IMG/VR virus record: IMGVR_UViG_2579779149_000006 | Strand: one strand, 5' to 3' | From: a virus | Taxonomy: Duplodnaviria; Heunggongvirae; Uroviricota; Caudoviricetes | Length of the DNA stretch: 24,488 nt | Shown: one piece after another, positions 1-24,488 of the stretch | Layout of the letters: the number at the start of each line of letters is the position of its first letter | How positions within the stretch are numbered: the first letter of the stretch is position 1 | The notes under the pieces: generated by a model | What the model saw: only the letters and a program-made list of their open reading frames with translations | Told to the model about the DNA's origin: nothing | Database searches by the model: none | Made by a program: the position numbers and the translations under genes

Positions 1-636
1 TTATTTTCGTAAAAAAATCGACGCCCTATCCGGGTTTACTTTACATAGATGAGAAAGATATAGCGCCCTTCGATTAAATTTGCCTTCAGTAAGGTCATCA
101 ATGTTTTTCCTGAATGGGTACTTAATCCGTGCAGCTATGTCAAAGTCACTAATGCTTGCATGAGCTTTGGTAAGTTTAGCTATCCCATAAGTGCCATAGC
201 CAAAGTAGCAACAGGATATATATGCTATGCAGATATCATCTGCTGTTGTTGCTTTCCTGATAAGAATGGCTAATATTTGCTCTCTTATTTTTCTTCGAAC
301 TGTTTTCTCATATCTCTTAGTTATTGTTCTAACAAACTGTTGGTCTATAGTACTTGCGCCTTGATGAATGTTTTTAAATAATCTCAGATATATAGTTCTT
401 AAAATAGCAACTGGATCAACTCCCCTGTGTAATAGTTGCCGATGATCCTCAGCCACTCTTAATATATCAATTAAAGATAAAGATATAGATCTTTCACTTA
501 TCGAACTAAGCCTTATATAATCAATACATTTATAATAATCTTCCATAATACTTTTAACCCTGAATTTAAAAACCATTTCTGCCAATAGCAAGTATGGCAA
601 TGACAGTAAGGTAATCAAAAAGCGCTTCGCTGCCAT
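1..636 (-). CDS. GT51-family (monofunctional peptidoglycan glycosyltransferase-like) membrane-anchored protein, ~211 aa
   Basis: ORF 1..672 with stop TAA at 1-3. The track start at 672 is a TTG; first in-frame ATG is at 634-636 with AGGAG 3 nt upstream. N-terminal hydrophobic anchor RFLITLLSLPYLLLA. Motifs AEDHRQLLHRGVD, GASTIDQQ, RKIREQ and YFGYGTYG match GT51 motifs (EDxxFxxHxG, GxSTIxQQ, RKxxE, glycine-rich YFG). AT-rich, unlike the flanking P2 genes. Confidence 0.6.
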   Translation of the reverse strand: MAAKRFLITLLSLPYLLLAEMVFKFRVKSIMEDYYKCIDYIRLSSISERSISLSLIDILRVAEDHRQLLHRGVDPVAILRTIYLRLFKNIHQGASTIDQQFVRTITKRYEKTVRRKIREQILAILIRKATTADDICIAYISCCYFGYGTYGIAKLTKAHASISDFDIAARIKYPFRKNIDDLTEGKFNRRALYLSHLCKVNPDRASIFLRK

Positions 637-1163
637 TTCACGTCTCCTGATGTATCTGCAGCGGTGGACCAAAATTTGCCATGCATAGCATCTGCATTCA
701 CCTTTTGGAAATACAGCAAAATGGTATAACTCCTTAACTCACCTTCCATTTTTATATTCAATGAGGCATGATTTTTCCTTAAGTAATTTCTCTTAATCAC
801 CCCTCGAACCTCTCCAATACTTCTATGCTTACCAGTGTATGGTCTTATATTATTATTGTTTTCAACGTCTTTTGTTTTCTCAATAAACCCTTCAATATTA
901 TTGTTGTCACATATTAAAGTCAGTGTATAAAACGTTTTTAAATTCAAGTAAGGATTATACGCAGATTTTAGTGTTTTACATTCAACTTCAAAGACGCCCG
1001 AAAAATTTGGTGGCGGTTTAATATATTCTTTGAATATAAAAATCAATACAGCCGCAATAAGAGTAGCAACAGCACCACTTAAGATTTGATTTGTGGAAAT
1101 AAAGGTTAGAGATGGCTCAAGCCATTCCCAAAATATGTTGAAAAAATCAGTAAATTTATTCAT
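615..1163 (-). CDS. hypothetical single-pass membrane protein, 182 aa, no recognisable domain
   Basis: ATG at 1161-1163, stop TGA at 615-617. Predicted TM helix ILSGAVATLIAAVLIFIF near the N-terminus. The 3' end overlaps the downstream GT51-like gene by 22 nt (translational coupling). AT-rich, with a 280-bp AT-rich leader at 1164-1441. Confidence 0.5.
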   Translation of the reverse strand: MNKFTDFFNIFWEWLEPSLTFISTNQILSGAVATLIAAVLIFIFKEYIKPPPNFSGVFEVECKTLKSAYNPYLNLKTFYTLTLICDNNNIEGFIEKTKDVENNNNIRPYTGKHRSIGEVRGVIKRNYLRKNHASLNIKMEGELRSYTILLYFQKVNADAMHGKFWSTAADTSGDVKWQRSAF

Positions 1164-1664
1164 AAATTTCTTTTGATAGTATGTTTTTTATATGATGTTA
1201 CATTTTTGAGAAAAAAGCAACTTCGCCGATTAAAAACTATCTCGCTGGAATTTATGGGCATCATGTTATGAATACATTCTTATCCCATAGGGAATAAAAC
1301 CCTATCTATAGAATAAAAATCCAAATTTTATCTTAATAAATCAGATAAAAGATACTTATACTACAAAGGTACTTGTGTAAGATCAAACTTTTAATCCTAT
1401 AAGTTATAGATTGAAGCAACTGTGACTTATAGTGCGCACACTTAAGAATCTCCGATGACGATGGTAGCAGGAGACAACTTTTGACAACTCACTCCTATTA
1501 CCAACTTACTGACTTGCTCCGCGTTGAGAGATTTATAGTTATGCCAGCACTGTCCGCTTCTGGCACATTGCGGAAGGGCTAACGGCCCGGAGTAAGTGAG
1601 TAACGGATGTTTGCAAGCACTCTTACTGCTGACAATGATCGCATCCAAGATAAAATAGGTGGTG

Positions 1665-2180
1665 TCAAGGTACAGGTTCACCAATATAAGTGTGTGTGCA
1701 GCAACGACATGTCACCTTAACGTCATCTCTTGTGATTGAAAGGTTTACCTGTTGCAGAATTCCATTCTCATCAACAAACAGACCTGGGTAAAAACTGCTT
1801 TCACCAATGCAGACTAAATCCCTTCGCTGATGCTCATGTAGCGCGACCAACCAGAATACCGGCTCGGTGGTATCAAGACGTCCACATACTTCGCTGAATA
1901 TTTCATTCCACGGCTTGCCAATCTCTTTGATCAGAAAATAAAACAACGGTGTGTAGTCTCGGCCACGCTTCTGTCTGCTATGCATTGTCTCGCGCTTTAC
2001 CAGTAGCTCATCTCCGACTTTTTTGCGATTTCGTTCCCACCGATACTCAGCACCCGGATTATTAGAATGGTGCCGCGTCGTCGTGTTGACGCTGCGATAT
2101 AGTTTACGGGACTTATTCTGCTGATGAATACGCATAGCTCGATCTCGTACATCCTTTCTTTTGTGGGCCAGTAGCCCCAT
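1665..2180 (-). CDS. hypothetical protein, 171 aa (uncertain; possibly a decayed gene)
   Basis: ATG at 2178-2180 with AAGG 5 nt upstream. Basic N-terminus and a CxCC cluster at the C-terminus. The 1442-2356 interval is open in three overlapping minus-strand frames, so the coding assignment is ambiguous. Confidence 0.3.
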   Translation of the reverse strand: MGLLAHKRKDVRDRAMRIHQQNKSRKLYRSVNTTTRHHSNNPGAEYRWERNRKKVGDELLVKRETMHSRQKRGRDYTPLFYFLIKEIGKPWNEIFSEVCGRLDTTEPVFWLVALHEHQRRDLVCIGESSFYPGLFVDENGILQQVNLSITRDDVKVTCRCCTHTYIGEPVP

Positions 2181-2366
2181 TCAGACCTTGTGTTACTGTA
2201 TAAAAAATGAACACCCTTAAAGGCTGTATCATTCTGCTCAAATACCATCCTACTGACAACTACCAAAGGTCGGATTCTGGCACGGAGCGGACAATCAAGT
2301 AGAACTGAAGGCCCGCTATGTGCGAAAACAGACAGACACAGATTGATCACAAACATACCTGAACCA

Positions 2367-3296
2367 TCAGGATTTTATATCCTTGTGTGGCTCTAATCCT
2401 TCAGAAAGGACTTTATCAAATGCAGCATATTGCCTTTGTAATTTACTTTCACATTCATACAGACTCTTTAAACTAACATCATCCATAGATTGAAAGAGTC
2501 TTTTGTTATCAACTAAATAGGAGTATGCATTAAAAATAGAAACATCCATTATATCTTTCAGTTCTTCATCAGATAGTTTAGTCTTTTTACTTAAATGCTT
2601 AATCACATGTGACTGCAATGCATTTGCGCGAACCATGGCGGGAGGATATTTGCTATTCTTCCCTTCCAATTTACATAGAAAATTAAAGAAAAAAAATATT
2701 GATGTTAAAGATAAACTAACAAGTGTTTTCTCTTCTATTTTTTTCTCCGGGGCCTTTTTTATTGTATTTAAGACGACATCTGCAACAAAGTATGCTGAGA
2801 ATACATCTGCATCATACTCCATTAATGTTTTAATCTGATCTTCACTAAAATCTTCATCGACTACATTGTACCCCATTGAATAAACTTGGTAATCACCAAT
2901 CAGGTTTATTTCTTTACTTTTGGCTAATGATAAGTGTCCACGAGCGACATGTCCAAGTTCATGACCGAAAATATGGTGCCAAATAAAGACACACCCTAAC
3001 GCAACTGGAGCTTCCTTTTCTTTCAAGTCAGGGTATTCTCTCATGAAGAATTCTATATTTTCAGAAAGAATGTCAAACGTTATTGGTATCAACCCACTCA
3101 ATAAAATAATATGGAAATTATTGTCTTTTTTTTGTGCGTGAGCATTAAGGTTAAAATCGTCCTTAATGTGCAGAGCTATTTTTTTACCATCCTCTTCAAT
3201 AGCGGAGTTTATCTCTATCAATCCTTTTTTGAAGGTATCGTAAACAGGCAAGAAAAAACCACTTTCTATTTTCGAAATTTCATCACGGGTCATCAT
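2367..3296 (-). CDS. M78 (ImmA/IrrE-like, DUF955) zinc-metallopeptidase-domain protein, 309 aa
   Basis: Tandem ATG at 3291-3296 with AAGGTGG SD 5 nt upstream. HExxH motif in FGHELGHVARGH plus a downstream acidic/aromatic motif EYDADVFSAYFV, resembling the ImmA/IrrE third ligand region. Strongly AT-rich, with a poly-A/T tract inside the gene. Confidence 0.6.
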   Translation of the reverse strand: MMTRDEISKIESGFFLPVYDTFKKGLIEINSAIEEDGKKIALHIKDDFNLNAHAQKKDNNFHIILLSGLIPITFDILSENIEFFMREYPDLKEKEAPVALGCVFIWHHIFGHELGHVARGHLSLAKSKEINLIGDYQVYSMGYNVVDEDFSEDQIKTLMEYDADVFSAYFVADVVLNTIKKAPEKKIEEKTLVSLSLTSIFFFFNFLCKLEGKNSKYPPAMVRANALQSHVIKHLSKKTKLSDEELKDIMDVSIFNAYSYLVDNKRLFQSMDDVSLKSLYECESKLQRQYAAFDKVLSEGLEPHKDIKS

Positions 3297-3495
3297 ATTT
3301 CCACCTTTAACATGAAATCTAATTCTAATTGATAGGTCTACTTAGTTTCGCTCATTGTACTATTTTATTAAAGTGGGTTGAAGGTTACATTTTTATATAG
3401 CATGTCTACTGTCCCTTTGTGGCACAGAGCGGACTGTCAGATTAGTTTTTACTCTGTGCCATAGATGAGTAATCTCACACCAGATCTAATACGAT

Positions 3496-4074
3496 TTATT
3501 GTGGCATTTCAGGCCATTCTATATCCGGAGCATCTTCCGGCTGAACGCGATTCAGTAGCACACGGTATTTTTTCCAGTGTGTCAGACTTAACTTTTCTTC
3601 CTCGGTAGCCATATCTAAATCGACAGCATCCTGCAGCGTGGCAATAATTTCACCTGCATATGCAATCAGCTCTTTCTTCTGAGAGTCAGCCGCTCTGACA
3701 AGCGCATCACGCTCTGCATTCTCATCATTCACCCACGCATTTCCGTTCCATTTCTGATAATCCCCATCCGGGGAAATGGCTGTCACGTCTGGAGGTAATG
3801 CGCCAAGTTCAGAAATATAAATGGCTGCTCCTGTTTTTGTTTCATAGACAGTCTTTCCACGATGGTCTTCCACCAGATCCCATTTCATTTCATCTGCATT
3901 GAAAACGGCGGCAAAACCCACCGGAATATCTGGAGGTGCAATGTCTGTACTGTTTGCAGGAAGACCTGTATGCGGCGGAATATATGCGTCACTTTCGCCA
4001 ATAAATTCATTGGTTCCATCAAGTAAATTGAAAACGCGGATAGTTTGTGTCTCTGCACTCATTCTGAAAGTCAT
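3496..4074 (-). CDS. G: tail fibre assembly chaperone (P2 gpG-like), 192 aa
   Basis: ATG at 4072-4074 overlaps the H stop (TAATG). Lies immediately downstream of the tail fibre gene. Sequence has typical Tfa features (N-terminal MxxxMSAET... and WNGNAWV). Confidence 0.85.
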
Positions 4075-5849
4075 TATGCCAGCCTCACAATATAGTTATA
4101 CGCAACGTTTTTTACGGTGTTCTCTGAATTACCTGTGGCACTTACAGTGACGGTATGACTATGCGCGCCAATCGCAATGGAATGGCTGTGAGCACCAATG
4201 CCAACCGTGTGATTATGCTGACCAATGTCGACTGTATGGGCGTGTGCTCCCGCAGAGCTTGACACCTGGTTGGTTCCTGATACCTGTACGCGTTGTTTAC
4301 CCCCGATGGAGTCACCACCGTAACGACCACCGACAGTGTGTGTATGCGCTCCCGTATTGTTTGTCGTTTTTGTGCCGTGGTTAAACGTGCTGACCGTTTT
4401 TGTCCCGTAATCAAACGAACTGGTTGTTTTCGTCCCTAAATCCGTACTGGATGCACTGGCACTGTGGGTATGTGATTTAATTCCGTCCTGTTCCTGTGAT
4501 AATACGGCGCGACCACTGGCGGGTTTGCCCTTGATTGTCCAGCCGCGCATATCTGGAATCACCCCTGACGGATAAGCTACTGCAAGCAGGGGATAGGCTG
4601 CTTTATCAAAAGTCTGCCCCTGCATCAGGGCATAGCCTGTAGGTACTGAATCAGAAGGCCACGGGATTGGAGCACCTACCGGAAAGTTGTTGTACCCGTC
4701 ATGATGAATCAACTTCCAGCCTTTAAAAACACCTGCGCAAACTGCCGCAAAACCGATTACATCTCCATTAAAATCAATGCCAATAACAGTATTGTATCCC
4801 TGAGTATTGCTGTGTGCAGAGTTGATGTAGTGCTTCCAGGTGTGTCCTCCAGGCATTCCATTCTTTGCTGAGGAAGCATTAAAAAAGCCACCACGCGTAC
4901 GTAAATCAGTAGCAATATCACTTATATTTTCGGCGTACTCATTTAATCCCGCTCCTTTAGGTACTCGCTTGTTTGCATTGTCATTAGCAGCTTTCACTGC
5001 TTTCGGAGTCGCGGCAAGCGTTTCAGAATCGCTGTTGGTGGCACTACTTAGCTGGACAAGCCCTTTTCGTGCCGTGGTGGCGTCCTGTGCGGTGTATTTG
5101 CCATTAGCAAGGTCATATGCTGTCTTAACCGCCTTTGGCGTTGCTGCGAGCGTCTCAGATTCGCTGTTGGTGGCACTACTTAGCTGAACAAGACCTTTTC
5201 GCCCCGTGCTGGCGTCCTGAGCGGTATATTTTCCGTTAGCAAGGTCATACGCTGCCTTAACCGCCTTCGGCGTTGCGGCCAGCGTTTCAGATTCACTATT
5301 GGTCGCGCTGCTTAACTGAGTAAAACCTTTTGCAGTCAGTGAGGCGTCCGGATGGCGTCGTGACTGTTCGTGCTCTGCAATTTTGTCATCAACGTAATCC
5401 TGCGTCGCCATCACCGTTGTGGTGTCGATGGTCAGATCCACTGAGGCCACACTGCTGACGATAATGACCATGCGGCAGGTCTGCGAACGTCCTGAGCCTT
5501 CGGCAAGGGCAGGCTTATAACTTTCGGCCATGTTCGCCACGGCAATTAACGCACCGGTATCATCGTACAGACCAAGTTCACGCATCCAGAAACCGCCCAC
5601 CTCCGGCGGGATGACCAGCTCTGCGATAATATAATTACTGTGTCGATTGTCCTGACTGATTTTATTCAGGGCATGTCGCCAGACCTCATTAACAAGTTTT
5701 GTCTGTCCGGCATCCGGCACCGGCAATTGACCGCCACCGTCCCCGACGGCCATCGTGGTAATGTTGACCTTCCTGCCTCCCGGTGCAGTCGCCGCTGCCA
5801 GCTTTGCTGCACCGGCGGTAGTGATAACGGTTTGGAACTTTACGCTCAT
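4074..5849 (-). CDS. H: tail fibre protein (P2 gpH-like), 591 aa
   Basis: ATG at 5847-5849. Internal 44-aa repeats ([36 protein letters not shown]). C-terminal block GAPIPWPSD...[32 protein letters not shown] and repeated HxH motifs (GAHAHTV, GAHSHS), ending NYIVRLA, as in P2 H. Confidence 0.9.
4965..5330 (-). repeat. about 132-bp tandem repeat (about 2.75 copies) inside the tail fibre gene, encoding the 44-aa fibre repeat
   Basis: Protein repeats at residues about 174-217, 218-261 and 262-295 of H. Near-identical DNA blocks are visible around 5040, 5172 and 5304. Confidence 0.7.
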
Positions 5850-5859
5850 TATTCCTCAC

Positions 5860-6390
5860 TTATCCTGGGTAAACCGTAATAACATCGCCGTCATAAGCCA
5901 CACCACCGGCAAACAGATAACCGGGGATGTCCTGGGTAATATTCAGACCAATAAGGTGACGACTTGCAGGTTTGGCATCGGCAATCAGCCGTTCCATTTC
6001 CAGATACATCTCCTCCGTGATGCCGCTTTCCAGTACGCCGATATCAAGCCGGAAGGTGCCGGGCGGGTCGCTGTTTTCCCACCACTCCGTCACGTTGATG
6101 AGATAGCCGAGCGGCTCCACCACACGGCGAATCGCACCAATAGTGCCCTTATGGCAGTGAATGAAATACGCATCGCGGATAACGGCGCGTTTTGTCGCTT
6201 CCGGCCACTTTTCATCCCAGCGGTCAACCGAAAATGACCACGCCAGCCACGGCAGCAGATTTGCCGGACAGGTGTCCGGGTTCCACAGCTCACGAATACT
6301 GACCGGCGTTTTTTCAATTTCCGCACAGGCTTTTGCGGCGGCAACTTCAAGCGGTGATGAGCCTGTCGGCAGCAGTCGCGAATCATTCAT
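5860..6390 (-). CDS. I: baseplate/tail protein (P2 gpI-like), 176 aa
   Basis: ATG at 6388-6390, stop TAA at 5860-5862. Size and position (between J and H) match P2 I. Confidence 0.85.
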   Translation of the reverse strand: MNDSRLLPTGSSPLEVAAAKACAEIEKTPVSIRELWNPDTCPANLLPWLAWSFSVDRWDEKWPEATKRAVIRDAYFIHCHKGTIGAIRRVVEPLGYLINVTEWWENSDPPGTFRLDIGVLESGITEEMYLEMERLIADAKPASRHLIGLNITQDIPGYLFAGGVAYDGDVITVYPG

Positions 6391-7291
6391 CCGAGCCTCC
6401 GGTCACGACGCTGTATTCGGTACAGAAAGACGCCTGCGTACTGTTGAGCACGATGTCGGCCAGTGGTGCAGCCAGTTCGACACGCTGCACGCCTTCCACA
6501 TGCAAAGCGGCATAAATGGCAGACAGACGGATGTCGCGCCCCAGCCGGTGCTGTGCCGTGATATACGCTTCCAGTTCTTTCACGGCGGCCGCGCGAATGG
6601 GTTCTCTTTCAGGACCAGGGTAAAGGTAAAGCGTGGCGTTTATCTGGTATTCAACGATGGCAGCAGACTGCACGTTCACACGATCGGCCACCGGTCTGAC
6701 GTCCTCGCCATTAAGGGCGTTACGCACCACAGCCAGCAGGTCTTCGGATGCGACACCGTTATTTTCACGTGACAGCACAGAGATGGTGACACAGGCCGGA
6801 GACGGACTGGTGACAGAGATATCCGCGACACGCCCGTCGGCACTGCGACCATGATACTGATAGGCGCCCACCGACCCGGCGACGCTTAAACCTTCAAACG
6901 CCTGCTGAATACGCAGACGATAATCCGTGTCAGATTCCATCACTGCCGGTGTCGGCGGGATGGTCGAATCATCTGCCGGGGTGATAATCAGGCGCGCGGT
7001 GTTGTAATTGGCACCAATCACATCAAGGTCATTACCAGCGGCACAGGCCAGCATCACCGCCCGTGCGGCCTCATTCACACGCTGACGCCAGATAAGCTCA
7101 CGATAAGCATTTTCCTCCAGCAGTTTGACGAGAGGCTCGGATTCCAGCGTCAGGGTACGGGCAACCGCCTCCTGCTGGTCTTCCGGGTAAAGGGAAATCA
7201 GTGTCGCCTTGCGTTCGGCAAGAATGGTTTCAAAGTCCAGCTCCTCGACCACATCCGGTGCGGGTAGCTGGTTCAGGTCGATAATCGGCAT
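6383..7291 (-). CDS. J: baseplate assembly protein J (P2 gpJ-like), 302 aa
   Basis: ATG at 7289-7291. Overlaps the I start by 8 nt. Size and synteny match P2 J. Confidence 0.88.
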   Translation of the reverse strand: MPIIDLNQLPAPDVVEELDFETILAERKATLISLYPEDQQEAVARTLTLESEPLVKLLEENAYRELIWRQRVNEAARAVMLACAAGNDLDVIGANYNTARLIITPADDSTIPPTPAVMESDTDYRLRIQQAFEGLSVAGSVGAYQYHGRSADGRVADISVTSPSPACVTISVLSRENNGVASEDLLAVVRNALNGEDVRPVADRVNVQSAAIVEYQINATLYLYPGPEREPIRAAAVKELEAYITAQHRLGRDIRLSAIYAALHVEGVQRVELAAPLADIVLNSTQASFCTEYSVVTGGSDE

Positions 7292-7295
7292 GGTT

Positions 7296-7643
7296 TCAAC
7301 TCACAGGGATGGTTAACGAAAGTTGCTGGCCGGTGTCGTTGTGCTGGCCGTTTAACGTAACTGTCATTCGCCCGTCAAAACTGCGCTCAGTGGTGACGGA
7401 TGACAGGGTGACGCGGGGTTCCCATTTCAGCACCGCCATGTAACAGGCGACCTTAATCTGCAACTCAAGCGCCGGGGTCTGCGGCTGGTCAATCATTGAC
7501 GCCAGCAACGAGCCGTAATCACGACGCATCACCCGTGAGCCGACCGGTGTGCGCAGGATATCGCCGATACTCTGGCTGATATGCTCAAGGTCAGTGACAG
7601 TCAGGCCATCACTGCAATTCATTCCGAGATAACGCGCTGTCAT
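7296..7643 (-). CDS. W: baseplate protein W (gp25/GPW family), 115 aa
   Basis: ATG at 7641-7643 overlaps the V stop (ATGA). 115 aa, as P2 W. Confidence 0.85.
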   Translation of the reverse strand: MTARYLGMNCSDGLTVTDLEHISQSIGDILRTPVGSRVMRRDYGSLLASMIDQPQTPALELQIKVACYMAVLKWEPRVTLSSVTTERSFDGRMTVTLNGQHNDTGQQLSLTIPVS

Positions 7644-8275
7644 AGAGGACTCCCGGTTGTGCCGCCGCTGTCGCCGGGGTGTTTATGGGTATGCAGCACC
7701 TTACCGTTTGATGAGAGTTCACCACCGGTGTGTTCAATGTTGCCGCGCATCGTCCCACCCTTCTGCACTTCCAGCGTGCCGGTAGTCAGTTTGTTAGTGC
7801 AGACCACCTCCGGTGTGTCCAGGGTGACGCGGGTTGATGCTTTCACCATGACCACCGGCACCGTGGCAGTAACAGAATCAGAAGCCGTCACGCTGGCCGT
7901 TTTAATTCCGCTTACCGTGAGTGCACTGGTTTCGGGTTCATACTCAATCACCGCCCCGTCAGGGAAACGGATATGCAGGGCATCCGCCGACGCAGACGGC
8001 GCGGGGTTATCGCCGGAATAAATCCCCGGCAGAACGAACGCCGTGTCGAGTTCACCGCCCACAGCCAGAATCAGCACCTGTTCCCCCACGGAAGGTGCCC
8101 ACCATGTGCGCGAACGTCCGGCACGATGGGTCAGCCACTGAAGCCAGTCGGTGCACATGCCGCCGGTCTGCACACGGCAGCGACCGGCGTTAAGGTCGGT
8201 TTCGACGATAATGCCGGTGCGGATCATGTTGCGCAGTGCGCGCGCGAGTTCCTGAATATTTGCGAGAGTGTTCAT
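7640..8275 (-). CDS. V: baseplate spike protein V, 211 aa
   Basis: ATG at 8273-8275. 211 aa, as P2 V. C-terminal HxH region (HTHKHPGDSGGTTGSP) is typical of the spike tip. Confidence 0.85.
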   Translation of the reverse strand: MNTLANIQELARALRNMIRTGIIVETDLNAGRCRVQTGGMCTDWLQWLTHRAGRSRTWWAPSVGEQVLILAVGGELDTAFVLPGIYSGDNPAPSASADALHIRFPDGAVIEYEPETSALTVSGIKTASVTASDSVTATVPVVMVKASTRVTLDTPEVVCTNKLTTGTLEVQKGGTMRGNIEHTGGELSSNGKVLHTHKHPGDSGGTTGSPL

Positions 8276-8341
8276 AACGGGAAGGATGCCGCCGGGTCAT
8301 ACCGGCGGCAATGTGACGATGAGGTGTCAGGAATGGCACAA

Positions 8342-8794
8342 CTAACGGTCGAGGTGAGCCAGAATAATCTCTTCAATCATCTGCACATCCTCACCGGTAA
8401 AGCCGAGCAGAGGACGCGCCGGATAATCAATTTTCTTACCGTCTTTCCGGGTTTCTTCCGACAGACCGAACTGATGCACGCTGGCGATTTTCGGTGACTT
8501 CCCGCCGTAAAACTCCATTGATGCCTGTTCCGGGCTGGCGTGGATATGCAAAAAACGACTGGTGATAAGTTTCGCAAACATTTTTCGCTTAACACGACCA
8601 GTCTTTTTTCTGGCGCTCTGCTGCTGGCGTGGCGCGTAGGGTGTGCCGTCCGGGGCTTTCTGAGCCATCACCCGACGCTGCTGACTCTGCCGCAGACGCT
8701 TCGCCAGCTCTGCACTCAGCCGCCGACGCCCTGACGGTGACAGCGACTCAATAAGTCCGGTCAGCCGGTCTTCAAAACGCTTAAACTCATTCAT
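8342..8794 (-). CDS. S: tail completion protein S, 150 aa
   Basis: ATG at 8792-8794, stop TAG at 8342-8344. 150 aa, as P2 S. Overlaps the R stop. Confidence 0.8.
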   Translation of the reverse strand: MNEFKRFEDRLTGLIESLSPSGRRRLSAELAKRLRQSQQRRVMAQKAPDGTPYAPRQQQSARKKTGRVKRKMFAKLITSRFLHIHASPEQASMEFYGGKSPKIASVHQFGLSEETRKDGKKIDYPARPLLGFTGEDVQMIEEIILAHLDR

Positions 8795-9254
8795 CCCACT
8801 TGCTCACCAGTTCGCCATTGATATAAAGCTCCATCGGGCGGGTGACCGGCTCCGGCGGCGTGGGTTCCGGGATATTCTTCACATGCAGCGCGCCGTCCAC
8901 CTCACTGACCAGCGTGCGCTCGGTCAGCATCAGGCTGATGCTGATATCAAAGCTGCTGTCATTGTTGATGTCTGCATAAAACGTGAAGCCCTTTTTCTGG
9001 CCTTCGTCGGTGGTCATGATGTCGGGCTGATTTTCCCGCAGCCACGCCAGCACCGGCACGATGAGCAGGTCAAAATCACCGGTAAAGTCGGTCACAATGA
9101 CATTGAGCGTGTAACGCTTTTCGAATGACAACGACGCCGCCAGTGTGGAGGCAATACTCCCGTTATCCACGAATATCCGCAGCATATCGGGGTTAGTTTT
9201 CAGCACCGTGACGGCATCAGTCAGCGCCCTGCGCAGGCTGTCGGGTTTGAGCAT
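8787..9254 (-). CDS. R: tail completion protein R, 155 aa
   Basis: ATG at 9252-9254. 155 aa, as P2 R. Confidence 0.8.
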   Translation of the reverse strand: MLKPDSLRRALTDAVTVLKTNPDMLRIFVDNGSIASTLAASLSFEKRYTLNVIVTDFTGDFDLLIVPVLAWLRENQPDIMTTDEGQKKGFTFYADINNDSSFDISISLMLTERTLVSEVDGALHVKNIPEPTPPEPVTRPMELYINGELVSKWDE

Positions 9255-9507
9255 CGTTTTCGTCCTGACAGTGTTTAATCATTTTTACCTGGCTGGCACA
9301 ACGTGCCAGCGCGTTCTCGAGCTGCCGGATATCGGCACTTAAATCGCCGTTCGTCTCCGGGTCACTGCCCGGCATCGGGCAAAGGCTCACTTTCGGGCAG
9401 GCGTTGGCGACAATCACTGGCGTCGGTGCAGGCGGGGCGCTGGTGCAACCGGCGCACAGCATCAGGCAGGTCAGCACCGTACCAGCGGCGAAAATCTTCG
9501 TTTTCAT
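9217..9507 (-). CDS. lysC: o-spanin / Rz1-like outer-membrane lipoprotein (P2 LysC-like), about 96 aa, embedded out of frame in lysB
   Basis: Internal ATG at 9505-9507 inside ORF 9217..9624. Signal peptide plus lipobox MKTKIFAAGTVLTCLMLCAGC. Proline-rich mature part. Overlaps the 3' half of lysB in another frame and the R start. Confidence 0.6.
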   Translation of the reverse strand: MKTKIFAAGTVLTCLMLCAGCTSAPPAPTPVIVANACPKVSLCPMPGSDPETNGDLSADIRQLENALARCASQVKMIKHCQDENDAQTRQPAQGAD

Positions 9508-9787
9508 TAAGTAACCTCGTGATGGTTTTCTCGCGCTGTGCTTCACGCTTCGCGGCGTTCTCCAGTTCCTGACGCAGTGCCACCTGCGCCAACTCGTTTT
9601 TGTCTGCCCTGGTGAGGGCAGCATGAAGCTGATTTTTCAGCATGATGATGGTCGTCTGCTGTTCACTGGCGACGTTGTTCACCCTGTCCAGCGAGGCGCG
9701 CAGGCTGGCGTTTTCATGCTTCGCCAGAAACAGTCCCGCCACCGCCAGCGATAACAACACAACCAGCACAATCATCAGCTTTGACAT
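9362..9787 (-). CDS. lysB: i-spanin / Rz-like protein (P2 LysB-like), 141 aa
   Basis: ATG at 9785-9787. N-terminal TM anchor LMIVLVVLLSLAVAGLFLA followed by a charged coiled-coil-like region. 141 aa, as P2 LysB. Confidence 0.7.
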   Translation of the reverse strand: MSKLMIVLVVLLSLAVAGLFLAKHENASLRASLDRVNNVASEQQTTIIMLKNQLHAALTRADKNELAQVALRQELENAAKREAQREKTITRLLNENEDFRRWYGADLPDAVRRLHQRPACTDASDCRQRLPESEPLPDAGQ

Positions 9788-10200
9788 GGTTCCCGCCCCT
9801 CAAGACGCTGACGGCAGGCCGTGCGTATCAGCCGGAAAAACAGCGACGCCACGAGATAAATCAGCGCAGTAAAAATCCACCCGGTGGCAACCAGCGAGAT
9901 AAACGTCGCCACCATCACTACCAGAGCCGCCGCCCGTCTGCACCACGGCACCGGCTGCAAAAACAGCGACGTGACAATCTTCACGGCCAGCGATTCCGGT
10001 GGCAACTCCCGCCCGTAGCGTTCCAGCACATACTCCGTGGCATACACGCCAACACCACCGGCAACCACACAGATAACCGTCACCAGAATCGCCCAGGCAG
10101 CGACAAAATTGACGGCCACGCTCTGCGGGTAAATCAGGGACAGTGCCAGCATCAGCGCCAGCGACACATTCAGCATCAGTGAAAGGGATAATTTCTTCAT
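9775..10200 (-). CDS. lysA: lysis-timing membrane protein (P2 LysA-like), 141 aa
   Basis: ATG at 10198-10200. Multi-TM hydrophobic protein. 141 aa, as P2 LysA. Position between K and lysB. Confidence 0.65.
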   Translation of the reverse strand: MKKLSLSLMLNVSLALMLALSLIYPQSVAVNFVAAWAILVTVICVVAGGVGVYATEYVLERYGRELPPESLAVKIVTSLFLQPVPWCRRAAALVVMVATFISLVATGWIFTALIYLVASLFFRLIRTACRQRLEGREPCQS

Positions 10201-10214
10201 GGTGTTTACTCCGT

Positions 10215-10712
10215 TTAAGCCAGTACGCCGCCAGCGGTACGCCAGACGGTGACCAGTTTTTCCAGTGAATGCTCACGCTGACCGTAACCGGCACCCGGCA
10301 GGGACGCCCAGATATTTCGACAGCGTGAAATGGCGCGCTCAATACGTCCCGCCCGGATGTCATCCAGCGCACCGCGTTCGCGGATCAACTGAATGGCGAG
10401 TCTGTCCTGTGACAGCGGACTGAAATCCGGCAGGGCAAGCTGTTTGCGGTAATGCGGCCAGAACAGGTAAAGCTGCTGATAGCGACCGGAGGCCGTGGAT
10501 TTTTCACCGCGACGGTTAAACACCTTCGCCGGTCGGCCATGTGCGAACGGGTGGTCACTGTAGTCGGTGAAGATTTCCGGCTTCCCGTCCAGTCCGGTGA
10601 CTATCACGTCATAGCCACGGTTTTTCGTCAGCGGATGATTCGCCGTCCCTTCGGACACCGCCAGCATGTCGAGAAAGGCGGCGATATTCTGGTGCGTGTT
10701 AATTACCGGCAT
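10215..10712 (-). CDS. K: endolysin (P2 gpK-like lysozyme), 165 aa
   Basis: ATG at 10710-10712. 165 aa, as P2 K. Position follows the holin. Confidence 0.85.
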   Translation of the reverse strand: MPVINTHQNIAAFLDMLAVSEGTANHPLTKNRGYDVIVTGLDGKPEIFTDYSDHPFAHGRPAKVFNRRGEKSTASGRYQQLYLFWPHYRKQLALPDFSPLSQDRLAIQLIRERGALDDIRAGRIERAISRCRNIWASLPGAGYGQREHSLEKLVTVWRTAGGVLA

Positions 10713-10993
10713 TACGGTTTCCCCCTGCCCTTAAAGCGGCGCTGAATGGCAATCTCAATCACCTGATAACCGGCGATACCCAGCATGGAGCCGATGCCGC
10801 ACACCGCAGGCAGTGACAGGTCAGGAAACTGCACCAGAACAACACCGGCAACCATCGAGACAAAACCACCGAGCAACATGCGCCCGATAAACAGACGCGG
10901 GGTGATGGGTTCACCACCGGCAAGCACCTTGCCGACAACAATCAGCACCCCAATCATGAAAAGCGACAGGACGCTTTTTTCTTCTGCTGTCAT
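10712..10993 (-). CDS. Y: holin (P2 gpY-like), 93 aa
   Basis: ATG at 10991-10993. Small protein with TM segments and a charged C-terminus (RRFKGRGKP). 93 aa, as P2 Y. Confidence 0.8.
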   Translation of the reverse strand: MTAEEKSVLSLFMIGVLIVVGKVLAGGEPITPRLFIGRMLLGGFVSMVAGVVLVQFPDLSLPAVCGIGSMLGIAGYQVIEIAIQRRFKGRGKP

Positions 10994-10996
10994 GCG

Positions 10997-11200
10997 TTAC
11001 TCCCACAGATTGACAGTTTCAGCCACGGGCGCGGTCTGAACGTCGGGCAGTTCGACGGCGGTGCCGTGTGGCAGCACCGCACCCAGTTCAGCCAGTCCCG
11101 GATTTGCGGCGAGCACGGTCTCAACCACGCCCTCAGTGCGCCCGTAATACCGGACACAAATGGCGTCGAGCGTGTCGCCCTGTAGCGCAAAGGTCTTCAT
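10997..11200 (-). CDS. X: tail protein X (P2 gpX-like), 67 aa
   Basis: Internal ATG at 11198-11200 of ORF 10997..11269, overlapping the L stop by 1 nt. 67 aa, as P2 X. Confidence 0.75.
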   Translation of the reverse strand: MKTFALQGDTLDAICVRYYGRTEGVVETVLAANPGLAELGAVLPHGTAVELPDVQTAPVAETVNLWE

Positions 11201-11709
11201 CAGATTTGACTCACGATGCAGCGCGGCTTGTCCTGGATGCGCGCCACTGCCCAGCGCATATCCCGCCACAACTCATCAATGGTGCTGTCAATGCTGTCGG
11301 CCTTCTTGTCGCCTTTCGCACTGGCATCCACGCCGCGGTAACGCTCATAAAGCGACGCGGTCGCCATCGCACACACGGCGCGCTCGTAGTAAAATACTTT
11401 GATGCTTTCACCGTCGATGTCGTCCGCCGGGACGTCCGCCAGACGCGTAAAACCGGCGGCAATTTTCTGTTCGCGGTACTCGTACAGCTCCGCATTCGTC
11501 TCCGCCATACCTGACTTGATGGCCTCACGCAGACGGGCGGGGGCGACGGTCTGCTCAAGGCGCATACGTTCCCGGACGCGCTTCGGGTCGATATCGGGAA
11601 AAAAGAACGTGTTTTTAATCACCGGCTCGTCGCCTGCCGGTTGCGGGATGACCACCGTACCCTCACCGGATACAGGAGCCTCCTTTCGCGGAATAATCAG
11701 CGTCATCAT
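11200..11709 (-). CDS. L: head completion/stabilisation protein L, 169 aa
   Basis: In-frame ATG pair at 11704-11709 (MMTLIIPRK...); the first gives 169 aa, as P2 L. Stop TGA at 11200-11202. Confidence 0.85.
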   Translation of the reverse strand: MMTLIIPRKEAPVSGEGTVVIPQPAGDEPVIKNTFFFPDIDPKRVRERMRLEQTVAPARLREAIKSGMAETNAELYEYREQKIAAGFTRLADVPADDIDGESIKVFYYERAVCAMATASLYERYRGVDASAKGDKKADSIDSTIDELWRDMRWAVARIQDKPRCIVSQI

Positions 11710-11808
11710 GACTACCTCTGAAAAGTCGGGCGGTGGACGCCGGTGCAGTGTCAGATGATTCACCCTCACTGACCGGCGTGCCGCCCTGGCGCGGGGCGCA
11801 TTCGGTTG

Positions 11809-12552
11809 TTAACTGGCTTTCTTTTTCGGGCGTCCACGTTTTGCCGGGGTCACGCTCCGGGTCTTACGCGGGGTGCGGGTGACCGCTTTGGGCTGCGGCT
11901 CCGGCTTCGGTTTCAGCTCCCGCTCCAGTCGTTCAATCTCTTTTTTAACGCCTGCCTGACAGTCGAGCTGTGTCGCACGTTGCAGGTGCGCCAGCGCACC
12001 GGCGGCATCACCAGCGTCACGCAGAAACAGACCGGTGATTTTGTGCAGATTTGCGCGCACTTCATCAGGCATGTCAGCCGTGGCGGTCAGTTCAAGGGTG
12101 TCCGTCAGCAGGCGGGTATCCACGGATTCACCGGCAGCGTGGGCGCGCATGGCCGCGAGCGCGACCTCCTCGGTGAACATGTACGGCGGGGTGCGGCGGT
12201 GTTTACCCGGCATGGTCAGACCGTACTTCAGGGCATAACGGGCAATCTCCAGCGCACCGGCAATATCGCCGGTATCCAGACGCCACAGCATGACCGTCAT
12301 CAGAATGTCATCCTGTGCACCTTTGCCCTGCTCCAGCACGCCGTTCACCCACGGCAACCAGAACGGCAGCAGTTCGCGTTTTTTCGCGGCCTTCAGCTCT
12401 TTTGAATAAATCGCTTTCAGTGTGCGCTGGTCTGCGGCGAGCTTAACCAGCATCTGCTCATAGACAGTTGCATGTCGCAGCGGGGCGGCTTCCCGCTGCG
12501 CGGTCATCGCTGCCGAGACCCGCATCATGTGGCGCTGTGCGGGACTCGTCAT
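11809..12552 (-). CDS. M: terminase small (endonuclease) subunit M, 247 aa
   Basis: ATG at 12550-12552. 247 aa, as P2 M. Basic C-terminal tail (KRGRPKKKAS). Confidence 0.85.
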   Translation of the reverse strand: MTSPAQRHMMRVSAAMTAQREAAPLRHATVYEQMLVKLAADQRTLKAIYSKELKAAKKRELLPFWLPWVNGVLEQGKGAQDDILMTVMLWRLDTGDIAGALEIARYALKYGLTMPGKHRRTPPYMFTEEVALAAMRAHAAGESVDTRLLTDTLELTATADMPDEVRANLHKITGLFLRDAGDAAGALAHLQRATQLDCQAGVKKEIERLERELKPKPEPQPKAVTRTPRKTRSVTPAKRGRPKKKAS

Positions 12553-12555
12553 CGG

Positions 12556-13629
12556 TTACGCTCCCGGCTCTGCGGTCGCTTTAGCCGGTGTGGAGAAGTC
12601 ACCGACCTTGATTTTTTCCACCAGACAACCGGCGGCGTAGTCTTCCACCACGTAATCAATGTTCATTGACTCGTAGTTCTCCACGCGGTCGAGTTTCGGG
12701 TTTTCCTCAATCACGCGGCGATGGCTGTCATCCATGTAGTAGATGGACAGGTTTTCCAGCTTCGTGATGAGCATCGCATCCGCCGGGAAGTACGGGACGC
12801 GTACCGCTGGCAGGTTGCCGATGCGTTTCTGGCTGATGATGACGTCAGCGGCCAGCATTTCGCTGTTGTCCTGCTCCTTGTTGACGATGGGAAAATACTT
12901 GTCCGCCAGTAGCTGACGTCCCACAATCACCACAAGGTCAGGTTCTTCCTGATACCACGGCTCAATCAGGTTGTTGGTCGCATCCATCACCAGTGCATCA
13001 AGGCTGGCATAATCACCGCCCTTACCCACGCGGATGACCTCAGAGGTGGTGCGGCCTTCCTCGTCAGTGACCTTGCTCATCACGCGCGCCGGGGCTTCAT
13101 TGCGGTATTTCTGCAGCCAGCCGACCGCCACATCCTGCAGCATCGGATTACTGTTGCGGTCAGAGGTTTCGGCACGCTTCACGCCGTTAAAACCGGCCAT
13201 GATGAAATCAAGGGACTGGCGTTTGATAATGGCGTTACGGATACGGAGCTGGAAATCCTGATAACGCGCCCACAGGTCCAGCGTTTTGTAGCGGATATAA
13301 AAATCGAAGTTAACCTGGTCGCATTCGTACTTGTTTGACGCCAGCTTCGAGAAGTCCTTCGGCTGACGCTCGGTGCCACCGGCGGTGTCGGTGGTGCTGG
13401 CAATGGGGCCGGTGACACCGATACCAATTTTTTCCCCTTTCATTTCGCTGACCGGCACAATGTTGATGCGGGTCAGAAAGTCAGAGGACTCCTGCATGGT
13501 GTTCATCAGGGTCTGGGTGACCGACGGTTCAACGGTGAATTTTTTCGACACATCACCGGCGTCGATGCCGTTCAGTTCGGCAACACGGGACAGGTAGGCA
13601 TTAAATTTAAAACGGGTTTCCTGGCGCAT
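12556..13629 (-). CDS. N: major capsid protein N, 357 aa
   Basis: ATG at 13627-13629. 357 aa, as P2 N. Lies between scaffold and small terminase. Confidence 0.9.
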   Translation of the reverse strand: MRQETRFKFNAYLSRVAELNGIDAGDVSKKFTVEPSVTQTLMNTMQESSDFLTRINIVPVSEMKGEKIGIGVTGPIASTTDTAGGTERQPKDFSKLASNKYECDQVNFDFYIRYKTLDLWARYQDFQLRIRNAIIKRQSLDFIMAGFNGVKRAETSDRNSNPMLQDVAVGWLQKYRNEAPARVMSKVTDEEGRTTSEVIRVGKGGDYASLDALVMDATNNLIEPWYQEEPDLVVIVGRQLLADKYFPIVNKEQDNSEMLAADVIISQKRIGNLPAVRVPYFPADAMLITKLENLSIYYMDDSHRRVIEENPKLDRVENYESMNIDYVVEDYAAGCLVEKIKVGDFSTPAKATAEPGA

Positions 13630-13687
13630 ATTTGTTCCTGAAATTAAGGGTTAATCGTGAAGGTTTTCCCGGACTGACTGACGCCGG

Positions 13688-14542
13688 TCAGCAGTTCGTC
13701 ATCAGGGCGTCTCCGCCACCGCCGGTGGCCTTGCTGCGGCGCTGCTGGGTCAGACTTTCGGTGTTGTCGAGACTGTTTTTCAGGCGGGTGAATGCCTGGC
13801 TGGTTTCATCCGCCCTGTCAGTCACCTCCTGCTTAAGTGCGGAAAAGGCGTTTTCCATCTCAGCGAGGCGCTGCTCAGTGGCGCTCAGTTTTTCCTGCAC
13901 ATGTTCAGCAACAGCGGTCACCGCTTCATGCACGTCATTCAGACGGGCGTCATCGCTGGCCTGTTTGCGGCCAAAAATGGATTTCACCTTTTCGGTCAGG
14001 GCGGTGAACACGGTTTCAGGCAGGTCTTCAAATTCCAGCTCAACGGGCGTTGCCACTGAAATCAGGTTTTCAGGGCTTAATTTGAAGCGGTTCAGGGGGT
14101 TGTGTTTTGCCGTGCGGCAGAATTCCAGGTATTCCGTGCCGAGGCTTGCCGGGTCATCGGTGACGGCCAGACCCACCAGATAACATTTGCCGGTATTGGC
14201 AAAGTTCGGCTGAATTTCCATTGAGGTGTAGACCTTCTGCGCGGCCTTGTTCATCGCGATAAGGTCATCGGTCGGGGTGATTTTCGCAAACAGCGCCCAT
14301 TTGCCTTTCAGCGCCGAATCATCGTCAATCTTTTCGGCCTTCAGTTCGACCACATCGCCATAACGCTTAAAAATACCGTCAGGCAGGATGCCGCGCAGAT
14401 GTTCCAGGTTAATGCGGCAACCATAGACTCGCGGGTCAAAGGTTTCGGCCATTTCCTGAATATCCTGCGCACTGATGACACGCCCGTCACAGGTGTCACC
14501 CTCAACGCCGATACGAAAGAATTTTGAGACTTTTTTTGCCAT
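13688..14542 (-). CDS. O: capsid scaffolding protein O, 284 aa
   Basis: Start taken at internal ATG 14540-14542 (MAKKVSKFF...), giving 284 aa, as P2 O. The longer ORF to 14608 begins on a non-ATG codon. Stop TGA at 13688-13690. Confidence 0.85.
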   Translation of the reverse strand: MAKKVSKFFRIGVEGDTCDGRVISAQDIQEMAETFDPRVYGCRINLEHLRGILPDGIFKRYGDVVELKAEKIDDDSALKGKWALFAKITPTDDLIAMNKAAQKVYTSMEIQPNFANTGKCYLVGLAVTDDPASLGTEYLEFCRTAKHNPLNRFKLSPENLISVATPVELEFEDLPETVFTALTEKVKSIFGRKQASDDARLNDVHEAVTAVAEHVQEKLSATEQRLAEMENAFSALKQEVTDRADETSQAFTRLKNSLDNTESLTQQRRSKATGGGGDALMTNC

Positions 14543-14715
14543 TGTCAGGAGTCCTGAATAGTGATTAGAGGAGTCACATGTCGGCATCAGTTTCCCGACG
14601 ATGCGCATCCTCTGCCATCAGTCCCGGATGGCTTATCACTGACACAACAGCACCTTAGCGAATCGCGGGGCGCGACTCAGTAGCCTTGCCGTGTATTCAT
14701 CACGGCGAGGTATTC
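14543..14715. promoter_or_regulatory. divergent late-promoter region between O (leftward) and P (rightward)
   Basis: 173-bp intergenic region between two divergently transcribed late operons, as for P2 P_O/P_P. Contains small dyads (for example GCCGTG-N7-CACGGC near 14680) but no clean TGT-N12-ACA activator site could be placed. Confidence 0.4.
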
Positions 14716-16488
14716 ATGACCATCACCACAGACACCACTCTTTTACACGACCCGCGTCGTCAGGCGGCGCTGCTGTACTGGCAGGGGTTTTCCGTGCCGC
14801 AGATTGCCGCCATGTTGCAGATGAAACGCCCGACGGTGCAGAGCTGGAAACAGCGCGACGGCTGGGACAGCGTTGCCCCCATCAGCCGTGTCGAAATGAG
14901 TCTGGAAGCGCGGCTGACCCAGCTCATCATCAAACCGCAGAAAACCGGCGGTGACTTCAAGGAAATTGACCTGCTGGGACGCCAGATTGAACGACTGGCA
15001 CGGGTCAACCGCTACAGTCAGACCGGCAACGAGGCAGACCTTAATCCGAACGTCGCTAACCGCAACAAAGGCGGGCGCCGCAAACCGAAAAAGAATTTTT
15101 TCAGTGACGAGGCCATCGAAAAGCTGGAGCAGATTTTCTTTGAGCAGTCTTTCGACTATCAGTTGCACTGGTATCGCGCCGGGCTTGAGCACCGCATCCG
15201 CGATATCCTGAAATCCCGCCAGATTGGCGCGACGTTTTATTTTTCCCGCGAGGCGCTGCTGCGCGCCCTGAAAACCGGTCATAACCAGATTTTTCTGTCG
15301 GCCAGTAAAACGCAGGCGTATGTGTTCCGCGAATACATCATCGCCTTTGCCCGGCTGGTTGACGTTGACCTGACCGGTGACCCGATTGTCCTGGGCAATA
15401 ACGGCGCAAAACTGATTTTTCTCGGCACCAACTCCAACACCGCACAGAGCCATAACGGCGACCTGTACGTCGATGAGATTTTCTGGATCCCGAATTTTCA
15501 GGTACTGCGTAAGGTGGCATCAGGTATGGCCTCACAGAGTCACCTGCGCTCGACCTATTTCTCCACCCCGTCCACGCTGGCGCACGACGCCTACCCGTTC
15601 TGGTCGGGTGAACTGTTCAACCGGGGACGCGCCAGCGCCGCCGAACGCGTGGAAATCGACGTCAGTCATAACGCCCTTGCCGGTGGGCTTCTCTGTGCGG
15701 ACGGCCAGTGGCGGCAGATTGTCACCATTGAGGACGCGCTGAAAGGCGGCTGCACGCTGTTCGACATTGAGCAGCTCAAACGTGAAAACAGCGCCGACGA
15801 TTTTAAAAACCTGTTCATGTGTGAATTTGTTGACGACAAAGCGTCGGTGTTCCCGTTCGAGGAGCTGCAACGCTGCATGGTCGATACGCTGGAAGAATGG
15901 GAAGACTATGCACCGTTTGCCGCAAATCCGTTCGGCTCCCGCCCGGTATGGATTGGTTACGACCCGTCACACCGTGGCGACAGCGCCGGATGCGTGGTGC
16001 TGGCACCGCCGGTGGTGGCCGGTGGCAAATTCAGGATCCTTGAGCGTCACCAGTGGAAAGGCATGGACTTTGCCACCCAGGCAGAATCCATCCGCAAACT
16101 CACCGAAAAATATAACGTTGAATACATCGGGATTGATGCCACCGGCCTCGGTGTCGGTGTGTTCCAGCTCGTGCGCTCGTTCTATCCCGCCGCGCGCGAT
16201 ATCCGCTACACGCCGGAAATGAAAACCGCAATGGTGCTCAAGGCAAAAGACGTTATCCGCCGTGGCTGTCTGGAATATGACGTCAGCGCCACCGACATCA
16301 CCAGCTCGTTTATGGCTATCCGCAAGACCATGACCAGCAGCGGACGCAGCGCCACCTATGAGGCCAGCCGCAGCGAGGAAGCCAGCCACGCCGACCTCGC
16401 CTGGGCGACCATGCACGCCCTGTTAAATGAGCCACTCACCGCCGGTATCAGCACTCCGCTGACATCCACCATTCTGGAGTTTTACTGA
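14716..16488 (+). CDS. P: terminase large (ATPase) subunit P, 590 aa
   Basis: Start taken at MTITTDTT (internal ATG of ORF 14686..16488), giving 590 aa, as P2 P. Stop overlaps the Q start (TGATG). Confidence 0.9.
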   Translation: MTITTDTTLLHDPRRQAALLYWQGFSVPQIAAMLQMKRPTVQSWKQRDGWDSVAPISRVEMSLEARLTQLIIKPQKTGGDFKEIDLLGRQIERLARVNRYSQTGNEADLNPNVANRNKGGRRKPKKNFFSDEAIEKLEQIFFEQSFDYQLHWYRAGLEHRIRDILKSRQIGATFYFSREALLRALKTGHNQIFLSASKTQAYVFREYIIAFARLVDVDLTGDPIVLGNNGAKLIFLGTNSNTAQSHNGDLYVDEIFWIPNFQVLRKVASGMASQSHLRSTYFSTPSTLAHDAYPFWSGELFNRGRASAAERVEIDVSHNALAGGLLCADGQWRQIVTIEDALKGGCTLFDIEQLKRENSADDFKNLFMCEFVDDKASVFPFEELQRCMVDTLEEWEDYAPFAANPFGSRPVWIGYDPSHRGDSAGCVVLAPPVVAGGKFRILERHQWKGMDFATQAESIRKLTEKYNVEYIGIDATGLGVGVFQLVRSFYPAARDIRYTPEMKTAMVLKAKDVIRRGCLEYDVSATDITSSFMAIRKTMTSSGRSATYEASRSEEASHADLAWATMHALLNEPLTAGISTPLTSTILEFY

Positions 16489-17522
16489 TGAGCAAGAAAA
16501 AAGGGAAAACACCGCAACCTGCGGCAAAAACAATGACCGCCAGCGCCCCGAAAATGGAGGCATTCACCTTTGGCGAGCCGGTGCCGGTACTCGACCGCCG
16601 TGATATTCTGGATTACGTCGAGTGCATCAGTAACGGCAGATGGTATGAGCCGCCGGTCAGCTTTACCGGTCTGGCGAAAAGCCTGCGTGCTGCCGTGCAT
16701 CACAGCTCGCCGATTTACGTTAAACGCAATATTCTGGCTTCAACGTTTATTCCGCATCCGTGGCTTTCTCAGCAGGATTTCAGCCGCTTTGTGCTGGATT
16801 TTCTGGTGTTCGGCAATGCGTTTCTGGAAAAGCGTTACAGCACCACCGGCAAGGTCATCAGACTGGAAACCTCACCGGCAAAATATACCCGCCGTGGCGT
16901 GGAGGAGGATGTTTACTGGTGGGTGCCTTCCTTCAACGAGCCGACAGCCTTCGCACCTGGCTCCGTGTTTCATCTGCTGGAGCCGGATATTAATCAGGAG
17001 CTGTACGGCCTGCCGGAATATCTGAGCGCCCTTAATTCTGCCTGGCTGAATGAGTCAGCCACGCTGTTCCGCCGCAAGTATTACGAAAACGGCGCACATG
17101 CCGGATACATCATGTACGTCACCGATGCCGTGCAGGACCGCAACGATATCGAAATGCTTCGCGAAAACATGGTTAAGTCGAAAGGCCGCAATAACTTTAA
17201 AAATCTGTTTCTCTATGCACCACAGGGGAAAGCCGACGGCATTAAAATTATCCCGCTCAGTGAAGTGGCAACGAAGGACGATTTTTTTAATATCAAAAAA
17301 GCCAGTGCCGCTGACCTGCTGGACGCACACCGCATCCCCTTTCAGTTGATGGGTGGCAAGCCGGAGAACGTCGGGTCGCTGGGTGATATTGAGAAAGTGG
17401 CAAAGGTCTTTGTCCGCAATGAGCTTATCCCGTTACAGGACAGGATTCGGGAAATAAACGGCTGGCTTGGTCAGGAAGTCATCCGCTTTAAAAACTACTC
17501 ACTGGACACTGACAACGGCTGA
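16488..17522 (+). CDS. Q: portal (capsid vertex) protein Q, 344 aa
   Basis: ATG at 16488-16490. 344 aa, as P2 Q. Followed by a terminator and the cos region. Confidence 0.9.
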   Translation: MSKKKGKTPQPAAKTMTASAPKMEAFTFGEPVPVLDRRDILDYVECISNGRWYEPPVSFTGLAKSLRAAVHHSSPIYVKRNILASTFIPHPWLSQQDFSRFVLDFLVFGNAFLEKRYSTTGKVIRLETSPAKYTRRGVEEDVYWWVPSFNEPTAFAPGSVFHLLEPDINQELYGLPEYLSALNSAWLNESATLFRRKYYENGAHAGYIMYVTDAVQDRNDIEMLRENMVKSKGRNNFKNLFLYAPQGKADGIKIIPLSEVATKDDFFNIKKASAADLLDAHRIPFQLMGGKPENVGSLGDIEKVAKVFVRNELIPLQDRIREINGWLGQEVIRFKNYSLDTDNG

Positions 17523-17526
17523 ACAT

Positions 17527-17549
17527 CGCCGCCTGCGGGCGGCTTTTTT
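17527..17549 (+). terminator. rho-independent terminator after Q
   Basis: GC-rich hairpin GCCGCC-tgcg-GGCGGC followed by TTTTTT, immediately 3' of the Q stop. Confidence 0.6.
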
Positions 17550-17691
17550 ACACCCCGTCATCACGCACTCACACGCTCACCACCGCACAAAACACCCCGC
17601 AGACACACCAACGCCTCAACTGGCAGACTAAACGCCATCACGACGCGCTCAGACGCTGAAAAAATAAAATCAGCACCACCGCCAGCGCGCA

Positions 17692-17710
17692 GTGCTTTCC
17701 CCGCCTCGCC
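17692..17710. other. cos cohesive-end sequence (19-mer)
   Basis: GTGCTTTCCCCGCCTCGCC is the reverse complement of GGCGAGGCGGGGAAAGCAC, which I recall as the P2/186 19-nt cohesive end. It sits 170 bp past the portal gene, where P2 cos is expected. The match is from memory, not a database check. Confidence 0.55.
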
Positions 17711-17994
17711 CGCCCGCTTCACGTGGCGGTTTTAATGCAGTTGCATAGATACTATGGATCCGCACCAGTCCTGACCGCACGCAGCCTGAACGGACATCCC
17801 CAGCGCATGCAAAAACATTCACTTGTTGCATGCATAGCTTTTTAAGTACGCCATACCGCAACTGTACATTTTTAAGCAATTGGCAACTTTAAAAAATTTA
17901 CATTGCTTTCAAGACCTTATCATCCGTAGTCTCTGTTTTTTACTTTGAGCTACATCAATAAAATCTCAAACATGTTTAATGCAAAGCCCTTGTT

Positions 17995-18048
17995 ACACAA
18001 CATAGAATGTATGTCTAGAAACAACGACATACTATATGTTGTGTTTTT
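17995..18048 (+). terminator. long imperfect AT-rich hairpin followed by a T-run (terminator-like or structured RNA 3' end)
   Basis: Arms ACACAACATA (17995-18004) and TATGTC (18010-18015) pair with GACATA (18026-18031) and TATGTTGTGT (18035-18044); loop 18016-18025; followed by TTTT at 18045-18048. Confidence 0.3.
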
Positions 18049-18188
18049 CCGGCTCTCTGTTCGGTGATATGCCAAATCACTTTGCGTTTAAACAGAGCAT
18101 TATTTCAGGGCAAGACTTCGCTCAAAAGTCATTCCACCTAAGAAGCGCATATACCGGTGGAAGTTGCCCTCTACTTACAGGAGGCAAT

Positions 18189-18302
18189 ATGAAGAAATGC
18201 TATTACTGCATTCTCGTTCTGGCCCTCTTTGGCTATCCAAACGGTAGTCCGAGTGGTTTGTCAGTAAACGTCAGTAATATCAATGTCAGCATTATGCTTT
18301 AA
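18189..18302 (+). CDS. candidate small protein, 37 aa (MKKCYYCILVLALFGYPNGSPSGLSVNVSNINVSIML)
   Basis: ATG at 18189 preceded by a consensus AGGAGG (18179-18184, 4-nt spacer). Signal-peptide-like N-terminus. Stop followed within 12 nt by a strong terminator. The longer 88-aa ORF from 18036 begins on a non-ATG codon. Confidence 0.3.
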   Translation: MKKCYYCILVLALFGYPNGSPSGLSVNVSNINVSIML

Positions 18303-18314
18303 TATGCTTCAAAC

Positions 18315-18344
18315 AAAAAAACCACCTGCCAGGGTGGTTTTTTT
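18315..18344. terminator. bidirectional rho-independent terminator
   Basis: AAAAAAA-CCACCT-gcca-GGGTGG-TTTTTTT: a GC stem flanked by a 7-A run and a 7-T run. It can terminate the plus-strand small ORF and the leftward early operon coming out of A. Confidence 0.7.
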
Positions 18345-18604
18345 GCGCCCATCATCAATACGATGAAAGACTGACAAGACTTCGCTCAAGACGAATTATG
18401 CGTCGACATAAGGTTACCCGCAATGATTTTATTAGACTAAATGGATGGCCTTTTATGACCCGGATCAAACGGCTGTCCTTACCGACATGCTAGTCACTCA
18501 ATAGCATTTAGCCTTCTAATTCAGCATGCTATTGACCTTCTGCTGCCCCATAACTGCTCCGCATAAGCCATTCAATGCCATATCAAATCACGTTGTGTTT
18601 TTAC

Positions 18605-20881
18605 TCAAATGGGTAACGAGAACCCCGGCCACTCATCAGCAACCGGATACGTGAATTTTTTCCCGTCATAATTTACGGTCGCGCCACGCGCCAGCGCCTC
18701 AAGCTCCCATCGTTGCGGCCTGATACCGTTCTGAGCGAGGTCAACGCGGATACGGGTAATTTGCAATCGTTCAGACCTGGTCAGTCTGGCAGATGGTGCA
18801 ATTTCATGCGGTTTTAACGGGATTCCGTTTCTTTGCTGACGATTTGGTGTTCTCAGTCCGTGTTTTAATGCGCCCCTGAGCACCATCACGACCTCCGGGT
18901 CACTCCATTCGATAACACCGTCATCTACCAGATTAAGCACTGCTGCGGCGTGCTCAGAAGGTGTAGGAGCCGGTAACGAAGTATCACCACCGGTGAGCTT
19001 TCCACAGTTATTGACAGGACTCCGAGGCGCGGCGATGCCGCTTTTTAAAGTCAAAGGCTCAACGACCGGCACTTTCGGCACAATGCGCCAGTCCGTGGTT
19101 CTGGTGATATGAATATGACGCGCGCCGAGATGCGGTGCGTAAATGCCGACCACTCTCTCGACTTCTTCCTCGTACTCGTTAACGTCATCCGACGGGCTAC
19201 GGGCAACCCTGACAGTCTGACAATCGCGCGGGACATTTGCCCCACCCTGCGCGCTGATATACAACGCAAAATCACCACTGTCTGCGGCGGCGCGTGCAGC
19301 CTCGACGCGTTCGTCAAACTCATCAGCAATGCTGACGCCGCGAGGCAGTTTGCGTAGTTCACGGTAAGCCCCCATTGTCGGCAGGCCAACCGTTTTAAAT
19401 TGTGGGATACGCCACGTTGACGCCCATGCGGTAACAGCCGCAGCAGTGTCTTTCAGCGGTCTGCCGGTATCGTTATCGAGCTGACCATCCAGTGCATAGC
19501 CATCGATGTTTTTTGAGATGTATTTCGCGATATATCCCGCAGCACCGCCCCGGTTAAGGTGTTTTGCCTGAAAACGGTTTCGCGCGGCTCCTCTTTCGTC
19601 GCCATCCTCTTTGAGCGCATAACGACGCATGATTTCAATAATCTGGTTACGCTGGCGTGGATTACAAAAAAGCATCATATGCCAGTGCGGCGTTCCGTCG
19701 TGGTGTGGCTCGACGACACGCAAACCGTAGACCTGTAAATCATTATCCTTGAATGCCGTGCGCATCAGGCTCCAGATGCGGCAGAGATAACGCTGCGCAT
19801 CCTTTGGATTAAATGCCTCATCGTTCCAGCCGTGATTAAGCTGAACGGTTTTACTTTCGCCTTTTCTGACCTGGCGTGTCGGGTGATACTTTGACGGCGC
19901 GGTCAGCGTGATAAACATCCCCACATCACCCTCTGCGGCGGCGTAACGCTCAATACCGGCAATGGTGTTCATCAGCTCCATCCGGCGAATTTCAGGATTA
20001 GAAATACTGCCCATCACCTTACTGATAAGGTCGATGCGCTCGCCGGTTTCCCTGTTTTCAAGGTCACACGATTTAAGAAATTCCAGATTTGCCTGGCGGC
20101 GCGCACGCACATCACGAATGGCATGTTTACTGGCATAAGGAGAACGGTCTTTATTGACCTCCCCGACAGCAATCAGTAACGCCTCATGCCAGCGCATACG
20201 CTGGCCTTTAAGCTGATGAGTCCACCACTCATCGTTAAACAGACGGGCAATGGCAGAATATGCCTGCCTCGTGGTCATCTGTCCTTTACGGTATTTTTTC
20301 CAGTAGAGCGGGGAAATATTGAAAGCACGTGCAGCGCCAGCAACATGACCATACAGGTGAGCCTGCGCCTCATCCGTAAACAGCGATTCTTTTTCGCCAT
20401 GCGCATCCACCCAGGCATCGCAGAGTTCCTCATACATCATGAAAAGCTGCGATGAGATACGGGCTGCAAATTTTTTCAGCTCCTTGTCATTCATCCCCGG
20501 CAGACGCGCATAATGGTCACGCTCTGCCAGAAACAGCAACGACGCGTCGGTGTTCATTTCATGGCGCTGATTCACACGCTCAATGCGCGGCCATAAACGA
20601 CGCTGAAAAGTGGATGTGAGGAAATAAAACCCGTGCACCGGGCTTTTATTGCGCCGGATGTAGTCATAGCGTGAAGTAAACAGCGAGCGCAAAAAGTAAG
20701 GCAGGCGGTTAATCGTGGATAAAACACCTTGCACCTGACGCATCTCGTCACGTGTAAGGGGTCTTTCGCGCCCGACGGCCTCGCGTGGCGCGTTCCATGC
20801 ATAAGCACCGGTAAACGCCTTACCGGTGCCTGCAGCAAATGCTGAAGGAGGGACAAAACGCCCGGAGGCTTTAACGGCCAT
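18605..20881 (-). CDS. A: replication initiation protein A (rolling-circle HUH endonuclease), about 758 aa
   Basis: Start taken at ATG 20879-20881 (MAVKASGRF...); the track start at 20923 is TTG. HUH-type motif GTPHWHMMLF and a tyrosine pair AGYIAKYISK. Length close to P2 A (761 aa). Confidence 0.9.
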   Translation of the reverse strand: MAVKASGRFVPPSAFAAGTGKAFTGAYAWNAPREAVGRERPLTRDEMRQVQGVLSTINRLPYFLRSLFTSRYDYIRRNKSPVHGFYFLTSTFQRRLWPRIERVNQRHEMNTDASLLFLAERDHYARLPGMNDKELKKFAARISSQLFMMYEELCDAWVDAHGEKESLFTDEAQAHLYGHVAGAARAFNISPLYWKKYRKGQMTTRQAYSAIARLFNDEWWTHQLKGQRMRWHEALLIAVGEVNKDRSPYASKHAIRDVRARRQANLEFLKSCDLENRETGERIDLISKVMGSISNPEIRRMELMNTIAGIERYAAAEGDVGMFITLTAPSKYHPTRQVRKGESKTVQLNHGWNDEAFNPKDAQRYLCRIWSLMRTAFKDNDLQVYGLRVVEPHHDGTPHWHMMLFCNPRQRNQIIEIMRRYALKEDGDERGAARNRFQAKHLNRGGAAGYIAKYISKNIDGYALDGQLDNDTGRPLKDTAAAVTAWASTWRIPQFKTVGLPTMGAYRELRKLPRGVSIADEFDERVEAARAAADSGDFALYISAQGGANVPRDCQTVRVARSPSDDVNEYEEEVERVVGIYAPHLGARHIHITRTTDWRIVPKVPVVEPLTLKSGIAAPRSPVNNCGKLTGGDTSLPAPTPSEHAAAVLNLVDDGVIEWSDPEVVMVLRGALKHGLRTPNRQQRNGIPLKPHEIAPSARLTRSERLQITRIRVDLAQNGIRPQRWELEALARGATVNYDGKKFTYPVADEWPGFSLPI

Positions 20882-21146
20882 ATGAGCCAAAAGCCTCTGA
20901 ACAACGCCTGCTGAGTTGCTCAACCTGCGCGTTTAAATCAGCAAAAGACTTTGCGCTTCCGGTCAGAATATCGTGATGCATCAGGCCGGAAACGAGCTGG
21001 CTTAATTTCGGATAATAACCAACCACCGCCAGCCATTCCTGACCGGCGTTTTTACCGCTTTCCGCTCTCTTTTTCTCGTGGAGAATAAACTGAAAGCTGT
21101 CACTGGTAACGACATAACGTTCGCCAATTTCAATACGAATACTCAT
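20871..21146 (-). CDS. small early protein (P2 orf83 position), 91 aa
   Basis: ATG at 21144-21146. Overlaps the A start by 11 nt and the upstream gene stop. Call based on synteny. Confidence 0.55.
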   Translation of the reverse strand: MSIRIEIGERYVVTSDSFQFILHEKKRAESGKNAGQEWLAVVGYYPKLSQLVSGLMHHDILTGSAKSFADLNAQVEQLSRRCSEAFGSYGR

Positions 21147-21367
21147 GCCGTTCTCCGGTAATGTTTGTTTTTTGCTTCAAAGACTGACTGGCAGGAAACA
21201 CAACGCGTGGCTGACGGATAAGCTGCACGACGGGCAGCAGGTATTGGCGCGTCACACTCTTCGCAAACCAGCGCAGAAGCACAGCAATGTTTTACCCTTG
21301 CCGCGTTAATCTGGCGCTCCAGTAATTCAGCCTGTTGTTCCTGAATAAAATCTACGTTGTCCGGCAT
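21143..21367 (-). CDS. TraR/DksA-family C4 zinc-finger protein (P2 orf82 position), 74 aa
   Basis: ATG at 21365-21367. Four-cysteine pattern CxxC...CxxC (CEECDAPIP...CVSCQ), typical of TraR/DksA zinc fingers. Confidence 0.7.
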   Translation of the reverse strand: MPDNVDFIQEQQAELLERQINAARVKHCCASALVCEECDAPIPAARRAAYPSATRCVSCQSVFEAKNKHYRRTA

Positions 21368-21669
21368 TACCAGCTCCTTTTGTCGTTAAGTTTTTTAAAT
21401 TCATCAGCGCAATAGCTGGCAATTTCTGTCGTTAATTTCGTCAGTTCATCCACGGAGGAGATTTGCTTGTGAAATACAGCGCGTTTAACAAGTAAATTGA
21501 CCACATCAGACAGGAGATTTAATTCATTCTGATAAATCGCGATAACAGACTCAGTTATTTCGCGTTTTTCTTTATCAAGACCAAGTTGAATAAGAGATAA
21601 ATCGCCATTTTTCATAACGGCGATTTTTAAGGCGTTATTCAGTAATACAACCGAACGAGAACAGGACAT
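21367..21669 (-). CDS. hypothetical protein, 100 aa, AT-rich (P2 orf81 position)
   Basis: ATG at 21667-21669 overlaps the upstream stop (TGATG). Visibly lower GC than neighbouring early genes. Confidence 0.5.
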   Translation of the reverse strand: MSCSRSVVLLNNALKIAVMKNGDLSLIQLGLDKEKREITESVIAIYQNELNLLSDVVNLLVKRAVFHKQISSVDELTKLTTEIASYCADEFKKLNDKRSW

Positions 21670-21893
21670 CAAAGCACCTCCCCGCGAGACAATCCGATAT
21701 TGTGAAATTTTTCCGACTCCTGACTGAGCAGCTCGACTATCTCCACGCGGGATAACTCCGCCTTTGTGATGTGGCGAATCATGGCGTCAAGATGAGAAGA
21801 AAAGCGCGTCGCAGCATCGGCCTGTGCTTCGGTTCTGGCCTGTTGCAGCAGTAATGCGTATTTACCGCACTGATTTTCAGAAACTGTATGCAT
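21669..21893 (-). CDS. hypothetical small early protein (P2 orf80 position), about 74 aa
   Basis: Start taken at internal ATG (MHTVSENQ...) with GGAG 7 nt upstream. Stop TGA at 21669-21671. Confidence 0.5.
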
Positions 21894-21956
21894 GACTTTC
21901 TCCAGGCAAAAAGAAGTCCCGCACAATTAAGTGCGTTAAAAACTCTGGTTAATTAT

Positions 21957-22457
21957 TTAATGCAAATATTGCTCTGGTTTTACCGACGTCAGAATTGTCG
22001 GCGCATACTCAAACAGGCTGAATAATTCACGTAATGCACGGAATAAAGCATCACGCCAGTAACATGACTCTTCATTAATTTGCCAGTATGGCTGGTTGAA
22101 TTCTTTTTCAGTCAATCCGGCATGCATAAATAAAGTACGACGCTGACTGACTGTTAAAAAACTAATATATGCATATTCACTTGCGCCAACCTGACGGCGT
22201 TTTGAGAATGCCCCACGCAATTCATCAATTGCACAAACCAGCCGTTCACGTTCGACGTCGTTCATTTCTTCAAAACGCATCGTTGCATGACGTTGTTTTA
22301 ACTGCGCATGAAAGCAAACTGTTAGCCGTTCGCGCTCCATCATCTGATTATAATAATCACATGTATCCTGCCAGCGAGGGACGGCAAGATGCTTACCAAT
22401 TATCCGGCGCATAGCTGCTGGCTGTTTTTCAACGAGATTAAGCGTCATCACTGTCAT
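21957..22457 (-). CDS. B: replication protein B (helicase-loader-like), 166 aa
   Basis: 166 aa, exactly as P2 B. Position between cox side and A. Start overlaps the upstream ORF stop. Confidence 0.8.
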   Translation of the reverse strand: MTVMTLNLVEKQPAAMRRIIGKHLAVPRWQDTCDYYNQMMERERLTVCFHAQLKQRHATMRFEEMNDVERERLVCAIDELRGAFSKRRQVGASEYAYISFLTVSQRRTLFMHAGLTEKEFNQPYWQINEESCYWRDALFRALRELFSLFEYAPTILTSVKPEQYLH

Positions 22458-22624
22458 TTCCAGACCCTCCGGCTTTTCAGAAAGGTCAGAGCCTTCTTTA
22501 ACGGACTCTGTTTTTTGGTGCGGATAATGATTCCCTTACGCCCCTTACCGTGGGTGATGGTGAAGTCAATCGCCCTGGGGCTTTCGTTACGCAATAACTG
22601 AGCAATACAACGAGGCTCGTTCAT
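22454..22624 (-). CDS. hypothetical small basic protein (P2 orf78 position), about 56 aa
   Basis: ATG at 22622-22624 with AGGTGG 6 nt upstream, 10 nt after the cox stop. The longer ORF to 22714 would overlap cox by 80 nt. Confidence 0.35.
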   Translation of the reverse strand: MNEPRCIAQLLRNESPRAIDFTITHGKGRKGIIIRTKKQSPLKKALTFLKSRRVWK

Positions 22625-22634
22625 CCTTTCCACC

Positions 22635-23006
22635 TTAAGCCGCACGGCCATGTCTTGATTTGCTGTAACTAATGCGATTTTTCCAGTCATGCCATTCTGT
22701 CGGAGCTTCATCAACTAGCTGGGCTGCGTACTTGTCCCACTCACGGCGATTAATCCATAATTCAGCTTTCCCTCTTGGTTTTAATGGGTCTGTCATGTAG
22801 AAGGCTGGCAGCTTTCCTGCTTTAGCCATTTCAGCCACCGCGCGTGGTGTCTTACCGATGTAAAGAGCAAAACCTTCTTTCGACAGCAAATCAGATGGGC
22901 GCTCTGAAATCTGAATGCTTTTACGTTTGGCTTCATTTTCGAAACTTGCCTCATCGCTAGTTGGACAAGAAATTTCTACATTTGTCGTCACTTTGCTATC
23001 CTCCAT
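22635..23006 (-). CDS. cox: Cox-like excisionase / early-promoter regulator, 123 aa
   Basis: ATG at 23004-23006. HTH-like segment GFALYIGKTPRAVAEMAKAGKLPAFYMTDP, resembling the P2 Cox core. First gene of the leftward early operon, divergent from C. Longer than P2 Cox (91 aa). Confidence 0.6.
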   Translation of the reverse strand: MEDSKVTTNVEISCPTSDEASFENEAKRKSIQISERPSDLLSKEGFALYIGKTPRAVAEMAKAGKLPAFYMTDPLKPRGKAELWINRREWDKYAAQLVDEAPTEWHDWKNRISYSKSRHGRAA

Positions 23007-23099
23007 AAGATTTGCGATTCACCAACTGGAGCCATCTAGAGCCTTTTTGAGCGAATCACAAATTGCCAAGTAACAATATAATTGGAGATTAGCAAAATT
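23007..23099. promoter_or_regulatory. divergent Pe/Pc immunity control region with candidate direct-repeat operators
   Basis: 93 bp between the divergent cox and C starts. Imperfect 9-bp direct repeats GCGATTCAC (23014-23022) and GCGAATCAC (23051-23059). Perfect TATAAT at 23077-23082 on the plus strand. P2-type C repressors bind direct repeats. Confidence 0.45.
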
Positions 23100-23399
23100 A
23101 TGTCAAGTGAACAAAGTGAGAAACTAAAGCTCATCCGTGAATCCGAACGCCTTAAAACTAAGGAACTTGCTGAATTGATTGGAATTAATTACTACACATA
23201 TCATGGATATGAATCAGGAAAATCAAAAATGCCTATGGAAGCAGGTATGAAGCTGTTTAAGCATCCACGCTTTCGCAAGTATCGTGACTGGTTCATGTTT
23301 GATGAAACAGATCCAGCAGCTGGACAAATAGCCCCGGCTCTCGCACACATTGGGCAAGACTCAACAACCTTGCACCACTCAGACCAGAAGACTGGCTGA
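23100..23399 (+). CDS. C: immunity repressor C, 99 aa
   Basis: Start taken at ATG 23100 (MSSEQSEKLK...); the track start at 23082 is TTG. 99 aa, as P2 C. HTH-like segment TKELAELIGINYYTYHGYESGK. Transcribed towards int. Confidence 0.75.
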   Translation: MSSEQSEKLKLIRESERLKTKELAELIGINYYTYHGYESGKSKMPMEAGMKLFKHPRFRKYRDWFMFDETDPAAGQIAPALAHIGQDSTTLHHSDQKTG

Positions 23400-23492
23400 C
23401 GATTTATTCAGCATATGTGTGTAGTAAATGTACGAAAGAAAATTGCATTAATTTTCAAGTAGTAGAAGTAAACAGCGTCATCGGAGGGCTTT

Positions 23493-24488
23493 ATGTCTAT
23501 TAAAAAGCTCGATGATGGTCGTTATGAAGTGGACGTCAGACCGCAGGGTGCAGATGGAAAACGTATCAGGCGGAAATTTAAAACTAAAGGTGAAGCTCAA
23601 GCATTCGAACGTCATGTACTGGTTAACTACCACAACAAAGAGTGGTTGGAGAAACCAGCCGACCGCCGAACTCTTACAGAGTTGTTAGGCAGATGGTGGA
23701 TATATCACGGAAAATCACATGAGCGTGGAGATATTGAACGGGGGCGTTTAACGACAATAATCGCCAAATTTGCAGAAATGGGAGTGTCCAGAGCTGACCA
23801 GCTAACAAAGAAAACGATAACTGATTATCGCGTTGTAATGATGAACGATGGTCTGAAACCAGCCAGCGTAAATCGACATCTGGCAATAATGAGCGGGATG
23901 TTCACCAAGTTAATTGACGCCGGTGAATACCACTCTCACAACCCGTTCCGTGAGATTAAACGGTTACGTGAAGCTGTTACGGAAATGGCTTTTTTGTCCA
24001 GTGAAGAGATTACGCGGCTGTTATCCATGCTTGATGGTGATGAATTAAATGCAACTCTGGTCTGCCTTTCTACTGGTGGACGCTGGAGTGAAGTGTCTAA
24101 TTTAAAAGCTGAACATATCATTAACCAGATGGTTACGTTTATGAAAACTAAAAACGGAAAACGCAGGACAATTCCCGTTTCGCAGGACCTGATTAAACGG
24201 ATCAAGACCAAAAATTCAGGCAGGCTTTTTAATGCCAGTTACTACAAAGTGCGTAACGCTCTCAGGGAAGTAAAACCCGATTTACCTGACGGACAAGCAG
24301 TACATGTTTTGAGGCATACATTTGCCACACATTTTATAATGAATGGAGGTAACATAATCACATTGCAGCGCATCCTGGGTCATTCTAACATTCAGCAAAC
24401 TATGACCTACGCACACTTTGCACCGGATTTCTTACAAGATGCTGTGACTCTTAACCCGGTGTCAGGAATGTCCATAATGCGTCCATAA
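23493..24488 (+). CDS. int: tyrosine integrase (P2 Int-like), 331 aa
   Basis: Catalytic-domain signatures VLRHTFATHF and LGHSNIQQTMTYAHF (R, H-x-x-R, Y). Directly downstream of C as in P2. Stop TAA is the last 3 nt of the window, so the att site is off-window. Confidence 0.9.
   Translation: MSIKKLDDGRYEVDVRPQGADGKRIRRKFKTKGEAQAFERHVLVNYHNKEWLEKPADRRTLTELLGRWWIYHGKSHERGDIERGRLTTIIAKFAEMGVSRADQLTKKTITDYRVVMMNDGLKPASVNRHLAIMSGMFTKLIDAGEYHSHNPFREIKRLREAVTEMAFLSSEEITRLLSMLDGDELNATLVCLSTGGRWSEVSNLKAEHIINQMVTFMKTKNGKRRTIPVSQDLIKRIKTKNSGRLFNASYYKVRNALREVKPDLPDGQAVHVLRHTFATHFIMNGGNIITLQRILGHSNIQQTMTYAHFAPDFLQDAVTLNPVSGMSIMRP

Follow-up and report, generated by a model that had tools for sequence, protein, structure and literature searches.

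The GT51 glycosyltransferases, of which MtgA and the GT domain of class A PBPs are familiar examples, rank among the core targets of antibiotics, and to our knowledge every characterised GT51 domain works outside the cytoplasm. Among described anti-phage systems, those closest to the gene pair considered here use the S-2TMβ effectors Cap15 (CBASS) and OptE (Panoptes), in which a small soluble β-barrel follows a membrane element. The S-2TMβ effectors are defined by that element being an obligate two-pass one, and the enzyme that accompanies them is a nucleotide cyclase. A published prediction, that of the Min-Wnt/Lipocone proteins, envisages immune effectors that attack lipid II on the cytoplasmic side and so stop wall synthesis, in a form of antiviral suicide. 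The pair described below, carried by a P2-like prophage, combines parts of these known kinds, a barrel on a membrane helix and a GT51 enzyme, and the combination is undescribed. Neither protein matches any model of PADLOC-DB v2 at E ≤ 1, and a literature search for a link between GT51/Transgly and phage defence or Cap15 found nothing relevant, in agreement with the preliminary description of this DNA, which knew of no defence system built on a GT51 domain.

The window, by which we mean the whole 24,488-nucleotide stretch analysed (IMG/VR record IMGVR_UViG_2579779149_000006), is a P2-like prophage with tail, baseplate, lysis, capsid, terminase, portal and replication genes at about 3500-21000, and with low-GC cargo at 1-3495, downstream of the tail-fibre assembly gene G (Table 1). 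The pair had been called AT-rich, and GC content is indeed 0.31-0.35 in positions 1-1500, compared with 0.55-0.61 in the phage core. The sheath gene FI lies just past the window start, as read in a genome with an identical copy; the cargo is therefore between G and FI, at what is termed the G-FI locus. Phage P2 itself carries fun at this locus. The pair had initially been placed next to the tail-fibre genes, in a known defence hotspot of P2-like phages. The region is the same, but the pair is not a direct neighbour of those genes, as two unrelated cargo genes (for proteins of 171 and 309 aa) intervene. Rousset et al. surveyed a different hotspot, the A-Q locus, although Vassallo et al. identified the fun (G-FI) locus as the second defence-enriched P2 locus and found three new defence systems there. 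The expectation that the locus is variable and holds foreign, exchangeable cargo held up in a survey of four other P2-like prophages, all of which have different content at G-FI: an invertase cassette in two, an IS66 element with a small ORF in a third, and a SIR2 protein in the fourth. The A-Q (old/tin) hotspot of the window prophage, at 17523-18604, spans about 1.1 kb with no ORF longer than 88 aa, so that the cargo of this phage is at the G-FI locus instead.

Table 1. Coordinates of the gene pair, its protein features and the neighbouring cargo. Positions are those of the window unless a locus handle is given (L001, E. coli CE0011b; L014, a lambdoid prophage).
Feature	Position	Strand	Remarks
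GT51 (Transgly) gene	1..636	minus	211 aa; ATG at 634-636
GT51 N-terminal hydrophobic helix	residues 6-24		conserved LSxP[YF] motif
GT51 motif 1	E63-D64...H70-G72
GT51 motif 2	G93-x-S95-T96-I97-x-x-Q100
GT51 motif 3	R115-K116-x-x-E119
GT51 motif 4	around Y139
GT51 motif 5	R190
Overlap, partner 3' end and GT51 start	615..636	minus	22 nt
Shine-Dalgarno for GT51 gene	644..648	minus	AGGAG; in partner coding sequence, 7 nt upstream of GT51 ATG
Partner gene	615..1163	minus	182 aa; ATG at 1163, TGA at 615-617
Partner N-terminal helices	residues 2-24 and 26-48		one strong TM at 26-44
Partner β-barrel	residues 56-179		8/9 strands
Leader upstream of pair	1164..1584	minus	AT-rich; travels with pair
171-aa protein gene	1665-2180		cargo
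Repeat element, ~75 bp	2255-2345; L001 11610-11700; L014 7535-7625		L001 copy ~310-390 bp beyond window start
309-aa protein gene	2367-3296		cargo; HELGH metalloprotease-like motif, weak M48 match (E=0.08)
Gene G	3496-4074		tail-fibre assembly
260-271-aa protein	L001 10648-11463		beyond window start, between GT51 gene and FI; CxxC...EH start, weak HNH_5 match (E=0.014)

The downstream gene of the pair encodes a complete GT51 domain in which the five motifs and both catalytic glutamates are kept. Pfam Transgly (PF00912) matches the 211-aa protein at E=1.6e-22 (80.2 bits against a cut-off of 27 bits), and a profile of 21 members of its family aligns residues 47-200 to residues 24-186 of Aquifex PBP1a, the whole GT domain, at E=1e-28. 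The AF2 model (pLDDT 89.4) has the mostly helical, lysozyme-like GT51 fold, and its top Foldseek matches are the solved GT51 structures 3nb6, 2oqo, 3vmt and 3hzs (prob 1.00, TM 0.55-0.65). Profile and structure searches thus agree with the first reading of the protein, and the four motifs quoted in that reading are all present in the translation. An alignment of 13 diverse members, covering Enterobacterales, other phyla and four fusion proteins, shows E63, D64, H70, G72, G93, S95, T96, Q100, R115, K116, E119, Y139 and R190 to be invariant. Retention of the motifs and of both glutamates suggests that the enzyme is used as an enzyme.

In fold, motifs, catalytic glutamates and N-terminal hydrophobic helix the protein is like MtgA and the GT domain of class A PBPs, but it belongs to a distinct, compact, AT-rich subfamily that is found on mobile elements, is always coupled or fused to a barrel protein, and is predicted to face the cytoplasm. 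Family-specific features are the LSxP[YF] helix, a nearly invariant Cys37, EDHRxxxH, and QGASTIEQQFVR. The NCBIfam PBP and MtgA models align to the same stretch as Transgly, far under their equivalog cut-offs; the MtgA equivalog TIGR02070 gives 37 bits (cut-off 183) and the PBP1A subfamily model 80 bits (cut-off 509).

The 182-aa upstream partner had been regarded as unrecognisable, and the window protein gave no useful match in Pfam, NCBIfam, PHROGs or PADLOC; it nevertheless has a clear predicted fold. In the AlphaFold model (pLDDT 84.8) two N-terminal helices, the first of which is amphipathic in the window protein, are followed by an eight- to nine-stranded barrel, and this arrangement of a small soluble β-barrel C-terminal to a membrane element is also that of S-2TMβ effectors. 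One strong TM is found in 83 of the 85 aligned members of the partner family and in 120 of 149 representatives. Residues conserved in the family are G56, G92, E95, K96, R114, G121, R144, G162, F164 and G173, together with an STAADSSG motif. Sequence-level evidence for kinship with Cap15 is sparse: none of the 85 members matches Pfam S_2TMBeta at E ≤ 1, a PDB sequence search with two partner profiles returned no match and no Cap15, weak matches to the PADLOC "2TM Effector" models occur in three of the 85 (best E 3.5e-4), and an S_2TMBeta domain is named in one UniRef label, on P0037. Foldseek against the PDB, queried with the partner model, gave generic small barrels only (designed barrels, avidins, lipocalins), and for this reason the Cap15 link is taken as architectural and not as proven homology. 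On its predicted structure the partner would best be called Cap15-like in architecture without being filed as an S-2TMβ member, and part of the resemblance is generic.

The two minus-strand reading frames and their 22-nt overlap are as first described, and overlaps at related loci range from 4 to 61 nt. The overlap and the Shine-Dalgarno sequence inside the partner gene are consistent with translational coupling to the membrane protein, as had been proposed. Both genes occur together, in the same order and overlapping, at every locus of the window's family, and the two proteins diverge in step (85/83, 87/86, 67/67, 38/41, 34/43 and 30/40 % identity). The leader upstream of the partner gene is 99% identical in the lambdoid prophage L014, up to about window position 1584, and in Leclercia only its last ~60 bp are held in common with the window. 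Scans of the leader for promoters, terminators and Rfam families revealed no enrichment, no RNA family and no convincing promoter.

A much wider family emerges when the partner profile is compared with 1.84 billion representatives. Matches comprise 386 clusters at E ≤ 1e-3 and 244 at E ≤ 1e-10, most of them 160-200 aa long, and the family can be put at about 390 clusters at 50% identity from several phyla. Distant pairs of barrel and GT51 genes with a short overlap lie beside a Type ISP restriction enzyme, beside DUF2971 and HsdM genes, and on a short marine contig; at one further locus a 443-aa Transgly neighbour is divergently transcribed. Four representatives are single proteins in which a membrane helix, the barrel and Transgly follow one another in that order, and in one representative an Amidase_3 domain replaces Transgly after the barrel. 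By lineage, the partner enzyme of the barrel is GT51 in 13 and Amidase_3 in one.

These relatives bear directly on which side of the membrane the two domains occupy. Among 84 partners, the 15 residues before the TM contain on average 0.65 K/R and the 15 residues after it 1.96, the C-terminal flank being richer in K/R in 63 proteins and poorer in 11. About ten representatives have an extra N-terminal helix resembling a signal peptide, with a K/R-rich start and a 40-60-residue spacer, so that the barrel-proximal helix would be forced to run from outside to inside. From the charge bias and the signal-peptide variants the barrel is therefore predicted to be cytoplasmic, like that of Cap15 and of OptE. 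Each of the four fusions has a single strong TM. Their barrel and GT51 domains are joined by a weakly hydrophobic segment (Kyte-Doolittle maximum 1.23) that corresponds by homology to the N-terminal helix of the stand-alone GT51 proteins, and, as no TM intervenes, the GT51 domain most likely shares the side of the barrel. This helix is more hydrophobic (1.7-2.4) in the two-gene form, where it has K/R on both sides; that of the window protein is TM-like (KD 1.73, two K/R before it and three after) and ambiguous by itself. The relaxed hydrophobicity under cis tethering fits better with a membrane-surface anchor than with a true second span. The GT51 domain thus probably faces the cytoplasm, which would be unprecedented if this inference is right.

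The preliminary description had pictured an MtgA-like lipid II polymerase; its fold and motifs stand, but the fusions and the topology signals argue against the periplasmic placing that such an enzyme implies. A conventional polymerase acting in the periplasm as MtgA does, regulated or localised by the partner, would remodel or reinforce the wall of the lysogen, with superinfection exclusion at injection, resistance to lysis from without or another lysogenic-conversion phenotype as possible outcomes. The extracytoplasmic location of all known GT51 enzymes, the complete catalytic motifs, and the short K/R-containing tail of the window helix, as in bitopic PBPs, speak for this arrangement. It is difficult to reconcile with the predicted cytoplasmic barrel, with the fusions, or with a helix that is only amphipathic in several members (e.g., L033 and the fusions), and an exchange of the polymerase for an amidase would be unexpected in an accessory that builds wall. 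We consider a periplasmic polymerase distinctly unlikely.

The pair is an autonomous, horizontally mobile unit. By DNA comparison, the shared unit extends from about window position -336 to 1584. At the P2 G-FI locus it is present in the window, in CE0011b and in the IMG/VR contig L013. Elsewhere it occupies an integrase island that is found both on an E. coli chromosome and on an IncF plasmid, two kinds of lambdoid prophage site (between tail fibres and integrase, and between antiterminator Q and holin), a position in Serratia next to a P4-like element, an islet in the Leclercia chromosome, and a locus after a DUF4145 gene. It is also the only cargo of a 5,235-bp circular mobilisable plasmid. 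Like the P2 fun-locus cargo and prophage defence morons, the pair is of low GC, rare and exchangeable and uses the same G-FI locus, but it is found at lambdoid moron sites and on plasmids as well. A locus search with a narrower partner alignment recovered three genome loci and five viral loci, and blastn and tblastn searches of deposited phage genomes found none with the pair.

As to frequency, only two E. coli genomes have the pair among the 5426 complete ones searched, and one plasmid carries it as well. A P2-like sheath gene occurs in 1714 of the same genomes, and the cassette in a single P2-like prophage among them, a distribution that answers the concern, raised at the outset, that the pair might be a core P2 component. 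A role in the virion or in lysis was rejected on this distribution and on the occurrence of the pair on plasmids and chromosomal islets.

Another explanation is not anti-phage: the genes would act as a toxin-antidote or addiction system that keeps mobile elements stable, or would confer immunity to toxins directed at lipid II (colicin M-like or TelC-like). An overlapping two-gene layout is typical of toxin-antitoxin pairs, the small plasmid carries the pair as its sole cargo, and a lipid II-binding domain could shield the target of a toxin. That same plasmid, however, already has a RelE/HTH pair, toxin-antitoxin pairs are seldom fused into a single polypeptide, no locus has linked bacteriocin or secretion genes, and the prophage cargo sites and restriction-gene neighbours suit defence better; the explanation is therefore very unlikely.

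A general role in defence or exclusion is, from genomic context, a moderately probable reading of the pair. It is favoured because of the prophage cargo sites, the small plasmid, the restriction-gene neighbours, the compact coupled operon, the fusions and the Cap15-like partner, in a sample of loci that is small and does not amount to a statistical enrichment test. A specific version can be offered tentatively, at clearly less than an even chance: a phage-defence module, of the abortive-infection or exclusion type, in which the barrel protein controls and the GT51 enzyme is an effector that consumes lipid II. The upstream protein would be anchored in the inner membrane by one helix, with its small ligand-binding barrel in the cytoplasm like those of Cap15 and OptE, and the catalytically intact GT51 domain would be held at the cytoplasmic face by its hydrophobic N-terminal helix. 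The barrel protein would sense or gate; once triggered, the enzyme would act on lipid II before it is flipped, thereby trapping the undecaprenyl carrier and halting wall synthesis, and an infected cell in that state could not support the phage. In relatives, Amidase_3 might do an analogous job by stripping stem peptides from precursors.

The substrate class that GT51 and Amidase_3 have in common is that of the MurNAc-peptide precursors. The enzyme is favoured as the effector because the two domains share this class and not a product, and because the catalytic residues are strictly conserved. Five barrel homologs without an adjacent peptidoglycan enzyme weaken this assignment and would fit better with a barrel protein that has an activity of its own; one of them is flanked by Schlafen/AlbA_2 and GmrSD genes, and another has a ThsB-type TIR gene nearby. 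Such homologs support the main alternative, a defence module with the roles reversed, in which the barrel protein kills by oligomerising and disrupting the membrane, like Cap15 or OptE, and the GT51 or Amidase_3 enzyme makes, removes or reports a ligand derived from lipid II, in a Panoptes-like or CBASS-like manner. A ligand common to two enzymes that differ in product is hard to name, however, the single TM of most representatives is not the obligate two-pass element of S-2TMβ proteins, and the barrel family lacks S_2TMBeta membership at the sequence level, so that a killer barrel seems unlikely.

The pair differs from Cap15 and OptE systems in several respects: its barrel family has mostly one TM and is without a Pfam S_2TMBeta or Cap15 sequence match, and where those systems have a nucleotide cyclase it has a GT51 or, in a relative, an Amidase_3 enzyme. 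No cyclase of the CD-NTase or mCpol type was linked to it at the loci examined. With Min-Wnt/Lipocone it would share the proposed logic, by way of an unrelated fold and of glycosyl transfer in place of phosphoester cleavage, both cases being predictions.

Mobile GT51 enzymes that are coupled or fused to a Cap15-like barrel, and that probably face the cytoplasm, would put this domain to a new use. As a defence module the pair would link the logic of membrane effectors, known from CBASS and Panoptes, with the chemistry of cell-wall precursors and not with nucleotide signals, and lipid II and the undecaprenyl carrier would join the targets that bacterial immunity senses or sabotages. The most far-reaching proposition, a widespread immune module in which a cytoplasm-facing GT51 enzyme under a Cap15-like barrel kills or arrests the cell by polymerising lipid II on the wrong side, is doubtful; if true, it would be the first case of a GT51 enzyme at work within the cell, and likewise the first of a defence system with a cell-wall precursor reaction as its effector or signal. 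The system is small (1.2 kb and a leader), comes from E. coli and offers obvious point mutants, and is thus directly testable.

Several observations concern individual copies of the pair. Among complete genomes, that of E. coli CE0011b alone has the cassette in a P2-like prophage; there an IS2 is inserted in the tail-fibre assembly gene (L001 15561-16789) and the tail-fibre gene is annotated as broken. Both genes are intact in the window, which is therefore a different, intact copy. The cargo and tail-fibre proteins of contig L013 match those of the window at 100%. In the IncF plasmid copy (L020 9618-10163) the GT51 gene is annotated as a shorter product of 181 aa, and, as the family HMM still detects the full 211-aa frame, this is probably a difference in the annotated start site. 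Directly upstream of the pair in Leclercia is a small protein with a TolA C-terminal domain (L004 6943-7317). TolA is used in phage and colicin uptake, and this neighbour may or may not be a coincidence.

In the remaining cargo at the G-FI locus, the 309-aa gene lies upstream of the 171-aa gene, and the two may form another cargo module of two genes. A further 186 E. coli genomes have the 171-aa gene, at 96% identity, but not the pair; in L003, the one such genome examined, it is in an integrase island beside an unrelated 295-aa protein with an HExxH motif. The 260-271-aa gene moves with a five-gene cassette between the P2 prophage and the integrase island of the chromosome and of the IncF NDM-4 plasmid. 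Membership of the 309-aa, 171-aa and 260-aa genes in the system was considered and rejected, as all three are absent from every other locus of the pair and the 171-aa gene is so common without it. A repeat of about 75 bp, with two GTCCG...CGGAC hairpins and the core CTCCGTGCCAG, matches no Rfam family. Each copy sits shortly after a different cargo module (that of the 309-aa gene, that of the GT51 gene and, in the lambdoid prophage, that of a His_Phos_1 gene), and the repeat may be a shared terminator or a module-boundary element.

Follow-up and report, generated by a model that had tools for sequence, protein, structure and literature searches.

A four-cassette array bounded by 24-nt inverted repeats in the G-FI (Z/fun) hotspot of a P2-like prophage

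Introduction

Accessory genes of P2-like phages occupy the Z/fun hotspot (Nilsson, Karlsson & Haggard-Ljungquist 2004, as cited in PMC8987985 and PMC9122126), which a recent survey places "within the tail genes" (Moura de Sousa et al. 2026, PMC13586616). Its founding member, fun(Z), blocks T5 according to its annotation (AF063097), and the citation of Nilsson et al. [quoted passage not shown] The G-FI hotspot holds defence genes (PMC13586616, PMC9122126), and published figures place a share of the P2 defence systems among the tail genes (PMC13586616). Both the hotspot and the inverted repeats on its flanks have long been known; the 2026 survey, covering P2 and P4 elements in their thousands, describes the mechanism of swapping as unknown and leaves the repeats unmentioned (PMC13586616).

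The locus described here is a clean worked example: a multi-cassette array with a repeat at each junction and with hybrid ends that split backbone from cargo, to which the same array and the same single cassette in non-phage islands add further cases. Through these sites the question of the swapping mechanism becomes concretely testable. The cargo adds candidates of its own, foremost a membrane beta-barrel and GT51 pair whose linkage is backed by gene fusions.

The array shares with fun(Z) of P2 the G-FI position, the same flanking inverted repeats, and a cargo that is likewise variable, AT-rich and common to bacterial chromosomes. It consists, however, of four cassettes with internal repeat junctions as opposed to one gene in P2, all of its genes run in the direction of the tail operon, relative to which fun(Z) is inverted, and its cargo in the window differs from that of all 50,697 phage records and 80 P2-like contigs compared.

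Integrons also have small, mostly single-gene, co-oriented cassettes that each end in an imperfect palindrome, a crossover at a fixed point in the site, and cassettes common to unrelated replicons. Their attC cores take the form R''/L''...L'/R' = RYYYAAC...GTTRRRY, whereas the sites of the array are 24 nt long (GTCCGC-N12-GCGGAC), lack the R''/R' cores and form inverted A/B pairs, and the array is accompanied by neither an IntI integrase nor attI. Unlike integron cassettes, those of the array probably carry their own promoters, because they have long AT-rich leaders. The REP/BIME (REPIN) extragenic palindromes and the RAYT transposases (PMC2817692) provide another comparison: REP/BIME elements and the array repeats alike are short imperfect palindromes whose orientation alternates across a short spacer (A-18 nt-B in the array) and which lie just downstream of genes.

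Results and Discussion

Locus and gene layout

The window is the whole 24,488-nt stretch of DNA analysed. Its positions 1-3495 cover the three quarters nearest to G of an array of four cassettes, 4.87 kb in total, which occupies the G-FI (Z/fun) hotspot in a P2-like prophage. The prophage backbone is 96-97% identical to Peduovirus genomes. The right-hand conserved anchor is the tail fibre assembly gene G (3496..4074, minus strand; Pfam Caudo_TAP, 3.4e-40, with concordant RefSeq annotation), and FI follows the array in strain CE0011b (L001), so that the cargo does lie at the Z/fun position named in the preliminary description. That description was also right that the window starts at the stop of the GT51 gene, on the last base of the stop codon. 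Extending leftward toward the sheath gene, as it proposed, we recovered the left end from CE0011b: a 259-aa gene (the fourth cassette, just left of the window), a junction repeat, and then the sheath gene FI.

Along the direction of transcription, the array runs from G through a conserved flank of 62 nt and a repeat to a 309-aa metallopeptidase, through a repeat pair to a 156-aa protein, through a repeat with a possible decayed partner to a 182-aa beta-barrel protein followed by GT51, through another repeat pair to the 259-aa protein, and finally through a repeat, a conserved flank and the terminator to FI. Cassette 1 holds the gene for the 309-aa predicted zinc metallopeptidase (2367..3296, minus strand), and cassette 2 (46% GC) that for the 156-aa protein (1665..2135, minus strand; RefSeq WP_029397133.1), whose mechanical ORF reaches 2180. 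In cassette 3, the membrane beta-barrel gene (615..1163, minus strand; 182 aa) comes first and overlaps by 22 nt the second, the GT51 gene (1..636, minus strand; 211 aa; RefSeq WP_029397131.1; mechanical ORF reaching 672). The leader of cassette 3 (1164..1551, minus strand) is AT-rich (GC 27-32%), non-coding and ORF-free, and is presumed to be a promoter region, which we infer for a stretch where promoter-like sites are no commoner than in shuffled sequence. All plausible cargo genes lie on the minus strand, as do the tail genes H and G, in agreement with the co-orientation reported earlier.

The array sits between the G stop and an intrinsic terminator that lies directly 3′ of G in empty-site phages. 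The empty site reads G stop, CAGGCGGGCtgatTGCCCGCCTTTTCTTT, FI promoter, and the terminator stays on the FI side once the site is occupied.

The sharp GC boundaries previously noted to the left of G are real: the phage backbone (3496-17500) has 55.6% GC and gene G itself 45.4%, whereas the cargo has 33.6% (1-1551), 45.6% (1576-2268) and 33.1% (2333-3410). The middle block (693 nt) departs from its neighbours by ~12 GC points, or ~6-7 binomial SD. Each step in base composition falls on a 24-nt repeat (1552-1575, 2269-2292 and 3411-3434), and this repeat at every junction, a feature overlooked at first reading, explains the sharp boundaries. The limits of 1442 and 2356 first given for the middle block have to be replaced, being mechanical ORF ends; the homology limits of this widely common block are 1546-2293, the left one 6 nt from the repeat at 1552.

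Junction repeats

Each repeat is an imperfect palindrome of 24 nt and belongs to one of two types that are inverted with respect to each other, A (consensus GTCCGC-TyCTGGCACnnA-GCGGAC) and B (consensus GTCTGC-TkTGAGCGAGnA-GCGGAC), the latter being close to the reverse complement of the former. The two clearest internal junctions carry A-18 nt-B pairs. Between cassettes 2 and 1, a type A copy at 2269..2292 (GTCGGATTCTGGCACGGAGCGGAC) is followed 18 nt away by a degenerate type B partner at 2311..2334 (GCCCGCTATGTGCGAAAACAGACA), which is similar to the B copy at position 7666 of L001 (GTCTGCTGTGAGCGAAAACCGGAC). The junction of cassettes 3 and 2 has a type A copy at 1552..1575 (GTCCGCTTCTGGCACATTGCGGAA), and a possible degenerate B remnant at 1594..1617, again 18 nt away, is a weak assignment by position and partial similarity. 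Both 1594..1617 and 2311..2334 fall below the threshold of our repeat scan, which allowed four mismatches. The terminal junction repeat (3411..3434) is a type A hybrid, with a cargo half at 3411-3419 (GTCCCTTTG) and a P2 backbone half at 3420-3434 (TGGCACAGAGCGGAC). Between it and the G stop lies a conserved "occupied-site" flank (3435..3495), which is kept in occupied P2-like loci with a G-side repeat and is missing from empty sites.

The repeats are confined to this hotspot in P2-like phages. Of the 82 copies that could be classified in 80 other P2-like contigs, every one fell in the G-FI gap (104 kb), with none in the remaining 887 kb and no match in shuffled controls. In these contigs, A copies lie 50-68 nt past the G stop, B copies at about -216 from the FI ATG, and internal B/A pairs are spaced by 42 nt. 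The G-FI gap varies from 129 to 4,405 bp across the 80 loci, with about 29-37 distinct cargo flanks, and multi-cassette and single-cassette hotspots are both present. The same repeats border fun(Z) in P2 (A at 836-859 and B at 2933-2956 in L222), the matching ends here being A at window 3411-3434 and B at L001 6568-6591; with A and B copies on either side of fun(Z), the repeats of Nilsson et al. (2004) are presumably the A/B elements.

Folding bears on how these sites might work. Consensus A forms a stable hairpin (-8.1 kcal/mol, z = -3.6), whereas the copies in the window form weak ones (-4.3, -0.6 and -3.2 kcal/mol), and the folds of the A-18-B composites are no more stable than those of shuffled sequence (z about -0.3), unlike REP/BIME elements. 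A mechanism requiring folded single strands is unsupported because the window copies are weak and the composites fold like shuffles. A 10-bp hairpin pairs 3420-3429 with 3452-3461, joining part of the repeat to the flank (-9.9 kcal/mol, z = -4.0).

The repeats could instead be selfish or regulatory palindromes of a REP-like kind, with a role at transcript ends, in RNA stability or in protein binding, and with crossovers falling there as the sole short common homology, a reading that we consider rather unlikely. The stable fold of consensus A speaks for it, and so does the location of the window copies, each of which follows a stop codon at a distance of 57-113 nt. In many assemblies of Xanthobacteraceae and Hyphomicrobiales, the 24-mer pattern also recurs between genes in high copy number, and copies there stand mostly right after a stop codon with a second palindrome ~20 nt away, as in REP/BIME. 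Dispersed REPs differ, however, from repeats that occupy one hotspot in P2-like genomes with none in 887 kb elsewhere, a single-locus distribution that applies to P2-like DNA; BLAST with an 81-nt composite was too insensitive for E. coli chromosomes. Moreover, RAYT-associated REPs carry a conserved 5′ GTAG, which precedes none of the repeat sites; the loci examined showed no RAYT gene, no Rfam family matches the 24-nt repeats, and the window copies are poor hairpins. The REP-like and exchange-site readings overlap, because exchange would sit in the repeats under both.

Proposed exchange of cargo within the repeats

We regard it as probable that, as a whole, the locus is a four-cassette array in the G-FI hotspot, swapped inside its 24-nt repeats and likely carrying anti-phage conversion genes. 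Cargo would swap by recombination inside the repeats, such that the backbone-side 14-15 nt would stay with the phage and the cargo-side 9-10 nt would move with the cassette. The ends of the array are where this can be seen. The block of identity between L001 and L002 (6568-11434) begins inside a B copy and finishes inside an A copy, and in these end repeats the inner half is identical in the two loci while the outer half differs with context. On the G side, identity with the non-P2 island stops at 3434 and identity with phage P24A7b begins at 3422. Across 29 distinct P2-like loci, the backbone half of the repeat is near-invariant, and conservation ends exactly at the cargo-side edge of each 24-mer. 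We compared repeat halves between pairs of loci with different cargo and the same backbone flank; inner halves were identical in 6% (G side) and 5% (FI side) of pairs, and outer halves in 34% (G side) and 65% (FI side).

That the repeats cause the exchange, and that a recombinase acts on them, we infer, and any identity proposed for that recombinase would be equally conjectural. The only recombinase in the window is P2 Int (23493-24488), 20 kb off, and none is annotated next to the array in L001. The repeats co-occur with different integrases (P2 Int, the L002 integrase and the L003 integrase), none of them near the P2 hotspot. P2-like phages could also swap cargo through the long homology of G and FI, for which no special site is needed.

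A non-P2 island of strain NB4833 carries the whole 4,867-bp array at 99.9% identity, with breakpoints inside repeats. Because the internal junctions are also 99.9% identical there, the array must already have existed in full before at least one of the two contexts (the P2-like hotspot and the NB4833 island) received it, and it travelled as one block. The full block is present in only 2 of the 5,426 complete E. coli genomes searched. Window 1-3421 has no match among 50,697 phage genomes, and none of the 80 P2-like contigs from IMG/VR codes for any of the five cargo proteins or holds a subset of the cassettes, so that the genes are cargo rather than core, as first proposed. The middle cassette, in contrast, occurs in 211 further E. 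coli genomes, mostly at 90-99% identity (95.9% among the matches listed), and the one such locus fetched is an integrase island adjoining ychF with different neighbours on either side. Both the NB4833 array and the single middle cassette elsewhere are bounded by the same repeats. These comparisons support a history of its own for the middle cassette and a cargo that is mosaic and horizontally acquired.

The earlier suggestion of at least two independent acquisitions at the locus is upheld as regards the mosaic and the separate history of the middle block, but not as regards acquisition at this phage locus, since the whole array recurs at 99.9% identity in NB4833. Had cassettes been inserted one by one into this prophage lineage, in at least two events with the GC mosaic as their record, one might expect what is seen in the middle cassette (45.6% against 33% GC, with its own spread), internal junction repeats that mark possible single-cassette entry points, and multi- and single-cassette hotspots among P2-like contigs. 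We nonetheless find this course of events doubtful: one block transfer accounts for one of the two contexts of the near-identical array, assembly may have taken place elsewhere, and no sampled P2-like contig holds a subset of these cassettes.

Exchange within the repeats can be taken further, to a picture that we think rather improbable as a whole. The A/B repeats would be sites of a cassette exchange that is integron-like but has sites of another kind and its own, trans-acting recombinase; accessory or defence cassettes would be moved, singly or as whole arrays, from the P2-like tail-gene hotspot to unrelated chromosomal islands across Enterobacterales and back; they would be kin to the alphaproteobacterial REP-like family, and the barrel and GT51 would form a new cell-wall-based anti-phage module.

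Cargo proteins and their possible function

The cassette genes themselves are new. The 309-aa protein, a rare one, has an HExxH motif and a downstream acidic third ligand in a zincin fold, with invariant predicted catalytic residues that include H112 and E113, and is predicted to be a zincin-like metallopeptidase; among curated peptidase families, Pfam M48 scores 13.2 bits (below its cut-off of 20.3) and NCBIfam gives no match. The 156-aa family comprises 91 clusters across Enterobacterales, with conserved DYTPLFxFL and CxCCTHT and no Pfam match. Its gene stands alone in varied contexts, among them ordinary chromosomal genes in Serratia.

The 211-aa protein carries a membrane-anchored GT51 domain (Pfam PF00912, 1.8e-22, 80 bits against a cut-off of 27) and aligns to PBP1a and MtgA structures. 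Eleven homologues, the most distant at 36% identity, keep its motifs E63-D64...H70xG72, G93xSTIxQQ and R115-K116..E119 unchanged, so that the glutamates of motif 1 (E63) and motif 3 (E119) are both present and invariant. By these sequence features, it is a predicted peptidoglycan glycosyltransferase. It resembles MtgA (PDB 3hzs, 3vmq) and the GT51 domains of class A PBPs in PF00912, catalytic motifs, N-terminal anchor and size, but belongs to a short, divergent clade of 31 clusters that is confined to mobile contexts in Enterobacterales (37 bits to the NCBIfam MtgA model, whose cut-off is 183). Its members always come with a 2-helix beta-barrel protein, as a pair or as a fusion, the two being one polypeptide in distant relatives.

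The 182-aa partner has two N-terminal hydrophobic helices followed by a C-terminal 8-stranded beta-barrel, the same two TM helices and barrel as the Cap15 / 2TM-beta effectors of CBASS and Panoptes (PDB 7n34; PMC12657218, PMC12657230). It has, however, no sequence similarity to Cap15 and no Pfam, PADLOC or PDB-profile match, and avidins and designed barrels score equal or better against it. The array also lacks the neighbouring nucleotide cyclase, the neighbour here being the GT51 cell-wall enzyme.

By its location, the cargo most likely consists of lysogenic-conversion genes that protect against other phages, as fun(Z) does. The unit defined best is the peptidoglycan-directed module of two genes. 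In a working model, the periplasm-facing GT51 domain would work with its membrane beta-barrel partner, and the two would change the cell wall against incoming phage or serve as a suicide effector. The cargo might, on the other hand, be unrelated to phage defence and act in envelope remodelling, in other lysogenic conversion or in accessory lysis via late read-through, or be made up of decaying passengers. Late read-through is plausible because the cargo is co-oriented with the late operon and upstream of its original terminator; the GT51 domain and an amidase fusion indicate cell-wall metabolism, the 156-aa family is found among housekeeping-type genes, and the cargo proteins match none of 5,027 PADLOC models, no NCBIfam model except GT51 and no annotated PHROG. 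We still judge a cargo without a defence role unlikely, given the T5 block annotated for fun(Z) at the same hotspot (AF063097) and the tail-gene location of published P2 defence systems (PMC13586616). The ORFs are, moreover, intact with invariant catalytic residues, and the islands that carry these same cassettes also contain AAA ATPase, helicase and HTH genes, as defence islands typically do.

Cargo segment and its limits

The window covers a P2-like prophage (Peduovirus), beginning within the tail region and extending as far as int (23493-24488), the integrase gene, with the tail fibre gene H at 4074-5849 and gene G at 3496-4074, both on the minus strand. To the right of about 3422, its identity to many Peduovirus genomes is 96-97%, and 1-3421 has no match in any of 50,697 phage records, so that the reading of the DNA left of G as cargo, not core, holds. 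The sharp compositional steps reported in the preliminary description are real: GC is 33.6% in 1-1551, 45.6% in 1576-2268 and 33.1% in 2333-3410, vs 55.6% in the backbone (3496-17500); G has 45.4%. Every credible cargo gene lies on the tail-gene strand, and position 1 is the last base of the stop codon of the GT51 gene, both as described. The middle block had been given limits of 1442 and 2356, but these are mechanical ORF ends, and homology together with the repeats described below sets the block at ~1546/1552 to 2292/2293. The far boundary, for which a leftward extension had been proposed, was recovered in the essentially identical prophage of E. coli CE0011b (locus L001), where the window is followed on the left by a gene for a 259-aa protein (L001 6648-7427, minus strand, start MTREHILPSF...) and then by the sheath gene FI.

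In CE0011b, an IS2 element (L001 11550-12879) interrupts the 3′ end of G, at the equivalent of window position ~3544-3549, and cuts the annotated protein to 181 aa; the window is without IS2, and its G is intact (192 aa). Rfam also matches the 3′ part of G partially to IS009 (RF02111; window 3533-3700, minus strand, 40 bits vs a gathering threshold of 117, E = 4e-7), probably because the seed of that family includes tail-fibre-assembly sequence of prophages and not because of an RNA gene. Within H, tandem copies of a 132-bp unit (4971-5331) translate into three 44-aa copies; neighboring units are ~82% identical and encode a shared protein motif.

Junction repeats delimit four cassettes

Each compositional step carries a 24-nt imperfect palindrome (1552-1575, 2269-2292, and 3411-3434). 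The series goes on in L001, with a pair at 7624/7666 separating the GT51 gene from the 259-aa gene and a further copy adjoining FI (6568-6591). The copies fall into type A (GTCCGC-TyCTGGCACnnA-GCGGAC) and type B (GTCTGC-TkTGAGCGAGnA-GCGGAC), the latter a near reverse complement of the former; the copy adjoining FI is of type B. At well-preserved internal junctions A and B are spaced 42-43 nt start to start, and the B partners within the window are decayed. Given repeats at the junctions, the array therefore consists of four cassettes, which carry, from G, the 309-aa gene, the 156-aa gene, the pair of 182-aa and GT51 (211-aa) genes, and the 259-aa gene. Rfam has no family for the junction repeats. 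A terminal inverted repeat longer than ~33 nt was not significant (score 35 vs a shuffle maximum of 36).

Repeats are specific to the G-FI hotspot in P2-like contigs

We scanned 80 P2-like contigs fetched through the FI protein (1.16 Mb) with the A and B patterns, allowing ≤4 mismatches in 20 specified positions. All 82 classifiable sites were in the G-FI gap (104 kb) and none in the remaining 887 kb; shuffled control sequences gave no match to either pattern. The A copy lies 50-68 nt (mostly 62) past the G stop and the B copy at about -216 relative to the FI start codon, with B/A pairs between cassettes at multi-cassette loci. P2's own cargo gene, fun(Z), is bordered by an A copy on one side and a B copy on the other. 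At eight loci the site is empty (129-136 bp) and free of repeats; there, an intrinsic terminator directly follows the G stop, and next comes the promoter region of FI. Occupied sites keep the terminator on the FI side; the cargo and its conserved flanks of ~62 and ~85 nt are therefore placed after the G stop and ahead of the terminator.

The other classic P2 hotspot (A-Q, the old/tin position) occupies ~1.08 kb of the window (17523-18604), between the replication gene A and the portal gene Q. Its GC is 35-44% over 17800-18600, it has no ORF >88 aa, similar unannotated sequence occurs in some P2-like phages (86-88% identity), and no 24-nt junction repeat was found in 17523-18604.

Probable exchange point and hybrid sites

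The cargo-side end of each 24-mer is the exact limit of conservation among distinct-cargo loci (29 on the G side, 27 on the FI side). In each repeat, the 14-15 nt towards the backbone hardly vary (GTCCGCTCTGTGCCA at G and CGCTCAAAGCAGAC at FI), and on the cargo side the repeat has a variable triplet and then a looser stem arm. When pairs with different cargo but the same backbone flank were compared, inner (cargo-side) halves were equal in about 5-6% and outer (backbone-side) halves in 34-65%. Same-cargo pairs on different backbones in the IMG/VR sample (n = 1 and 5) were too few for a test of co-segregation.

The sole clean case of the same array in two contexts is that of L001 and a non-P2 island of strain NB4833 (L002), which have 4,867 bp in common at 99.9% identity. 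This block starts inside a B copy and ends inside an A copy; the two loci agree fully in the inner halves (GTCCCTTTG and AGGAGCGGAC), and the outer halves match the respective context. The proposal of two independent acquisitions at this locus is only half supported: the array is a mosaic, but the same array exists as a unit elsewhere.

The window's own repeat copies fold weakly and A-18-B composites fold no better than shuffles, which argues against a mechanism requiring folded single strands; a long REPIN-like hairpin formed by the A-18-B composite is likewise unsupported (folding z about -0.3). A backbone hairpin that pairs 3420-3429 with 3452-3461 is the strongest structure (-9.9 kcal/mol, z = -4.0); it shares bases with the terminal repeat's outer half and may be the reason why that half is conserved. 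An integron is ruled out by the absence of attC cores and of IntI. BLAST with an 81-nt composite lacked the sensitivity needed to count copies in E. coli genomes. A sigma-54 promoter requires 10 nt between its GG and GC elements, and in the look-alike at 1561-1574 (TGGCAC...TTGC) they are only ~5 nt apart, so that this reading was discarded.

Cassettes outside P2

The NB4833 island contains an integrase, IS elements, and HTH and ATPase genes. An HTH gene with a divergent 186-aa gene is present there in two copies (L002 4838-5828 and 16529-17519), which flank the array and a DUF2254/BCCT-transporter segment, and two large unannotated genes (787 and 147 aa) adjoin an integrase. The middle cassette alone has matches in 211 further E. 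coli genomes, with 95.9% identity in all matches listed; the one such locus that was fetched has the cassette, again bounded by A copies, in an integrase island beside ychF. Besides this island, repeat-separated cassettes without any P2 genes were found at Phytobacter, Klebsiella, Pantoea, Leclercia, and Citrobacter loci. No 24-nt junction repeats were found in the GT51-module loci of other genera that were scanned (L085-L089). In Serratia (L088) and Salmonella (L094-L097), genes related to the GT51 pair and to the 156-aa gene also belong to arrays of assorted small genes (DUF6404, GNAT acetyltransferases, DUF2946, DUF1543, and Smr), the Serratia array adjoining a P4-type primase.

Relation to known fun repeats

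That fun is flanked by inverted repeats is credited by a review (PMC8987985) to Nilsson et al. 2004. Because the same A and B copies flank fun(Z) in P2, the elements are very likely those repeats, and so our description of the site brings nothing new in kind; the internal junctions, hybrid sites, and non-P2 arrays may or may not already have been described. A 2026 survey of P2 and P4 hotspots (PMC13586616) leaves the exchange mechanism still to be elucidated and does not mention the repeats, and a full-text literature search with repeat 15-mers found no paper. The cargo set is new and was placed correctly in the preliminary description; the hotspot that holds it is known, as are the repeats at its flanks. 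The array is of value because it offers a clear example with several cassettes, on which the swapping mechanism can be tested, and because it supplies candidate cargo genes.

Cargo proteins

The 309-aa family is very rare (15 clusters, in Klebsiella, Dickeya, Salmonella, and Vibrio), with invariant HExxH, RGH, and ExDAD motifs and a structural model (pLDDT 81.6) similar to M13 and M48 zincins; the protein is a predicted metallopeptidase outside curated families. The 156-aa family is well conserved across Enterobacterales and has no known domain, and its gene occurs alone in varied settings.

An overlap of 22 nt joins the 182-aa and 211-aa genes, and their pairing is kept in relatives at 63% and 41% identity. 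The 211-aa protein, a compact GT51 domain, has every catalytic motif invariant, and the 182-aa protein is modeled confidently (pLDDT 94.6) as two N-terminal helices and an eight-stranded barrel. Among 251 representatives of the 182-aa family, four are fused to Transgly and one to an N-acetylmuramoyl-L-alanine amidase, strong evidence from domain fusion that the pair would act jointly on peptidoglycan. At the sequence level, the searches connected the 182-aa family with neither Cap15 nor Pfam.

The 259-aa protein had no match in Pfam, NCBIfam, PHROG, or PDB; its CFHCNN motif looks HNH-like by eye. No PADLOC model matched any of the five cargo proteins, and NCBIfam and PHROGs returned nothing for them apart from GT51. 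The record of the hotspot is the sole basis on which we infer a possible defence role for the cargo.

A look-alike repeat in Alphaproteobacteria

The strict 24-mer pattern GTCYGCTNNTGGCACNNAGCGGAC unexpectedly matched at least 120 loci in species-representative genomes, mostly of Xanthobacteraceae or Hyphomicrobiales, vs a chance expectation of ~2 matches as estimated from the number of specified bases. It is a high-copy intergenic repeat in many assemblies of these groups (among L101-L180, e.g., L136 1625-1648 and three copies in L137), usually 10-20 nt past a stop codon, often that of a gene ending ...GAGGTGATCGAATAA, and a second palindrome, GTCCGCTTTCGGGGGTAAAGCGGAC, follows ~20 nt beyond. 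In their position just past stop codons and in having a second palindrome as partner, these alphaproteobacterial copies resemble REP/BIME elements.

Follow-up and report, generated by a model that had tools for sequence, protein, structure and literature searches.

To our knowledge, single-gene phage defences based on proteases are still few. [quoted passage not shown] This solitary, prophage-borne HExxH protease cleaves EF-Tu in the presence of the T4 Gol peptide; the cut falls at Gly59-Ile60, a phage capsid peptide activates the enzyme, and T-even phages are excluded (PMC3014915). Lit has the arrangement HExxH-x(30,140)-HPx4R in common with the M48 peptidases, and in the M48 member BepA the histidine of HPx4R is the fourth zinc ligand and acts as an autoinhibitory 'plug', while the stretch that connects the HExxH helix to the helix bearing the zinc-binding glutamate forms a dynamic 'lid' (Bryant et al., PMC7950410). 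The M48 members (HtpX, BepA, LoiP, YcaL, Ste24 and Oma1; PF01435) are housekeeping proteases of envelope quality control, whereas the gene investigated here is cargo of mobile elements. An M48 peptidase has also been linked to restriction-modification (R-M) in the RptR-RM-DarTG-M48 defence island (PMC12255303). A further group to be considered comprises the M78 proteases ImmA, IrrE and CapP, which resemble the protein described below in being gluzincin-type HExxH proteases on mobile elements, and which also figure in the regulation of immune systems.

Here, we analysed a 24,488-nt stretch of viral DNA (the window), in which an intact gene with an ATG start, listed among the open reading frames at 2367..3296 on the minus strand, encodes a protein of 309 aa (ORF309). 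Its RefSeq entry, WP_047668714.1, is annotated as a 'hypothetical protein' in CE0011b and NB4833. A sequence-only reading of the window had described an AT-rich 309-aa protein at 2367-3296 that adjoins the tail-fibre module, has no adjacent XRE-type HTH gene, and combines HELGH with a further histidine and a downstream motif. All of this was borne out. The Shine-Dalgarno sequence AAGGTGG (3302..3308, minus strand) is located 5 nt 5′ of the ATG, and the GC content of the gene is 33% (0.333 vs 0.53-0.61 in the phage structural genes at 5-17 kb of the window). Directly upstream lies the tail-fibre assembly gene G (3496-4074; Caudo_TAP, E=3.4e-40), separated from ORF309 by an AT-rich spacer of 199 bp (3297..3495, minus strand), and the flanking ORFs, small ones on either strand included, contain no HTH or other Pfam domain (E≤1; in a second scan, E≤0.1). 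The catalytic signature occupies aa 112-116, followed by His 121 (HELGHVARGH) and by EYDADVFSAYFV at aa 160-171.

The spacer between G and ORF309 carries a hairpin, GGCACAGAG-N22-CTCTGTGCC (~3411-3460, minus strand), and a weak match to a promoter, TTCAAC-17-TACAAT (~3354-3382, minus strand), which is a candidate judged from the letters of the DNA. A consensus promoter scan returned no site meeting its criteria upstream of ORF309, a combined promoter and terminator consensus scan found no more sites than in shuffled sequence, and an Rfam scan of window positions 1-4200 matched no family. Stretches of low GC (42-47%) also occur at 17500-18600 and 21000-24488, past the capsid and terminase genes, and probably correspond to the P2 hotspot near cos and to the early region.

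The family to which ORF309 belongs is small and, so far, unannotated. A word-indexed search of 5.8 billion proteins yielded 15 clusters at 90% identity from E. coli, Klebsiella, Salmonella, Dickeya and Vibrio, none of them with a Pfam domain, and the gene is present in only 2 of 5426 complete E. coli genomes. An exhaustive HMM search of 1.84 billion representatives retrieved 109 proteins at E≤1e-3, nearly all of them 300-380 aa long; these relatives stand for clusters at 50% identity, and 61 of them were aligned. ORF309 matched no PADLOC model (known and candidate defence families), scans with NCBIfam and PHROGs gave nothing significant, and a PDB sequence search with a narrow profile found no match. 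Likewise, no homologue was detected by tblastn against 50,697 phage genomes or in a scan of the GTDB species-representative genomes. A fold search of BFVD retrieved one uncharacterised Myoviridae protein (E=4.5e-8) and otherwise nothing informative.

Conservation was counted in the alignment of the 61 relatives, whose mean column identity is 13%. Residues H112, E113, H116, H121, D164 and R223 are invariant in 61/61 sequences, and A52, G120, E160, A163 and P218 are conserved in at least 90%. Because the motif residues are invariant across the 61 relatives at such low overall identity, a chance occurrence of HExxH can be ruled out. Four family motifs were defined: NAxA, HExxHxxxGH, ExDAD and (Y/H)Px4R. 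The NAxA edge-strand motif (N51-A52-H53-A54; 3135..3146, minus strand), with N51 in 53/61 and A52 in 58/61 relatives, aligns to the NAFA (iNAFA) strand of HtpX and BepA and is common to M48. The segment HELGHVARGH (aa 112-121; 2934..2963, minus strand), with H112, E113, H116 and H121 invariant and G120 in 60/61 relatives, is placed by the AF2 model on helix 95-118 and is predicted to provide two zinc-binding histidines and the catalytic glutamate; its G120 and H121 are kept as in M48 and Lit (HExxHxxxxH). In MEYDAD (aa 159-164; 2805..2822, minus strand), E160 and A163 are each found in 60/61 relatives and D164 in 61/61, and E160 is the predicted third zinc ligand, corresponding to the ExxAD motif of M48 and Lit. 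Finally, KYPPAMVR (aa 216-223; 2628..2651, minus strand), in which P218 is present in 57/61 and R223 in 61/61 relatives, is the counterpart of the HPx4R 'active-site plug' of M48 and Lit, with a tyrosine replacing the histidine. Within the family, this position (217) is occupied by Y in 40 and by H in 21 of the 61 relatives.

The AF2 model of ORF309 is a single compact domain (pLDDT 82, pTM 0.84), in which the active-site helix (95-118) is followed by the helix carrying the third-ligand glutamate (152-185). The flanks of ~100 aa at the N terminus and ~130 aa at the C terminus, which the sequence-only reading had regarded as featureless, turned out to be parts of this same domain: the former contains the conserved NAxA strand and the latter the conserved YPx4R motif. 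Between the HExxH and Glu helices, at the position of the dynamic lid of the M48 protease BepA, a loop of 22 residues (aa 126-147; 2856..2921, minus strand) is predicted to be disordered (pLDDT <50), yet it is conserved in sequence, with N131 and S140 invariant and K128, L132, D135 and M141 at least 90% conserved in the close family. We therefore consider it a candidate lid. Since both a plug position (YPx4R) and a conserved disordered lid loop are present, it is a reasonable inference from what is known of the related families that ORF309 would be a latent protease in need of activation, although the plug tyrosine in its clade may mean that its regulation differs from that of BepA and Lit.

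The only strongly hydrophobic stretch of the protein (aa 189-210; Kyte-Doolittle 1.77) is modelled as a high-confidence helix within the compact domain, and ORF309 carries neither a signal peptide nor a lipobox, TM anchor or TPR domain. It is a predicted cytoplasmic, single-domain zinc metalloprotease, representing an unnamed family among the M48-like gluzincins. Its peripheral association with the membrane is possible; Lit, for comparison, is reportedly membrane-associated.

Several lines of evidence place this family close to M48. In Pfam, ORF309 itself gave a weak M48 match in the HExxH region (E=0.081; 13.2 bits vs the gathering cut-off of 20.3), and 26 of the 61 relatives matched Peptidase_M48 (E≤0.1), the best at 1.1e-7. 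When PDB sequences were compared with the family profile, HtpX and BepA were the sole peptidase matches, aligned at the NAFA strand and HExxH. Moreover, ORF309 has HExxH on the active-site helix and the ExxAD glutamate on the next helix, and similarity to bona fide M48 members was found both in profile–profile comparisons and in structure. At the plug, position and spacing match those of HPx4R, but the zinc-binding histidine is replaced in the clade.

In architecture, the closest characterised relative of ORF309 is Lit. Both are products of solitary prophage-borne genes, are ~300 aa long and share the same architecture. Lit of E. coli K-12 contains HHEISHVVLQH, EEREAD and THPAAYER in the same order as the ORF309 motifs, and in alignments MEYDAD of ORF309 falls on EREAD of Lit and KYPPAMVR on THPAAYER. 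The AF2 models of the two proteins show the same order of secondary-structure elements over ~300 aa, namely a long N-terminal helix, a set of three strands, a pair of helices, then the HExxH and Glu helices, a hydrophobic helix, the plug with a helix, and two C-terminal helices. The two proteins also differ: ORF309 keeps the NAxA strand of M48, whereas Lit lacks it and has F-x-I-R-V instead, the lid loop of ORF309 is ~20 residues longer than that of Lit, and its plug residue is Tyr, not His.

Profile comparisons with hhalign, run against Lit and E. coli M48 sequences, refine this relationship. The broad superfamily profile matched a 21-sequence Lit alignment at 97.0% (E=1.1e-10, 168 columns), in an alignment that begins in the beta-strand region, takes in HExxH and ExxAD and reaches the HP/YPx4R plug motif, and it matched the single Lit sequence at 94% (E=1.3e-7, 131 columns). 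The same profile matched the four E. coli M48 paralogues together at 95.7% (E=1e-8, 58 columns), and the single sequences of BepA at 78% (E=1.9e-5, 19 columns), LoiP at 73% (E=3.1e-5, 18 columns) and HtpX at 69% (E=4.4e-5, 35 columns). A strong Lit match was obtained with the broad superfamily profile only; the narrow 13-sequence profile against the Lit family reached 60% (E=8.9e-5, 21 columns), the Lit family against the single ORF309 sequence 12.6% (E=0.0023, 23 columns), and in HMMER searches PF10463 matched neither ORF309 nor any of the 61 relatives, Lit itself scoring 374 bits. The Lit family, in turn, matched the four M48 paralogues at 80% (E=1.4e-5, 61 columns) and LoiP alone at 81% (E=1.2e-5, 78 columns). 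Because the superfamily matches both groups, these profile comparisons place it between M48 and Lit, apparently connecting the two. Lit is therefore best regarded as a relative within the M48-like group and not as a demonstrated sister family of ORF309, given that the link depends on the broad profile and that the Lit profile matches LoiP better.

The genomic distribution of ORF309 is sporadic and follows mobile elements. The complete E. coli genome CE0011b has this DNA in a P2-like prophage, flanked by G and the tail-sheath gene, an interval (G-FI) shared with the window that we take to be the Z/fun variable region of the P2 map. This Z/fun (G-FI) locus has been named as a defence site (PMC13586616). 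The position between the P2 integrase and the adjoining host gene, listed as a defence hotspot in the same work (PMC13586616), is where a homologue resides in K. oxytoca, with a P2-type integrase on one side and the host alr gene on the other. Other homologues occur in a lambdoid prophage of Vibrio, in Dickeya adjacent to a DUF4238 gene and a T4SS/ICE region, in a K. variicola islet (L012) with DUF5677 and umuDC genes, at a prophage end (L022) with umuDC, SRAP and DinI genes, and in islands with integrase and HNH genes. ORF309 is also found in the NB4833 chromosomal island and on an IncFIB plasmid, and a small plasmid of Vibrio encodes a 28%-identical homologue next to AbiEi/AbiEii and a type I R-M system. 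In CE0011b, IS2 is inserted between G and ORF309 (L001 12561-13789; window position ~3500), and H, the tail-fibre gene, is in fragments; owing to this insertion and the broken H, the prophage copy of that genome is degraded, whereas the window copy is intact.

The eleven contexts have no partner gene in common: in an all-vs-all BLAST, none of the neighbour proteins compared were homologous to each other, the neighbours of the homologues have no homology to those in the window, and no HTH gene lies directly beside a homologue in the other contexts examined. A PADLOC scan of ten neighbours of homologues returned a single weak, generic HNH match, with no model matching the DUF4238-domain neighbour in Dickeya, and most neighbours in the other contexts are unknowns. 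Whether the host is E. coli, Klebsiella, Dickeya or Vibrio, the gene has 32-36% GC; each of the nine orthologue copies examined is intact and full-length, and dN/dS values of 0.12-0.27 indicate purifying selection. ORF309 is thus a solitary and horizontally mobile gene of prophage variable regions, islands, an ICE and plasmids. In the K. variicola islet and at the prophage end, the homologues (87% and 60% identity, respectively) lie within ~2 kb of umuDC and SRAP, in different orders and orientations, and between these two contexts umuDC is 82% and the SRAP/YedK-like gene 86.5% identical. The genes may share a cargo region, or they may be linked functionally through DNA-damage tolerance.

In the window, ORF309 belongs to an AT-rich block of ~4.9 kb that also includes ORF171, ORF182, a transglycosylase-domain protein and a 259-aa protein past the window edge. 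The DNA of this block is 99.9-100% identical between the P2-like prophage and the NB4833 chromosomal island, and the same five genes are carried by an IncFIB NDM-4 plasmid, where ORF309 is 99.7% identical (tblastn). Base-by-base comparison of the window with CE0011b (L001) and L003 mapped the right-hand breakpoint to ~3434 (3420..3440), where one arm of an imperfect inverted repeat (CAGAGCGGACTGTCAGAT) is located. Both block ends (window ~3434 and L001 ~7560-7580) carry an imperfect inverted repeat, ATCTGACAGTCYGCTYTG, of which a shorter version is present in the NB4833 island, and the right end falls within the hairpin GGCACAGAG-N22-CTCTGTGCC described above. The inverted repeat or hairpin at the block ends may mark how the cassette moves.

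Considering what kind of protein ORF309 might be, two alternatives to a functional M48/Lit-like enzyme deserve attention. According to one, adopted in the sequence-only reading as far as the family label is concerned, it would be an anti-repressor protease of the ImmA/IrrE (M78) type that cleaves an XRE-family repressor encoded elsewhere and so works as a regulatory switch of the prophage or island. The generic gluzincin motifs (HExxH and a downstream ExxA-D/N) fit this proposal, as do weak matches of 3 of the 61 relatives to PF06114 (best E 0.042) and 'IrrE protein' entries in the BFVD Foldseek search (E ~0.03-0.25, with TM scores of only 0.18-0.27). ORF309 itself, however, did not match PF06114 at E≤1, its relatives favour M48, its closest fold is not that of the IrrE, ImmA or CapP structures, no sequence or structural match to these proteins was seen at the levels tested, the accessory motifs differ, and, unlike the ImmA/IrrE type, ORF309 is without a partner HTH gene. 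We thus consider an M78 identity extremely unlikely and are highly confident that ORF309 is an M48/Lit-like zinc protease, its activity being predicted. Of the earlier interpretation, the part that saw an orphan hotspot cargo gene is retained and sharpened, and the M78 label is replaced by an M48/Lit-like one. The other alternative, a catalytically dead or decaying remnant, pseudo-enzyme or selfish passenger, draws on the great rarity of the family (those 15 clusters among 5.8 billion proteins) and on the tyrosine in place of the plug histidine, but it is hard to reconcile with predicted catalytic residues that are invariant in 61 relatives, or with nine full-length orthologues and their dN/dS values, and appears very improbable.

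As for what the protease does, it might act together with its window neighbours in a multi-gene system, processing or activating a partner. The near-identical five-gene block shared by prophage and island, and the recurrence of the same genes, all on one strand, on the IncFIB plasmid, are what such a system would predict. However, ORF309 homologues of 46-87% identity are found where all four other genes are missing, ORF182 and the transglycosylase protein occur, with or without ORF171, in Enterobacter and other genera without ORF309, ORF171 is found alone in 186 other E. coli genomes, and gaps of ~190-500 bp separate ORF309, ORF171 and ORF182, which together make a joint system very unlikely. 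A role of the protease cargo outside defence, in DNA damage or stress, counter-defence or competition (through, for example, removal of DNA–protein crosslinks, processing of a protein of an SOS module, or degradation of a protein of the host or a rival element), would be in line with the homologues beside umuDC and SRAP (YedK-like) in K. variicola (87%) and at the prophage end (60%), the latter also with DinI, with the lack of any known defence model matching ORF309, and with the non-defence cargo that prophage variable regions hold as well. Against it, umuDC and SRAP are absent from the other nine contexts, these genes and DinI are common accessory cargo whose co-location may reflect a shared cargo region, and ORF309 has no DNA-binding domain and a fold that is M48/Lit-like, not SprT- or Wss1-like. 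On balance, we regard a non-defence role as unlikely, though by no means far-fetched.

Our preferred reading, by analogy with Lit, is that ORF309 may be a latent Lit-like protease with a role in defence or phage exclusion, one that would arrest the cell under infection, a proposal to which we give almost, but not quite, an even chance. In such a scheme, the plug and the lid would keep the active site occluded, and the protein would stay latent in the lysogen until a protein of an infecting phage bound it or reshaped its substrate and thereby switched the protease on. Once active, the enzyme would attack an essential protein of the host, or perhaps one of the phage, thereby aborting the infection and protecting the prophage-bearing population. 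A translation factor such as EF-Tu would be a target by precedent, with nothing specific to this protein pointing to it, and EF-Tu itself has at best a slim chance of being the substrate. The Lit precedent, the two P2 hotspot positions, the AbiE/R-M vicinity and the sporadic AT-rich mobile distribution make exclusion plausible; the absence of a PADLOC match, the mostly unknown neighbours and the umuDC/SRAP vicinity in two contexts count against it.

More tentatively still, the whole family (109 clusters) could be a new single-gene anti-phage system, a widespread and previously unannotated group of latent M48/Lit-type proteases, which we hold to be somewhat doubtful. If so, its members on prophages, plasmids and ICEs would sense a phage protein other than T4 Gol and would have a host target different from, or additional to, EF-Tu, the family would bridge the housekeeping M48 proteases and the so far isolated U49/Lit, and a quality-control protease fold would prove to have been recruited to abortive infection. 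Confirmed defence would add a new trigger–target pair for phage sensing by proteases; conversely, its absence would mean that a hotspot position and a Lit-like architecture are insufficient to predict defence. Either way, an unannotated family gains a defined set of catalytic and regulatory motifs, M48 proteases and Lit can plausibly be connected in evolution, and the gene is located in two recognised cargo hotspots of P2.

The remaining genes of the block within the window have distributions of their own. ORF182 (182 aa; 615-1163, minus strand) has an N-terminal hydrophobic segment, and its gene overlaps by 22 nt that of the transglycosylase-domain protein (211 aa; 1-636, minus strand), which consists of a TM anchor and a GT51 domain only (PF00912, E=1.8e-22). 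This overlap is kept in Enterobacter and in the other contigs examined, where ORF309 is absent. One homologue of ORF182 bears the UniRef name 'SMODS-associating 2TM beta-strand rich effector'; Leclercia, Serratia, Rahnella and Citrobacter also have homologues. The pair matched no PADLOC model and may form a two-gene envelope-acting module.

ORF171 (1665-2180, or 1665-2135 in RefSeq; minus strand) encodes a basic protein with a Cys-rich C-terminus that matched no family, and the segment containing it (window 1546-2293) has ~46% GC, higher than the rest of the cargo. A 295-aa protein encoded next to an ORF171 homologue in other E. coli was compared with ORF309 as possible kin and proved unrelated. 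An 87%-identical copy of ORF171 precedes the ORF182–transglycosylase pair in Enterobacter, and in the 186 other complete E. coli genomes the ORF171 segment, at ~96% identity, lies in an integrase island next to ychF among unrelated neighbours.

Follow-up and report, generated by a model that had tools for sequence, protein, structure and literature searches.

The gpA–cos interval and its occupant

In the window (the whole stretch of 24,488 nucleotides that was analysed), 894 bp at 17711-18604 separate cos from gene A, since cos occupies 17692-17710 and gene A ends at 18605 (Table 1). Near this locus, BLAST matches to P2 (NC_001895) are limited to 17692-17739 (98% identity), which corresponds to the right end of P2, and to 18618-19000 (94%); P2 carries orf91, tin, and old between the two matching stretches. 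By this comparison, the interval is the gpA–cos ('tin/old') variable hotspot of a P2-like prophage. The first-pass annotation had described it in similar terms, as a variable site under 0.9 kb with no tin- or old-sized gene and no ORF above 88 codons, and had named alignment to P2 as the way to recognize conserved backbone. The interval is not P2 backbone, the homology stopping at 17739 and resuming at 18618, and its longest wholly internal ORF has 88 codons (18036-18302). The elements listed in that annotation (a hairpin, a 37-codon ORF, a bidirectional terminator, and a 15-nt repeat) are all in place. On the cos side, 17523-17760 is conserved in 75 phage records, and a 69-codon minus-strand ORF (17670-17879) overlaps cos. 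The prophage is not Wφ, the P2-like phage described for E. coli W, whose locus holds a methyltransferase and other genes.

Table 1. Features of the interval between cos and gene A, in order of position.
Feature	Position	Strand	Basis or remark
cos, 19-nt cohesive end GTGCTTTCCCCGCCTCGCC	17692-17710		exact reverse complement of the P2 cos sequence
cos flank, 29 bp beyond cos	up to 17739		with cos, sole P2-shared part on the cos side
Variable spacer, cos flank to cassette	17740-17889		no P2 match; highest diversity among relatives
Small palindrome in variable spacer	17805-17833		inverted-repeat search
nrdDG-type promoter of the peptide mRNA	17891-18014	+	homology to the nrdDG promoter
FNR site 2, TTGAGCTACATCAA	17945-17958	+	identical to the published E. 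coli nrdDG oligonucleotide (PMC10425943)
FNR site 1-like, TTAATGCAAAGCCC	17976-17989	+	degraded in the window version (TTAAT…AGCCC)
NrdR-box-like palindrome 1, ACACAACATAGAATGT	17995-18010		13/16 against the presumed consensus
−10 TAGAAT	18003-18008	+	predicts start at 18015
Predicted peptide mRNA, ~330 nt	18016-18346	+	start from promoter geometry, end at intrinsic terminator
NrdR-box-like palindrome 2, ATACTATATGTTGTGT	18029-18044		14/16 against the presumed consensus
Two-tier 5′UTR stem-loop	18055-18097	+	RNAalifold consensus with compensatory changes
sRNA target in 5′UTR, repeat copy 1	18109-18125	+	RNAduplex; 3′ end 65 nt upstream of AUG
Shine-Dalgarno AGGAGG	18179-18184	+	precedes the 37-codon ORF
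ORF, 37 codons, encoding MKKCYYCILVLALFGYPNGSPSGLSVNVSNINVSIML	18189-18302	+	homologues, dN/dS
Bidirectional intrinsic terminator	18314-18345	both	would end the convergent mRNA and sRNA
Predicted antisense sRNA, ~72 nt	18387→18315	-	conserved fold and promoter
sRNA middle hairpin, variable sequence	18348-18373	-	8 pairs changed on both sides
sRNA −10 CATAAT	reverse complement of 18395-18400	-	invariant or nearly so
sRNA −35 TTGCGG	reverse complement of 18418-18423	-	invariant or nearly so
Conserved block upstream of sRNA promoter	18424-18500		invariant columns in phage/plasmid alignment
Phage-specific tail, cassette to gene A stop codon	18501-18604		common to L001 and L002, absent from plasmids
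Gene A, 772 aa	ends 18605	-	

About 610 bp of the interval (~17890-18500) form a conserved cassette that is found in 149 of 5,426 E. coli genomes, in 28 P2-like contigs of IMG/VR, and in 423 plasmid records, Klebsiella and Salmonella plasmids included; ~400 clinical Klebsiella plasmids bear it without annotation, mostly of conjugative IncFIB/IncFII types, and plasmid pKPN3 of K. pneumoniae MGH 78578, a strain studied by dRNA-seq and RIL-seq, is without it. The architecture is kept at ~70% DNA identity across phages and plasmids of at least four genera, and nucleotide diversity reaches its minimum across 18090-18410, below that of the adjacent end of gene A. The conserved block at the right, which includes TTGAT-CCGG-GTCAT (reverse complement of 18455-18468), is the limit of homology to the plasmid versions. 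In the phage-specific tail beyond it, a repeat search found a 73% partial copy of the 5′UTR stem-loop region (18571-18600), and a consensus scan of 18501-18604 found no convincing terminator for the gene A transcript.

The hotspot lies between gpA and cos/gpQ in P2-like phages, and the cargo reported from it is made up of protein-coding defence systems (Rousset et al. 2022, PMC9122126). Like that cargo, the cassette sits at a position where content varies among close relatives; unlike it, the cassette has no annotated gene and no PADLOC match. In P2-like prophages it always adjoins gene A and in most cases is the sole occupant of the hotspot. Its distance from gene A is constantly 255 nt across P2-like contigs in which cos and the terminator are 606, ~699, ~2235, or ~3262 nt apart, and the extra cargo of these relatives sits in the 17740-17889 spacer. 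The cassette thus behaves as a fixed neighbour of gene A, with other hotspot cargo inserted beside it. A neighbouring 486-bp gene (seen in L001 and L035) was considered as a linked gene and rejected, the two proteins being unrelated. RefSeq/PGAP annotates the cassette in none of the 60 E. coli records listed, and we found no earlier description of it in the literature searched.

The peptide gene and its promoter

The 37-codon ORF, already recognized in the first pass with its Shine-Dalgarno (SD) sequence, has full-length homologues of 37-39 aa in P2-like phages and on ~390 plasmids (tblastn). Comparison of these shows the ORF to be coding and under purifying selection: dN/dS is 0.13-0.35, variable sites at codon positions 1, 2, and 3 number 15, 11, and 26, favouring the third, and indels are in frame. 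The peptide has a positively charged N-terminus, a short hydrophobic segment resembling a signal peptide, and a polar, β-strand-like tail; at ~13 residues the hydrophobic stretch is short for a transmembrane helix. C7 and I8 stand at the same positions in all members, as does Cys5 in the Klebsiella versions. Searches with the peptide returned 0 Pfam or NCBIfam families at E <= 10, with no match to Hok/Sok or the other type I toxins described in Pfam, and no PADLOC match, and no sequence model in these collections ties it to any known toxin. The 88-aa read-through ORF finds only three near-identical database entries, and gene callers therefore rarely call the ORF. At 18189-18302 there is accordingly one element of a type I toxin–antitoxin (TA) module, a small ORF (under ~60 codons) with its own ribosome-binding site (RBS) and a hydrophobic or membrane peptide as its product.

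Sequence comparison also shows that the promoter in front of the ORF is homologous to that of nrdDG: over ~100 bp it is ~80% identical to the promoter between treC and nrdD, found in 5,426/5,426 E. coli genomes, and it is kept in the plasmid versions of the cassette. The two share an identical FNR site 2, a 31-bp spacing, a −10 (TAGAAT/TAAAAT), and, tentatively, NrdR-box-like palindromes. They differ in that the homology ends just past the −10 and the transcript encodes a small peptide rather than nrdD, and in that, in the cassette, FNR site 1 is weakened and the NrdR-like boxes lie ~10-12 bp further downstream. The FNR sites of E. coli nrdDG are centred at −64.5 and −33.5 (PMC10425943); the centres here, 17951.5 and 17982.5 (31 bp apart), both put +1 at 18016, and these centres and the −10 hexamer independently agree on a start at ~18015-18016. 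By analogy of sequence, FNR and NrdR may control the cassette promoter.

The inverted repeat at the start site had been taken in the first pass for a terminator-like hairpin ending at 18048. The repeat itself is present (arms 17995-18004 and 18035-18044, 10 nt each, 100% complementary, and 30 nt apart), but a terminator role is doubtful, as the T-run is not conserved in relatives and is replaced by GTTGTTCA in L001 and L002. The repeat straddles the −10 box and the predicted start of the nrdD-type promoter, its downstream half is also the 5′-terminal hairpin of the predicted mRNA, and its arms tentatively look like NrdR-box operators. The palindromes at 17995-18010 and 18029-18044 were scored against what we take to be the NrdR-box consensus, and the assignment is tentative because that consensus is our assumption. 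Shuffled sequences scored at least 13 in 12 of 2,000 cases and 14 in 1 of 2,000, and the same scoring recovers the K-12 and Salmonella nrdD boxes. With this presumed consensus, the two best boxes of the window have a spacing of 34 bp, and another box, scoring 11/16, is 32 bp away from the 14/16 one. Plasmid versions have weaker boxes or a spacing of 42 bp. The known NrdR site consists of tandem boxes ~31-32 bp apart (PMC2892513).

The predicted mRNA would begin with a structured 5′UTR of ~174 nt. Its stem-loop pairs CTCTGTT with AACAGAG in the outer tier and GGTGAT with ATCACT in the inner, with GCCA in the loop; a Salmonella plasmid has the compensatory versions CCCGGA…TCCGGG and GTGCT…AGCAC, and a Citrobacter version has GGTGGT…ACCAC. 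Folding predicts an SD that is paired for the most part (probability of being unpaired, 0.02-0.36).

The predicted antisense sRNA and its probable pairing with the 5′UTR

The predicted sRNA of the opposite strand has at its 5′ end a seed, GAGCGAAGUCUUG, that is the reverse complement of 18375-18387 in repeat copy 2; the middle hairpin and the terminator follow, and the fold is the same in 13 homologues. The spacer of its promoter is fixed at 17 nt and varies in sequence among the phage, Klebsiella, Enterobacter, and Salmonella versions. The strong bidirectional terminator called in the first pass is well founded: its arms (18314-18326 and 18333-18345) are 13/13 complementary, A7 and T7 runs flank them, and phage and plasmid versions are identical or differ by one loop base. 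A consensus scan of the interval did not call it, presumably because its stem continues across the T run. This hairpin alone accounts for the sub-threshold Rfam matches to RNAI and Phe_leader, and a plus-strand promoter-like site at 18371-18399 was discarded since its −35 is not conserved in relatives. The conservation of the sRNA gene anatomy is established computationally, and this predicted anatomy gives the cassette a putative adjacent sRNA gene with its own promoter and terminator, another element of a type I TA module. We infer that both mRNA and sRNA are transcribed, from the start points modelled here.

The two units are connected by the direct repeat, CAAGACTTCGCTCAA, at 18111-18125 and 18375-18389; repeats of 15-mers by chance are expected at ~4e-4 in 0.9 kb (our own arithmetic). 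What had been noted simply as a 15-bp direct repeat is there, and we now read it as an antisense pair, mRNA target plus sRNA seed, in place of a recombination scar. The complement of the seed lies at 18111-18123. In 7/7 family members tested, the best pairing computed with RNAduplex falls at the target, with −29 to −37 kcal/mol, against −17.7 ± 2.4 kcal/mol for shuffled seeds; the pairing, 13-17 nt, is perfectly complementary in all members, and the target ends 64-66 nt before the AUG in every member tested. In versions from E. coli, Klebsiella, and Enterobacter the sequence at each repeat copy is AAGACTTCGCTC; the Salmonella plasmid version (L041/L042) has AAGGCTTTGCTC at both, with the same two substitutions. 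Salmonella-type sRNA would bind window-type or Klebsiella-type mRNA at only ~−20 kcal/mol, near the shuffled mean of −17.7. By this computation target and seed co-vary, a result that rests on one diverged lineage (two substitutions, in two near-identical plasmids) because the seed is nearly invariant elsewhere. The predicted pairing between sRNA and mRNA has thus been maintained in evolution, as in a type I TA module, in its complementarity and in the joint change in L041/L042.

The minus-strand RNA could instead act mainly in trans on host or phage genes, or be the 3′ end of the early (A) operon, the match to the 5′UTR being secondary. sRNAs with 5′ seeds often have several targets, and since gene A and the sRNA region have no terminator between them, early transcripts should extend across that region on the same strand. 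However, plasmid versions without gene A upstream still keep the sRNA promoter, seed, and target, the seed complement matches the window at the two repeat copies only, and seed and target co-vary, so that we think this explanation very improbable.

The same comparisons bear on whether the hotspot is empty or decayed, with the ORF, repeat, and hairpins as functionless remnants of recombination and the terminator merely insulating cos and the late genes from early-operon read-through. Such decay would agree with the lack of any PGAP annotation in the interval, with the nrdD-like segment as captured host DNA, with the bidirectional terminator as the only obvious one for the gene A transcript, and with the partial duplicate of the 5′UTR stem-loop at 18571-18600, which hints at past rearrangement. 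It is disfavoured by the comparative data, and we regard it as extremely improbable, given an architecture held at ~70% identity in phages and plasmids of four genera or more, purifying selection on the ORF, compensatory changes both in the RNA stems and in the target/seed pair, and diversity below that of the gene A end. The first-pass annotation had left two options for the interval, an empty site or a small peptide or RNA function; the first is not supported, given a ~610 bp conserved cassette that also occurs on plasmids, and the coding ORF and sRNA gene anatomy favour the second.

Modelling also bears on how pairing at the target might repress the peptide. ViennaRNA did not show a change in SD accessibility when the target was blocked; the SD is mostly paired with or without blocking, and the model for that reason neither supports nor explains repression, and a simple switch in which sRNA binding closes the SD was rejected. 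A pseudoknot between the GCCA loop of the first stem-loop and UGGC just 5′ of the target is speculative, and it offers no covariation because the bases are invariant; equally speculative is a loop–loop pair AUAUGC/GCAUAU, which is specific to the window.

Likeness to known modules and possible roles

The closest design among described systems is that of timP/TimR (ryfA/STnc2070; RyfA1/RyfB1 in Shigella), a type I TA system of enterobacterial chromosomes. TimP, a toxin of 38 aa, sits in the inner membrane and keeps its signal sequence uncleaved, and the 5′ end of its sRNA pairs in the 5′UTR and represses it (PMC7667032); the timP SD is trapped in a stem-loop (PMC11228461). The cassette resembles this system in several ways. 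Its protein is in the same class (37-41 aa, a basic N-terminus, a hydrophobic start CxCI(L/V)(V/L), and a polar tail rich in Asn and Ser), with a signal-peptide-like segment and, as in TimP, Leu at −3 of the only plausible cleavage site (PMC7667032). The mRNA, a predicted one in the cassette, measures ~300-330 nt in both and has a long 5′UTR rich in structure, with its SD sequestered (by prediction in the cassette). In both, too, the extreme 5′ end of the sRNA would pair in the 5′UTR; the target ends 64-66 nt ahead of the AUG in the cassette, and in K-12 timP the distance is 64 nt. Unlike timR, which is upstream and divergent, the sRNA gene here is downstream and convergent and shares a bidirectional terminator; the promoter, unlike that of timP, is an nrdDG homologue; and the timP/TimR locus is chromosomal and fixed, whereas the cassette is on P2-like prophages and IncF-type plasmids. 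A cmscan of 17300-18900 at E <= 1 gave no match to Rfam RF00126 (ryfA), and profile comparison with TimP was not significant (hhalign probability 5%, P = 0.0076, over 10 N-terminal residues). As a candidate member of the TimP/TimR family, the cassette therefore has the fixed pairing distance and, by prediction, the trapped SD and is without the ryfA model match and the upstream divergent sRNA.

Type I TA systems with trans-encoded sRNAs that target the 5′UTR also include tisB/IstR-1 and zorO/OrzO, in both of which the sRNA gene is divergent from the toxin gene. TisB/ZorO-type toxins are α-helical peptides without a signal-like N-terminus, and the tisB promoter is controlled by LexA. As in these systems, the predicted pairing in the cassette is short (~13-20 nt), lies far upstream of the toxin RBS without full overlap of the two RNAs, and appears in the DNA as a direct repeat on opposite transcription units; unlike in them, the sRNA gene is not divergent, the N-terminus is signal-like, and the promoter is of the nrdD type. 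Sequence similarity to tisB/zorO-type toxins was not detected with Pfam or NCBIfam.

We consider it probable that ~17890-18500 form a mobile unit complete in itself, a cassette of the type I TA kind whose design comes nearest to that of timP/TimR. Its mRNA, ~330 nt from ~18016, would be driven by a promoter that descends from host nrdDG and has FNR activator sites and probably NrdR boxes; the structured 5′UTR of ~174 nt would keep the SD paired. The 37-residue peptide may insert in the inner membrane and be harmful in excess. From the opposite strand, a constitutive-looking promoter would make an sRNA of ~72 nt ending at the shared terminator, and a stretch of 13-17 nt in the 5′UTR, lying 65 nt before the AUG, would pair with the 5′ end of this sRNA. 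The sRNA would thereby block an upstream ribosome-loading element (a standby site or a timP-like activating long-range fold) rather than the RBS. Toxicity of the peptide and its repression by the sRNA are expected by analogy, and the role of the cassette may be element maintenance or phage exclusion.

Alternatively, the peptide could be a small membrane protein that is no toxin, with the sRNA as an ordinary regulator instead of an antidote. Under anaerobic conditions or at low dNTP levels it might then act as an accessory or lysogenic-conversion factor; it could modulate a membrane complex, for instance, or serve in superinfection exclusion. The structural evidence as a whole agrees just as well with such a protein; its promoter would be a regulated one of the nrdD kind and not a constitutive one, its hydrophobic part is like a signal peptide, and TimP at its native level permits growth and may have a function independent of toxicity (PMC7667032). 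Against this stand the predicted tight translational sequestration and the settings of the cassette, which stands alone and self-contained on large conjugative plasmids and in hotspots of prophages, a distribution typical of addiction or exclusion modules. We judge a non-toxic peptide to be unlikely.

Taking the type I TA reading further, the cassette might represent an undescribed mobile family in which the toxin gene is under the promoter of the host anaerobic ribonucleotide reductase, a proposal that we hold with considerable doubt. Toxin mRNA would rise in anoxia combined with a perturbed dNTP/ATP pool, as active FNR and relief from NrdR repression would then coincide, and the trigger could be a collapse of sRNA supply or an infecting phage that hijacks nucleotide metabolism. 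In the gpA–cos hotspot such a cassette would serve as a minimal device for defence or exclusion, and on plasmids as an addiction module.

Surveys of P2/P4 defence hotspots count annotated genes, and a cassette made of a 37-codon ORF and an sRNA escapes them, so that the locus looks empty. Should the toxin–antisense pair prove to work, timP/TimR would gain a mobile relative by design, and, if the promoter acts as proposed, there would be a case of a mobile element borrowing a host promoter controlled by FNR and NrdR to time toxin expression. The cassette is a compact candidate for a determinant of prophage or plasmid maintenance or of phage exclusion in gut-like anaerobic conditions.

Cassette at the gpA–cos locus

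The window is a P2-like prophage oriented in reverse of the P2 map, and its interval between replication gene A and cos corresponds to what Rousset et al. (PMC9122126) defined as the gpA–cos hotspot. In P2 itself (NC_001895) this interval holds orf91, tin, and old, and by BLAST P2 matches the window only at 17692-17739 (98%) and from 18618 onwards (94%); because P2 identity is confined to these segments, the first-pass annotation placed the locus correctly, and the interval is not P2 backbone. The elements it listed there are also present: 894 bp with no ORF above 88 codons, a 37-codon ORF preceded by AGGAGG, an inverted repeat, a fully paired 13-bp hairpin with an A7 run on one side and a T7 run on the other, and an exact 15-nt direct repeat (see table). 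Its suggestion of an empty site has to be abandoned, since a conserved cassette lies here and recurs in E. coli genomes, P2-like contigs, and plasmids. E. coli W and many other chromosomes carry identical sequence; the prophage is not Wφ, which has different cargo at this locus.

Features of the gpA–cos locus in the window
Feature	Position	Strand or region	Remark
Portal gene Q	end 17522
cos	17692-17710		19 nt
gpA–cos interval	17711-18604		894 bp
nrdD-like block	17891-18010	upstream of mRNA
FNR site 2	17945-17958	mRNA promoter	TTGAGCTACATCAA
NrdR-like palindromes	17995-18010, 18029-18044	mRNA promoter
Inverted repeat arms	17995-18004, 18035-18044
Predicted mRNA +1	18015-18016
5′-terminal hairpin		5′UTR	lineages differ in sequence
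Two-tier stem-loop	18055-18097	5′UTR	compensatory changes
sRNA target	18109-18125	5′UTR
Direct repeat	18111-18125, 18375-18389		15 nt
Further stem-loop, then anti-SD/SD helix		5′UTR, 3′ of sRNA target
37-codon ORF	18189-18302
Bidirectional terminator hairpin	18314-18345
sRNA −10	reverse complement of 18395-18400	minus
sRNA −35	reverse complement of 18418-18423	minus
Replication gene A	end 18605	minus	772 aa

Megablast finds the cos backbone (17523-17760) in 75 phage records and ~17840-18604 in only three, at 86-88% identity. The cassette region occurs in 149 of 5,426 complete E. coli genomes, with no annotated features in the interval among the 60 E. coli records listed, and a pattern scan locates the cassette in 28 IMG/VR P2-like contigs. 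Across 25 distinct versions, diversity is lowest at 18090-18410, below that of the adjacent gene A end. The cassette lies a fixed 255 nt from an A-proximal landmark in 30/30 P2-like contigs, and the gap between it and cos falls into discrete size classes (606 nt in 15 loci, the window among them, ~699 in 7, ~2235 in 2, and ~3262 in 5), which indicates a resident beside gene A, with other cargo, for example a CapP/ImmA-like peptidase, going between cassette and cos. In the P2-like phages OQ383618 and OU784750 (L001 978-2129 and L002 326-1502), this Peptidase_M78/ImmA-like gene (Pfam 3.8e-21, PADLOC capP 1e-30) neighbors an uncharacterized ORF of 159-199 aa.

A DNA search recovers the cassette in 423 plasmid records, and phage–plasmid homology runs from ~17890 to ~18500, giving a unit of ~610 bp. 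With the 37-aa query, tblastn finds full-length homologues (62-68% identity) on ~390 Klebsiella and Enterobacter plasmids, mostly conjugative IncFIB/IncFII, where the ORF is unannotated; a scan of species-representative genomes adds Kluyvera georgiana and Citrobacter freundii. Salmonella IncF plasmids carry a more distant version, whose ORF encodes 39 aa. In two of these plasmids, L041 (1704-1715 and 1973-1984) and L042, the diverged sister cassette sits beside an Rpn-family nuclease gene and has the peptide MDRRDCMCLFILTLISHLITGQESWMVYLNHISLTVQFY.

Between the cos flank and the cassette, the variable spacer holds a small palindrome at 17805-17833 (GCATGCAAAAA / TTGTTGCATGC, 11 nt arms, 91% complementary, 7-nt loop). 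Adjoining the gene A stop codon, 18571-18600 is 73% identical over 30 nt to the cassette 5′UTR stem-loop at 18060-18089 and could be left over from an earlier or duplicated copy or mark a recombination joint. Window 1-3500, on the left side of tail-fibre genes H and G, holds a low-GC block (0.31-0.35 vs ~0.56 in structural genes) where P2 has its second hotspot, Z/fun; there, ORF 1-672 has a transglycosylase domain, and the minus-strand ORFs 2367-3296, 1665-2180, and 615-1163 have no Pfam or PADLOC match. Many complete E. coli chromosome records have the cassette on the minus strand at 2278-3121 or 2278-3042 (e.g., NZ_CP119008.1 2278-3121), so they start exactly at the 2,277-nt P2 gene A and were apparently rotated to the prophage replication gene, not dnaA.

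Small ORF and predicted convergent sRNA gene

The alternative offered by the first-pass annotation, that a small peptide or an RNA function is encoded here, gains support and takes specific form in a coding ORF and a predicted sRNA gene. The ORF keeps its start, stop, and frame family-wide (37, 38, or 39 codons, with indels in frame), its variable sites number 15 at first, 11 at second, and 26 at third codon positions, and pairwise dN/dS is 0.13-0.35; judged by this substitution pattern, it is coding. The predicted peptide, MKKCYYCILVLALFGYPNGSPSGLSVNVSNINVSIML, has a basic N-terminus, a ~13-residue hydrophobic stretch, a Pro/Gly break, and a polar tail alternating hydrophobic and polar residues.

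On the minus strand, past the bidirectional terminator, a −35 TTGCG(G/T) and a −10 CATAAT are retained in every family member, separated by a spacer that is 17 nt in all and variable in sequence. If transcription starts 7-8 nt downstream of the −10, the predicted sRNA is ~72 nt (18387→18315), opening with the single-stranded 5′ seed GAGCGAAGUCUUG, continuing with a middle hairpin, and ending in the terminator; the middle hairpin differs in sequence among lineages with its fold maintained, 8 pairs having changed on both sides. Because the transcription units converge, the direct repeat in DNA makes the minus-strand RNA complementary to the plus-strand mRNA, and we now read the repeat as an antisense pair of mRNA target and sRNA seed. 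With RNAduplex, the best sRNA–mRNA duplex falls on the first repeat copy in 7/7 members tested, at −29 to −37 kcal/mol; a shuffled seed gives −17.7 ± 2.4. The Salmonella plasmid lineage has AAGGCTTTGCTC in place of AAGACTTCGCTC at each copy, two substitutions that match on both sides, and the Salmonella-type sRNA is predicted to pair poorly (~−20 kcal/mol) with window-type and Klebsiella-type mRNAs. These matched substitutions and weak cross-pairing, from one diverged lineage, are the main evidence that seed–target pairing is under selection.

The predicted 5′UTR is ~174 nt, and its SD is mostly paired in partition-function folds (P(unpaired) 0.02-0.36). Blocking the sRNA target in silico leaves SD pairing unchanged, so simple folding does not reveal the mode of the proposed repression. 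In every member 64-66 nt separate the end of the target from the downstream AUG, a distance that points to the sRNA acting on an upstream loading or activating element rather than by occluding the ribosome-binding site. No terminator was found between gene A and the sRNA region; P2 early transcripts, running on the same strand, would therefore be expected to continue across the sRNA sequence as far as the bidirectional terminator, and could add antitoxin-sense RNA in lytic growth. Also on the minus strand, 18455-18468 (TTGAT-CCGG-GTCAT, centered ~74.5 nt upstream of the predicted sRNA start) is palindrome-like, resembles an FNR/CRP-family half-site pair, and is invariant in phage and plasmid versions; a regulator of the sRNA promoter may bind there.

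The mRNA promoter and nrdD

The conserved block upstream of the mRNA shares ~80% identity with the treC–nrdD intergenic region, a segment found in 5,426/5,426 E. coli genomes and also in Salmonella, and the homology stops just past the −10 box. By this homology, the cassette mRNA promoter is derived from nrdD. Its FNR site 2 is identical to that of a published E. coli nrdDG promoter oligonucleotide, in which FNR sites are centered at −64.5 and −33.5 (PMC10425943). A weaker FNR site 1 (TTAATGCAAAGCCC) lies 31 bp downstream of site 2 and is followed by −10 TAGAAT, and both site centers and the hexamer point to the same predicted +1 (18015-18016). Plasmid versions retain the nrdD-type promoter, with site-2 variants resembling the Salmonella nrdD type. 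Site 2 tracks the type of the local host: it takes the E. coli nrdD form in the P2 version and reads TTGTTC…(A/G)TCAA, like Salmonella nrdD, in plasmid versions from Salmonella, Klebsiella, and Enterobacter (promoters L033, L035, L041, and L043 among the relatives), a pattern suggestive of co-divergence with the host nrdD promoter or repeated exchange with it.

The inverted repeat in this promoter had been called a terminator-like hairpin. The repeat is real and covers the −10 box and predicted start site; the T-run past it is not conserved in relatives, so a terminator role is unlikely. Each arm forms the outer half of a palindrome, and the two palindromes match what we take to be the NrdR-box consensus at 13/16 and 14/16 positions. 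With this assumed consensus, a score of at least 13 arose in 12 of 2,000 shuffles, and the same scoring recovered the K-12 and Salmonella nrdD boxes. The boxes stand 34 bp apart, or 32 bp if a weaker alternative is chosen for one of them, and the known NrdR operator consists of tandem boxes ~31-32 bp apart (PMC2892513). NrdR control of the cassette promoter is plausible but unproven.

Relation to timP/TimR and possible function

The closest known system is timP/TimR, an enterobacterial type I toxin–antitoxin system (ryfA). The toxin TimP (38-41 aa) resides in the inner membrane and keeps its signal sequence uncleaved (Leu at −3), and its mRNA is repressed by the sRNA 5′ end pairing in the 5′UTR (PMC7667032); the timP SD is trapped in a stem-loop, and a long-range fold is required for translation (PMC11228461). 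The K-12 TimR target ends 64 nt before the AUG, the same geometry as in the cassette, and the N-termini look similar (TimP MKIRCFCIVLIV; cassette family MNRLCLCILVLT and MKKCYYCILVLA). However, the antitoxin gene is downstream and convergent in the cassette, and upstream and divergent in timP/TimR. The Rfam ryfA model does not match the interval, the peptide matches no Pfam, NCBIfam, or PADLOC model, and its profile against TimP gives an hhalign probability of 5%. We therefore describe the cassette as TimP/TimR-like in operation, a type I toxin–antitoxin-type unit by anatomy and not a demonstrated TimP family member.

We found no prior description of the cassette in the searchable literature. 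Sequence comparison establishes its anatomy and the evolutionary constraint upon it. In the mechanism we propose, mRNA and sRNA would both be made, the mRNA under FNR and possibly NrdR control; the peptide would be harmful in excess, and the sRNA would prevent its synthesis. Copies stand alone as self-contained units, both on conjugative plasmids and in a defence hotspot of prophages, a distribution that would fit either maintenance of the element by post-segregational killing or phage exclusion. The cassette is both widespread and unannotated, lends itself to direct tests, and is unusual in its wiring to a host promoter.

Follow-up and report, generated by a model that had tools for sequence, protein, structure and literature searches.

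The repeat pair and the small ORF between its copies

The window is a 24,488-nt stretch of a P2-like prophage, and the locus described here lies in the region between the portal gene Q and the replication gene A. In P2 the gpA–gpQ interval is a known hotspot for cargo and defence genes (PMC9122126). The sequence CAAGACTTCGCTCAA occurs as exact matches on the plus strand at 18111–18125 (copy 1) and 18375–18389 (copy 2), and no further match was found in the window when up to two mismatches were allowed. The original prediction had described these 15-bp direct repeats as enclosing a small ORF led by a Shine–Dalgarno (SD) sequence and a bidirectional terminator, and both repeat positions were reproduced exactly. 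The 249-bp interval between the copies contains an SD sequence (GGAGG, 18180–18184), a 37-codon ORF (18189–18302) and a hairpin (18314–18345). Dinucleotide shuffling of the window (300 replicates) gave an exact 15-mer direct repeat of any sequence in 70 cases, and the chance expectation of about 0.3 originally given for the whole window was correct; such a repeat was found within 500 bp in 4 of 300 shuffles. Taken by itself, the evidence from this window makes the repeat no more than suggestive.

The invariant core is not quite the 15-mer, being the 13-mer CAAGACTTCGCTC at 18111–18123 and 18375–18387; the two trailing A residues of the 15-mer match between the copies in the window allele only. 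Pairing potential reaches 2 nt further upstream, where GG at 18109–18110 would face U and C of a minus-strand RNA. Copy 1 as a predicted sRNA target therefore spans 18109–18125 on the plus strand, with GGCAAGACUUCGCUC (18109–18123) as its functional stretch. On the same strand, copy 2 (18375–18389, core 18375–18387) is the DNA template of a putative sRNA seed, the predicted minus-strand +1 being position 18387. A 30-nt imperfect repeat (18060–18089 and 18571–18600, 73%) was judged to be a chance resemblance because the similarity is lost in other alleles.

The small ORF (18189–18302, plus strand; 37 codons and a stop) would encode a single-pass hydrophobic peptide, MKKCYYCILVLALFGYPNGSPSGLSVNVSNINVSIML, which is a putative toxin. 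The peptide had no match in Pfam, NCBIfam or PADLOC, and in PHROG it gave nothing except one meaningless match (E = 0.34). The toxin families of NCBIfam and Pfam did not match any of 11 members of the peptide family. As a protein search with the X-padded 37-aa peptide returned only two near-identical proteins, homologues were sought at the DNA level. The frame and length of the ORF (37 or 39 codons) were retained in 43 unique modules with nucleotide identities as low as 60%, with conservation of the start, the stop and the hydrophobic core C-I-L-V-L-x-L-F-G-Y. Variable columns were distributed 22/13/33 over the three codon positions, such that third positions varied most. Codon-position bias, retained length and a hydrophobic core across ~40% nucleotide divergence make up a clear coding signature in the aligned alleles. 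An 88-codon ORF starting at 18036 was rejected because it is not conserved, relatives carrying an in-frame TAG. Type I toxin–antitoxin systems contain a gene for a small (under ~60 aa) and usually hydrophobic protein, and the 37/39-codon ORF has these properties. The C-terminal half of the peptide is polar and beta-like (SVNVSNINV), whereas many type I toxins have a charged tail instead. The peptide may be membrane-toxic.

Predicted promoter and 5′ UTR of the peptide mRNA

Alignment with K-12 placed the predicted promoter of the peptide mRNA at 17890–18016 on the plus strand. It is clearly homologous in sequence to its K-12 nrdDG counterpart, positions 17890–17990 being ~80% identical (101 nt) to the treC–nrdD intergenic region in all 5426 E. 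coli genomes. Recognizable elements are an A/T-rich UP-like stretch (17890–17902), an FNR-2-like box TTGAGCTACATCAA (17945–17958), an FNR-1-like box TTAATGCAAAGCCC (17976–17989) and a −10 element TAGAAT (18003–18008), with a start near 18016 predicted from geometry. The centres of the two FNR-like boxes are separated by 31 bp, the same spacing as in K-12 nrdDG. In an nrdDG-type promoter, NrdR box 1 overlaps FNR-1 and a second NrdR box follows ~31 bp downstream. Part of the NrdR and FNR box definitions that we used was reportedly given by Roca in 2008. The definitions were also taken from a study in which NrdR box 1 of nrdDG overlaps the FNR site (PMC2892513). NrdR box 1 is nearly identical to that of K-12 in the plasmid lineages (CACTATATATAGAAC) and degenerate in the window allele. 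Homology of the boxes suggests putative control of the peptide promoter by FNR and NrdR.

An RNAalifold consensus over 12 lineages predicted two hairpins in the 5′ UTR. Hairpin 1 (18055–18097) pairs CUCUGUU (18055–18061) with AACAGAG (18091–18097) and has an inner stem of GGUGAU (18063–18068) and AUCACU (18076–18081), with compensatory changes in most pairs. Hairpin 2 (18132–18162) pairs UUCCACC (18132–18138) with GGUGGAA (18156–18162), and its compensatory changes include UCCGCC/GGCGGA in other alleles. Together the hairpins contain 11 compensated pairs. Copy 1 is located within the ~173-nt 5′ UTR, 65–78 nt 5′ of the AUG, and the target region is largely unpaired in the same consensus fold. 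Further downstream, an anti-SD segment UUGCCCUC (18164–18171) and the SD region GGAGGCAA (18180–18187) form a predicted sequestered initiation region (18164–18187, plus strand). The opening energy of the region from the SD to the AUG was 4.5–15.8 kcal/mol in 12 of 12 lineages, and the pairs flanking the anti-SD/SD helix co-vary (UGCC/GGCA in the window vs CGCC/GGCG in plasmids). The ribosome-binding site (RBS) of the small ORF is thus predicted to be locked in RNA structure. We also considered a switch in which the sRNA would displace the 5′ end of the target from its pairing with the anti-SD. The window allele fits such an arrangement, as blocking the target raises the opening energy from 6.4 to 11.4 kcal/mol, but both the pairing register and the energetics fail in other lineages and we rejected it as a general mechanism.

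A predicted sRNA convergent with the peptide mRNA

The hairpin at 18314–18345 is a bidirectional intrinsic terminator with a perfect 13-bp stem flanked by A and T runs, and it would be common to the peptide mRNA on the plus strand and an sRNA on the minus strand. It is identical except for one loop base in 8 loci (E. coli prophages and four plasmids) that were found without the terminator as a search pattern. As the later pattern scans required the terminator sequence, they add no evidence for its conservation.

On the basis of fold and conservation, we predicted a minus-strand sRNA of ~75 nt (18312–18387), a putative antitoxin. It would consist of a 5′ seed GAGCGAAGUCUUG(UC), stem-loop 1 (18347–18371), an A-rich linker, the terminator hairpin and a U tail. 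Its minimum free energy is −28.8 kcal/mol (z = −4.4). In the RNAalifold consensus nucleotides 1–16 are unpaired, and 6 pairs of stem-loop 1 are changed on both sides. The 5′ end at 18387 was deduced from promoter geometry and conservation. The candidate promoter is of the sigma-70 type (18395–18423, minus strand), with a −35 element TTGCGG (18423–18418), a 17-nt spacer, a −10 element CATAAT (18400–18395) and a 7-nt discriminator (18394–18388). In 19 unique sequences GCATAATT of this promoter was invariant, whereas 16 of the 17 spacer columns and 6 of the 7 discriminator columns varied; the spacing was constant at 17 or 18 nt. After the freely varying discriminator, conservation returns exactly at the predicted +1. 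The −35 element is weak (3 of 6 matches), which explains why this promoter was missing from a generic promoter scan. Together these features define a candidate minus-strand sRNA gene.

One contig (L040) contains an sRNA-like element without the ORF, and in an allele in which the ORF is replaced by other cargo (L035) both copy 2 and the promoter of the sRNA show decay. Rfam searches of the module at E ≤ 10 returned only sub-threshold, terminator-driven matches (RNAI, Phe_leader, OrzO-P, rseX and others), which we did not regard as informative. No convincing T-tailed terminator-like site was found between the gpA stop codon (18605) and the common hairpin, so that read-through from the early operon could also yield the antisense sequence.

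Co-variation of the two repeat copies

In the first relatives collected, E. coli prophages that are ~88% identical, the core is invariant, and hence this set was unable to test co-variation. The informative lineages came from a plasmid match (H190) and from scans with the terminator pattern. Across 12 distinct lineages, essentially all of the 15 core pairs were paired and four pairs were changed on both sides. The 13-nt core of copy 1 was either invariant or co-varied with copy 2. The observed covariation score was reached by none of 500 shuffles, and the paired fraction was 91% in the true register vs 34–50% in slid registers. A Salmonella/Leclercia clade (clade B) carries TAAGGCTTTGCTC in both copies, amounting to three double-sided changes that, being common to one clade, may reflect a single historical episode. 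On the mRNA side, each of the three clade-B substitutions is a transition compatible with wobble pairing to the ancestral sRNA. In the L044-type and L080 alleles, on two separate tree branches, an A to G change is found in copy 1 only, so that G of the mRNA would wobble-pair with U of the sRNA. The position immediately 5′ of the core is G-C, G·U or A-U among alleles. The predicted sRNA–mRNA duplex comprises 13–17 bp, and this evolutionary evidence argues for antitoxin–mRNA pairing of the type I kind. In principle, gene conversion or a DNA-binding factor common to both sites could also make the DNA copies co-vary. RNAduplex predictions with the full sRNA and the full UTR gave inflated long-range duplexes and were left out of the analysis.

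Distribution and genomic setting

The module extends over ~590 bp (about 17890–18480). With both copies at fixed positions it was present in ~150 of 5426 E. coli genomes (~3% of complete genomes), E. coli W (NC_017664) having an identical copy. It was also found on 416 plasmids of Klebsiella, Salmonella, Enterobacter and others, as well as in Leclercia, Citrobacter and metagenome contigs. The carriers include hundreds of large conjugative Klebsiella plasmids, many of them with resistance genes, and two copies of the repeat-bearing module were also seen on one contig. The module lies close to another annotated type I toxin, dinQ. Among the E. coli matches listed, the RefSeq annotation had no feature under the module.

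This distribution bears on the proposal that the repeats are the footprint of an insertion or excision event, either a target duplication or a recombination site. Both copies and the interval between them were present in all diverged alleles and on plasmids. A synthetic empty-site query matched ~150 E. coli genomes, and no single-copy empty site was seen among the 60 rows sampled from them: each full-length match there was split into two pieces that together spanned 574 bp, as expected of a filled site. Moreover, both copies are always present and the repeat belongs to a longer conserved backbone, a finding that the original prediction had itself named as a refutation. The repeats are also not the bounds of a self-contained unit, because the ORF promoter lies upstream of copy 1 and the sRNA promoter downstream of copy 2. 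In 12 E. coli genomes with different cargo (L035), homology to the module starts roughly inside copy 2. The footprint proposal was already largely refuted by these comparisons.

Probable function of the repeat pair

The most likely explanation for the repeats is that they correspond to an sRNA seed and its mRNA target in a compact module resembling a type I toxin–antitoxin system. The original suggestion of a pair of regulatory sites was right in spirit, but an RNA seed and an RNA target are favoured over two DNA sites. Conservation, co-variation, promoter and terminator anatomy and a coding signature were established for the module by sequence comparison. On the plus strand, the nrdDG-like promoter would drive a ~330-nt mRNA with a ~173-nt structured 5′ UTR that encodes the 37-aa peptide and ends at the hairpin at 18314–18345. 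On the minus strand, the promoter at 18423–18395 would drive a ~75-nt sRNA that starts at ~18387 and ends at the same hairpin. As the mRNA and sRNA genes are on opposite strands, RNA complementarity is seen as a direct repeat in the DNA. Through its first 13–17 nt (GAGCGAAGUCUUG..) the sRNA would base-pair to GGCAAGACUUCGCUC of the 5′ UTR. It may thereby repress translation, either by blocking a region upstream where ribosomes stand by or enter, or because the duplex would be a substrate for RNase III. By analogy, the route of repression may be that of tisB/istR-1 and zorO/orzO. The module may have a role in stabilisation or phage exclusion, both in the P2 gpA–gpQ hotspot and on plasmids.

Read in this way, an ambiguous 15-bp repeat becomes a testable gene pair that genome annotation has overlooked. 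If the peptide is toxic, the module would further contribute to the stabilisation of clinically important plasmids or to their exclusion of phages, and it would count as a minimal cargo in the P2 defence hotspot. The arrangement of the module is instructive in that the sRNA is convergent and has its terminator in common with the target mRNA, and yet its 5′ seed would act on the 5′ UTR. The natural series of A-U, G·U and G-C pairs would be a clean case of seed–target co-evolution. A borrowed nrdDG-type promoter would tie a mobile toxin to oxygen and nucleotide status, and no such link was found in the literature searched. A more elaborate proposal, which we regard as unlikely, is that the module represents a new type I family whose toxin gene captured the host nrdDG promoter, and that in the P2 gpA–gpQ hotspot and on Klebsiella resistance plasmids it could serve as a nucleotide-pool-sensing abortive-infection or addiction device. 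In such a device, toxin transcription would be gated by FNR (anaerobiosis) and NrdR (ATP/dATP balance), and infection or replicon loss would let the toxin mRNA outrun the short sRNA. During the P2 lytic cycle, early gpA read-through would provide extra antisense RNA and the toxin would be silent.

Some of the same features would also fit a module in which the pairing is real and there is no toxin–antitoxin pair, the sRNA being an ordinary regulator, or the 3′-UTR end of the gpA early transcript, that tunes a benign membrane protein. This small membrane protein would be expressed under anaerobiosis or nucleotide stress, and the sRNA might have other host targets. Some type-I-like peptides are harmless at endogenous levels, and in the case of TimP a timR deletion permits growth (PMC7667032). 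Furthermore, the polar C-terminal half of the peptide is atypical, the nrdDG-like promoter suggests conditional physiological expression, and gpA early-operon read-through could supply the antisense sequence. Nevertheless, several features are typical of toxin–antitoxin pairs: the two genes are tightly packed, the module is carried on plasmids and in a prophage defence hotspot with dinQ nearby, the RBS is predicted to be sequestered, and the sRNA gene decays once the ORF is lost. We thus consider a benign function doubtful.

It is improbable that the copies are two DNA operators for a host or phage DNA-binding protein that co-evolved through their common factor. A pair of identical, conserved 13-mers in the same orientation is what repeated operators typically look like, and the P2 C repressor binds direct repeats. 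Concerted change of the copies would also be expected from a shift in factor specificity, and copy 2 overlaps the +1 of a promoter, a classical repressor position. However, the module encodes no DNA-binding protein, and since it moves among E. coli prophages and plasmids of Klebsiella, Salmonella and Leclercia, any partner co-evolving with the sites would need to be a host factor undergoing parallel change. A spacing of 264 bp with one site at about +95 of the transcript is not operator-like. In addition, the A to G change restricted to copy 1 in two branches breaks the identity of the sites and keeps RNA pairing, all clade-B substitutions are wobble-compatible transitions, and the seed occupies the single-stranded 5′ end of a well-formed predicted sRNA.

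That the 15-mers are target-site duplications or recombination sites of a mini-cassette (ORF plus terminator) inserted in the phage backbone is highly improbable: the repeats do bracket the ORF and terminator exactly, at a locus known for cargo exchange and with a recombination breakpoint near copy 2 in the 12 L035-type genomes, but the sites were filled in every full-length match among the sampled rows (~150 genomes with the locus), the repeat is conserved or co-varied across prophages, plasmids and other genera whereas target duplications differ with each insertion event, the promoters of both transcription units are outside the bracketed interval and would leave no functional cassette, and one-sided change is seen only where an RNA wobble pair survives.

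Comparison with known type I systems

No earlier description was found in the literature searched for the peptide, the seed, or type I toxins associated with NrdR or Klebsiella plasmids. No known protein or RNA family matches the module, which is apparently undescribed. The toxin–antitoxin-like organization that we favour has partial counterparts among known systems. In zorO/orzO (and zorP/orzP) of E. coli O157:H7, as in the module, a small hydrophobic peptide is preceded by a long 5′ UTR, ~180 nt in zorO (PMC3919570) and ~173 nt here. The seed is at the 5′ end of the sRNA and pairing takes place upstream of the start codon, 73–91 nt upstream of the AUG in zorO (PMC3919570) compared with 65–78 nt for the module. 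Complementarity between zorO and orzO is 18 nt, of which 15 continuous nt suffice for repression (PMC3919570), and that of the module is a 13-nt core and up to 17 nt in all; in both cases it is revealed by a short DNA direct repeat. In contrast to orzO, which is upstream of and divergent from zorO, the predicted sRNA is downstream and convergent, with a terminator in common with the mRNA. There is no sequence similarity between the two systems, and the toxin promoter of the module is of the nrdDG type. The Rfam family OrzO-P (RF02083) gave a sub-threshold match of 21.3 bits (cut-off 60) on the plus strand, over the terminator only.

The RBS of tisB is sequestered, istR-1 binds an upstream single-stranded ribosome standby site, and the duplex is a substrate for RNase III (PMC3919570). 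The predicted RBS sequestration and accessible upstream target of the module are like those of tisB/istR-1, and also of shoB/ohsC and dinQ/agrB. These systems are chromosomal, SOS-controlled (LexA) and divergent, whereas the module has an nrdDG-like promoter, is convergent and resides on prophages and plasmids. A standby mechanism is known for tisB; we infer it for the module.

In timP/timR (ryfA/ryfB) the ORF begins ~145 nt from the start of the mRNA, the 5′ UTR is the pairing partner of the sRNA, and an intrinsic terminator comes after the complementary sequence (PMC7667032). The peptides are alike in size (~38–41 aa) and in having an N-terminal hydrophobic segment, and their N-termini resemble each other (TimP MKIRCFCIVLIV vs MKKCYYCILVLA in the module). 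Homology to TimP was rejected, as the hhalign probability for the profiles of the two peptide families was 10% over 12 residues, and Rfam RF00126 (ryfA) had no match in the module at E ≤ 10. Furthermore, timR is upstream and divergent and timPR belongs to the chromosomal core, where it lies between sseA and sseB, in contrast to the downstream, convergent sRNA of the module.

Two pairs on prophage-like elements of Bacillus subtilis, txpA/ratA and bsrG/SR4, consist of convergent genes whose RNAs share an overlap at the 3′ end. Both pairs are named as RNase III substrates (PMC3919570). Their long 3′ overlap is the main interaction, whereas the overlap in the module is only the ~32-nt terminator hairpin and the conserved, co-varying interaction is that of a trans-type seed with the 5′ UTR. 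In the remaining system compared, ralR/ralA of the rac prophage, RalR is a DNase rather than a small hydrophobic peptide, and both sequences and layout are unrelated to those of the module.

A 15-bp direct repeat brackets a small ORF and a terminator

The window is an E. coli prophage of the P2-like (Peduovirus) type, and strain CE0011b is 100% identical to it across the queried 1082-bp intergenic region. The left and right neighbours of the ~590-bp module are the portal gene Q (16488–17522, plus strand) and the replication endonuclease gene A (18605–20923, minus strand). The region between Q and A is a cos-proximal cargo hotspot, occupied in P2 by tin and old and in its relatives by many defence systems (PMC9122126). 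The part common to P2-like prophages is confined to the cos side, about 17523–17746. The rest, about 17840–18604, is specific cargo, which ~150 of the 5426 complete E. coli genomes share with a few phage records. None of the E. coli matches listed had a RefSeq feature beneath the module. The module acts as a constant block next to gpA, and extra cargo accrues on its cos side. The cos-to-module space is variable (window 17838, columns 337–442 of alignment A1): ~100 bp of Ecol_542 is missing from the window allele, and in phages P2DC1 and MET_P1 (loci L001 and L002, 615–1130) this space contains two additional genes on the minus strand, of which one encodes 161 aa.

The 15-mer CAAGACTTCGCTCAA occurs at 18111–18125 (copy 1) and 18375–18389 (copy 2), and no further copies were found in the window even when two mismatches were allowed. 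As the original prediction stated, the interval between the copies holds a small ORF led by a Shine–Dalgarno (SD) sequence and a terminator. On the plus strand the SD sequence GGAGG (18180–18184) precedes a 37-codon ORF (18189–18302; product MKKCYYCILVLALFGYPNGSPSGLSVNVSNINVSIML), and a hairpin with 13-nt perfect arms and flanking A and T runs (18314–18345) constitutes the shared terminator. An 88-codon frame beginning at 18036 was dismissed because relatives contain an in-frame TAG directly after copy 1.

The repeat had been called only suggestive on chance grounds, and our results agree: when the window was dinucleotide-shuffled 300 times, some exact 15-mer repeat was present in 70 of the shuffles and one within 500 bp in 4, such that chance alone leaves the matter undecided. 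Three more repeats of at least 15 nt occur elsewhere in the window. A 26-nt exact direct repeat (5029–5054 and 5161–5186) lies within a 591-aa minus-strand ORF (4074–5849), and a 14-nt direct repeat (5104 and 5236) has the same 132-bp spacing, which suggests that this large tail-fibre-like gene has an internal tandem 44-codon repeat. Exact direct repeats of 17 nt (3562–3578 and 20288–20304) and 15 nt (6299–6313 and 21039–21053) are ~15–17 kb apart, which is more such repeats than the chance expectation of about 0.3 in this window.

Both copies are retained in diverged prophages and plasmids

The repeat had been proposed as a possible footprint of insertion or excision. Both copies and the interval were kept in three diverged alleles (~87% identity) and in 25 unique viral-contig versions. 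A synthetic single-copy junction was also used to query all E. coli genomes; 150 full-length matches were obtained, and each of those among the 60 sampled rows was a two-piece alignment spanning 574 bp, i.e. a filled site. No empty site was seen among these rows, and the footprint reading is not supported; the pattern is one that the original prediction had named as counting against a footprint. Only the gpA-proximal part remains in 12 genomes with other cargo, in which homology begins roughly inside copy 2. One such remnant (L035, 2001–2194, from E. coli O157:H16 98-3133) has its homology breakpoint near copy 2; the −10 and −35 elements of the sRNA promoter have decayed along with copy 2, and a 537-aa hypothetical gene replaces the peptide gene.

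The empty-site search also matched the whole module, much more diverged, on the Klebsiella-type plasmid pJ53-KPC_Vir (L036). This module is distant from any phage gene and lies between IS elements, with a type I toxin gene annotated as dinQ-type at a distance of ~1 kb. The layout (L036, 818–955) suggests clustering of small toxin modules on Klebsiella plasmids. The module was found on 416 PLSDB plasmids, mostly large conjugative IncF plasmids of Klebsiella, and some from Salmonella, Enterobacter, Serratia, Leclercia and Citrobacter. A further scan with the terminator sequence, in which the repeat was not part of the pattern, added Leclercia, Citrobacter and Enterobacter genomes as well as 36 metagenome contigs, giving 43 unique full modules in total. 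In nearly all of them, when the 330 nt preceding the terminator were compared with the 120 nt following it, the repeat was the longest word in common, with its copies at fixed distances.

Copy 2 is the start of a predicted minus-strand sRNA

The minus strand carries a predicted sRNA promoter, TTGCGG–17 nt–CATAAT (18423..18395), past copy 2 in window coordinates. GCATAATT does not vary across the 19 unique sequences compared, whereas 16 of the 17 spacer columns are variable, as are 6 of the 7 columns following the −10 element, and conservation returns exactly at the eighth base past the −10, the G at 18387. This pattern is as expected for the promoter of a transcript whose first bases are GAGCGAAGUCUUG, i.e. 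copy 2 reverse-complemented. The predicted sRNA is ~75 nt long and ends at the shared terminator. In its consensus fold nucleotides 1–16 are free, followed by a stem-loop and then the terminator; the stem-loop sequence is different in every lineage and its pairing is kept, with six pairs changed on both sides.

Short blocks upstream of the −35 element (18430–18470; TTTATTAG, TTATGAC and ATCAA on the plus strand) are conserved from E. coli prophages through Salmonella plasmids and may serve the sRNA promoter as an UP element or as a binding site for a regulator. From the gpA stop to the shared hairpin, no terminator-like site followed by a convincing T tail was found; therefore, read-through from the gpA early operon could, speculatively, be an additional source of antisense RNA in lytic growth.

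Complementarity between the predicted sRNA and the peptide mRNA leader is conserved

Copy 1, 65–78 nt upstream of the small-ORF AUG, is the predicted sRNA target in the peptide mRNA leader. It lies between two leader hairpins with 11 compensated pairs and is largely unpaired in the consensus. Because the complementary RNAs would come from genes on opposite strands, their complementarity would by this geometry appear as a direct repeat in the DNA, as is likewise the case for istR-1/tisB, orzO/zorO and timR/timP. An imperfect 30-nt direct repeat (73%) between the 5′ UTR hairpin (18060–18089) and the segment just before the gpA stop (18571–18600) is probably due to chance, as similarity drops in other alleles.

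Both copies are CAAGACTTCGCTC in most lineages. In a deep clade (clade B; a Salmonella plasmid, Leclercia and three metagenome contigs) both are TAAGGCTTTGCTC, with the same three substitutions at both sites and heavily diverged flanks. An A to G change in copy 1 only was found in two separate branches, L080 and the L044 type, the latter nested among Klebsiella plasmid alleles. This change sets an mRNA G against an sRNA U, a wobble that is kept only when copy 1 is read on the plus and copy 2 on the minus strand; with the strands swapped, a C·A mismatch would result. G-C, G·U and A-U pairs were observed at the position just upstream of the core.

In a chimeric alignment of 12 distinct lineages the 15 core pairs were essentially always paired (one allele had one terminal mismatch), and 4 pairs had changes on both sides. 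The covariation score was reached by none of 500 shuffles, and 91% of cells were paired in the proposed register compared to 34–50% in slid registers. On the mRNA side, each of the three substitutions of clade B is a transition that would leave a wobble pair with the ancestral sRNA. The clade-B sRNA is predicted to bind poorly to the target of clade A, the lineages with the ancestral core (−13 to −17 kcal/mol, versus −28 to −33 for cognate pairs). The three double changes common to one clade may represent a single historical episode.

The peptide gene is preceded by a predicted nrdDG-type promoter

Window positions 17890–17990 are ~80% identical (101 nt) to the treC–nrdD intergenic region, i.e. 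the nrdDG promoter, which is present in all 5426 E. coli genomes. By this similarity the peptide promoter region (17890–18045) and the nrdDG promoter of the host are paralogues. The match includes, on the plus strand, two FNR-type boxes 31 bp apart (17945–17958 and 17976–17989) and a −10 element, TAGAAT (18003–18008), together with NrdR-box-like palindromes. The FNR sites of the nrdDG promoter are centred at −64.5 and −33.5, a geometry that would place the peptide mRNA start near 18016. NrdR box 1 of K-12 is kept almost exactly in plasmid lineages (CACTATATATAGAAC), where it overlaps FNR-1 as described for nrdDG (PMC2892513), indicating that the nrdDG-type promoter is an ancestral component of the module.

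The peptide ORF retains its reading frame, its start and stop and a length of 37 or 39 codons down to 60% nucleotide identity, with 22, 13 and 33 variable columns at codon positions 1, 2 and 3. In the peptides, basic N-terminal residues are combined with a core of hydrophobic residues (C-I-L-V-L-x-L-F-G-Y) and a polar tail in which residues alternate; no family in Pfam, NCBIfam or PADLOC matched any member. Sequestration of the ribosome binding site is predicted for all lineages, in which opening the SD–AUG segment would cost 4.5–15.8 kcal/mol. A switch in which target binding frees the anti-SD fits the window allele but fails in other lineages.

Proposed mechanism and relationship to known systems

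At the sequence level, our comparisons demonstrate that the peptide gene and its structured leader are conserved, that the predicted convergent sRNA gene is conserved as well, and that complementarity between the sRNA 5′ end and the leader is under selection. The sRNA would occupy the upstream ribosome entry or standby region, thereby blocking translation; alternatively, the sRNA–leader duplex would be an RNase III substrate. Such upstream blocking or RNase III cleavage was described for tisB/istR-1 and proposed for zorO/orzO (PMC3919570), and the zorO/orzO geometry is nearly identical to that of the module. The systems nearest by function are zorO/orzO, tisB/istR-1, shoB/ohsC, dinQ/agrB and timP/timR, all of which have a long 5′ UTR targeted by an sRNA of limited complementarity. 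The module differs from all five in its convergent gene order with a shared terminator, its nrdDG-type promoter for the putative toxin, and the lack of a detectable sequence relationship. Rfam gave no ryfA (timP/timR) match to the module and only a sub-threshold OrzO-P match over the terminator, and hhalign assigned 10% probability to a match between TimP and the peptide family. As no prior description of the module's sequences or concept was found in the literature searched, it appears to be a type I toxin–antitoxin-like module not previously described there. There is good support for the module as an RNA-pairing unit. The peptide may be a membrane toxin, and the module could stabilise plasmids or exclude phages.

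In an uncultured Enterobacter MAG (L040; terminator match at 4621–4655) an orphan sRNA-like element has the clade-B seed GGTAAGGCTTTGCTC and a −10-like sequence, with neither a peptide ORF nor copy 1 upstream. Metagenome contig Ga0268256_1001162 (L065) contains two complete modules ~3 kb apart (terminators at 3411–3440 and 6331–6360), one with copy 1 in the G·U state and the other with perfect pairing; both predicted sRNAs have the same seed, and cross-talk would therefore be possible.

Follow-up and report, generated by a model that had tools for sequence, protein, structure and literature searches.

The question raised by this locus is whether a 37-codon open reading frame (ORF), lying alone between two conserved blocks of a prophage, is a gene, and if it is a gene, by what it is controlled and what purpose it serves. 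The window analysed, a stretch of 24,488 nucleotides, represents a P2-like prophage in which the gpA and portal genes were identified (Table 1). The sequence at 17692-17710 is taken here to be the P2 cos end. These three positions place the ORF, together with a predicted small RNA (sRNA) gene converging on it, in the gpA-cos interval, a variable region occupied by tin/old in P2 itself and by other cargo in its relatives. The peptide gene and the convergent sRNA gene form one self-contained two-gene cassette, and nothing else is present in the interval of this prophage. Two to three extra genes are located between the conserved block and cos in E. coli W, one ST131 strain and two sequenced phages. 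In an alignment of ten lineages, conservation extended well past the ORF, giving the cassette a span of about 550 bp (about 17936-18475).

Table 1. Features of the cassette and of its surroundings; positions are those of the window.
Feature	Position	Strand	Description
Portal gene	16488-17522		
Presumed P2 cos cohesive-end sequence	17692-17710	minus	gtgctttccccgcctcgcc, reverse complement of GGCGAGGCGGGGAAAGCAC; context, outside the cassette
Predicted peptide mRNA promoter	17980-18008	+	-35 TGCAAA 17980-17985, 17-nt spacer, -10 TAGAAT 18003-18008
Predicted peptide mRNA	18015-18344	+	about 330 nt: 174-nt 5'UTR, ORF, terminator; start deduced from the -10 box
Conserved 5'UTR helix	18052-18098	+	CUCUGUU..GGUGAU..AUCACU..AAACAGAG; RNAalifold consensus; compensatory changes in lineages L061 and L068
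Upstream element (putative SD mimic)	18107-18113	+	AGGGCAA; can pair with anti-SD UUGCCCU 18164-18170
Predicted sRNA target site	18109-18124	+	GGCAAGACUUCGCUCA; first direct-repeat copy at 18111-18125; distance to the SD about 65 nt
5'UTR hairpin	18132-18162	+	UUCCACC/GGUGGAA; compensatory: CCUUCAG/CUGAAGG in lineage L013, UCCGUCAC/GUGUCGGA in Klebsiella types
Predicted SD-sequestering hairpin	18164-18187	+	anti-SD UUGCCCUCU 18164-18172, SD AGGAGGCAA 18179-18187
Peptide gene (candidate toxin)	18189-18302	+	37 aa; intact at 68 of 68 covered loci; 15 peptide variants of 37-39 aa; dN/dS 0.12-0.41
Bidirectional intrinsic terminator	18315-18344	both	common to mRNA (+) and sRNA (minus); 13/13 inverted repeat flanked by A7/T7
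Predicted sRNA (candidate antitoxin)	18312-18388	minus	about 77 nt; 5' seed 18388-18373, middle hairpin 18371-18347, terminator
Predicted sRNA promoter	18395-18423	minus	-35 TTGCGG 18423-18418, 17-nt spacer, -10 CATAAT 18400-18395
gpA replication protein gene	18605-20923	minus	772-aa ORF, Pfam Phage_GPA, E 6e-123; stop at 18605

The original prediction had proposed a small protein with a signal-peptide-like N-terminus, starting at ATG 18189 behind a perfect AGGAGG. This AGGAGG is present at 18179-18184 with a 4-nt spacer, and the ORF consists of 37 codons (MKKCYYCILVLALFGYPNGSPSGLSVNVSNINVSIML) followed by TAA at 18300-18302. Homologous DNA was gathered from IMG/VR, metagenomes, GenBank phages, PLSDB and E. 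coli genomes using the terminator and a 5'UTR block, both of which lie beyond the ORF, as search patterns. All 68 loci covering the ORF contain it intact in the same place, with a length of 37 aa (39 aa in one), and among them 18 different DNA sequences encode 13 different peptides. When 1.84 billion proteins were searched exhaustively with phmmer, two further peptide variants were the only gain. Variable columns were distributed over the three codon positions as 22/13/33. Between lineages with a DNA identity of only about 73%, pS was 0.4-0.96 (near saturation) and pN 0.17-0.29, and dN/dS was 0.12-0.41 in every lineage pair for which it could be computed. As evidence against a gene the original prediction had named a lack of amino-acid conservation, with synonymous and non-synonymous changes equally frequent; the data clearly show the opposite, and the peptide is under purifying selection along its whole length. 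An 88-aa in-frame extension (from 18036) was rejected, since a TAG interrupts the frame in relatives; the 37-aa form is therefore the conserved one. The ORF is almost certainly a real small-protein gene, carried in the variable region of P2-like phages.

The peptide is built of a basic N-terminus, a hydrophobic segment of 11-13 residues and a C-terminal stretch in which polar and hydrophobic residues alternate. The hydrophobic core reads CILVLALF and the GRAVY index is 0.66-0.88. Conserved features are M-[KN]-[KR], C7-I8, L11, L13, G-Y-P and G-S-x-S-G-[WL]-S, and the alternation of the last 12-14 residues is conserved as well. The hydrophobic segment is short for a transmembrane helix, and the beta-like C-terminus is atypical among type I toxins. 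AlphaFold modelling of the single peptide was uninformative (pLDDT 60, low confidence). No family match for the peptide was found in Pfam, NCBIfam or PADLOC, and PHROG gave only matches with E 0.2-0.3 to families of unknown function. A word search of proteins with the padded 37-aa peptide returned just two database proteins. The sole locus returned by a protein-pattern scan of genome contigs, from Zixibacteria, was spurious (the signal peptide of a longer protein), and further pattern scans of viral contigs yielded chance matches and zero new lineages. The record of Salmonella phage MET_P1_103_31 lists the ORF as a hypothetical CDS; neither the peptide gene nor the sRNA gene is annotated by RefSeq/PGAP.

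No promoter had been assigned confidently in the original prediction. A conserved TGCAAA-17-TAGAAT is now proposed as the putative promoter of the peptide mRNA. Its hexamers and spacer length are invariant in ten lineages (-10 TAGAAT or TAAAAT), while the sequence of the spacer varies. The -35 box is weak (3/6), which explains why a consensus scan missed this promoter. An upstream candidate with TAAAAT at 17959 was discarded for its unconserved hexamer and poor spacing. Another promoter-like sequence on the + strand, CTGACA-17-AATTAT, was considered secondary; it does not account for the conserved CGCAA block, and no conserved sequence follows it downstream.

Several structures are predicted in the 5'UTR (Table 1). 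A 5'-terminal stem-loop (18017-18048) lies 1-3 nt from the predicted 5' end in eight of the ten lineages. The Shine-Dalgarno (SD) sequence itself is predicted to be mostly paired, with a mean P(SD unpaired) of 0.02-0.40 in the ensembles of the ten lineages, and its pairing with the anti-SD survives sequence change (e.g. GCCGCC/GGUGGC in L013). The anti-SD has a second potential partner in the upstream element, which reads AGGGCAA here and GGUGGC in most lineages, and which overlaps the 5' side of the sRNA site. A long-range helix of 6-7 bp between this element and the anti-SD can be formed in every lineage and shows covariation (GGUGGC/GCCGCC, GGUGGU/ACCACC, GGUGAC/GUCACC); cognate combinations have a mean energy of -12.0 kcal/mol versus -9.4 kcal/mol for non-cognate ones. 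A functional role of the helix between SD mimic and anti-SD seems plausible on these grounds.

The hairpin behind the ORF had been described as a dedicated terminator and as the strongest of the window. Its position, 12 nt after the stop codon, was confirmed. In stem energy (-8.3 kcal/mol) it is surpassed by the portal terminator at 17528-17543 (-13.0 kcal/mol), and it has the longest T run (18338-18344) among the terminators of the window. The hairpin is not dedicated to the peptide gene: it is bidirectional, common to the convergent sRNA gene and also the first terminator downstream of gpA here, and in P2 it probably ends the early (B-A) operon. In it, A7 (18315-18321) and T7 flank a stem of 6 bp closed by a loop of 4 nt (18322-18337), the inverted repeat being perfect when the A/T runs are counted, and this palindrome indicates that termination works in both directions. 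In the ten-lineage alignment the terminator is identical except for one loop base. Over its length, mRNA and sRNA are fully complementary. The hairpin was not listed in a consensus terminator scan of the window, probably because its stem runs into the A/T runs.

The convergent sRNA gene and its 15-nt direct-repeat target were absent from the original prediction. Across the ten-lineage alignment, the -10 box CATAAT of the predicted sRNA promoter is invariant and the -35 box is TTGCGG, TTGCGA or TTGCCT, separated by a spacer of 17-18 nt that is free in sequence; an A/T-rich block lies upstream. The predicted sRNA measures 75-79 nt in these lineages and folds in all ten as a single-stranded 5' seed, one hairpin and the terminator. 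The sequence of the middle hairpin differs in nearly every lineage and its stem is kept by covarying changes. In ten out of ten lineages this hairpin is more stable on the minus strand than its complement, due to G.U pairs. No Rfam family matched either RNA. The dRNA-seq, RIP-seq and RIL-seq/Hfq catalogue of Klebsiella pneumoniae MGH 78578 describes a strain without the cassette; its plasmid sRNAs KpnR_124, 127, 128 and 132 were checked as candidates and correspond to hok, IS and finO loci and not to the cassette.

The two genes are linked by an exact 15-nt direct repeat (18111-18125 and 18375-18389, 264 bp apart), to which no other close match exists in the window. The first 15 nt of the predicted sRNA are the exact complement of 18111-18125, and the duplex comprises 15-18 nt overall. 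Its predicted energy is -29 kcal/mol versus -14.4 +/- 2.2 kcal/mol for shuffled seeds, none of 1000 of which reached this value. Over 12 haplotypes of target plus seed, 97.4% of the cells were paired (0/500 shuffles reach this level). Four pairs were changed on both sides: L061 accounts for three, with both of its copies reading TAAGGCTTTGCTCA, and L068 for the fourth. The L061 sRNA is predicted to bind its own mRNA with -31.5 kcal/mol versus about -14 kcal/mol for most other mRNAs. Covariation of a repeat could in principle also arise from gene conversion between the two copies. The one-sided changes were all of the type mRNA-G/sRNA-U and A.C was never seen; this directionality favours an interaction between the two RNAs over a repeat bound by protein or plain gene conversion. 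By comparison of the lineages, the complementarity of the predicted mRNA and sRNA and several UTR helices are conserved by covariation, and the sRNA-like anatomy of the gene is also conserved. It is very likely that the ORF is paired with a dedicated antisense-type sRNA.

The cassette was found in 158 of 5426 complete E. coli genomes (about 3%), always in the chromosome and abutting gpA, and in three P2-type phages in GenBank. In PLSDB it was present in about 390 large plasmids of Klebsiella and Enterobacter, mostly from Klebsiella and mostly conjugative IncFIB/IncFII plasmids, and one IncHI1B/IncFIB liver-abscess plasmid was among the carriers. The plasmid copies are situated among IS elements and accessory operons. 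Elsewhere the cassette adjoins the protelomerase gene of an N15-like phage-plasmid or a TraI plasmid relaxase. Both the plasmids and the phage-plasmid keep the cassette without gpA. The cassette thus moves as a unit among prophages and plasmids, and its distribution is typical of addiction or defence modules.

The peptide and the sRNA are probably, and we say so with some reserve, a type I toxin-antitoxin (TA) module, representing a new family with an unusual layout. As in type I systems, a small (<60 aa) hydrophobic coding peptide is present (37-39 aa), an adjacent sRNA gene is complementary to its mRNA in silico, and the SD is predicted to be inaccessible in the mRNA. Both RNAs would be made, the sRNA acting as repressor and the peptide as toxin. 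The moderately strong promoter TGCAAA-17-TAGAAT would give rise to an mRNA of about 330 nt, the structured 5'UTR of which would keep the SD paired, and the peptide would presumably be inserted in the inner membrane and be harmful in excess. An sRNA of about 77 nt would be transcribed from its own promoter up to the same bidirectional terminator, and its first 15-18 nt would pair with a 5'UTR site that overlaps the SD-mimic element and precedes the SD by about 65 nt. This binding is proposed to block synthesis of the peptide; it could stabilise the conformer in which the SD is sequestered, mask a standby or activating element and/or generate a substrate for RNase III. One hypothetical switch would have the SD mimic free the SD, and an sRNA covering the mimic make the anti-SD available to the SD again. 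This switch was not confirmed by equilibrium folding; the target site was about 50% unpaired in ensemble folds, and blocking it resulted in no consistent change in SD accessibility across lineages. If the sRNA is short-lived and the mRNA stable, loss of the sRNA would allow translation of the mRNA and poisoning of the cell. Such a loss might follow from plasmid or prophage loss or from a shut-off of transcription, such as in phage infection.

The main alternative, which is possible without being likely, accepts the peptide/sRNA pair as real and regards the peptide as a non-toxic small membrane protein tuned by the sRNA, its benefit to the mobile element being, for instance, to exclude superinfecting phages, to modulate a host membrane protein or to control a defence system nearby. 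The comparative evidence supports regulation and not toxicity, the P2 locus is one where exclusion and defence genes reside, and the beta-like pattern of the C-terminus is unlike that of the classic pore-forming type I toxins; it is also general knowledge that many sRNA-controlled small membrane proteins are regulators. However, the cassette occurs autonomously in unrelated contexts (plasmid accessory regions, the N15-like phage-plasmid and P2), which is easier to reconcile with a selfish addiction module than with a regulator of one specific partner, and tight control in several layers, here a sequestered SD and a dedicated antisense RNA, is a hallmark of genes with toxic products. The sign of the regulation could also be the reverse: by pairing with the 5'UTR the sRNA would expose an SD otherwise buried in structure, in the manner of DsrA on rpoS, and the locus would be a positive switch and not a TA module. 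The SD is indeed predicted to be paired at equilibrium even without sRNA, a helix in which the anti-SD takes part directly adjoins the sRNA site, and blocking the site slightly raised SD accessibility in a few lineages (e.g. from 0.09 to 0.21 in L042). In most lineages, however, blocking lowered the accessibility or left it unchanged, and the characterised loci with a similar layout are all repressive (PMC7667032, PMC11228461). Moreover, as the SD mimic competes with the SD for the anti-SD, an sRNA sequestering the mimic should favour the closed SD hairpin. Activation by the sRNA is therefore considered very unlikely.

The location of the stop codon 12 nt before a strong terminator would also suit the leader peptide of a transcription attenuator, with the terminator as attenuator, and sub-threshold Rfam matches to Phe_leader were obtained (23-26 bits versus a gathering score of 55). 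These matches are explained by the terminator alone, and RNAI was matched too. In no context does a + strand gene follow the terminator (gpA converges on it here, and the flanks differ elsewhere), and the regulatory codon runs of leader-peptide attenuators are absent. Given the lack of a downstream gene and purifying selection along the entire peptide, the role of leader peptide, one of those suggested in the original prediction, was rejected and has a negligible probability; that of toxin, suggested next to it, is favoured by the architecture, and the third, that of exclusion factor, is possible. Scarcely any credence is given to the view that the region just combines the tail of the P2 early (B-A) operon, including its terminator, with non-coding spacer, in which the ORF arose by chance. 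It is true that minus-strand transcription leaving gpA meets this hairpin as its first terminator and that PGAP annotates nothing at the locus, but plasmids and phage-plasmid with the cassette and without gpA contradict this view, as do the frame, length and amino acids kept at 73% DNA identity with a dN/dS well below 1.

An extended version of the type I TA module, rather improbable when all of its parts are taken jointly, combines a new family, a toxin unlike the helical pore-formers, presentation of a beta-strand and a guard role. A short membrane anchor would present the conserved amphipathic beta-strand S-V-N-V-S-x-I-x-V-x-I outside the cytoplasm, where it might self-assemble or obstruct some machinery of the envelope. 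In this reading the module is an abortive-infection/addiction 'guard' of the P2 gpA-cos defence hotspot and of Klebsiella resistance/virulence plasmids, and read-through of the P2 early operon during lytic growth would provide extra antitoxin sequence as a 3'UTR.

The cassette is invisible to current annotation, yet it is carried by the above plasmids of Klebsiella and Enterobacter and by a few per cent of the complete E. coli genomes, where it lies within the P2 defence hotspot, and P2 hotspots that appear 'empty' are not empty. If confirmed, the type I TA module would add an undescribed family to the mobile elements of the enterobacteria, and it would be a candidate determinant of plasmid addiction or phage defence, relevant to the persistence of resistance/virulence plasmids. 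The layout of convergent genes, one bidirectional terminator and contact between 5' seed and 5'UTR, combined with the SD mimic, anti-SD and SD, could provide a compact model of an RNA switch, comparable to timP.

Searches of the open literature yielded no account of the cassette, the peptide or the seed, nor of any type I TA system from Klebsiella plasmids or prophages of the P2 type. By analogy, timP/timR of Salmonella and E. coli appears to be the nearest functional counterpart. It encodes a 38-aa signal-like toxin, and the 5' end of TimR pairs over 18 nt with a 5'UTR site that precedes the ribosome binding site (RBS) by more than 60 nt (PMC7667032); timP mRNA has an RBS-sequestering stem and long-range activating interactions (PMC11228461, PMC13000454). 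The TimP toxins, 38-41 aa in length, share with the 37-aa peptide a basic N-terminus, a signal-peptide-like hydrophobic segment (E. coli TimP, MKIRCFCIVLIV...) and C-x-C-I-hydrophobic at residues 5-9, and both genes have a terminator close after the stop, the RBS in a stem-loop and long-range UTR interactions. Pairing of the sRNA 5' end with the 5'UTR at more than 60 nt from the RBS, as in TimR, is predicted here too (target 18109-18124, SD 18179-18184), a resemblance that is functional only. Unlike timR, which is upstream and divergent, the sRNA gene of the cassette is downstream and convergent and has its terminator in common with the mRNA. timP/timR occupies a fixed chromosomal locus (ryfA), whereas the cassette is found on mobile elements; the seed and target sequences are unrelated, and the alternating, beta-like C-terminus of the peptide is unlike that of TimP. 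Six cassette peptides had no match at E<=10 to NCBIfam NF040796 (toxic_TimP), with which E. coli TimP scored 86.8 bits. Alignment to TimP with hhalign gave a probability of 37% over 11 N-terminal columns only, exhaustive phmmer retrieved solely the peptide family's own members, and Rfam RyfA had no match at E<=1 or at the gathering threshold. Membership of the TimP/TimR family was rejected on account of the HMM result, the similarity confined to 11 residues, the lack of a RyfA match and the convergent downstream gene order.

The E. coli type I loci tisB/istR-1, zorO/orzO, shoB/ohsC and dinQ/agrB, whose antitoxins are non-overlapping, resemble the cassette in having a short direct repeat and an antitoxin acting on a long 5'UTR far from the RBS (general knowledge, summarised in PMC11228461). 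Their SD is sequestered in the primary transcript, and a UTR of about 170 nt is found in zorO (PMC11228461). In contrast to the cassette, their antitoxins are divergent and upstream, and their toxins, unrelated in sequence, span the membrane as alpha-helices. No match to Rfam IstR, OhsC, OrzO or AgrB was obtained in the cassette, and no LexA box was seen at it. Convergent genes with overlapping, complementary 3' ends are a general feature of the prophage-borne modules bsrG/SR4 and txpA/RatA of Bacillus. The 3' overlap is the main interaction there, whereas in the cassette it is limited to the terminator and the covarying interaction is that of the sRNA 5' end with the mRNA 5'UTR. With hok/sok the cassette shares a small membrane peptide under an antisense RNA, residence on large conjugative plasmids and an expected role in post-segregational killing. 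It differs from hok/sok in that an overlapping mok frame is absent and the antisense RNA is clear of the translation start region, and the cassette peptides had no match to Hok_Gef in Pfam or NCBIfam. Klebsiella plasmids also carry hok.

The gpA-cos interval is a variable locus of P2-like prophages, and in this prophage it holds no cargo except the cassette, being otherwise empty. The 19-nt cohesive-end sequence in the window puts cos some 170 bp to the left of the cassette. The same hotspot carries an AAA ATPase and one hypothetical gene in E. coli W (L083), three genes, one of them an ImmA/IrrE peptidase, in an ST131 strain (L084), and two to three hypothetical genes in two phages (L001 and L002). 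The insertions of all four lie on the cos side of the cassette, between it and cos, which leaves the cassette adjacent to gpA.

Features in and around the cassette (window positions)
Feature	Position	Description
Cohesive-end sequence, P2-type, 19-nt	17692-17710	Exact match, reverse complement of GGCGAGGCGGGGAAAGCAC
gpA-cos hotspot, this prophage	17720-18605	
Near-invariant block	17936-17979	TTTTTACTTTG...TCAATAAAA...CAAACAT; upstream of proposed mRNA -35; in all ten lineages
Direct repeat, left copy	18060-18089	Inside 5'UTR helix
Peptide residues 24-37	18261-18299	C-terminal 14 residues
Terminator core	18319-18340	AAACCACCTGCCAGGGTGGTTT
Conserved patches	18426-18475	TTTATTAG, TTATGAC, ATCAA; upstream of predicted sRNA promoter
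Direct repeat, right copy	18571-18600	Abutting gpA stop

Conservation extends to both sides of the proposed transcription units. No promoter could be fitted to the near-invariant block on the left; an UP element is one possibility for it, a binding site for a regulator another. On the right, the mobile cassette has its edge at the conserved patches. The two copies of the 30-nt direct repeat share 73% identity, and this could be due to chance or represent the relic of a second cassette.

The terminator core is identical to a hairpin of ColE1-type small plasmids (L021 and L012; about 100 small plasmids), where it occupies the position of the RNAI terminator, which explains the weak Rfam matches to RNAI. 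In E. coli K-12, a second timR-like terminator with body sequence was observed between timR and timP (L082, 1690-1790); it resembles a copy of timR that has arisen by duplication or has decayed.

In every lineage, hydrophobic and polar residues alternate over the C-terminus of the peptide. This pattern is a beta-strand-like signature, unusual among type I toxins. In one database variant, P0002 (NCBI, 68 aa), small indels have removed the stop codon, and the frame continues through the terminator; this is a possible inactivated or altered copy.

The most informative of the divergent cassette copies is found on an IMG/VR contig (L013, 5380-8042), where it is flanked by a gene of 1383 aa without Pfam match and by a protelomerase with TelK domains; the contig is an N15-like linear phage-plasmid.

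Follow-up and report, generated by a model that had tools for sequence, protein, structure and literature searches.

Gene content and organization of the switch region

The right end of the window (the whole stretch of DNA analysed here, 24,488 nucleotides) is the regulatory end, the lysis/lysogeny switch, of a Peduovirus (P2-like) prophage, and it lies in reversed orientation relative to the P2 map (Table 1). The int and C genes are transcribed away from cox, orf78, B and A, and the early promoter Pe adjoins C, which is the arrangement of a P2-type switch. Both the gene order and the offsets of Pe match the annotated P2 record, and the window's last position, 24488, is the end of the int stop codon. 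A preliminary description, made from the sequence alone, had called the int-C-cox block visibly richer in AT than the replication genes. This holds against gene A (GC 0.534, compared with 0.436 for int, 0.430 for C, 0.457 for cox and 0.366 for the C-cox spacer), but not against B (0.433) or the orf80-83 region (0.459), which are equally AT-rich.

Start annotations of orf78 (region 22454-22714 of the window) disagree among records: the protein is given as 56 aa in P2, D8 and RefSeq and as 65 aa in pro483, pro147 and S164, and the longer version overlaps the 3' end of cox.

Table 1. Genes and candidate regulatory elements of the switch region, in window coordinates.
Feature	Position	Strand	Remarks
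Gene A	18605-20923	-	
Small orf80-83-like genes	between A and B	-	
B	21957-22457	-	
orf78 homologue, 56 aa	22454-22624	-	position and length as P2 orf78
Cox ORF, 123 aa as annotated	22635-23006	-	Pfam Phage_Cox
cox, most likely 118 aa	22635-22991	-	GTG at 22991-22989
Cox N-terminal extension	22899-22991	-	about 31 residues before PSDLLSKEGF
cox ribosome-binding site, GGAGGA	22999-23004	-	read from sequence
9-bp repeat copy 1, GCGATTCAC	23014-23022	+	
Possible fourth phased box, TTCACCAAC	23017-23025	+	
Three 10-bp-phased direct repeats, CTGGAGCCA, CTAGAGCCT, TTTGAGCGA	23026-23054	+	candidate Cox boxes: CTGGAGCC (23026), CTAGAGCC (23036), TTTGAGCG (23046)
9-bp repeat copy 2, GCGAATCAC	23051-23059	+	overlaps third phased box
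O2, TGCCAAGT-AACAA	23064-23076	+	candidate C half-site, over predicted Pe start site
Predicted Pe start	about 23071	-	
TATAAT	23077-23082	+	overlaps Pe -10 on the opposite strand
Pe -10, AATTAT	23078-23083	-	17 bp from -35
C, immunity repressor, 99 aa	23100-23399	+	P2 C homology, PDB 2XCJ/2L49
Pe -35, TTGACA	23101-23106	-	consensus scan; overlaps C codons 1-2
O1, TGTCAAGTGAACAA	23101-23114	+	candidate C half-site, over Pe -35 and first five C codons
int, tyrosine integrase, 331 aa	23493-24488	+	Pfam Int_N and Phage_integrase

A P2-type repressor outside P2 immunity class I

C has the length of P2 C, as the preliminary description had stated, and is 51% identical to it over all 99 residues. The solved structure of P2 C (2XCJ/2L49) is matched at E 1e-25, and the protein combines an N-terminal helix-turn-helix with the conserved C-terminal GQIAPALA motif, the features of a P2-type repressor. 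A TTG-started C of 105 aa has also been deposited in databases. The locus is of the C type: CI of phage 186 is twice the size of C and unrelated to it (PMC3448106).

P2-type C proteins have been sorted into ten immunity classes (Nilsson et al., 2011; PMC3448106), and the criterion quoted for membership of one class is at least 95% C identity (PMC3448106). The C encoded here falls well below this value relative to P2 C, its recognition-helix region differs, and the P2 half-site ATCTAAAC is absent from the C-cox spacer. The locus is therefore not a member of P2 immunity class I, and the earlier suggestion of an immunity specificity distinct from that of P2 is supported. The phage of the HQ103 paper (PMC10321612) is likewise P2-like, but its repressor gene, of 294 bp, is a different one.

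Relatives and integration site

The 1.1 kb module is 99.9% identical at the DNA level to that of phage pro483 and 98.5-99.3% identical to those of P24E6b, D8, 12W, 11W, vB_YpM_46 and P24A7b. Of 5,426 complete E. coli genomes, 141 contain it at an identity of at least 99%, and the exact Cox protein was found on at least 1,000 contigs. Protein searches showed that Cox proteins of 115-140 aa are widespread in Enterobacterales. The seven phages and the matching E. coli prophages carry the same genes in this module, and they differ from it in nothing of substance; the annotated lengths of Cox (118 or 123 aa) and C (99 or 105 aa) disagree among them. Because the module occurs in sequenced phages and in many E. 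coli genomes, it does not represent a new specificity: judged by sequence identity, this immunity type has already been sequenced many times.

In E. coli, identical prophages are integrated beside pflA, a site that we take to be position 950293 of MG1655. PhiD145, PhiD160 and PhiECA29 have been placed at this MG1655 position (Nilsson et al., 2011; PMC3448106). We infer that the prophage site beside pflA is the attachment site of PhiD145 (AM158280, AM159077) and PhiD160 (AM159075). In E. coli CE0011b (contig L002), whose prophage is identical to that of the window, the att core lies in the first pflA codons and the host ATG reads AAG in the lysogen (3387-3500 of the contig). A phage-borne ATG (3421) adds about 19 codons (MSNLTNCNTTENTATAGATK...) to PflA, which is why pflA is annotated there as 798 bp.

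For comparative analysis, relatives were gathered as six loci from a single-protein scan of genome contigs and five via exact-protein look-ups. The aligned relatives comprise YpM117, pro147, S164, E. albertii, Scandinavium and Pseudescherichia, along with one E. hormaechei, one C. freundii and two metagenomic contigs. Two entries (L010 and L012) duplicate others, and one (L018) is almost identical to the window. On this last contig (metagenomic ERR3329270_69, positions 701-1772) the near-identical C/cox module has cox joined directly to a gene A homologue and lacks orf78, B and orf80-83; it may be a deleted or defective prophage.

Cox carries a genuine N-terminal tail and probably starts at a GTG

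Cox belongs to the Phage_Cox family (Pfam PF10743; E 3e-29, 101.1 bits against a cut-off of 27.5, residues 31-111), and a profile of long Cox homologues matches the P2 Cox structure 4LHF (E 2.7e-8). About 30 residues precede the Pfam domain. AlphaFold2 modelling with 53 homologues returned pLDDT values below 50 for residues 1-24 and a confident fold from residue 35 on, with a strand, two helices, two further strands and a long helix over residues 35-107 (pLDDT 83-93), that is, a winged helix-turn-helix body with a C-terminal helix. Cox proteins of "Group 2" have been described as "larger" than those of the P2 group, with the predicted winged helix kept (Nilsson et al., 2011; PMC3448106), and the Cox of Pectobacterium SCRI1043, the host strain of PhiECA29, is among the long homologues.

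Among the relatives, the Cox body from PSDLLSKEGF on is nearly invariant and the preceding residues, about 30 in number, are highly variable in a frame that is always open. In three genomes saturated at synonymous sites the extension shows a dN/dS of 0.13-0.38; the value for the body, estimable in one pair only, is 0.04. Since the extension remains open and has a dN/dS of this order, it is translated and weakly constrained. The "long acidic" extension of the preliminary description is thus genuine (open, under purifying selection and predicted to be disordered), but it is only mildly acidic: it holds six acidic and four basic residues, with an acidic stretch over the first 20 or so followed by a KRK patch.

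An untranslated extension, with an internal start yielding a Cox of about 91 aa as in P2, is what the preliminary description had named as counting against its proposal. The 90-91 aa of the P2 and Wphi Cox proteins and the predicted disorder of the tail would be in keeping with such a start, yet we consider it very improbable. No conserved ATG, GTG or TTG with a ribosome-binding site occurs near residue 30, and the window's TTG at L40 is TTA in YpM117. The frame stays open through some 30 highly diverged codons in every lineage, and dN/dS in the extension is well below 1.

Where translation of the extension begins can be narrowed by comparison. A 123-aa ORF of the Cox family does exist, as first described, but the protein is more likely to be 118 aa long; it probably begins at the GTG at 22991, the annotated start being over-called by five codons. 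This GTG lies 7 nt after GGAGGA, and all relatives conserve the string GAGGATA(G/T)CAAA with a start codon behind it. In 13 of 13 long-Cox genomes examined, the codon homologous to 22991 is ATG, GTG or TTG: ATG in YpM117, pro147, S164, E. albertii (L010), S. manionii (L011), S. lactucae (L012) and Pseudescherichia (L014); GTG in the window, L018 and S. hiltneri (L013); and TTG in L016, L017, L019 and L020. Gene callers picked the equivalent of 22991 in L018, L020 and Scandinavium, and both the 118-aa and the 123-aa protein have been deposited in public databases.

The alternative is that Cox has its annotated 123 aa and starts at the ATG at 23006. The gene is given as 372 nt by PGAP and in phage records, the MQDEAKT... 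start of distant relatives aligns loosely with MEDSKVT, and the upstream ATG is always present where the 22991 site is GTG or TTG. We nevertheless regard this longer form as the distinctly less probable one. The upstream ATG is missing in YpM117, E. albertii, pro147 and S. manionii. It also has no ribosome-binding site before it, because GGAGGA begins inside that ATG, whereas the downstream codon is always a valid start, 7 nt after a ribosome-binding site, and is the one that callers aware of ribosome-binding sites take.

We consider it unlikely that the tail of the long Cox is a functional regulatory appendage whose sequence tracks the immunity cassette through class-specific partners and not through mere adjacency. 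If it were, it might tune filament formation on the boxes described below as an autoinhibitory mimic of DNA, or offer a contact surface for Int or C.

The early promoter and the TATAAT hexamer

A consensus scan placed the early promoter Pe on the cox strand as TTGACA-17-AATTAT (23106-23078, 10/12). In the annotated P2 record, the Pe -35 begins one base inside the C ATG and the -10 is found 17-22 nt ahead of that ATG; the offsets in the window are identical to these. The -35 TTGACA is invariant in all relatives, and at the -10 position the relatives show TATTCT or TAATTT, as read from the sequence. From here, Pe would fire leftwards into cox-orf78-B-A, and the 99-aa C would shut it.

The preliminary description had pointed to a perfect TATAAT in the C-cox interval. 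The hexamer is present, but on the strand opposite to Pe and over its -10, and it is best explained as the opposite-strand image of the AT-rich Pe -10. A different reading would make it the -10 of the promoter for C, Pc, so that Pc and Pe would stand back-to-back with overlapping -10 boxes and not be convergent as in P2 and Wphi. The consensus scan pairs the hexamer with ATCACA at 16-bp spacing, the sole 10/12 match on the + strand; within the class the hexamer does not vary, and relatives have TTGCCA or TTGCAA upstream; and neither the scan nor a manual search yielded a convincing sigma-70 promoter closer to cox. Several observations nonetheless make a Pc at this position doubtful. The -35 partner varies, same-class relatives having TTGCNN at 15-bp spacing, and the hexamer lies within the invariant Pe block, so its conservation is uninformative. 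A Pc start near 23089, about 7 nt downstream of TATAAT, would drop the GGAG at 23084-23087, and all classes, P2 included, conserve a GGAG/GAG element 12-16 nt ahead of the C ATG. Finally, the Pc promoters of P2 and Wphi are convergent with Pe (PMC1904263).

Between the cox start and the phased boxes, consensus scanning and inspection by eye gave no convincing Pc. Three candidates (TTGCGA-17-TCTAGA, TTGTCG-18-TAAGAT and the extended -10 TGCTATCCT at 22994-23002) were rejected or left open by eye: their hexamers lack the key A2/T6, or their partners are not conserved, and conservation of TGCTATCCT is confounded by the cox ribosome-binding site.

Two further features of the spacer were recorded. 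A 33-nt inverted repeat, 73% complementary, joins window positions 22973-23005 and 23083-23115, and the translation-initiation region of cox (GGAGGATAGCAAAGTG) nearly mirrors that of C (GGAGATTAGCAAAATTATG) across the spacer. The cox leader (22992-23032; CATAAGATTTGC..TTCACCAACT.GAGC) hardly varies among same-class genomes with saturated synonymous sites, and is more conserved than the middle of the spacer.

Phased repeats in the spacer and beside attP as candidate Cox boxes

The best direct repeat in the spacer is a set of three boxes phased at 10 bp (score 8.5, reached in 43 of 1,000 shuffles). They lie at the same distance from the C ATG as the cox-boxes of P2, and they are kept in heteroimmune relatives with the same Cox body, for example as ATCTAGAGCG/ATTTAGAGTC or TTAGAGCC/TTAGAGTC/TTAGCGCC. 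A similar array stands at attP, where 90 bp separate the int stop from the att core: the 30-mer directly after the int stop reads CCAGAGTTAA CTAGAGCCAA TTGAAGCGAT, and its single best match in the window is the phased boxes (20/30, rank 1 of 48,918 positions), giving CCAGAGTT/CTAGAGCC/TTGAAGCG as the array in the attP arm. The 8-mer CTAGAGCC that spacer and attP share is not significant by itself, since 56% of shuffles share some 8-mer, and it is informative only as part of the 30-nt phased array.

The P2 cox-box has the consensus TTAAA(G/C)NC(A/C), and its 9-bp boxes are phased by 10-11 bp in the Pc region and at attP (PMC3936717). The motif found here is close to this consensus and has the 10-11 bp phasing, with three and possibly four boxes where P2 has at least six. 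The two arrays are probably Cox boxes. Cox would bind the boxes at 23026-23054 and the similar array beside attP, and by binding both it would couple excision to repression of the C operon, as happens in P2.

The last int codons (24468-24488) contain the tandem TGTCCATAA / GCGTCCATAA, which on the other strand is similar to the arm-site consensus of P2-type Int, tgTGGaCa; in P2, too, the P' arm site overlaps the 3' end of int.

The 9-bp direct repeats are not maintained in relatives

As operators of C, the preliminary description had proposed two 9-bp imperfect direct repeats, GCGATTCAC and GCGAATCAC. These are indeed present in the spacer, 37 bp apart and alike at 8 of 9 positions, and are found nowhere else in the window. 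That they are C half-sites is suggested by the direct repeats, of varied spacing, that P2-family repressors bind (PMC2995052, PMC1904263), by an extension of the pair to 12 of 15 positions, and by the location of copy 1 in a class-conserved block. A direct 9-mer pair with at most one mismatch occurs, however, in 28% of dinucleotide shuffles of the 93-bp spacer, and 15% of shuffles do as well as the 15-bp extension. Relative to the predicted Pe start, the two copies fall downstream, near +12 and +49, and copy 2 overlaps a phased box. The block around copy 1 is otherwise invariant in the class, but positions 3-4 of the copy itself vary.

The evidence that weighs most comes from three genomes (L016, L017 and L020) in which C equals that of the window over residues 1-69 except for E47D, and in which synonymous sites are saturated. 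With the DNA-binding half of C nearly identical, copy 1 reads GCAATTCAC, GCATTTCAC or GCACTTCAC and copy 2 reads GTGAATTGC, so that the copies match each other at only 4 of 9 positions (5-7 of 15). The pair decays in same-class relatives and is therefore not maintained as a pair. The preliminary description had held that absence of the repeats from homologous operators would count against them, and their decay in these three genomes does so. A role as operators of C is accordingly improbable.

Candidate C half-sites bracketing Pe

A second direct repeat, TGYCAAGT(G)AACAA, is formed by two segments (O1 and O2) that also lie 37 bp apart and bracket Pe. When the start of C was compared with the upstream spacer, the best match fell at an offset of 37-38 in seven of nine long-Cox genomes; among three later additions, the near-identical L018 likewise has it at 37, and L019 and L020 do not. 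In P2 and Wphi, the best self-match of the C start is not at this offset. The sequence of the pair changes with the class, for example to TATCAACT/TGTCAACT or TGTCGCATACA/TGTCAAATACA. In addition, the first 15 nt of C show no synonymous change in three diverged same-class genomes, while later 15-nt bins of C hold 0-5 synonymous changes each, about 2.6 on average.

Taken singly, O1/O2 matches do not reach significance against shuffles (14 of 300 at best), and L017 and L020 retain O2 only in part. O1 of L020 finds its best partner in the region of the third box, so boxes and half-sites may be entangled. The conservation of C codons 1-5 could also reflect the Pe -35 and an upstream element and not an operator. 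The evidence is suggestive and not conclusive, and we regard O1 and O2 as probable candidates for the C half-sites. C would then bind O1, over the -35 and the first C codons, and O2, over the start site, and not the GCGAWTCAC repeats. In YpM117, pro147 and L011 a possible third copy of the half-site appears near -85; in the window it was not convincing.

A model of the switch and comparison with other phages

We give a probability of about 0.7 to a model in which this is a P2-type switch where C would act through O1 and O2, not through the GCGAWTCAC repeats, and a long Cox of 118 aa would act on the phased boxes. The "long" Cox would consist of a P2 Cox-like winged-helix body behind a fast-evolving, disordered, acidic-then-basic tail of about 30 residues. 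In sequence comparison with related phages, the operator and promoter calls of the preliminary description fail. The switch at the locus is of P2 type and of a non-P2 immunity class; it is ordinary and already sequenced, and its long Cox has a genuine tail. Its value as a discovery is small, as a common, deposited P2-like immunity type whose larger Cox is already on record. Its practical value lies in the likely corrected Cox start, the mapped Pe, and the candidate Cox boxes and C half-sites. We found no experimental dissection of a switch of this type, whereas those of P2 and Wphi have been dissected.

The P2 switch (immunity class I) shares with the window the gene order, the 99-aa C, the Pe offsets and the offset of the boxes. 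The spacers are also similar in length, at 114 bp in P2 and, in the window, 93 bp from the annotated cox ATG or 108 bp from the GTG. The differences lie in protein identity (C 51%, Cox 35% over the domain, Int 53%) and in the additional Cox tail of about 30 residues. The ATCTAAAC half-sites, 22 bp apart in P2, have no counterpart in the spacer, and a TATAAT is missing from the position of the P2 Pc. Wphi has a Cox of 90 aa and a spacer of 152 bp, and its half-site GTCACCAATA is unrelated.

A P2-type C binds direct repeats around Pe that are not palindromic. The repressor half-sites lie 22 bp apart in P2 and 34 bp apart in Wphi, and in Hy dis the distance is 2.5 turns (PMC2995052, PMC1904263). 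The Hy dis direct repeats span the Pe -35, and both the spacing of the repeats and their position around Pe vary by class (PMC2995052, PMC1904263). The 37 bp proposed for O1 and O2 fit the range of Wphi and Hy dis. In phage 186, Apl serves both as excisionase and as regulator, and its binding sites are phased direct repeats that lie between the promoters and also at att (PMC7498355); the dual role proposed here for Cox, with phased repeats at both places, is similar.

Two observations concern the wider region. Yersinia phage vB_YpM_117 carries an insert of about 480 bp in the cox-orf78 interval (L006, 1526-2018) with two ORFs of 59 and 63 aa, and the window lacks this insert. Window positions 17522-18605, between a 344-aa ORF (16488-17522) and gene A, form a gap of about 1.1 kb with a GC near 0.39 and without an ORF of 90 aa or more; its counterpart in P2 is the location of cos and of the tin/old cargo genes.
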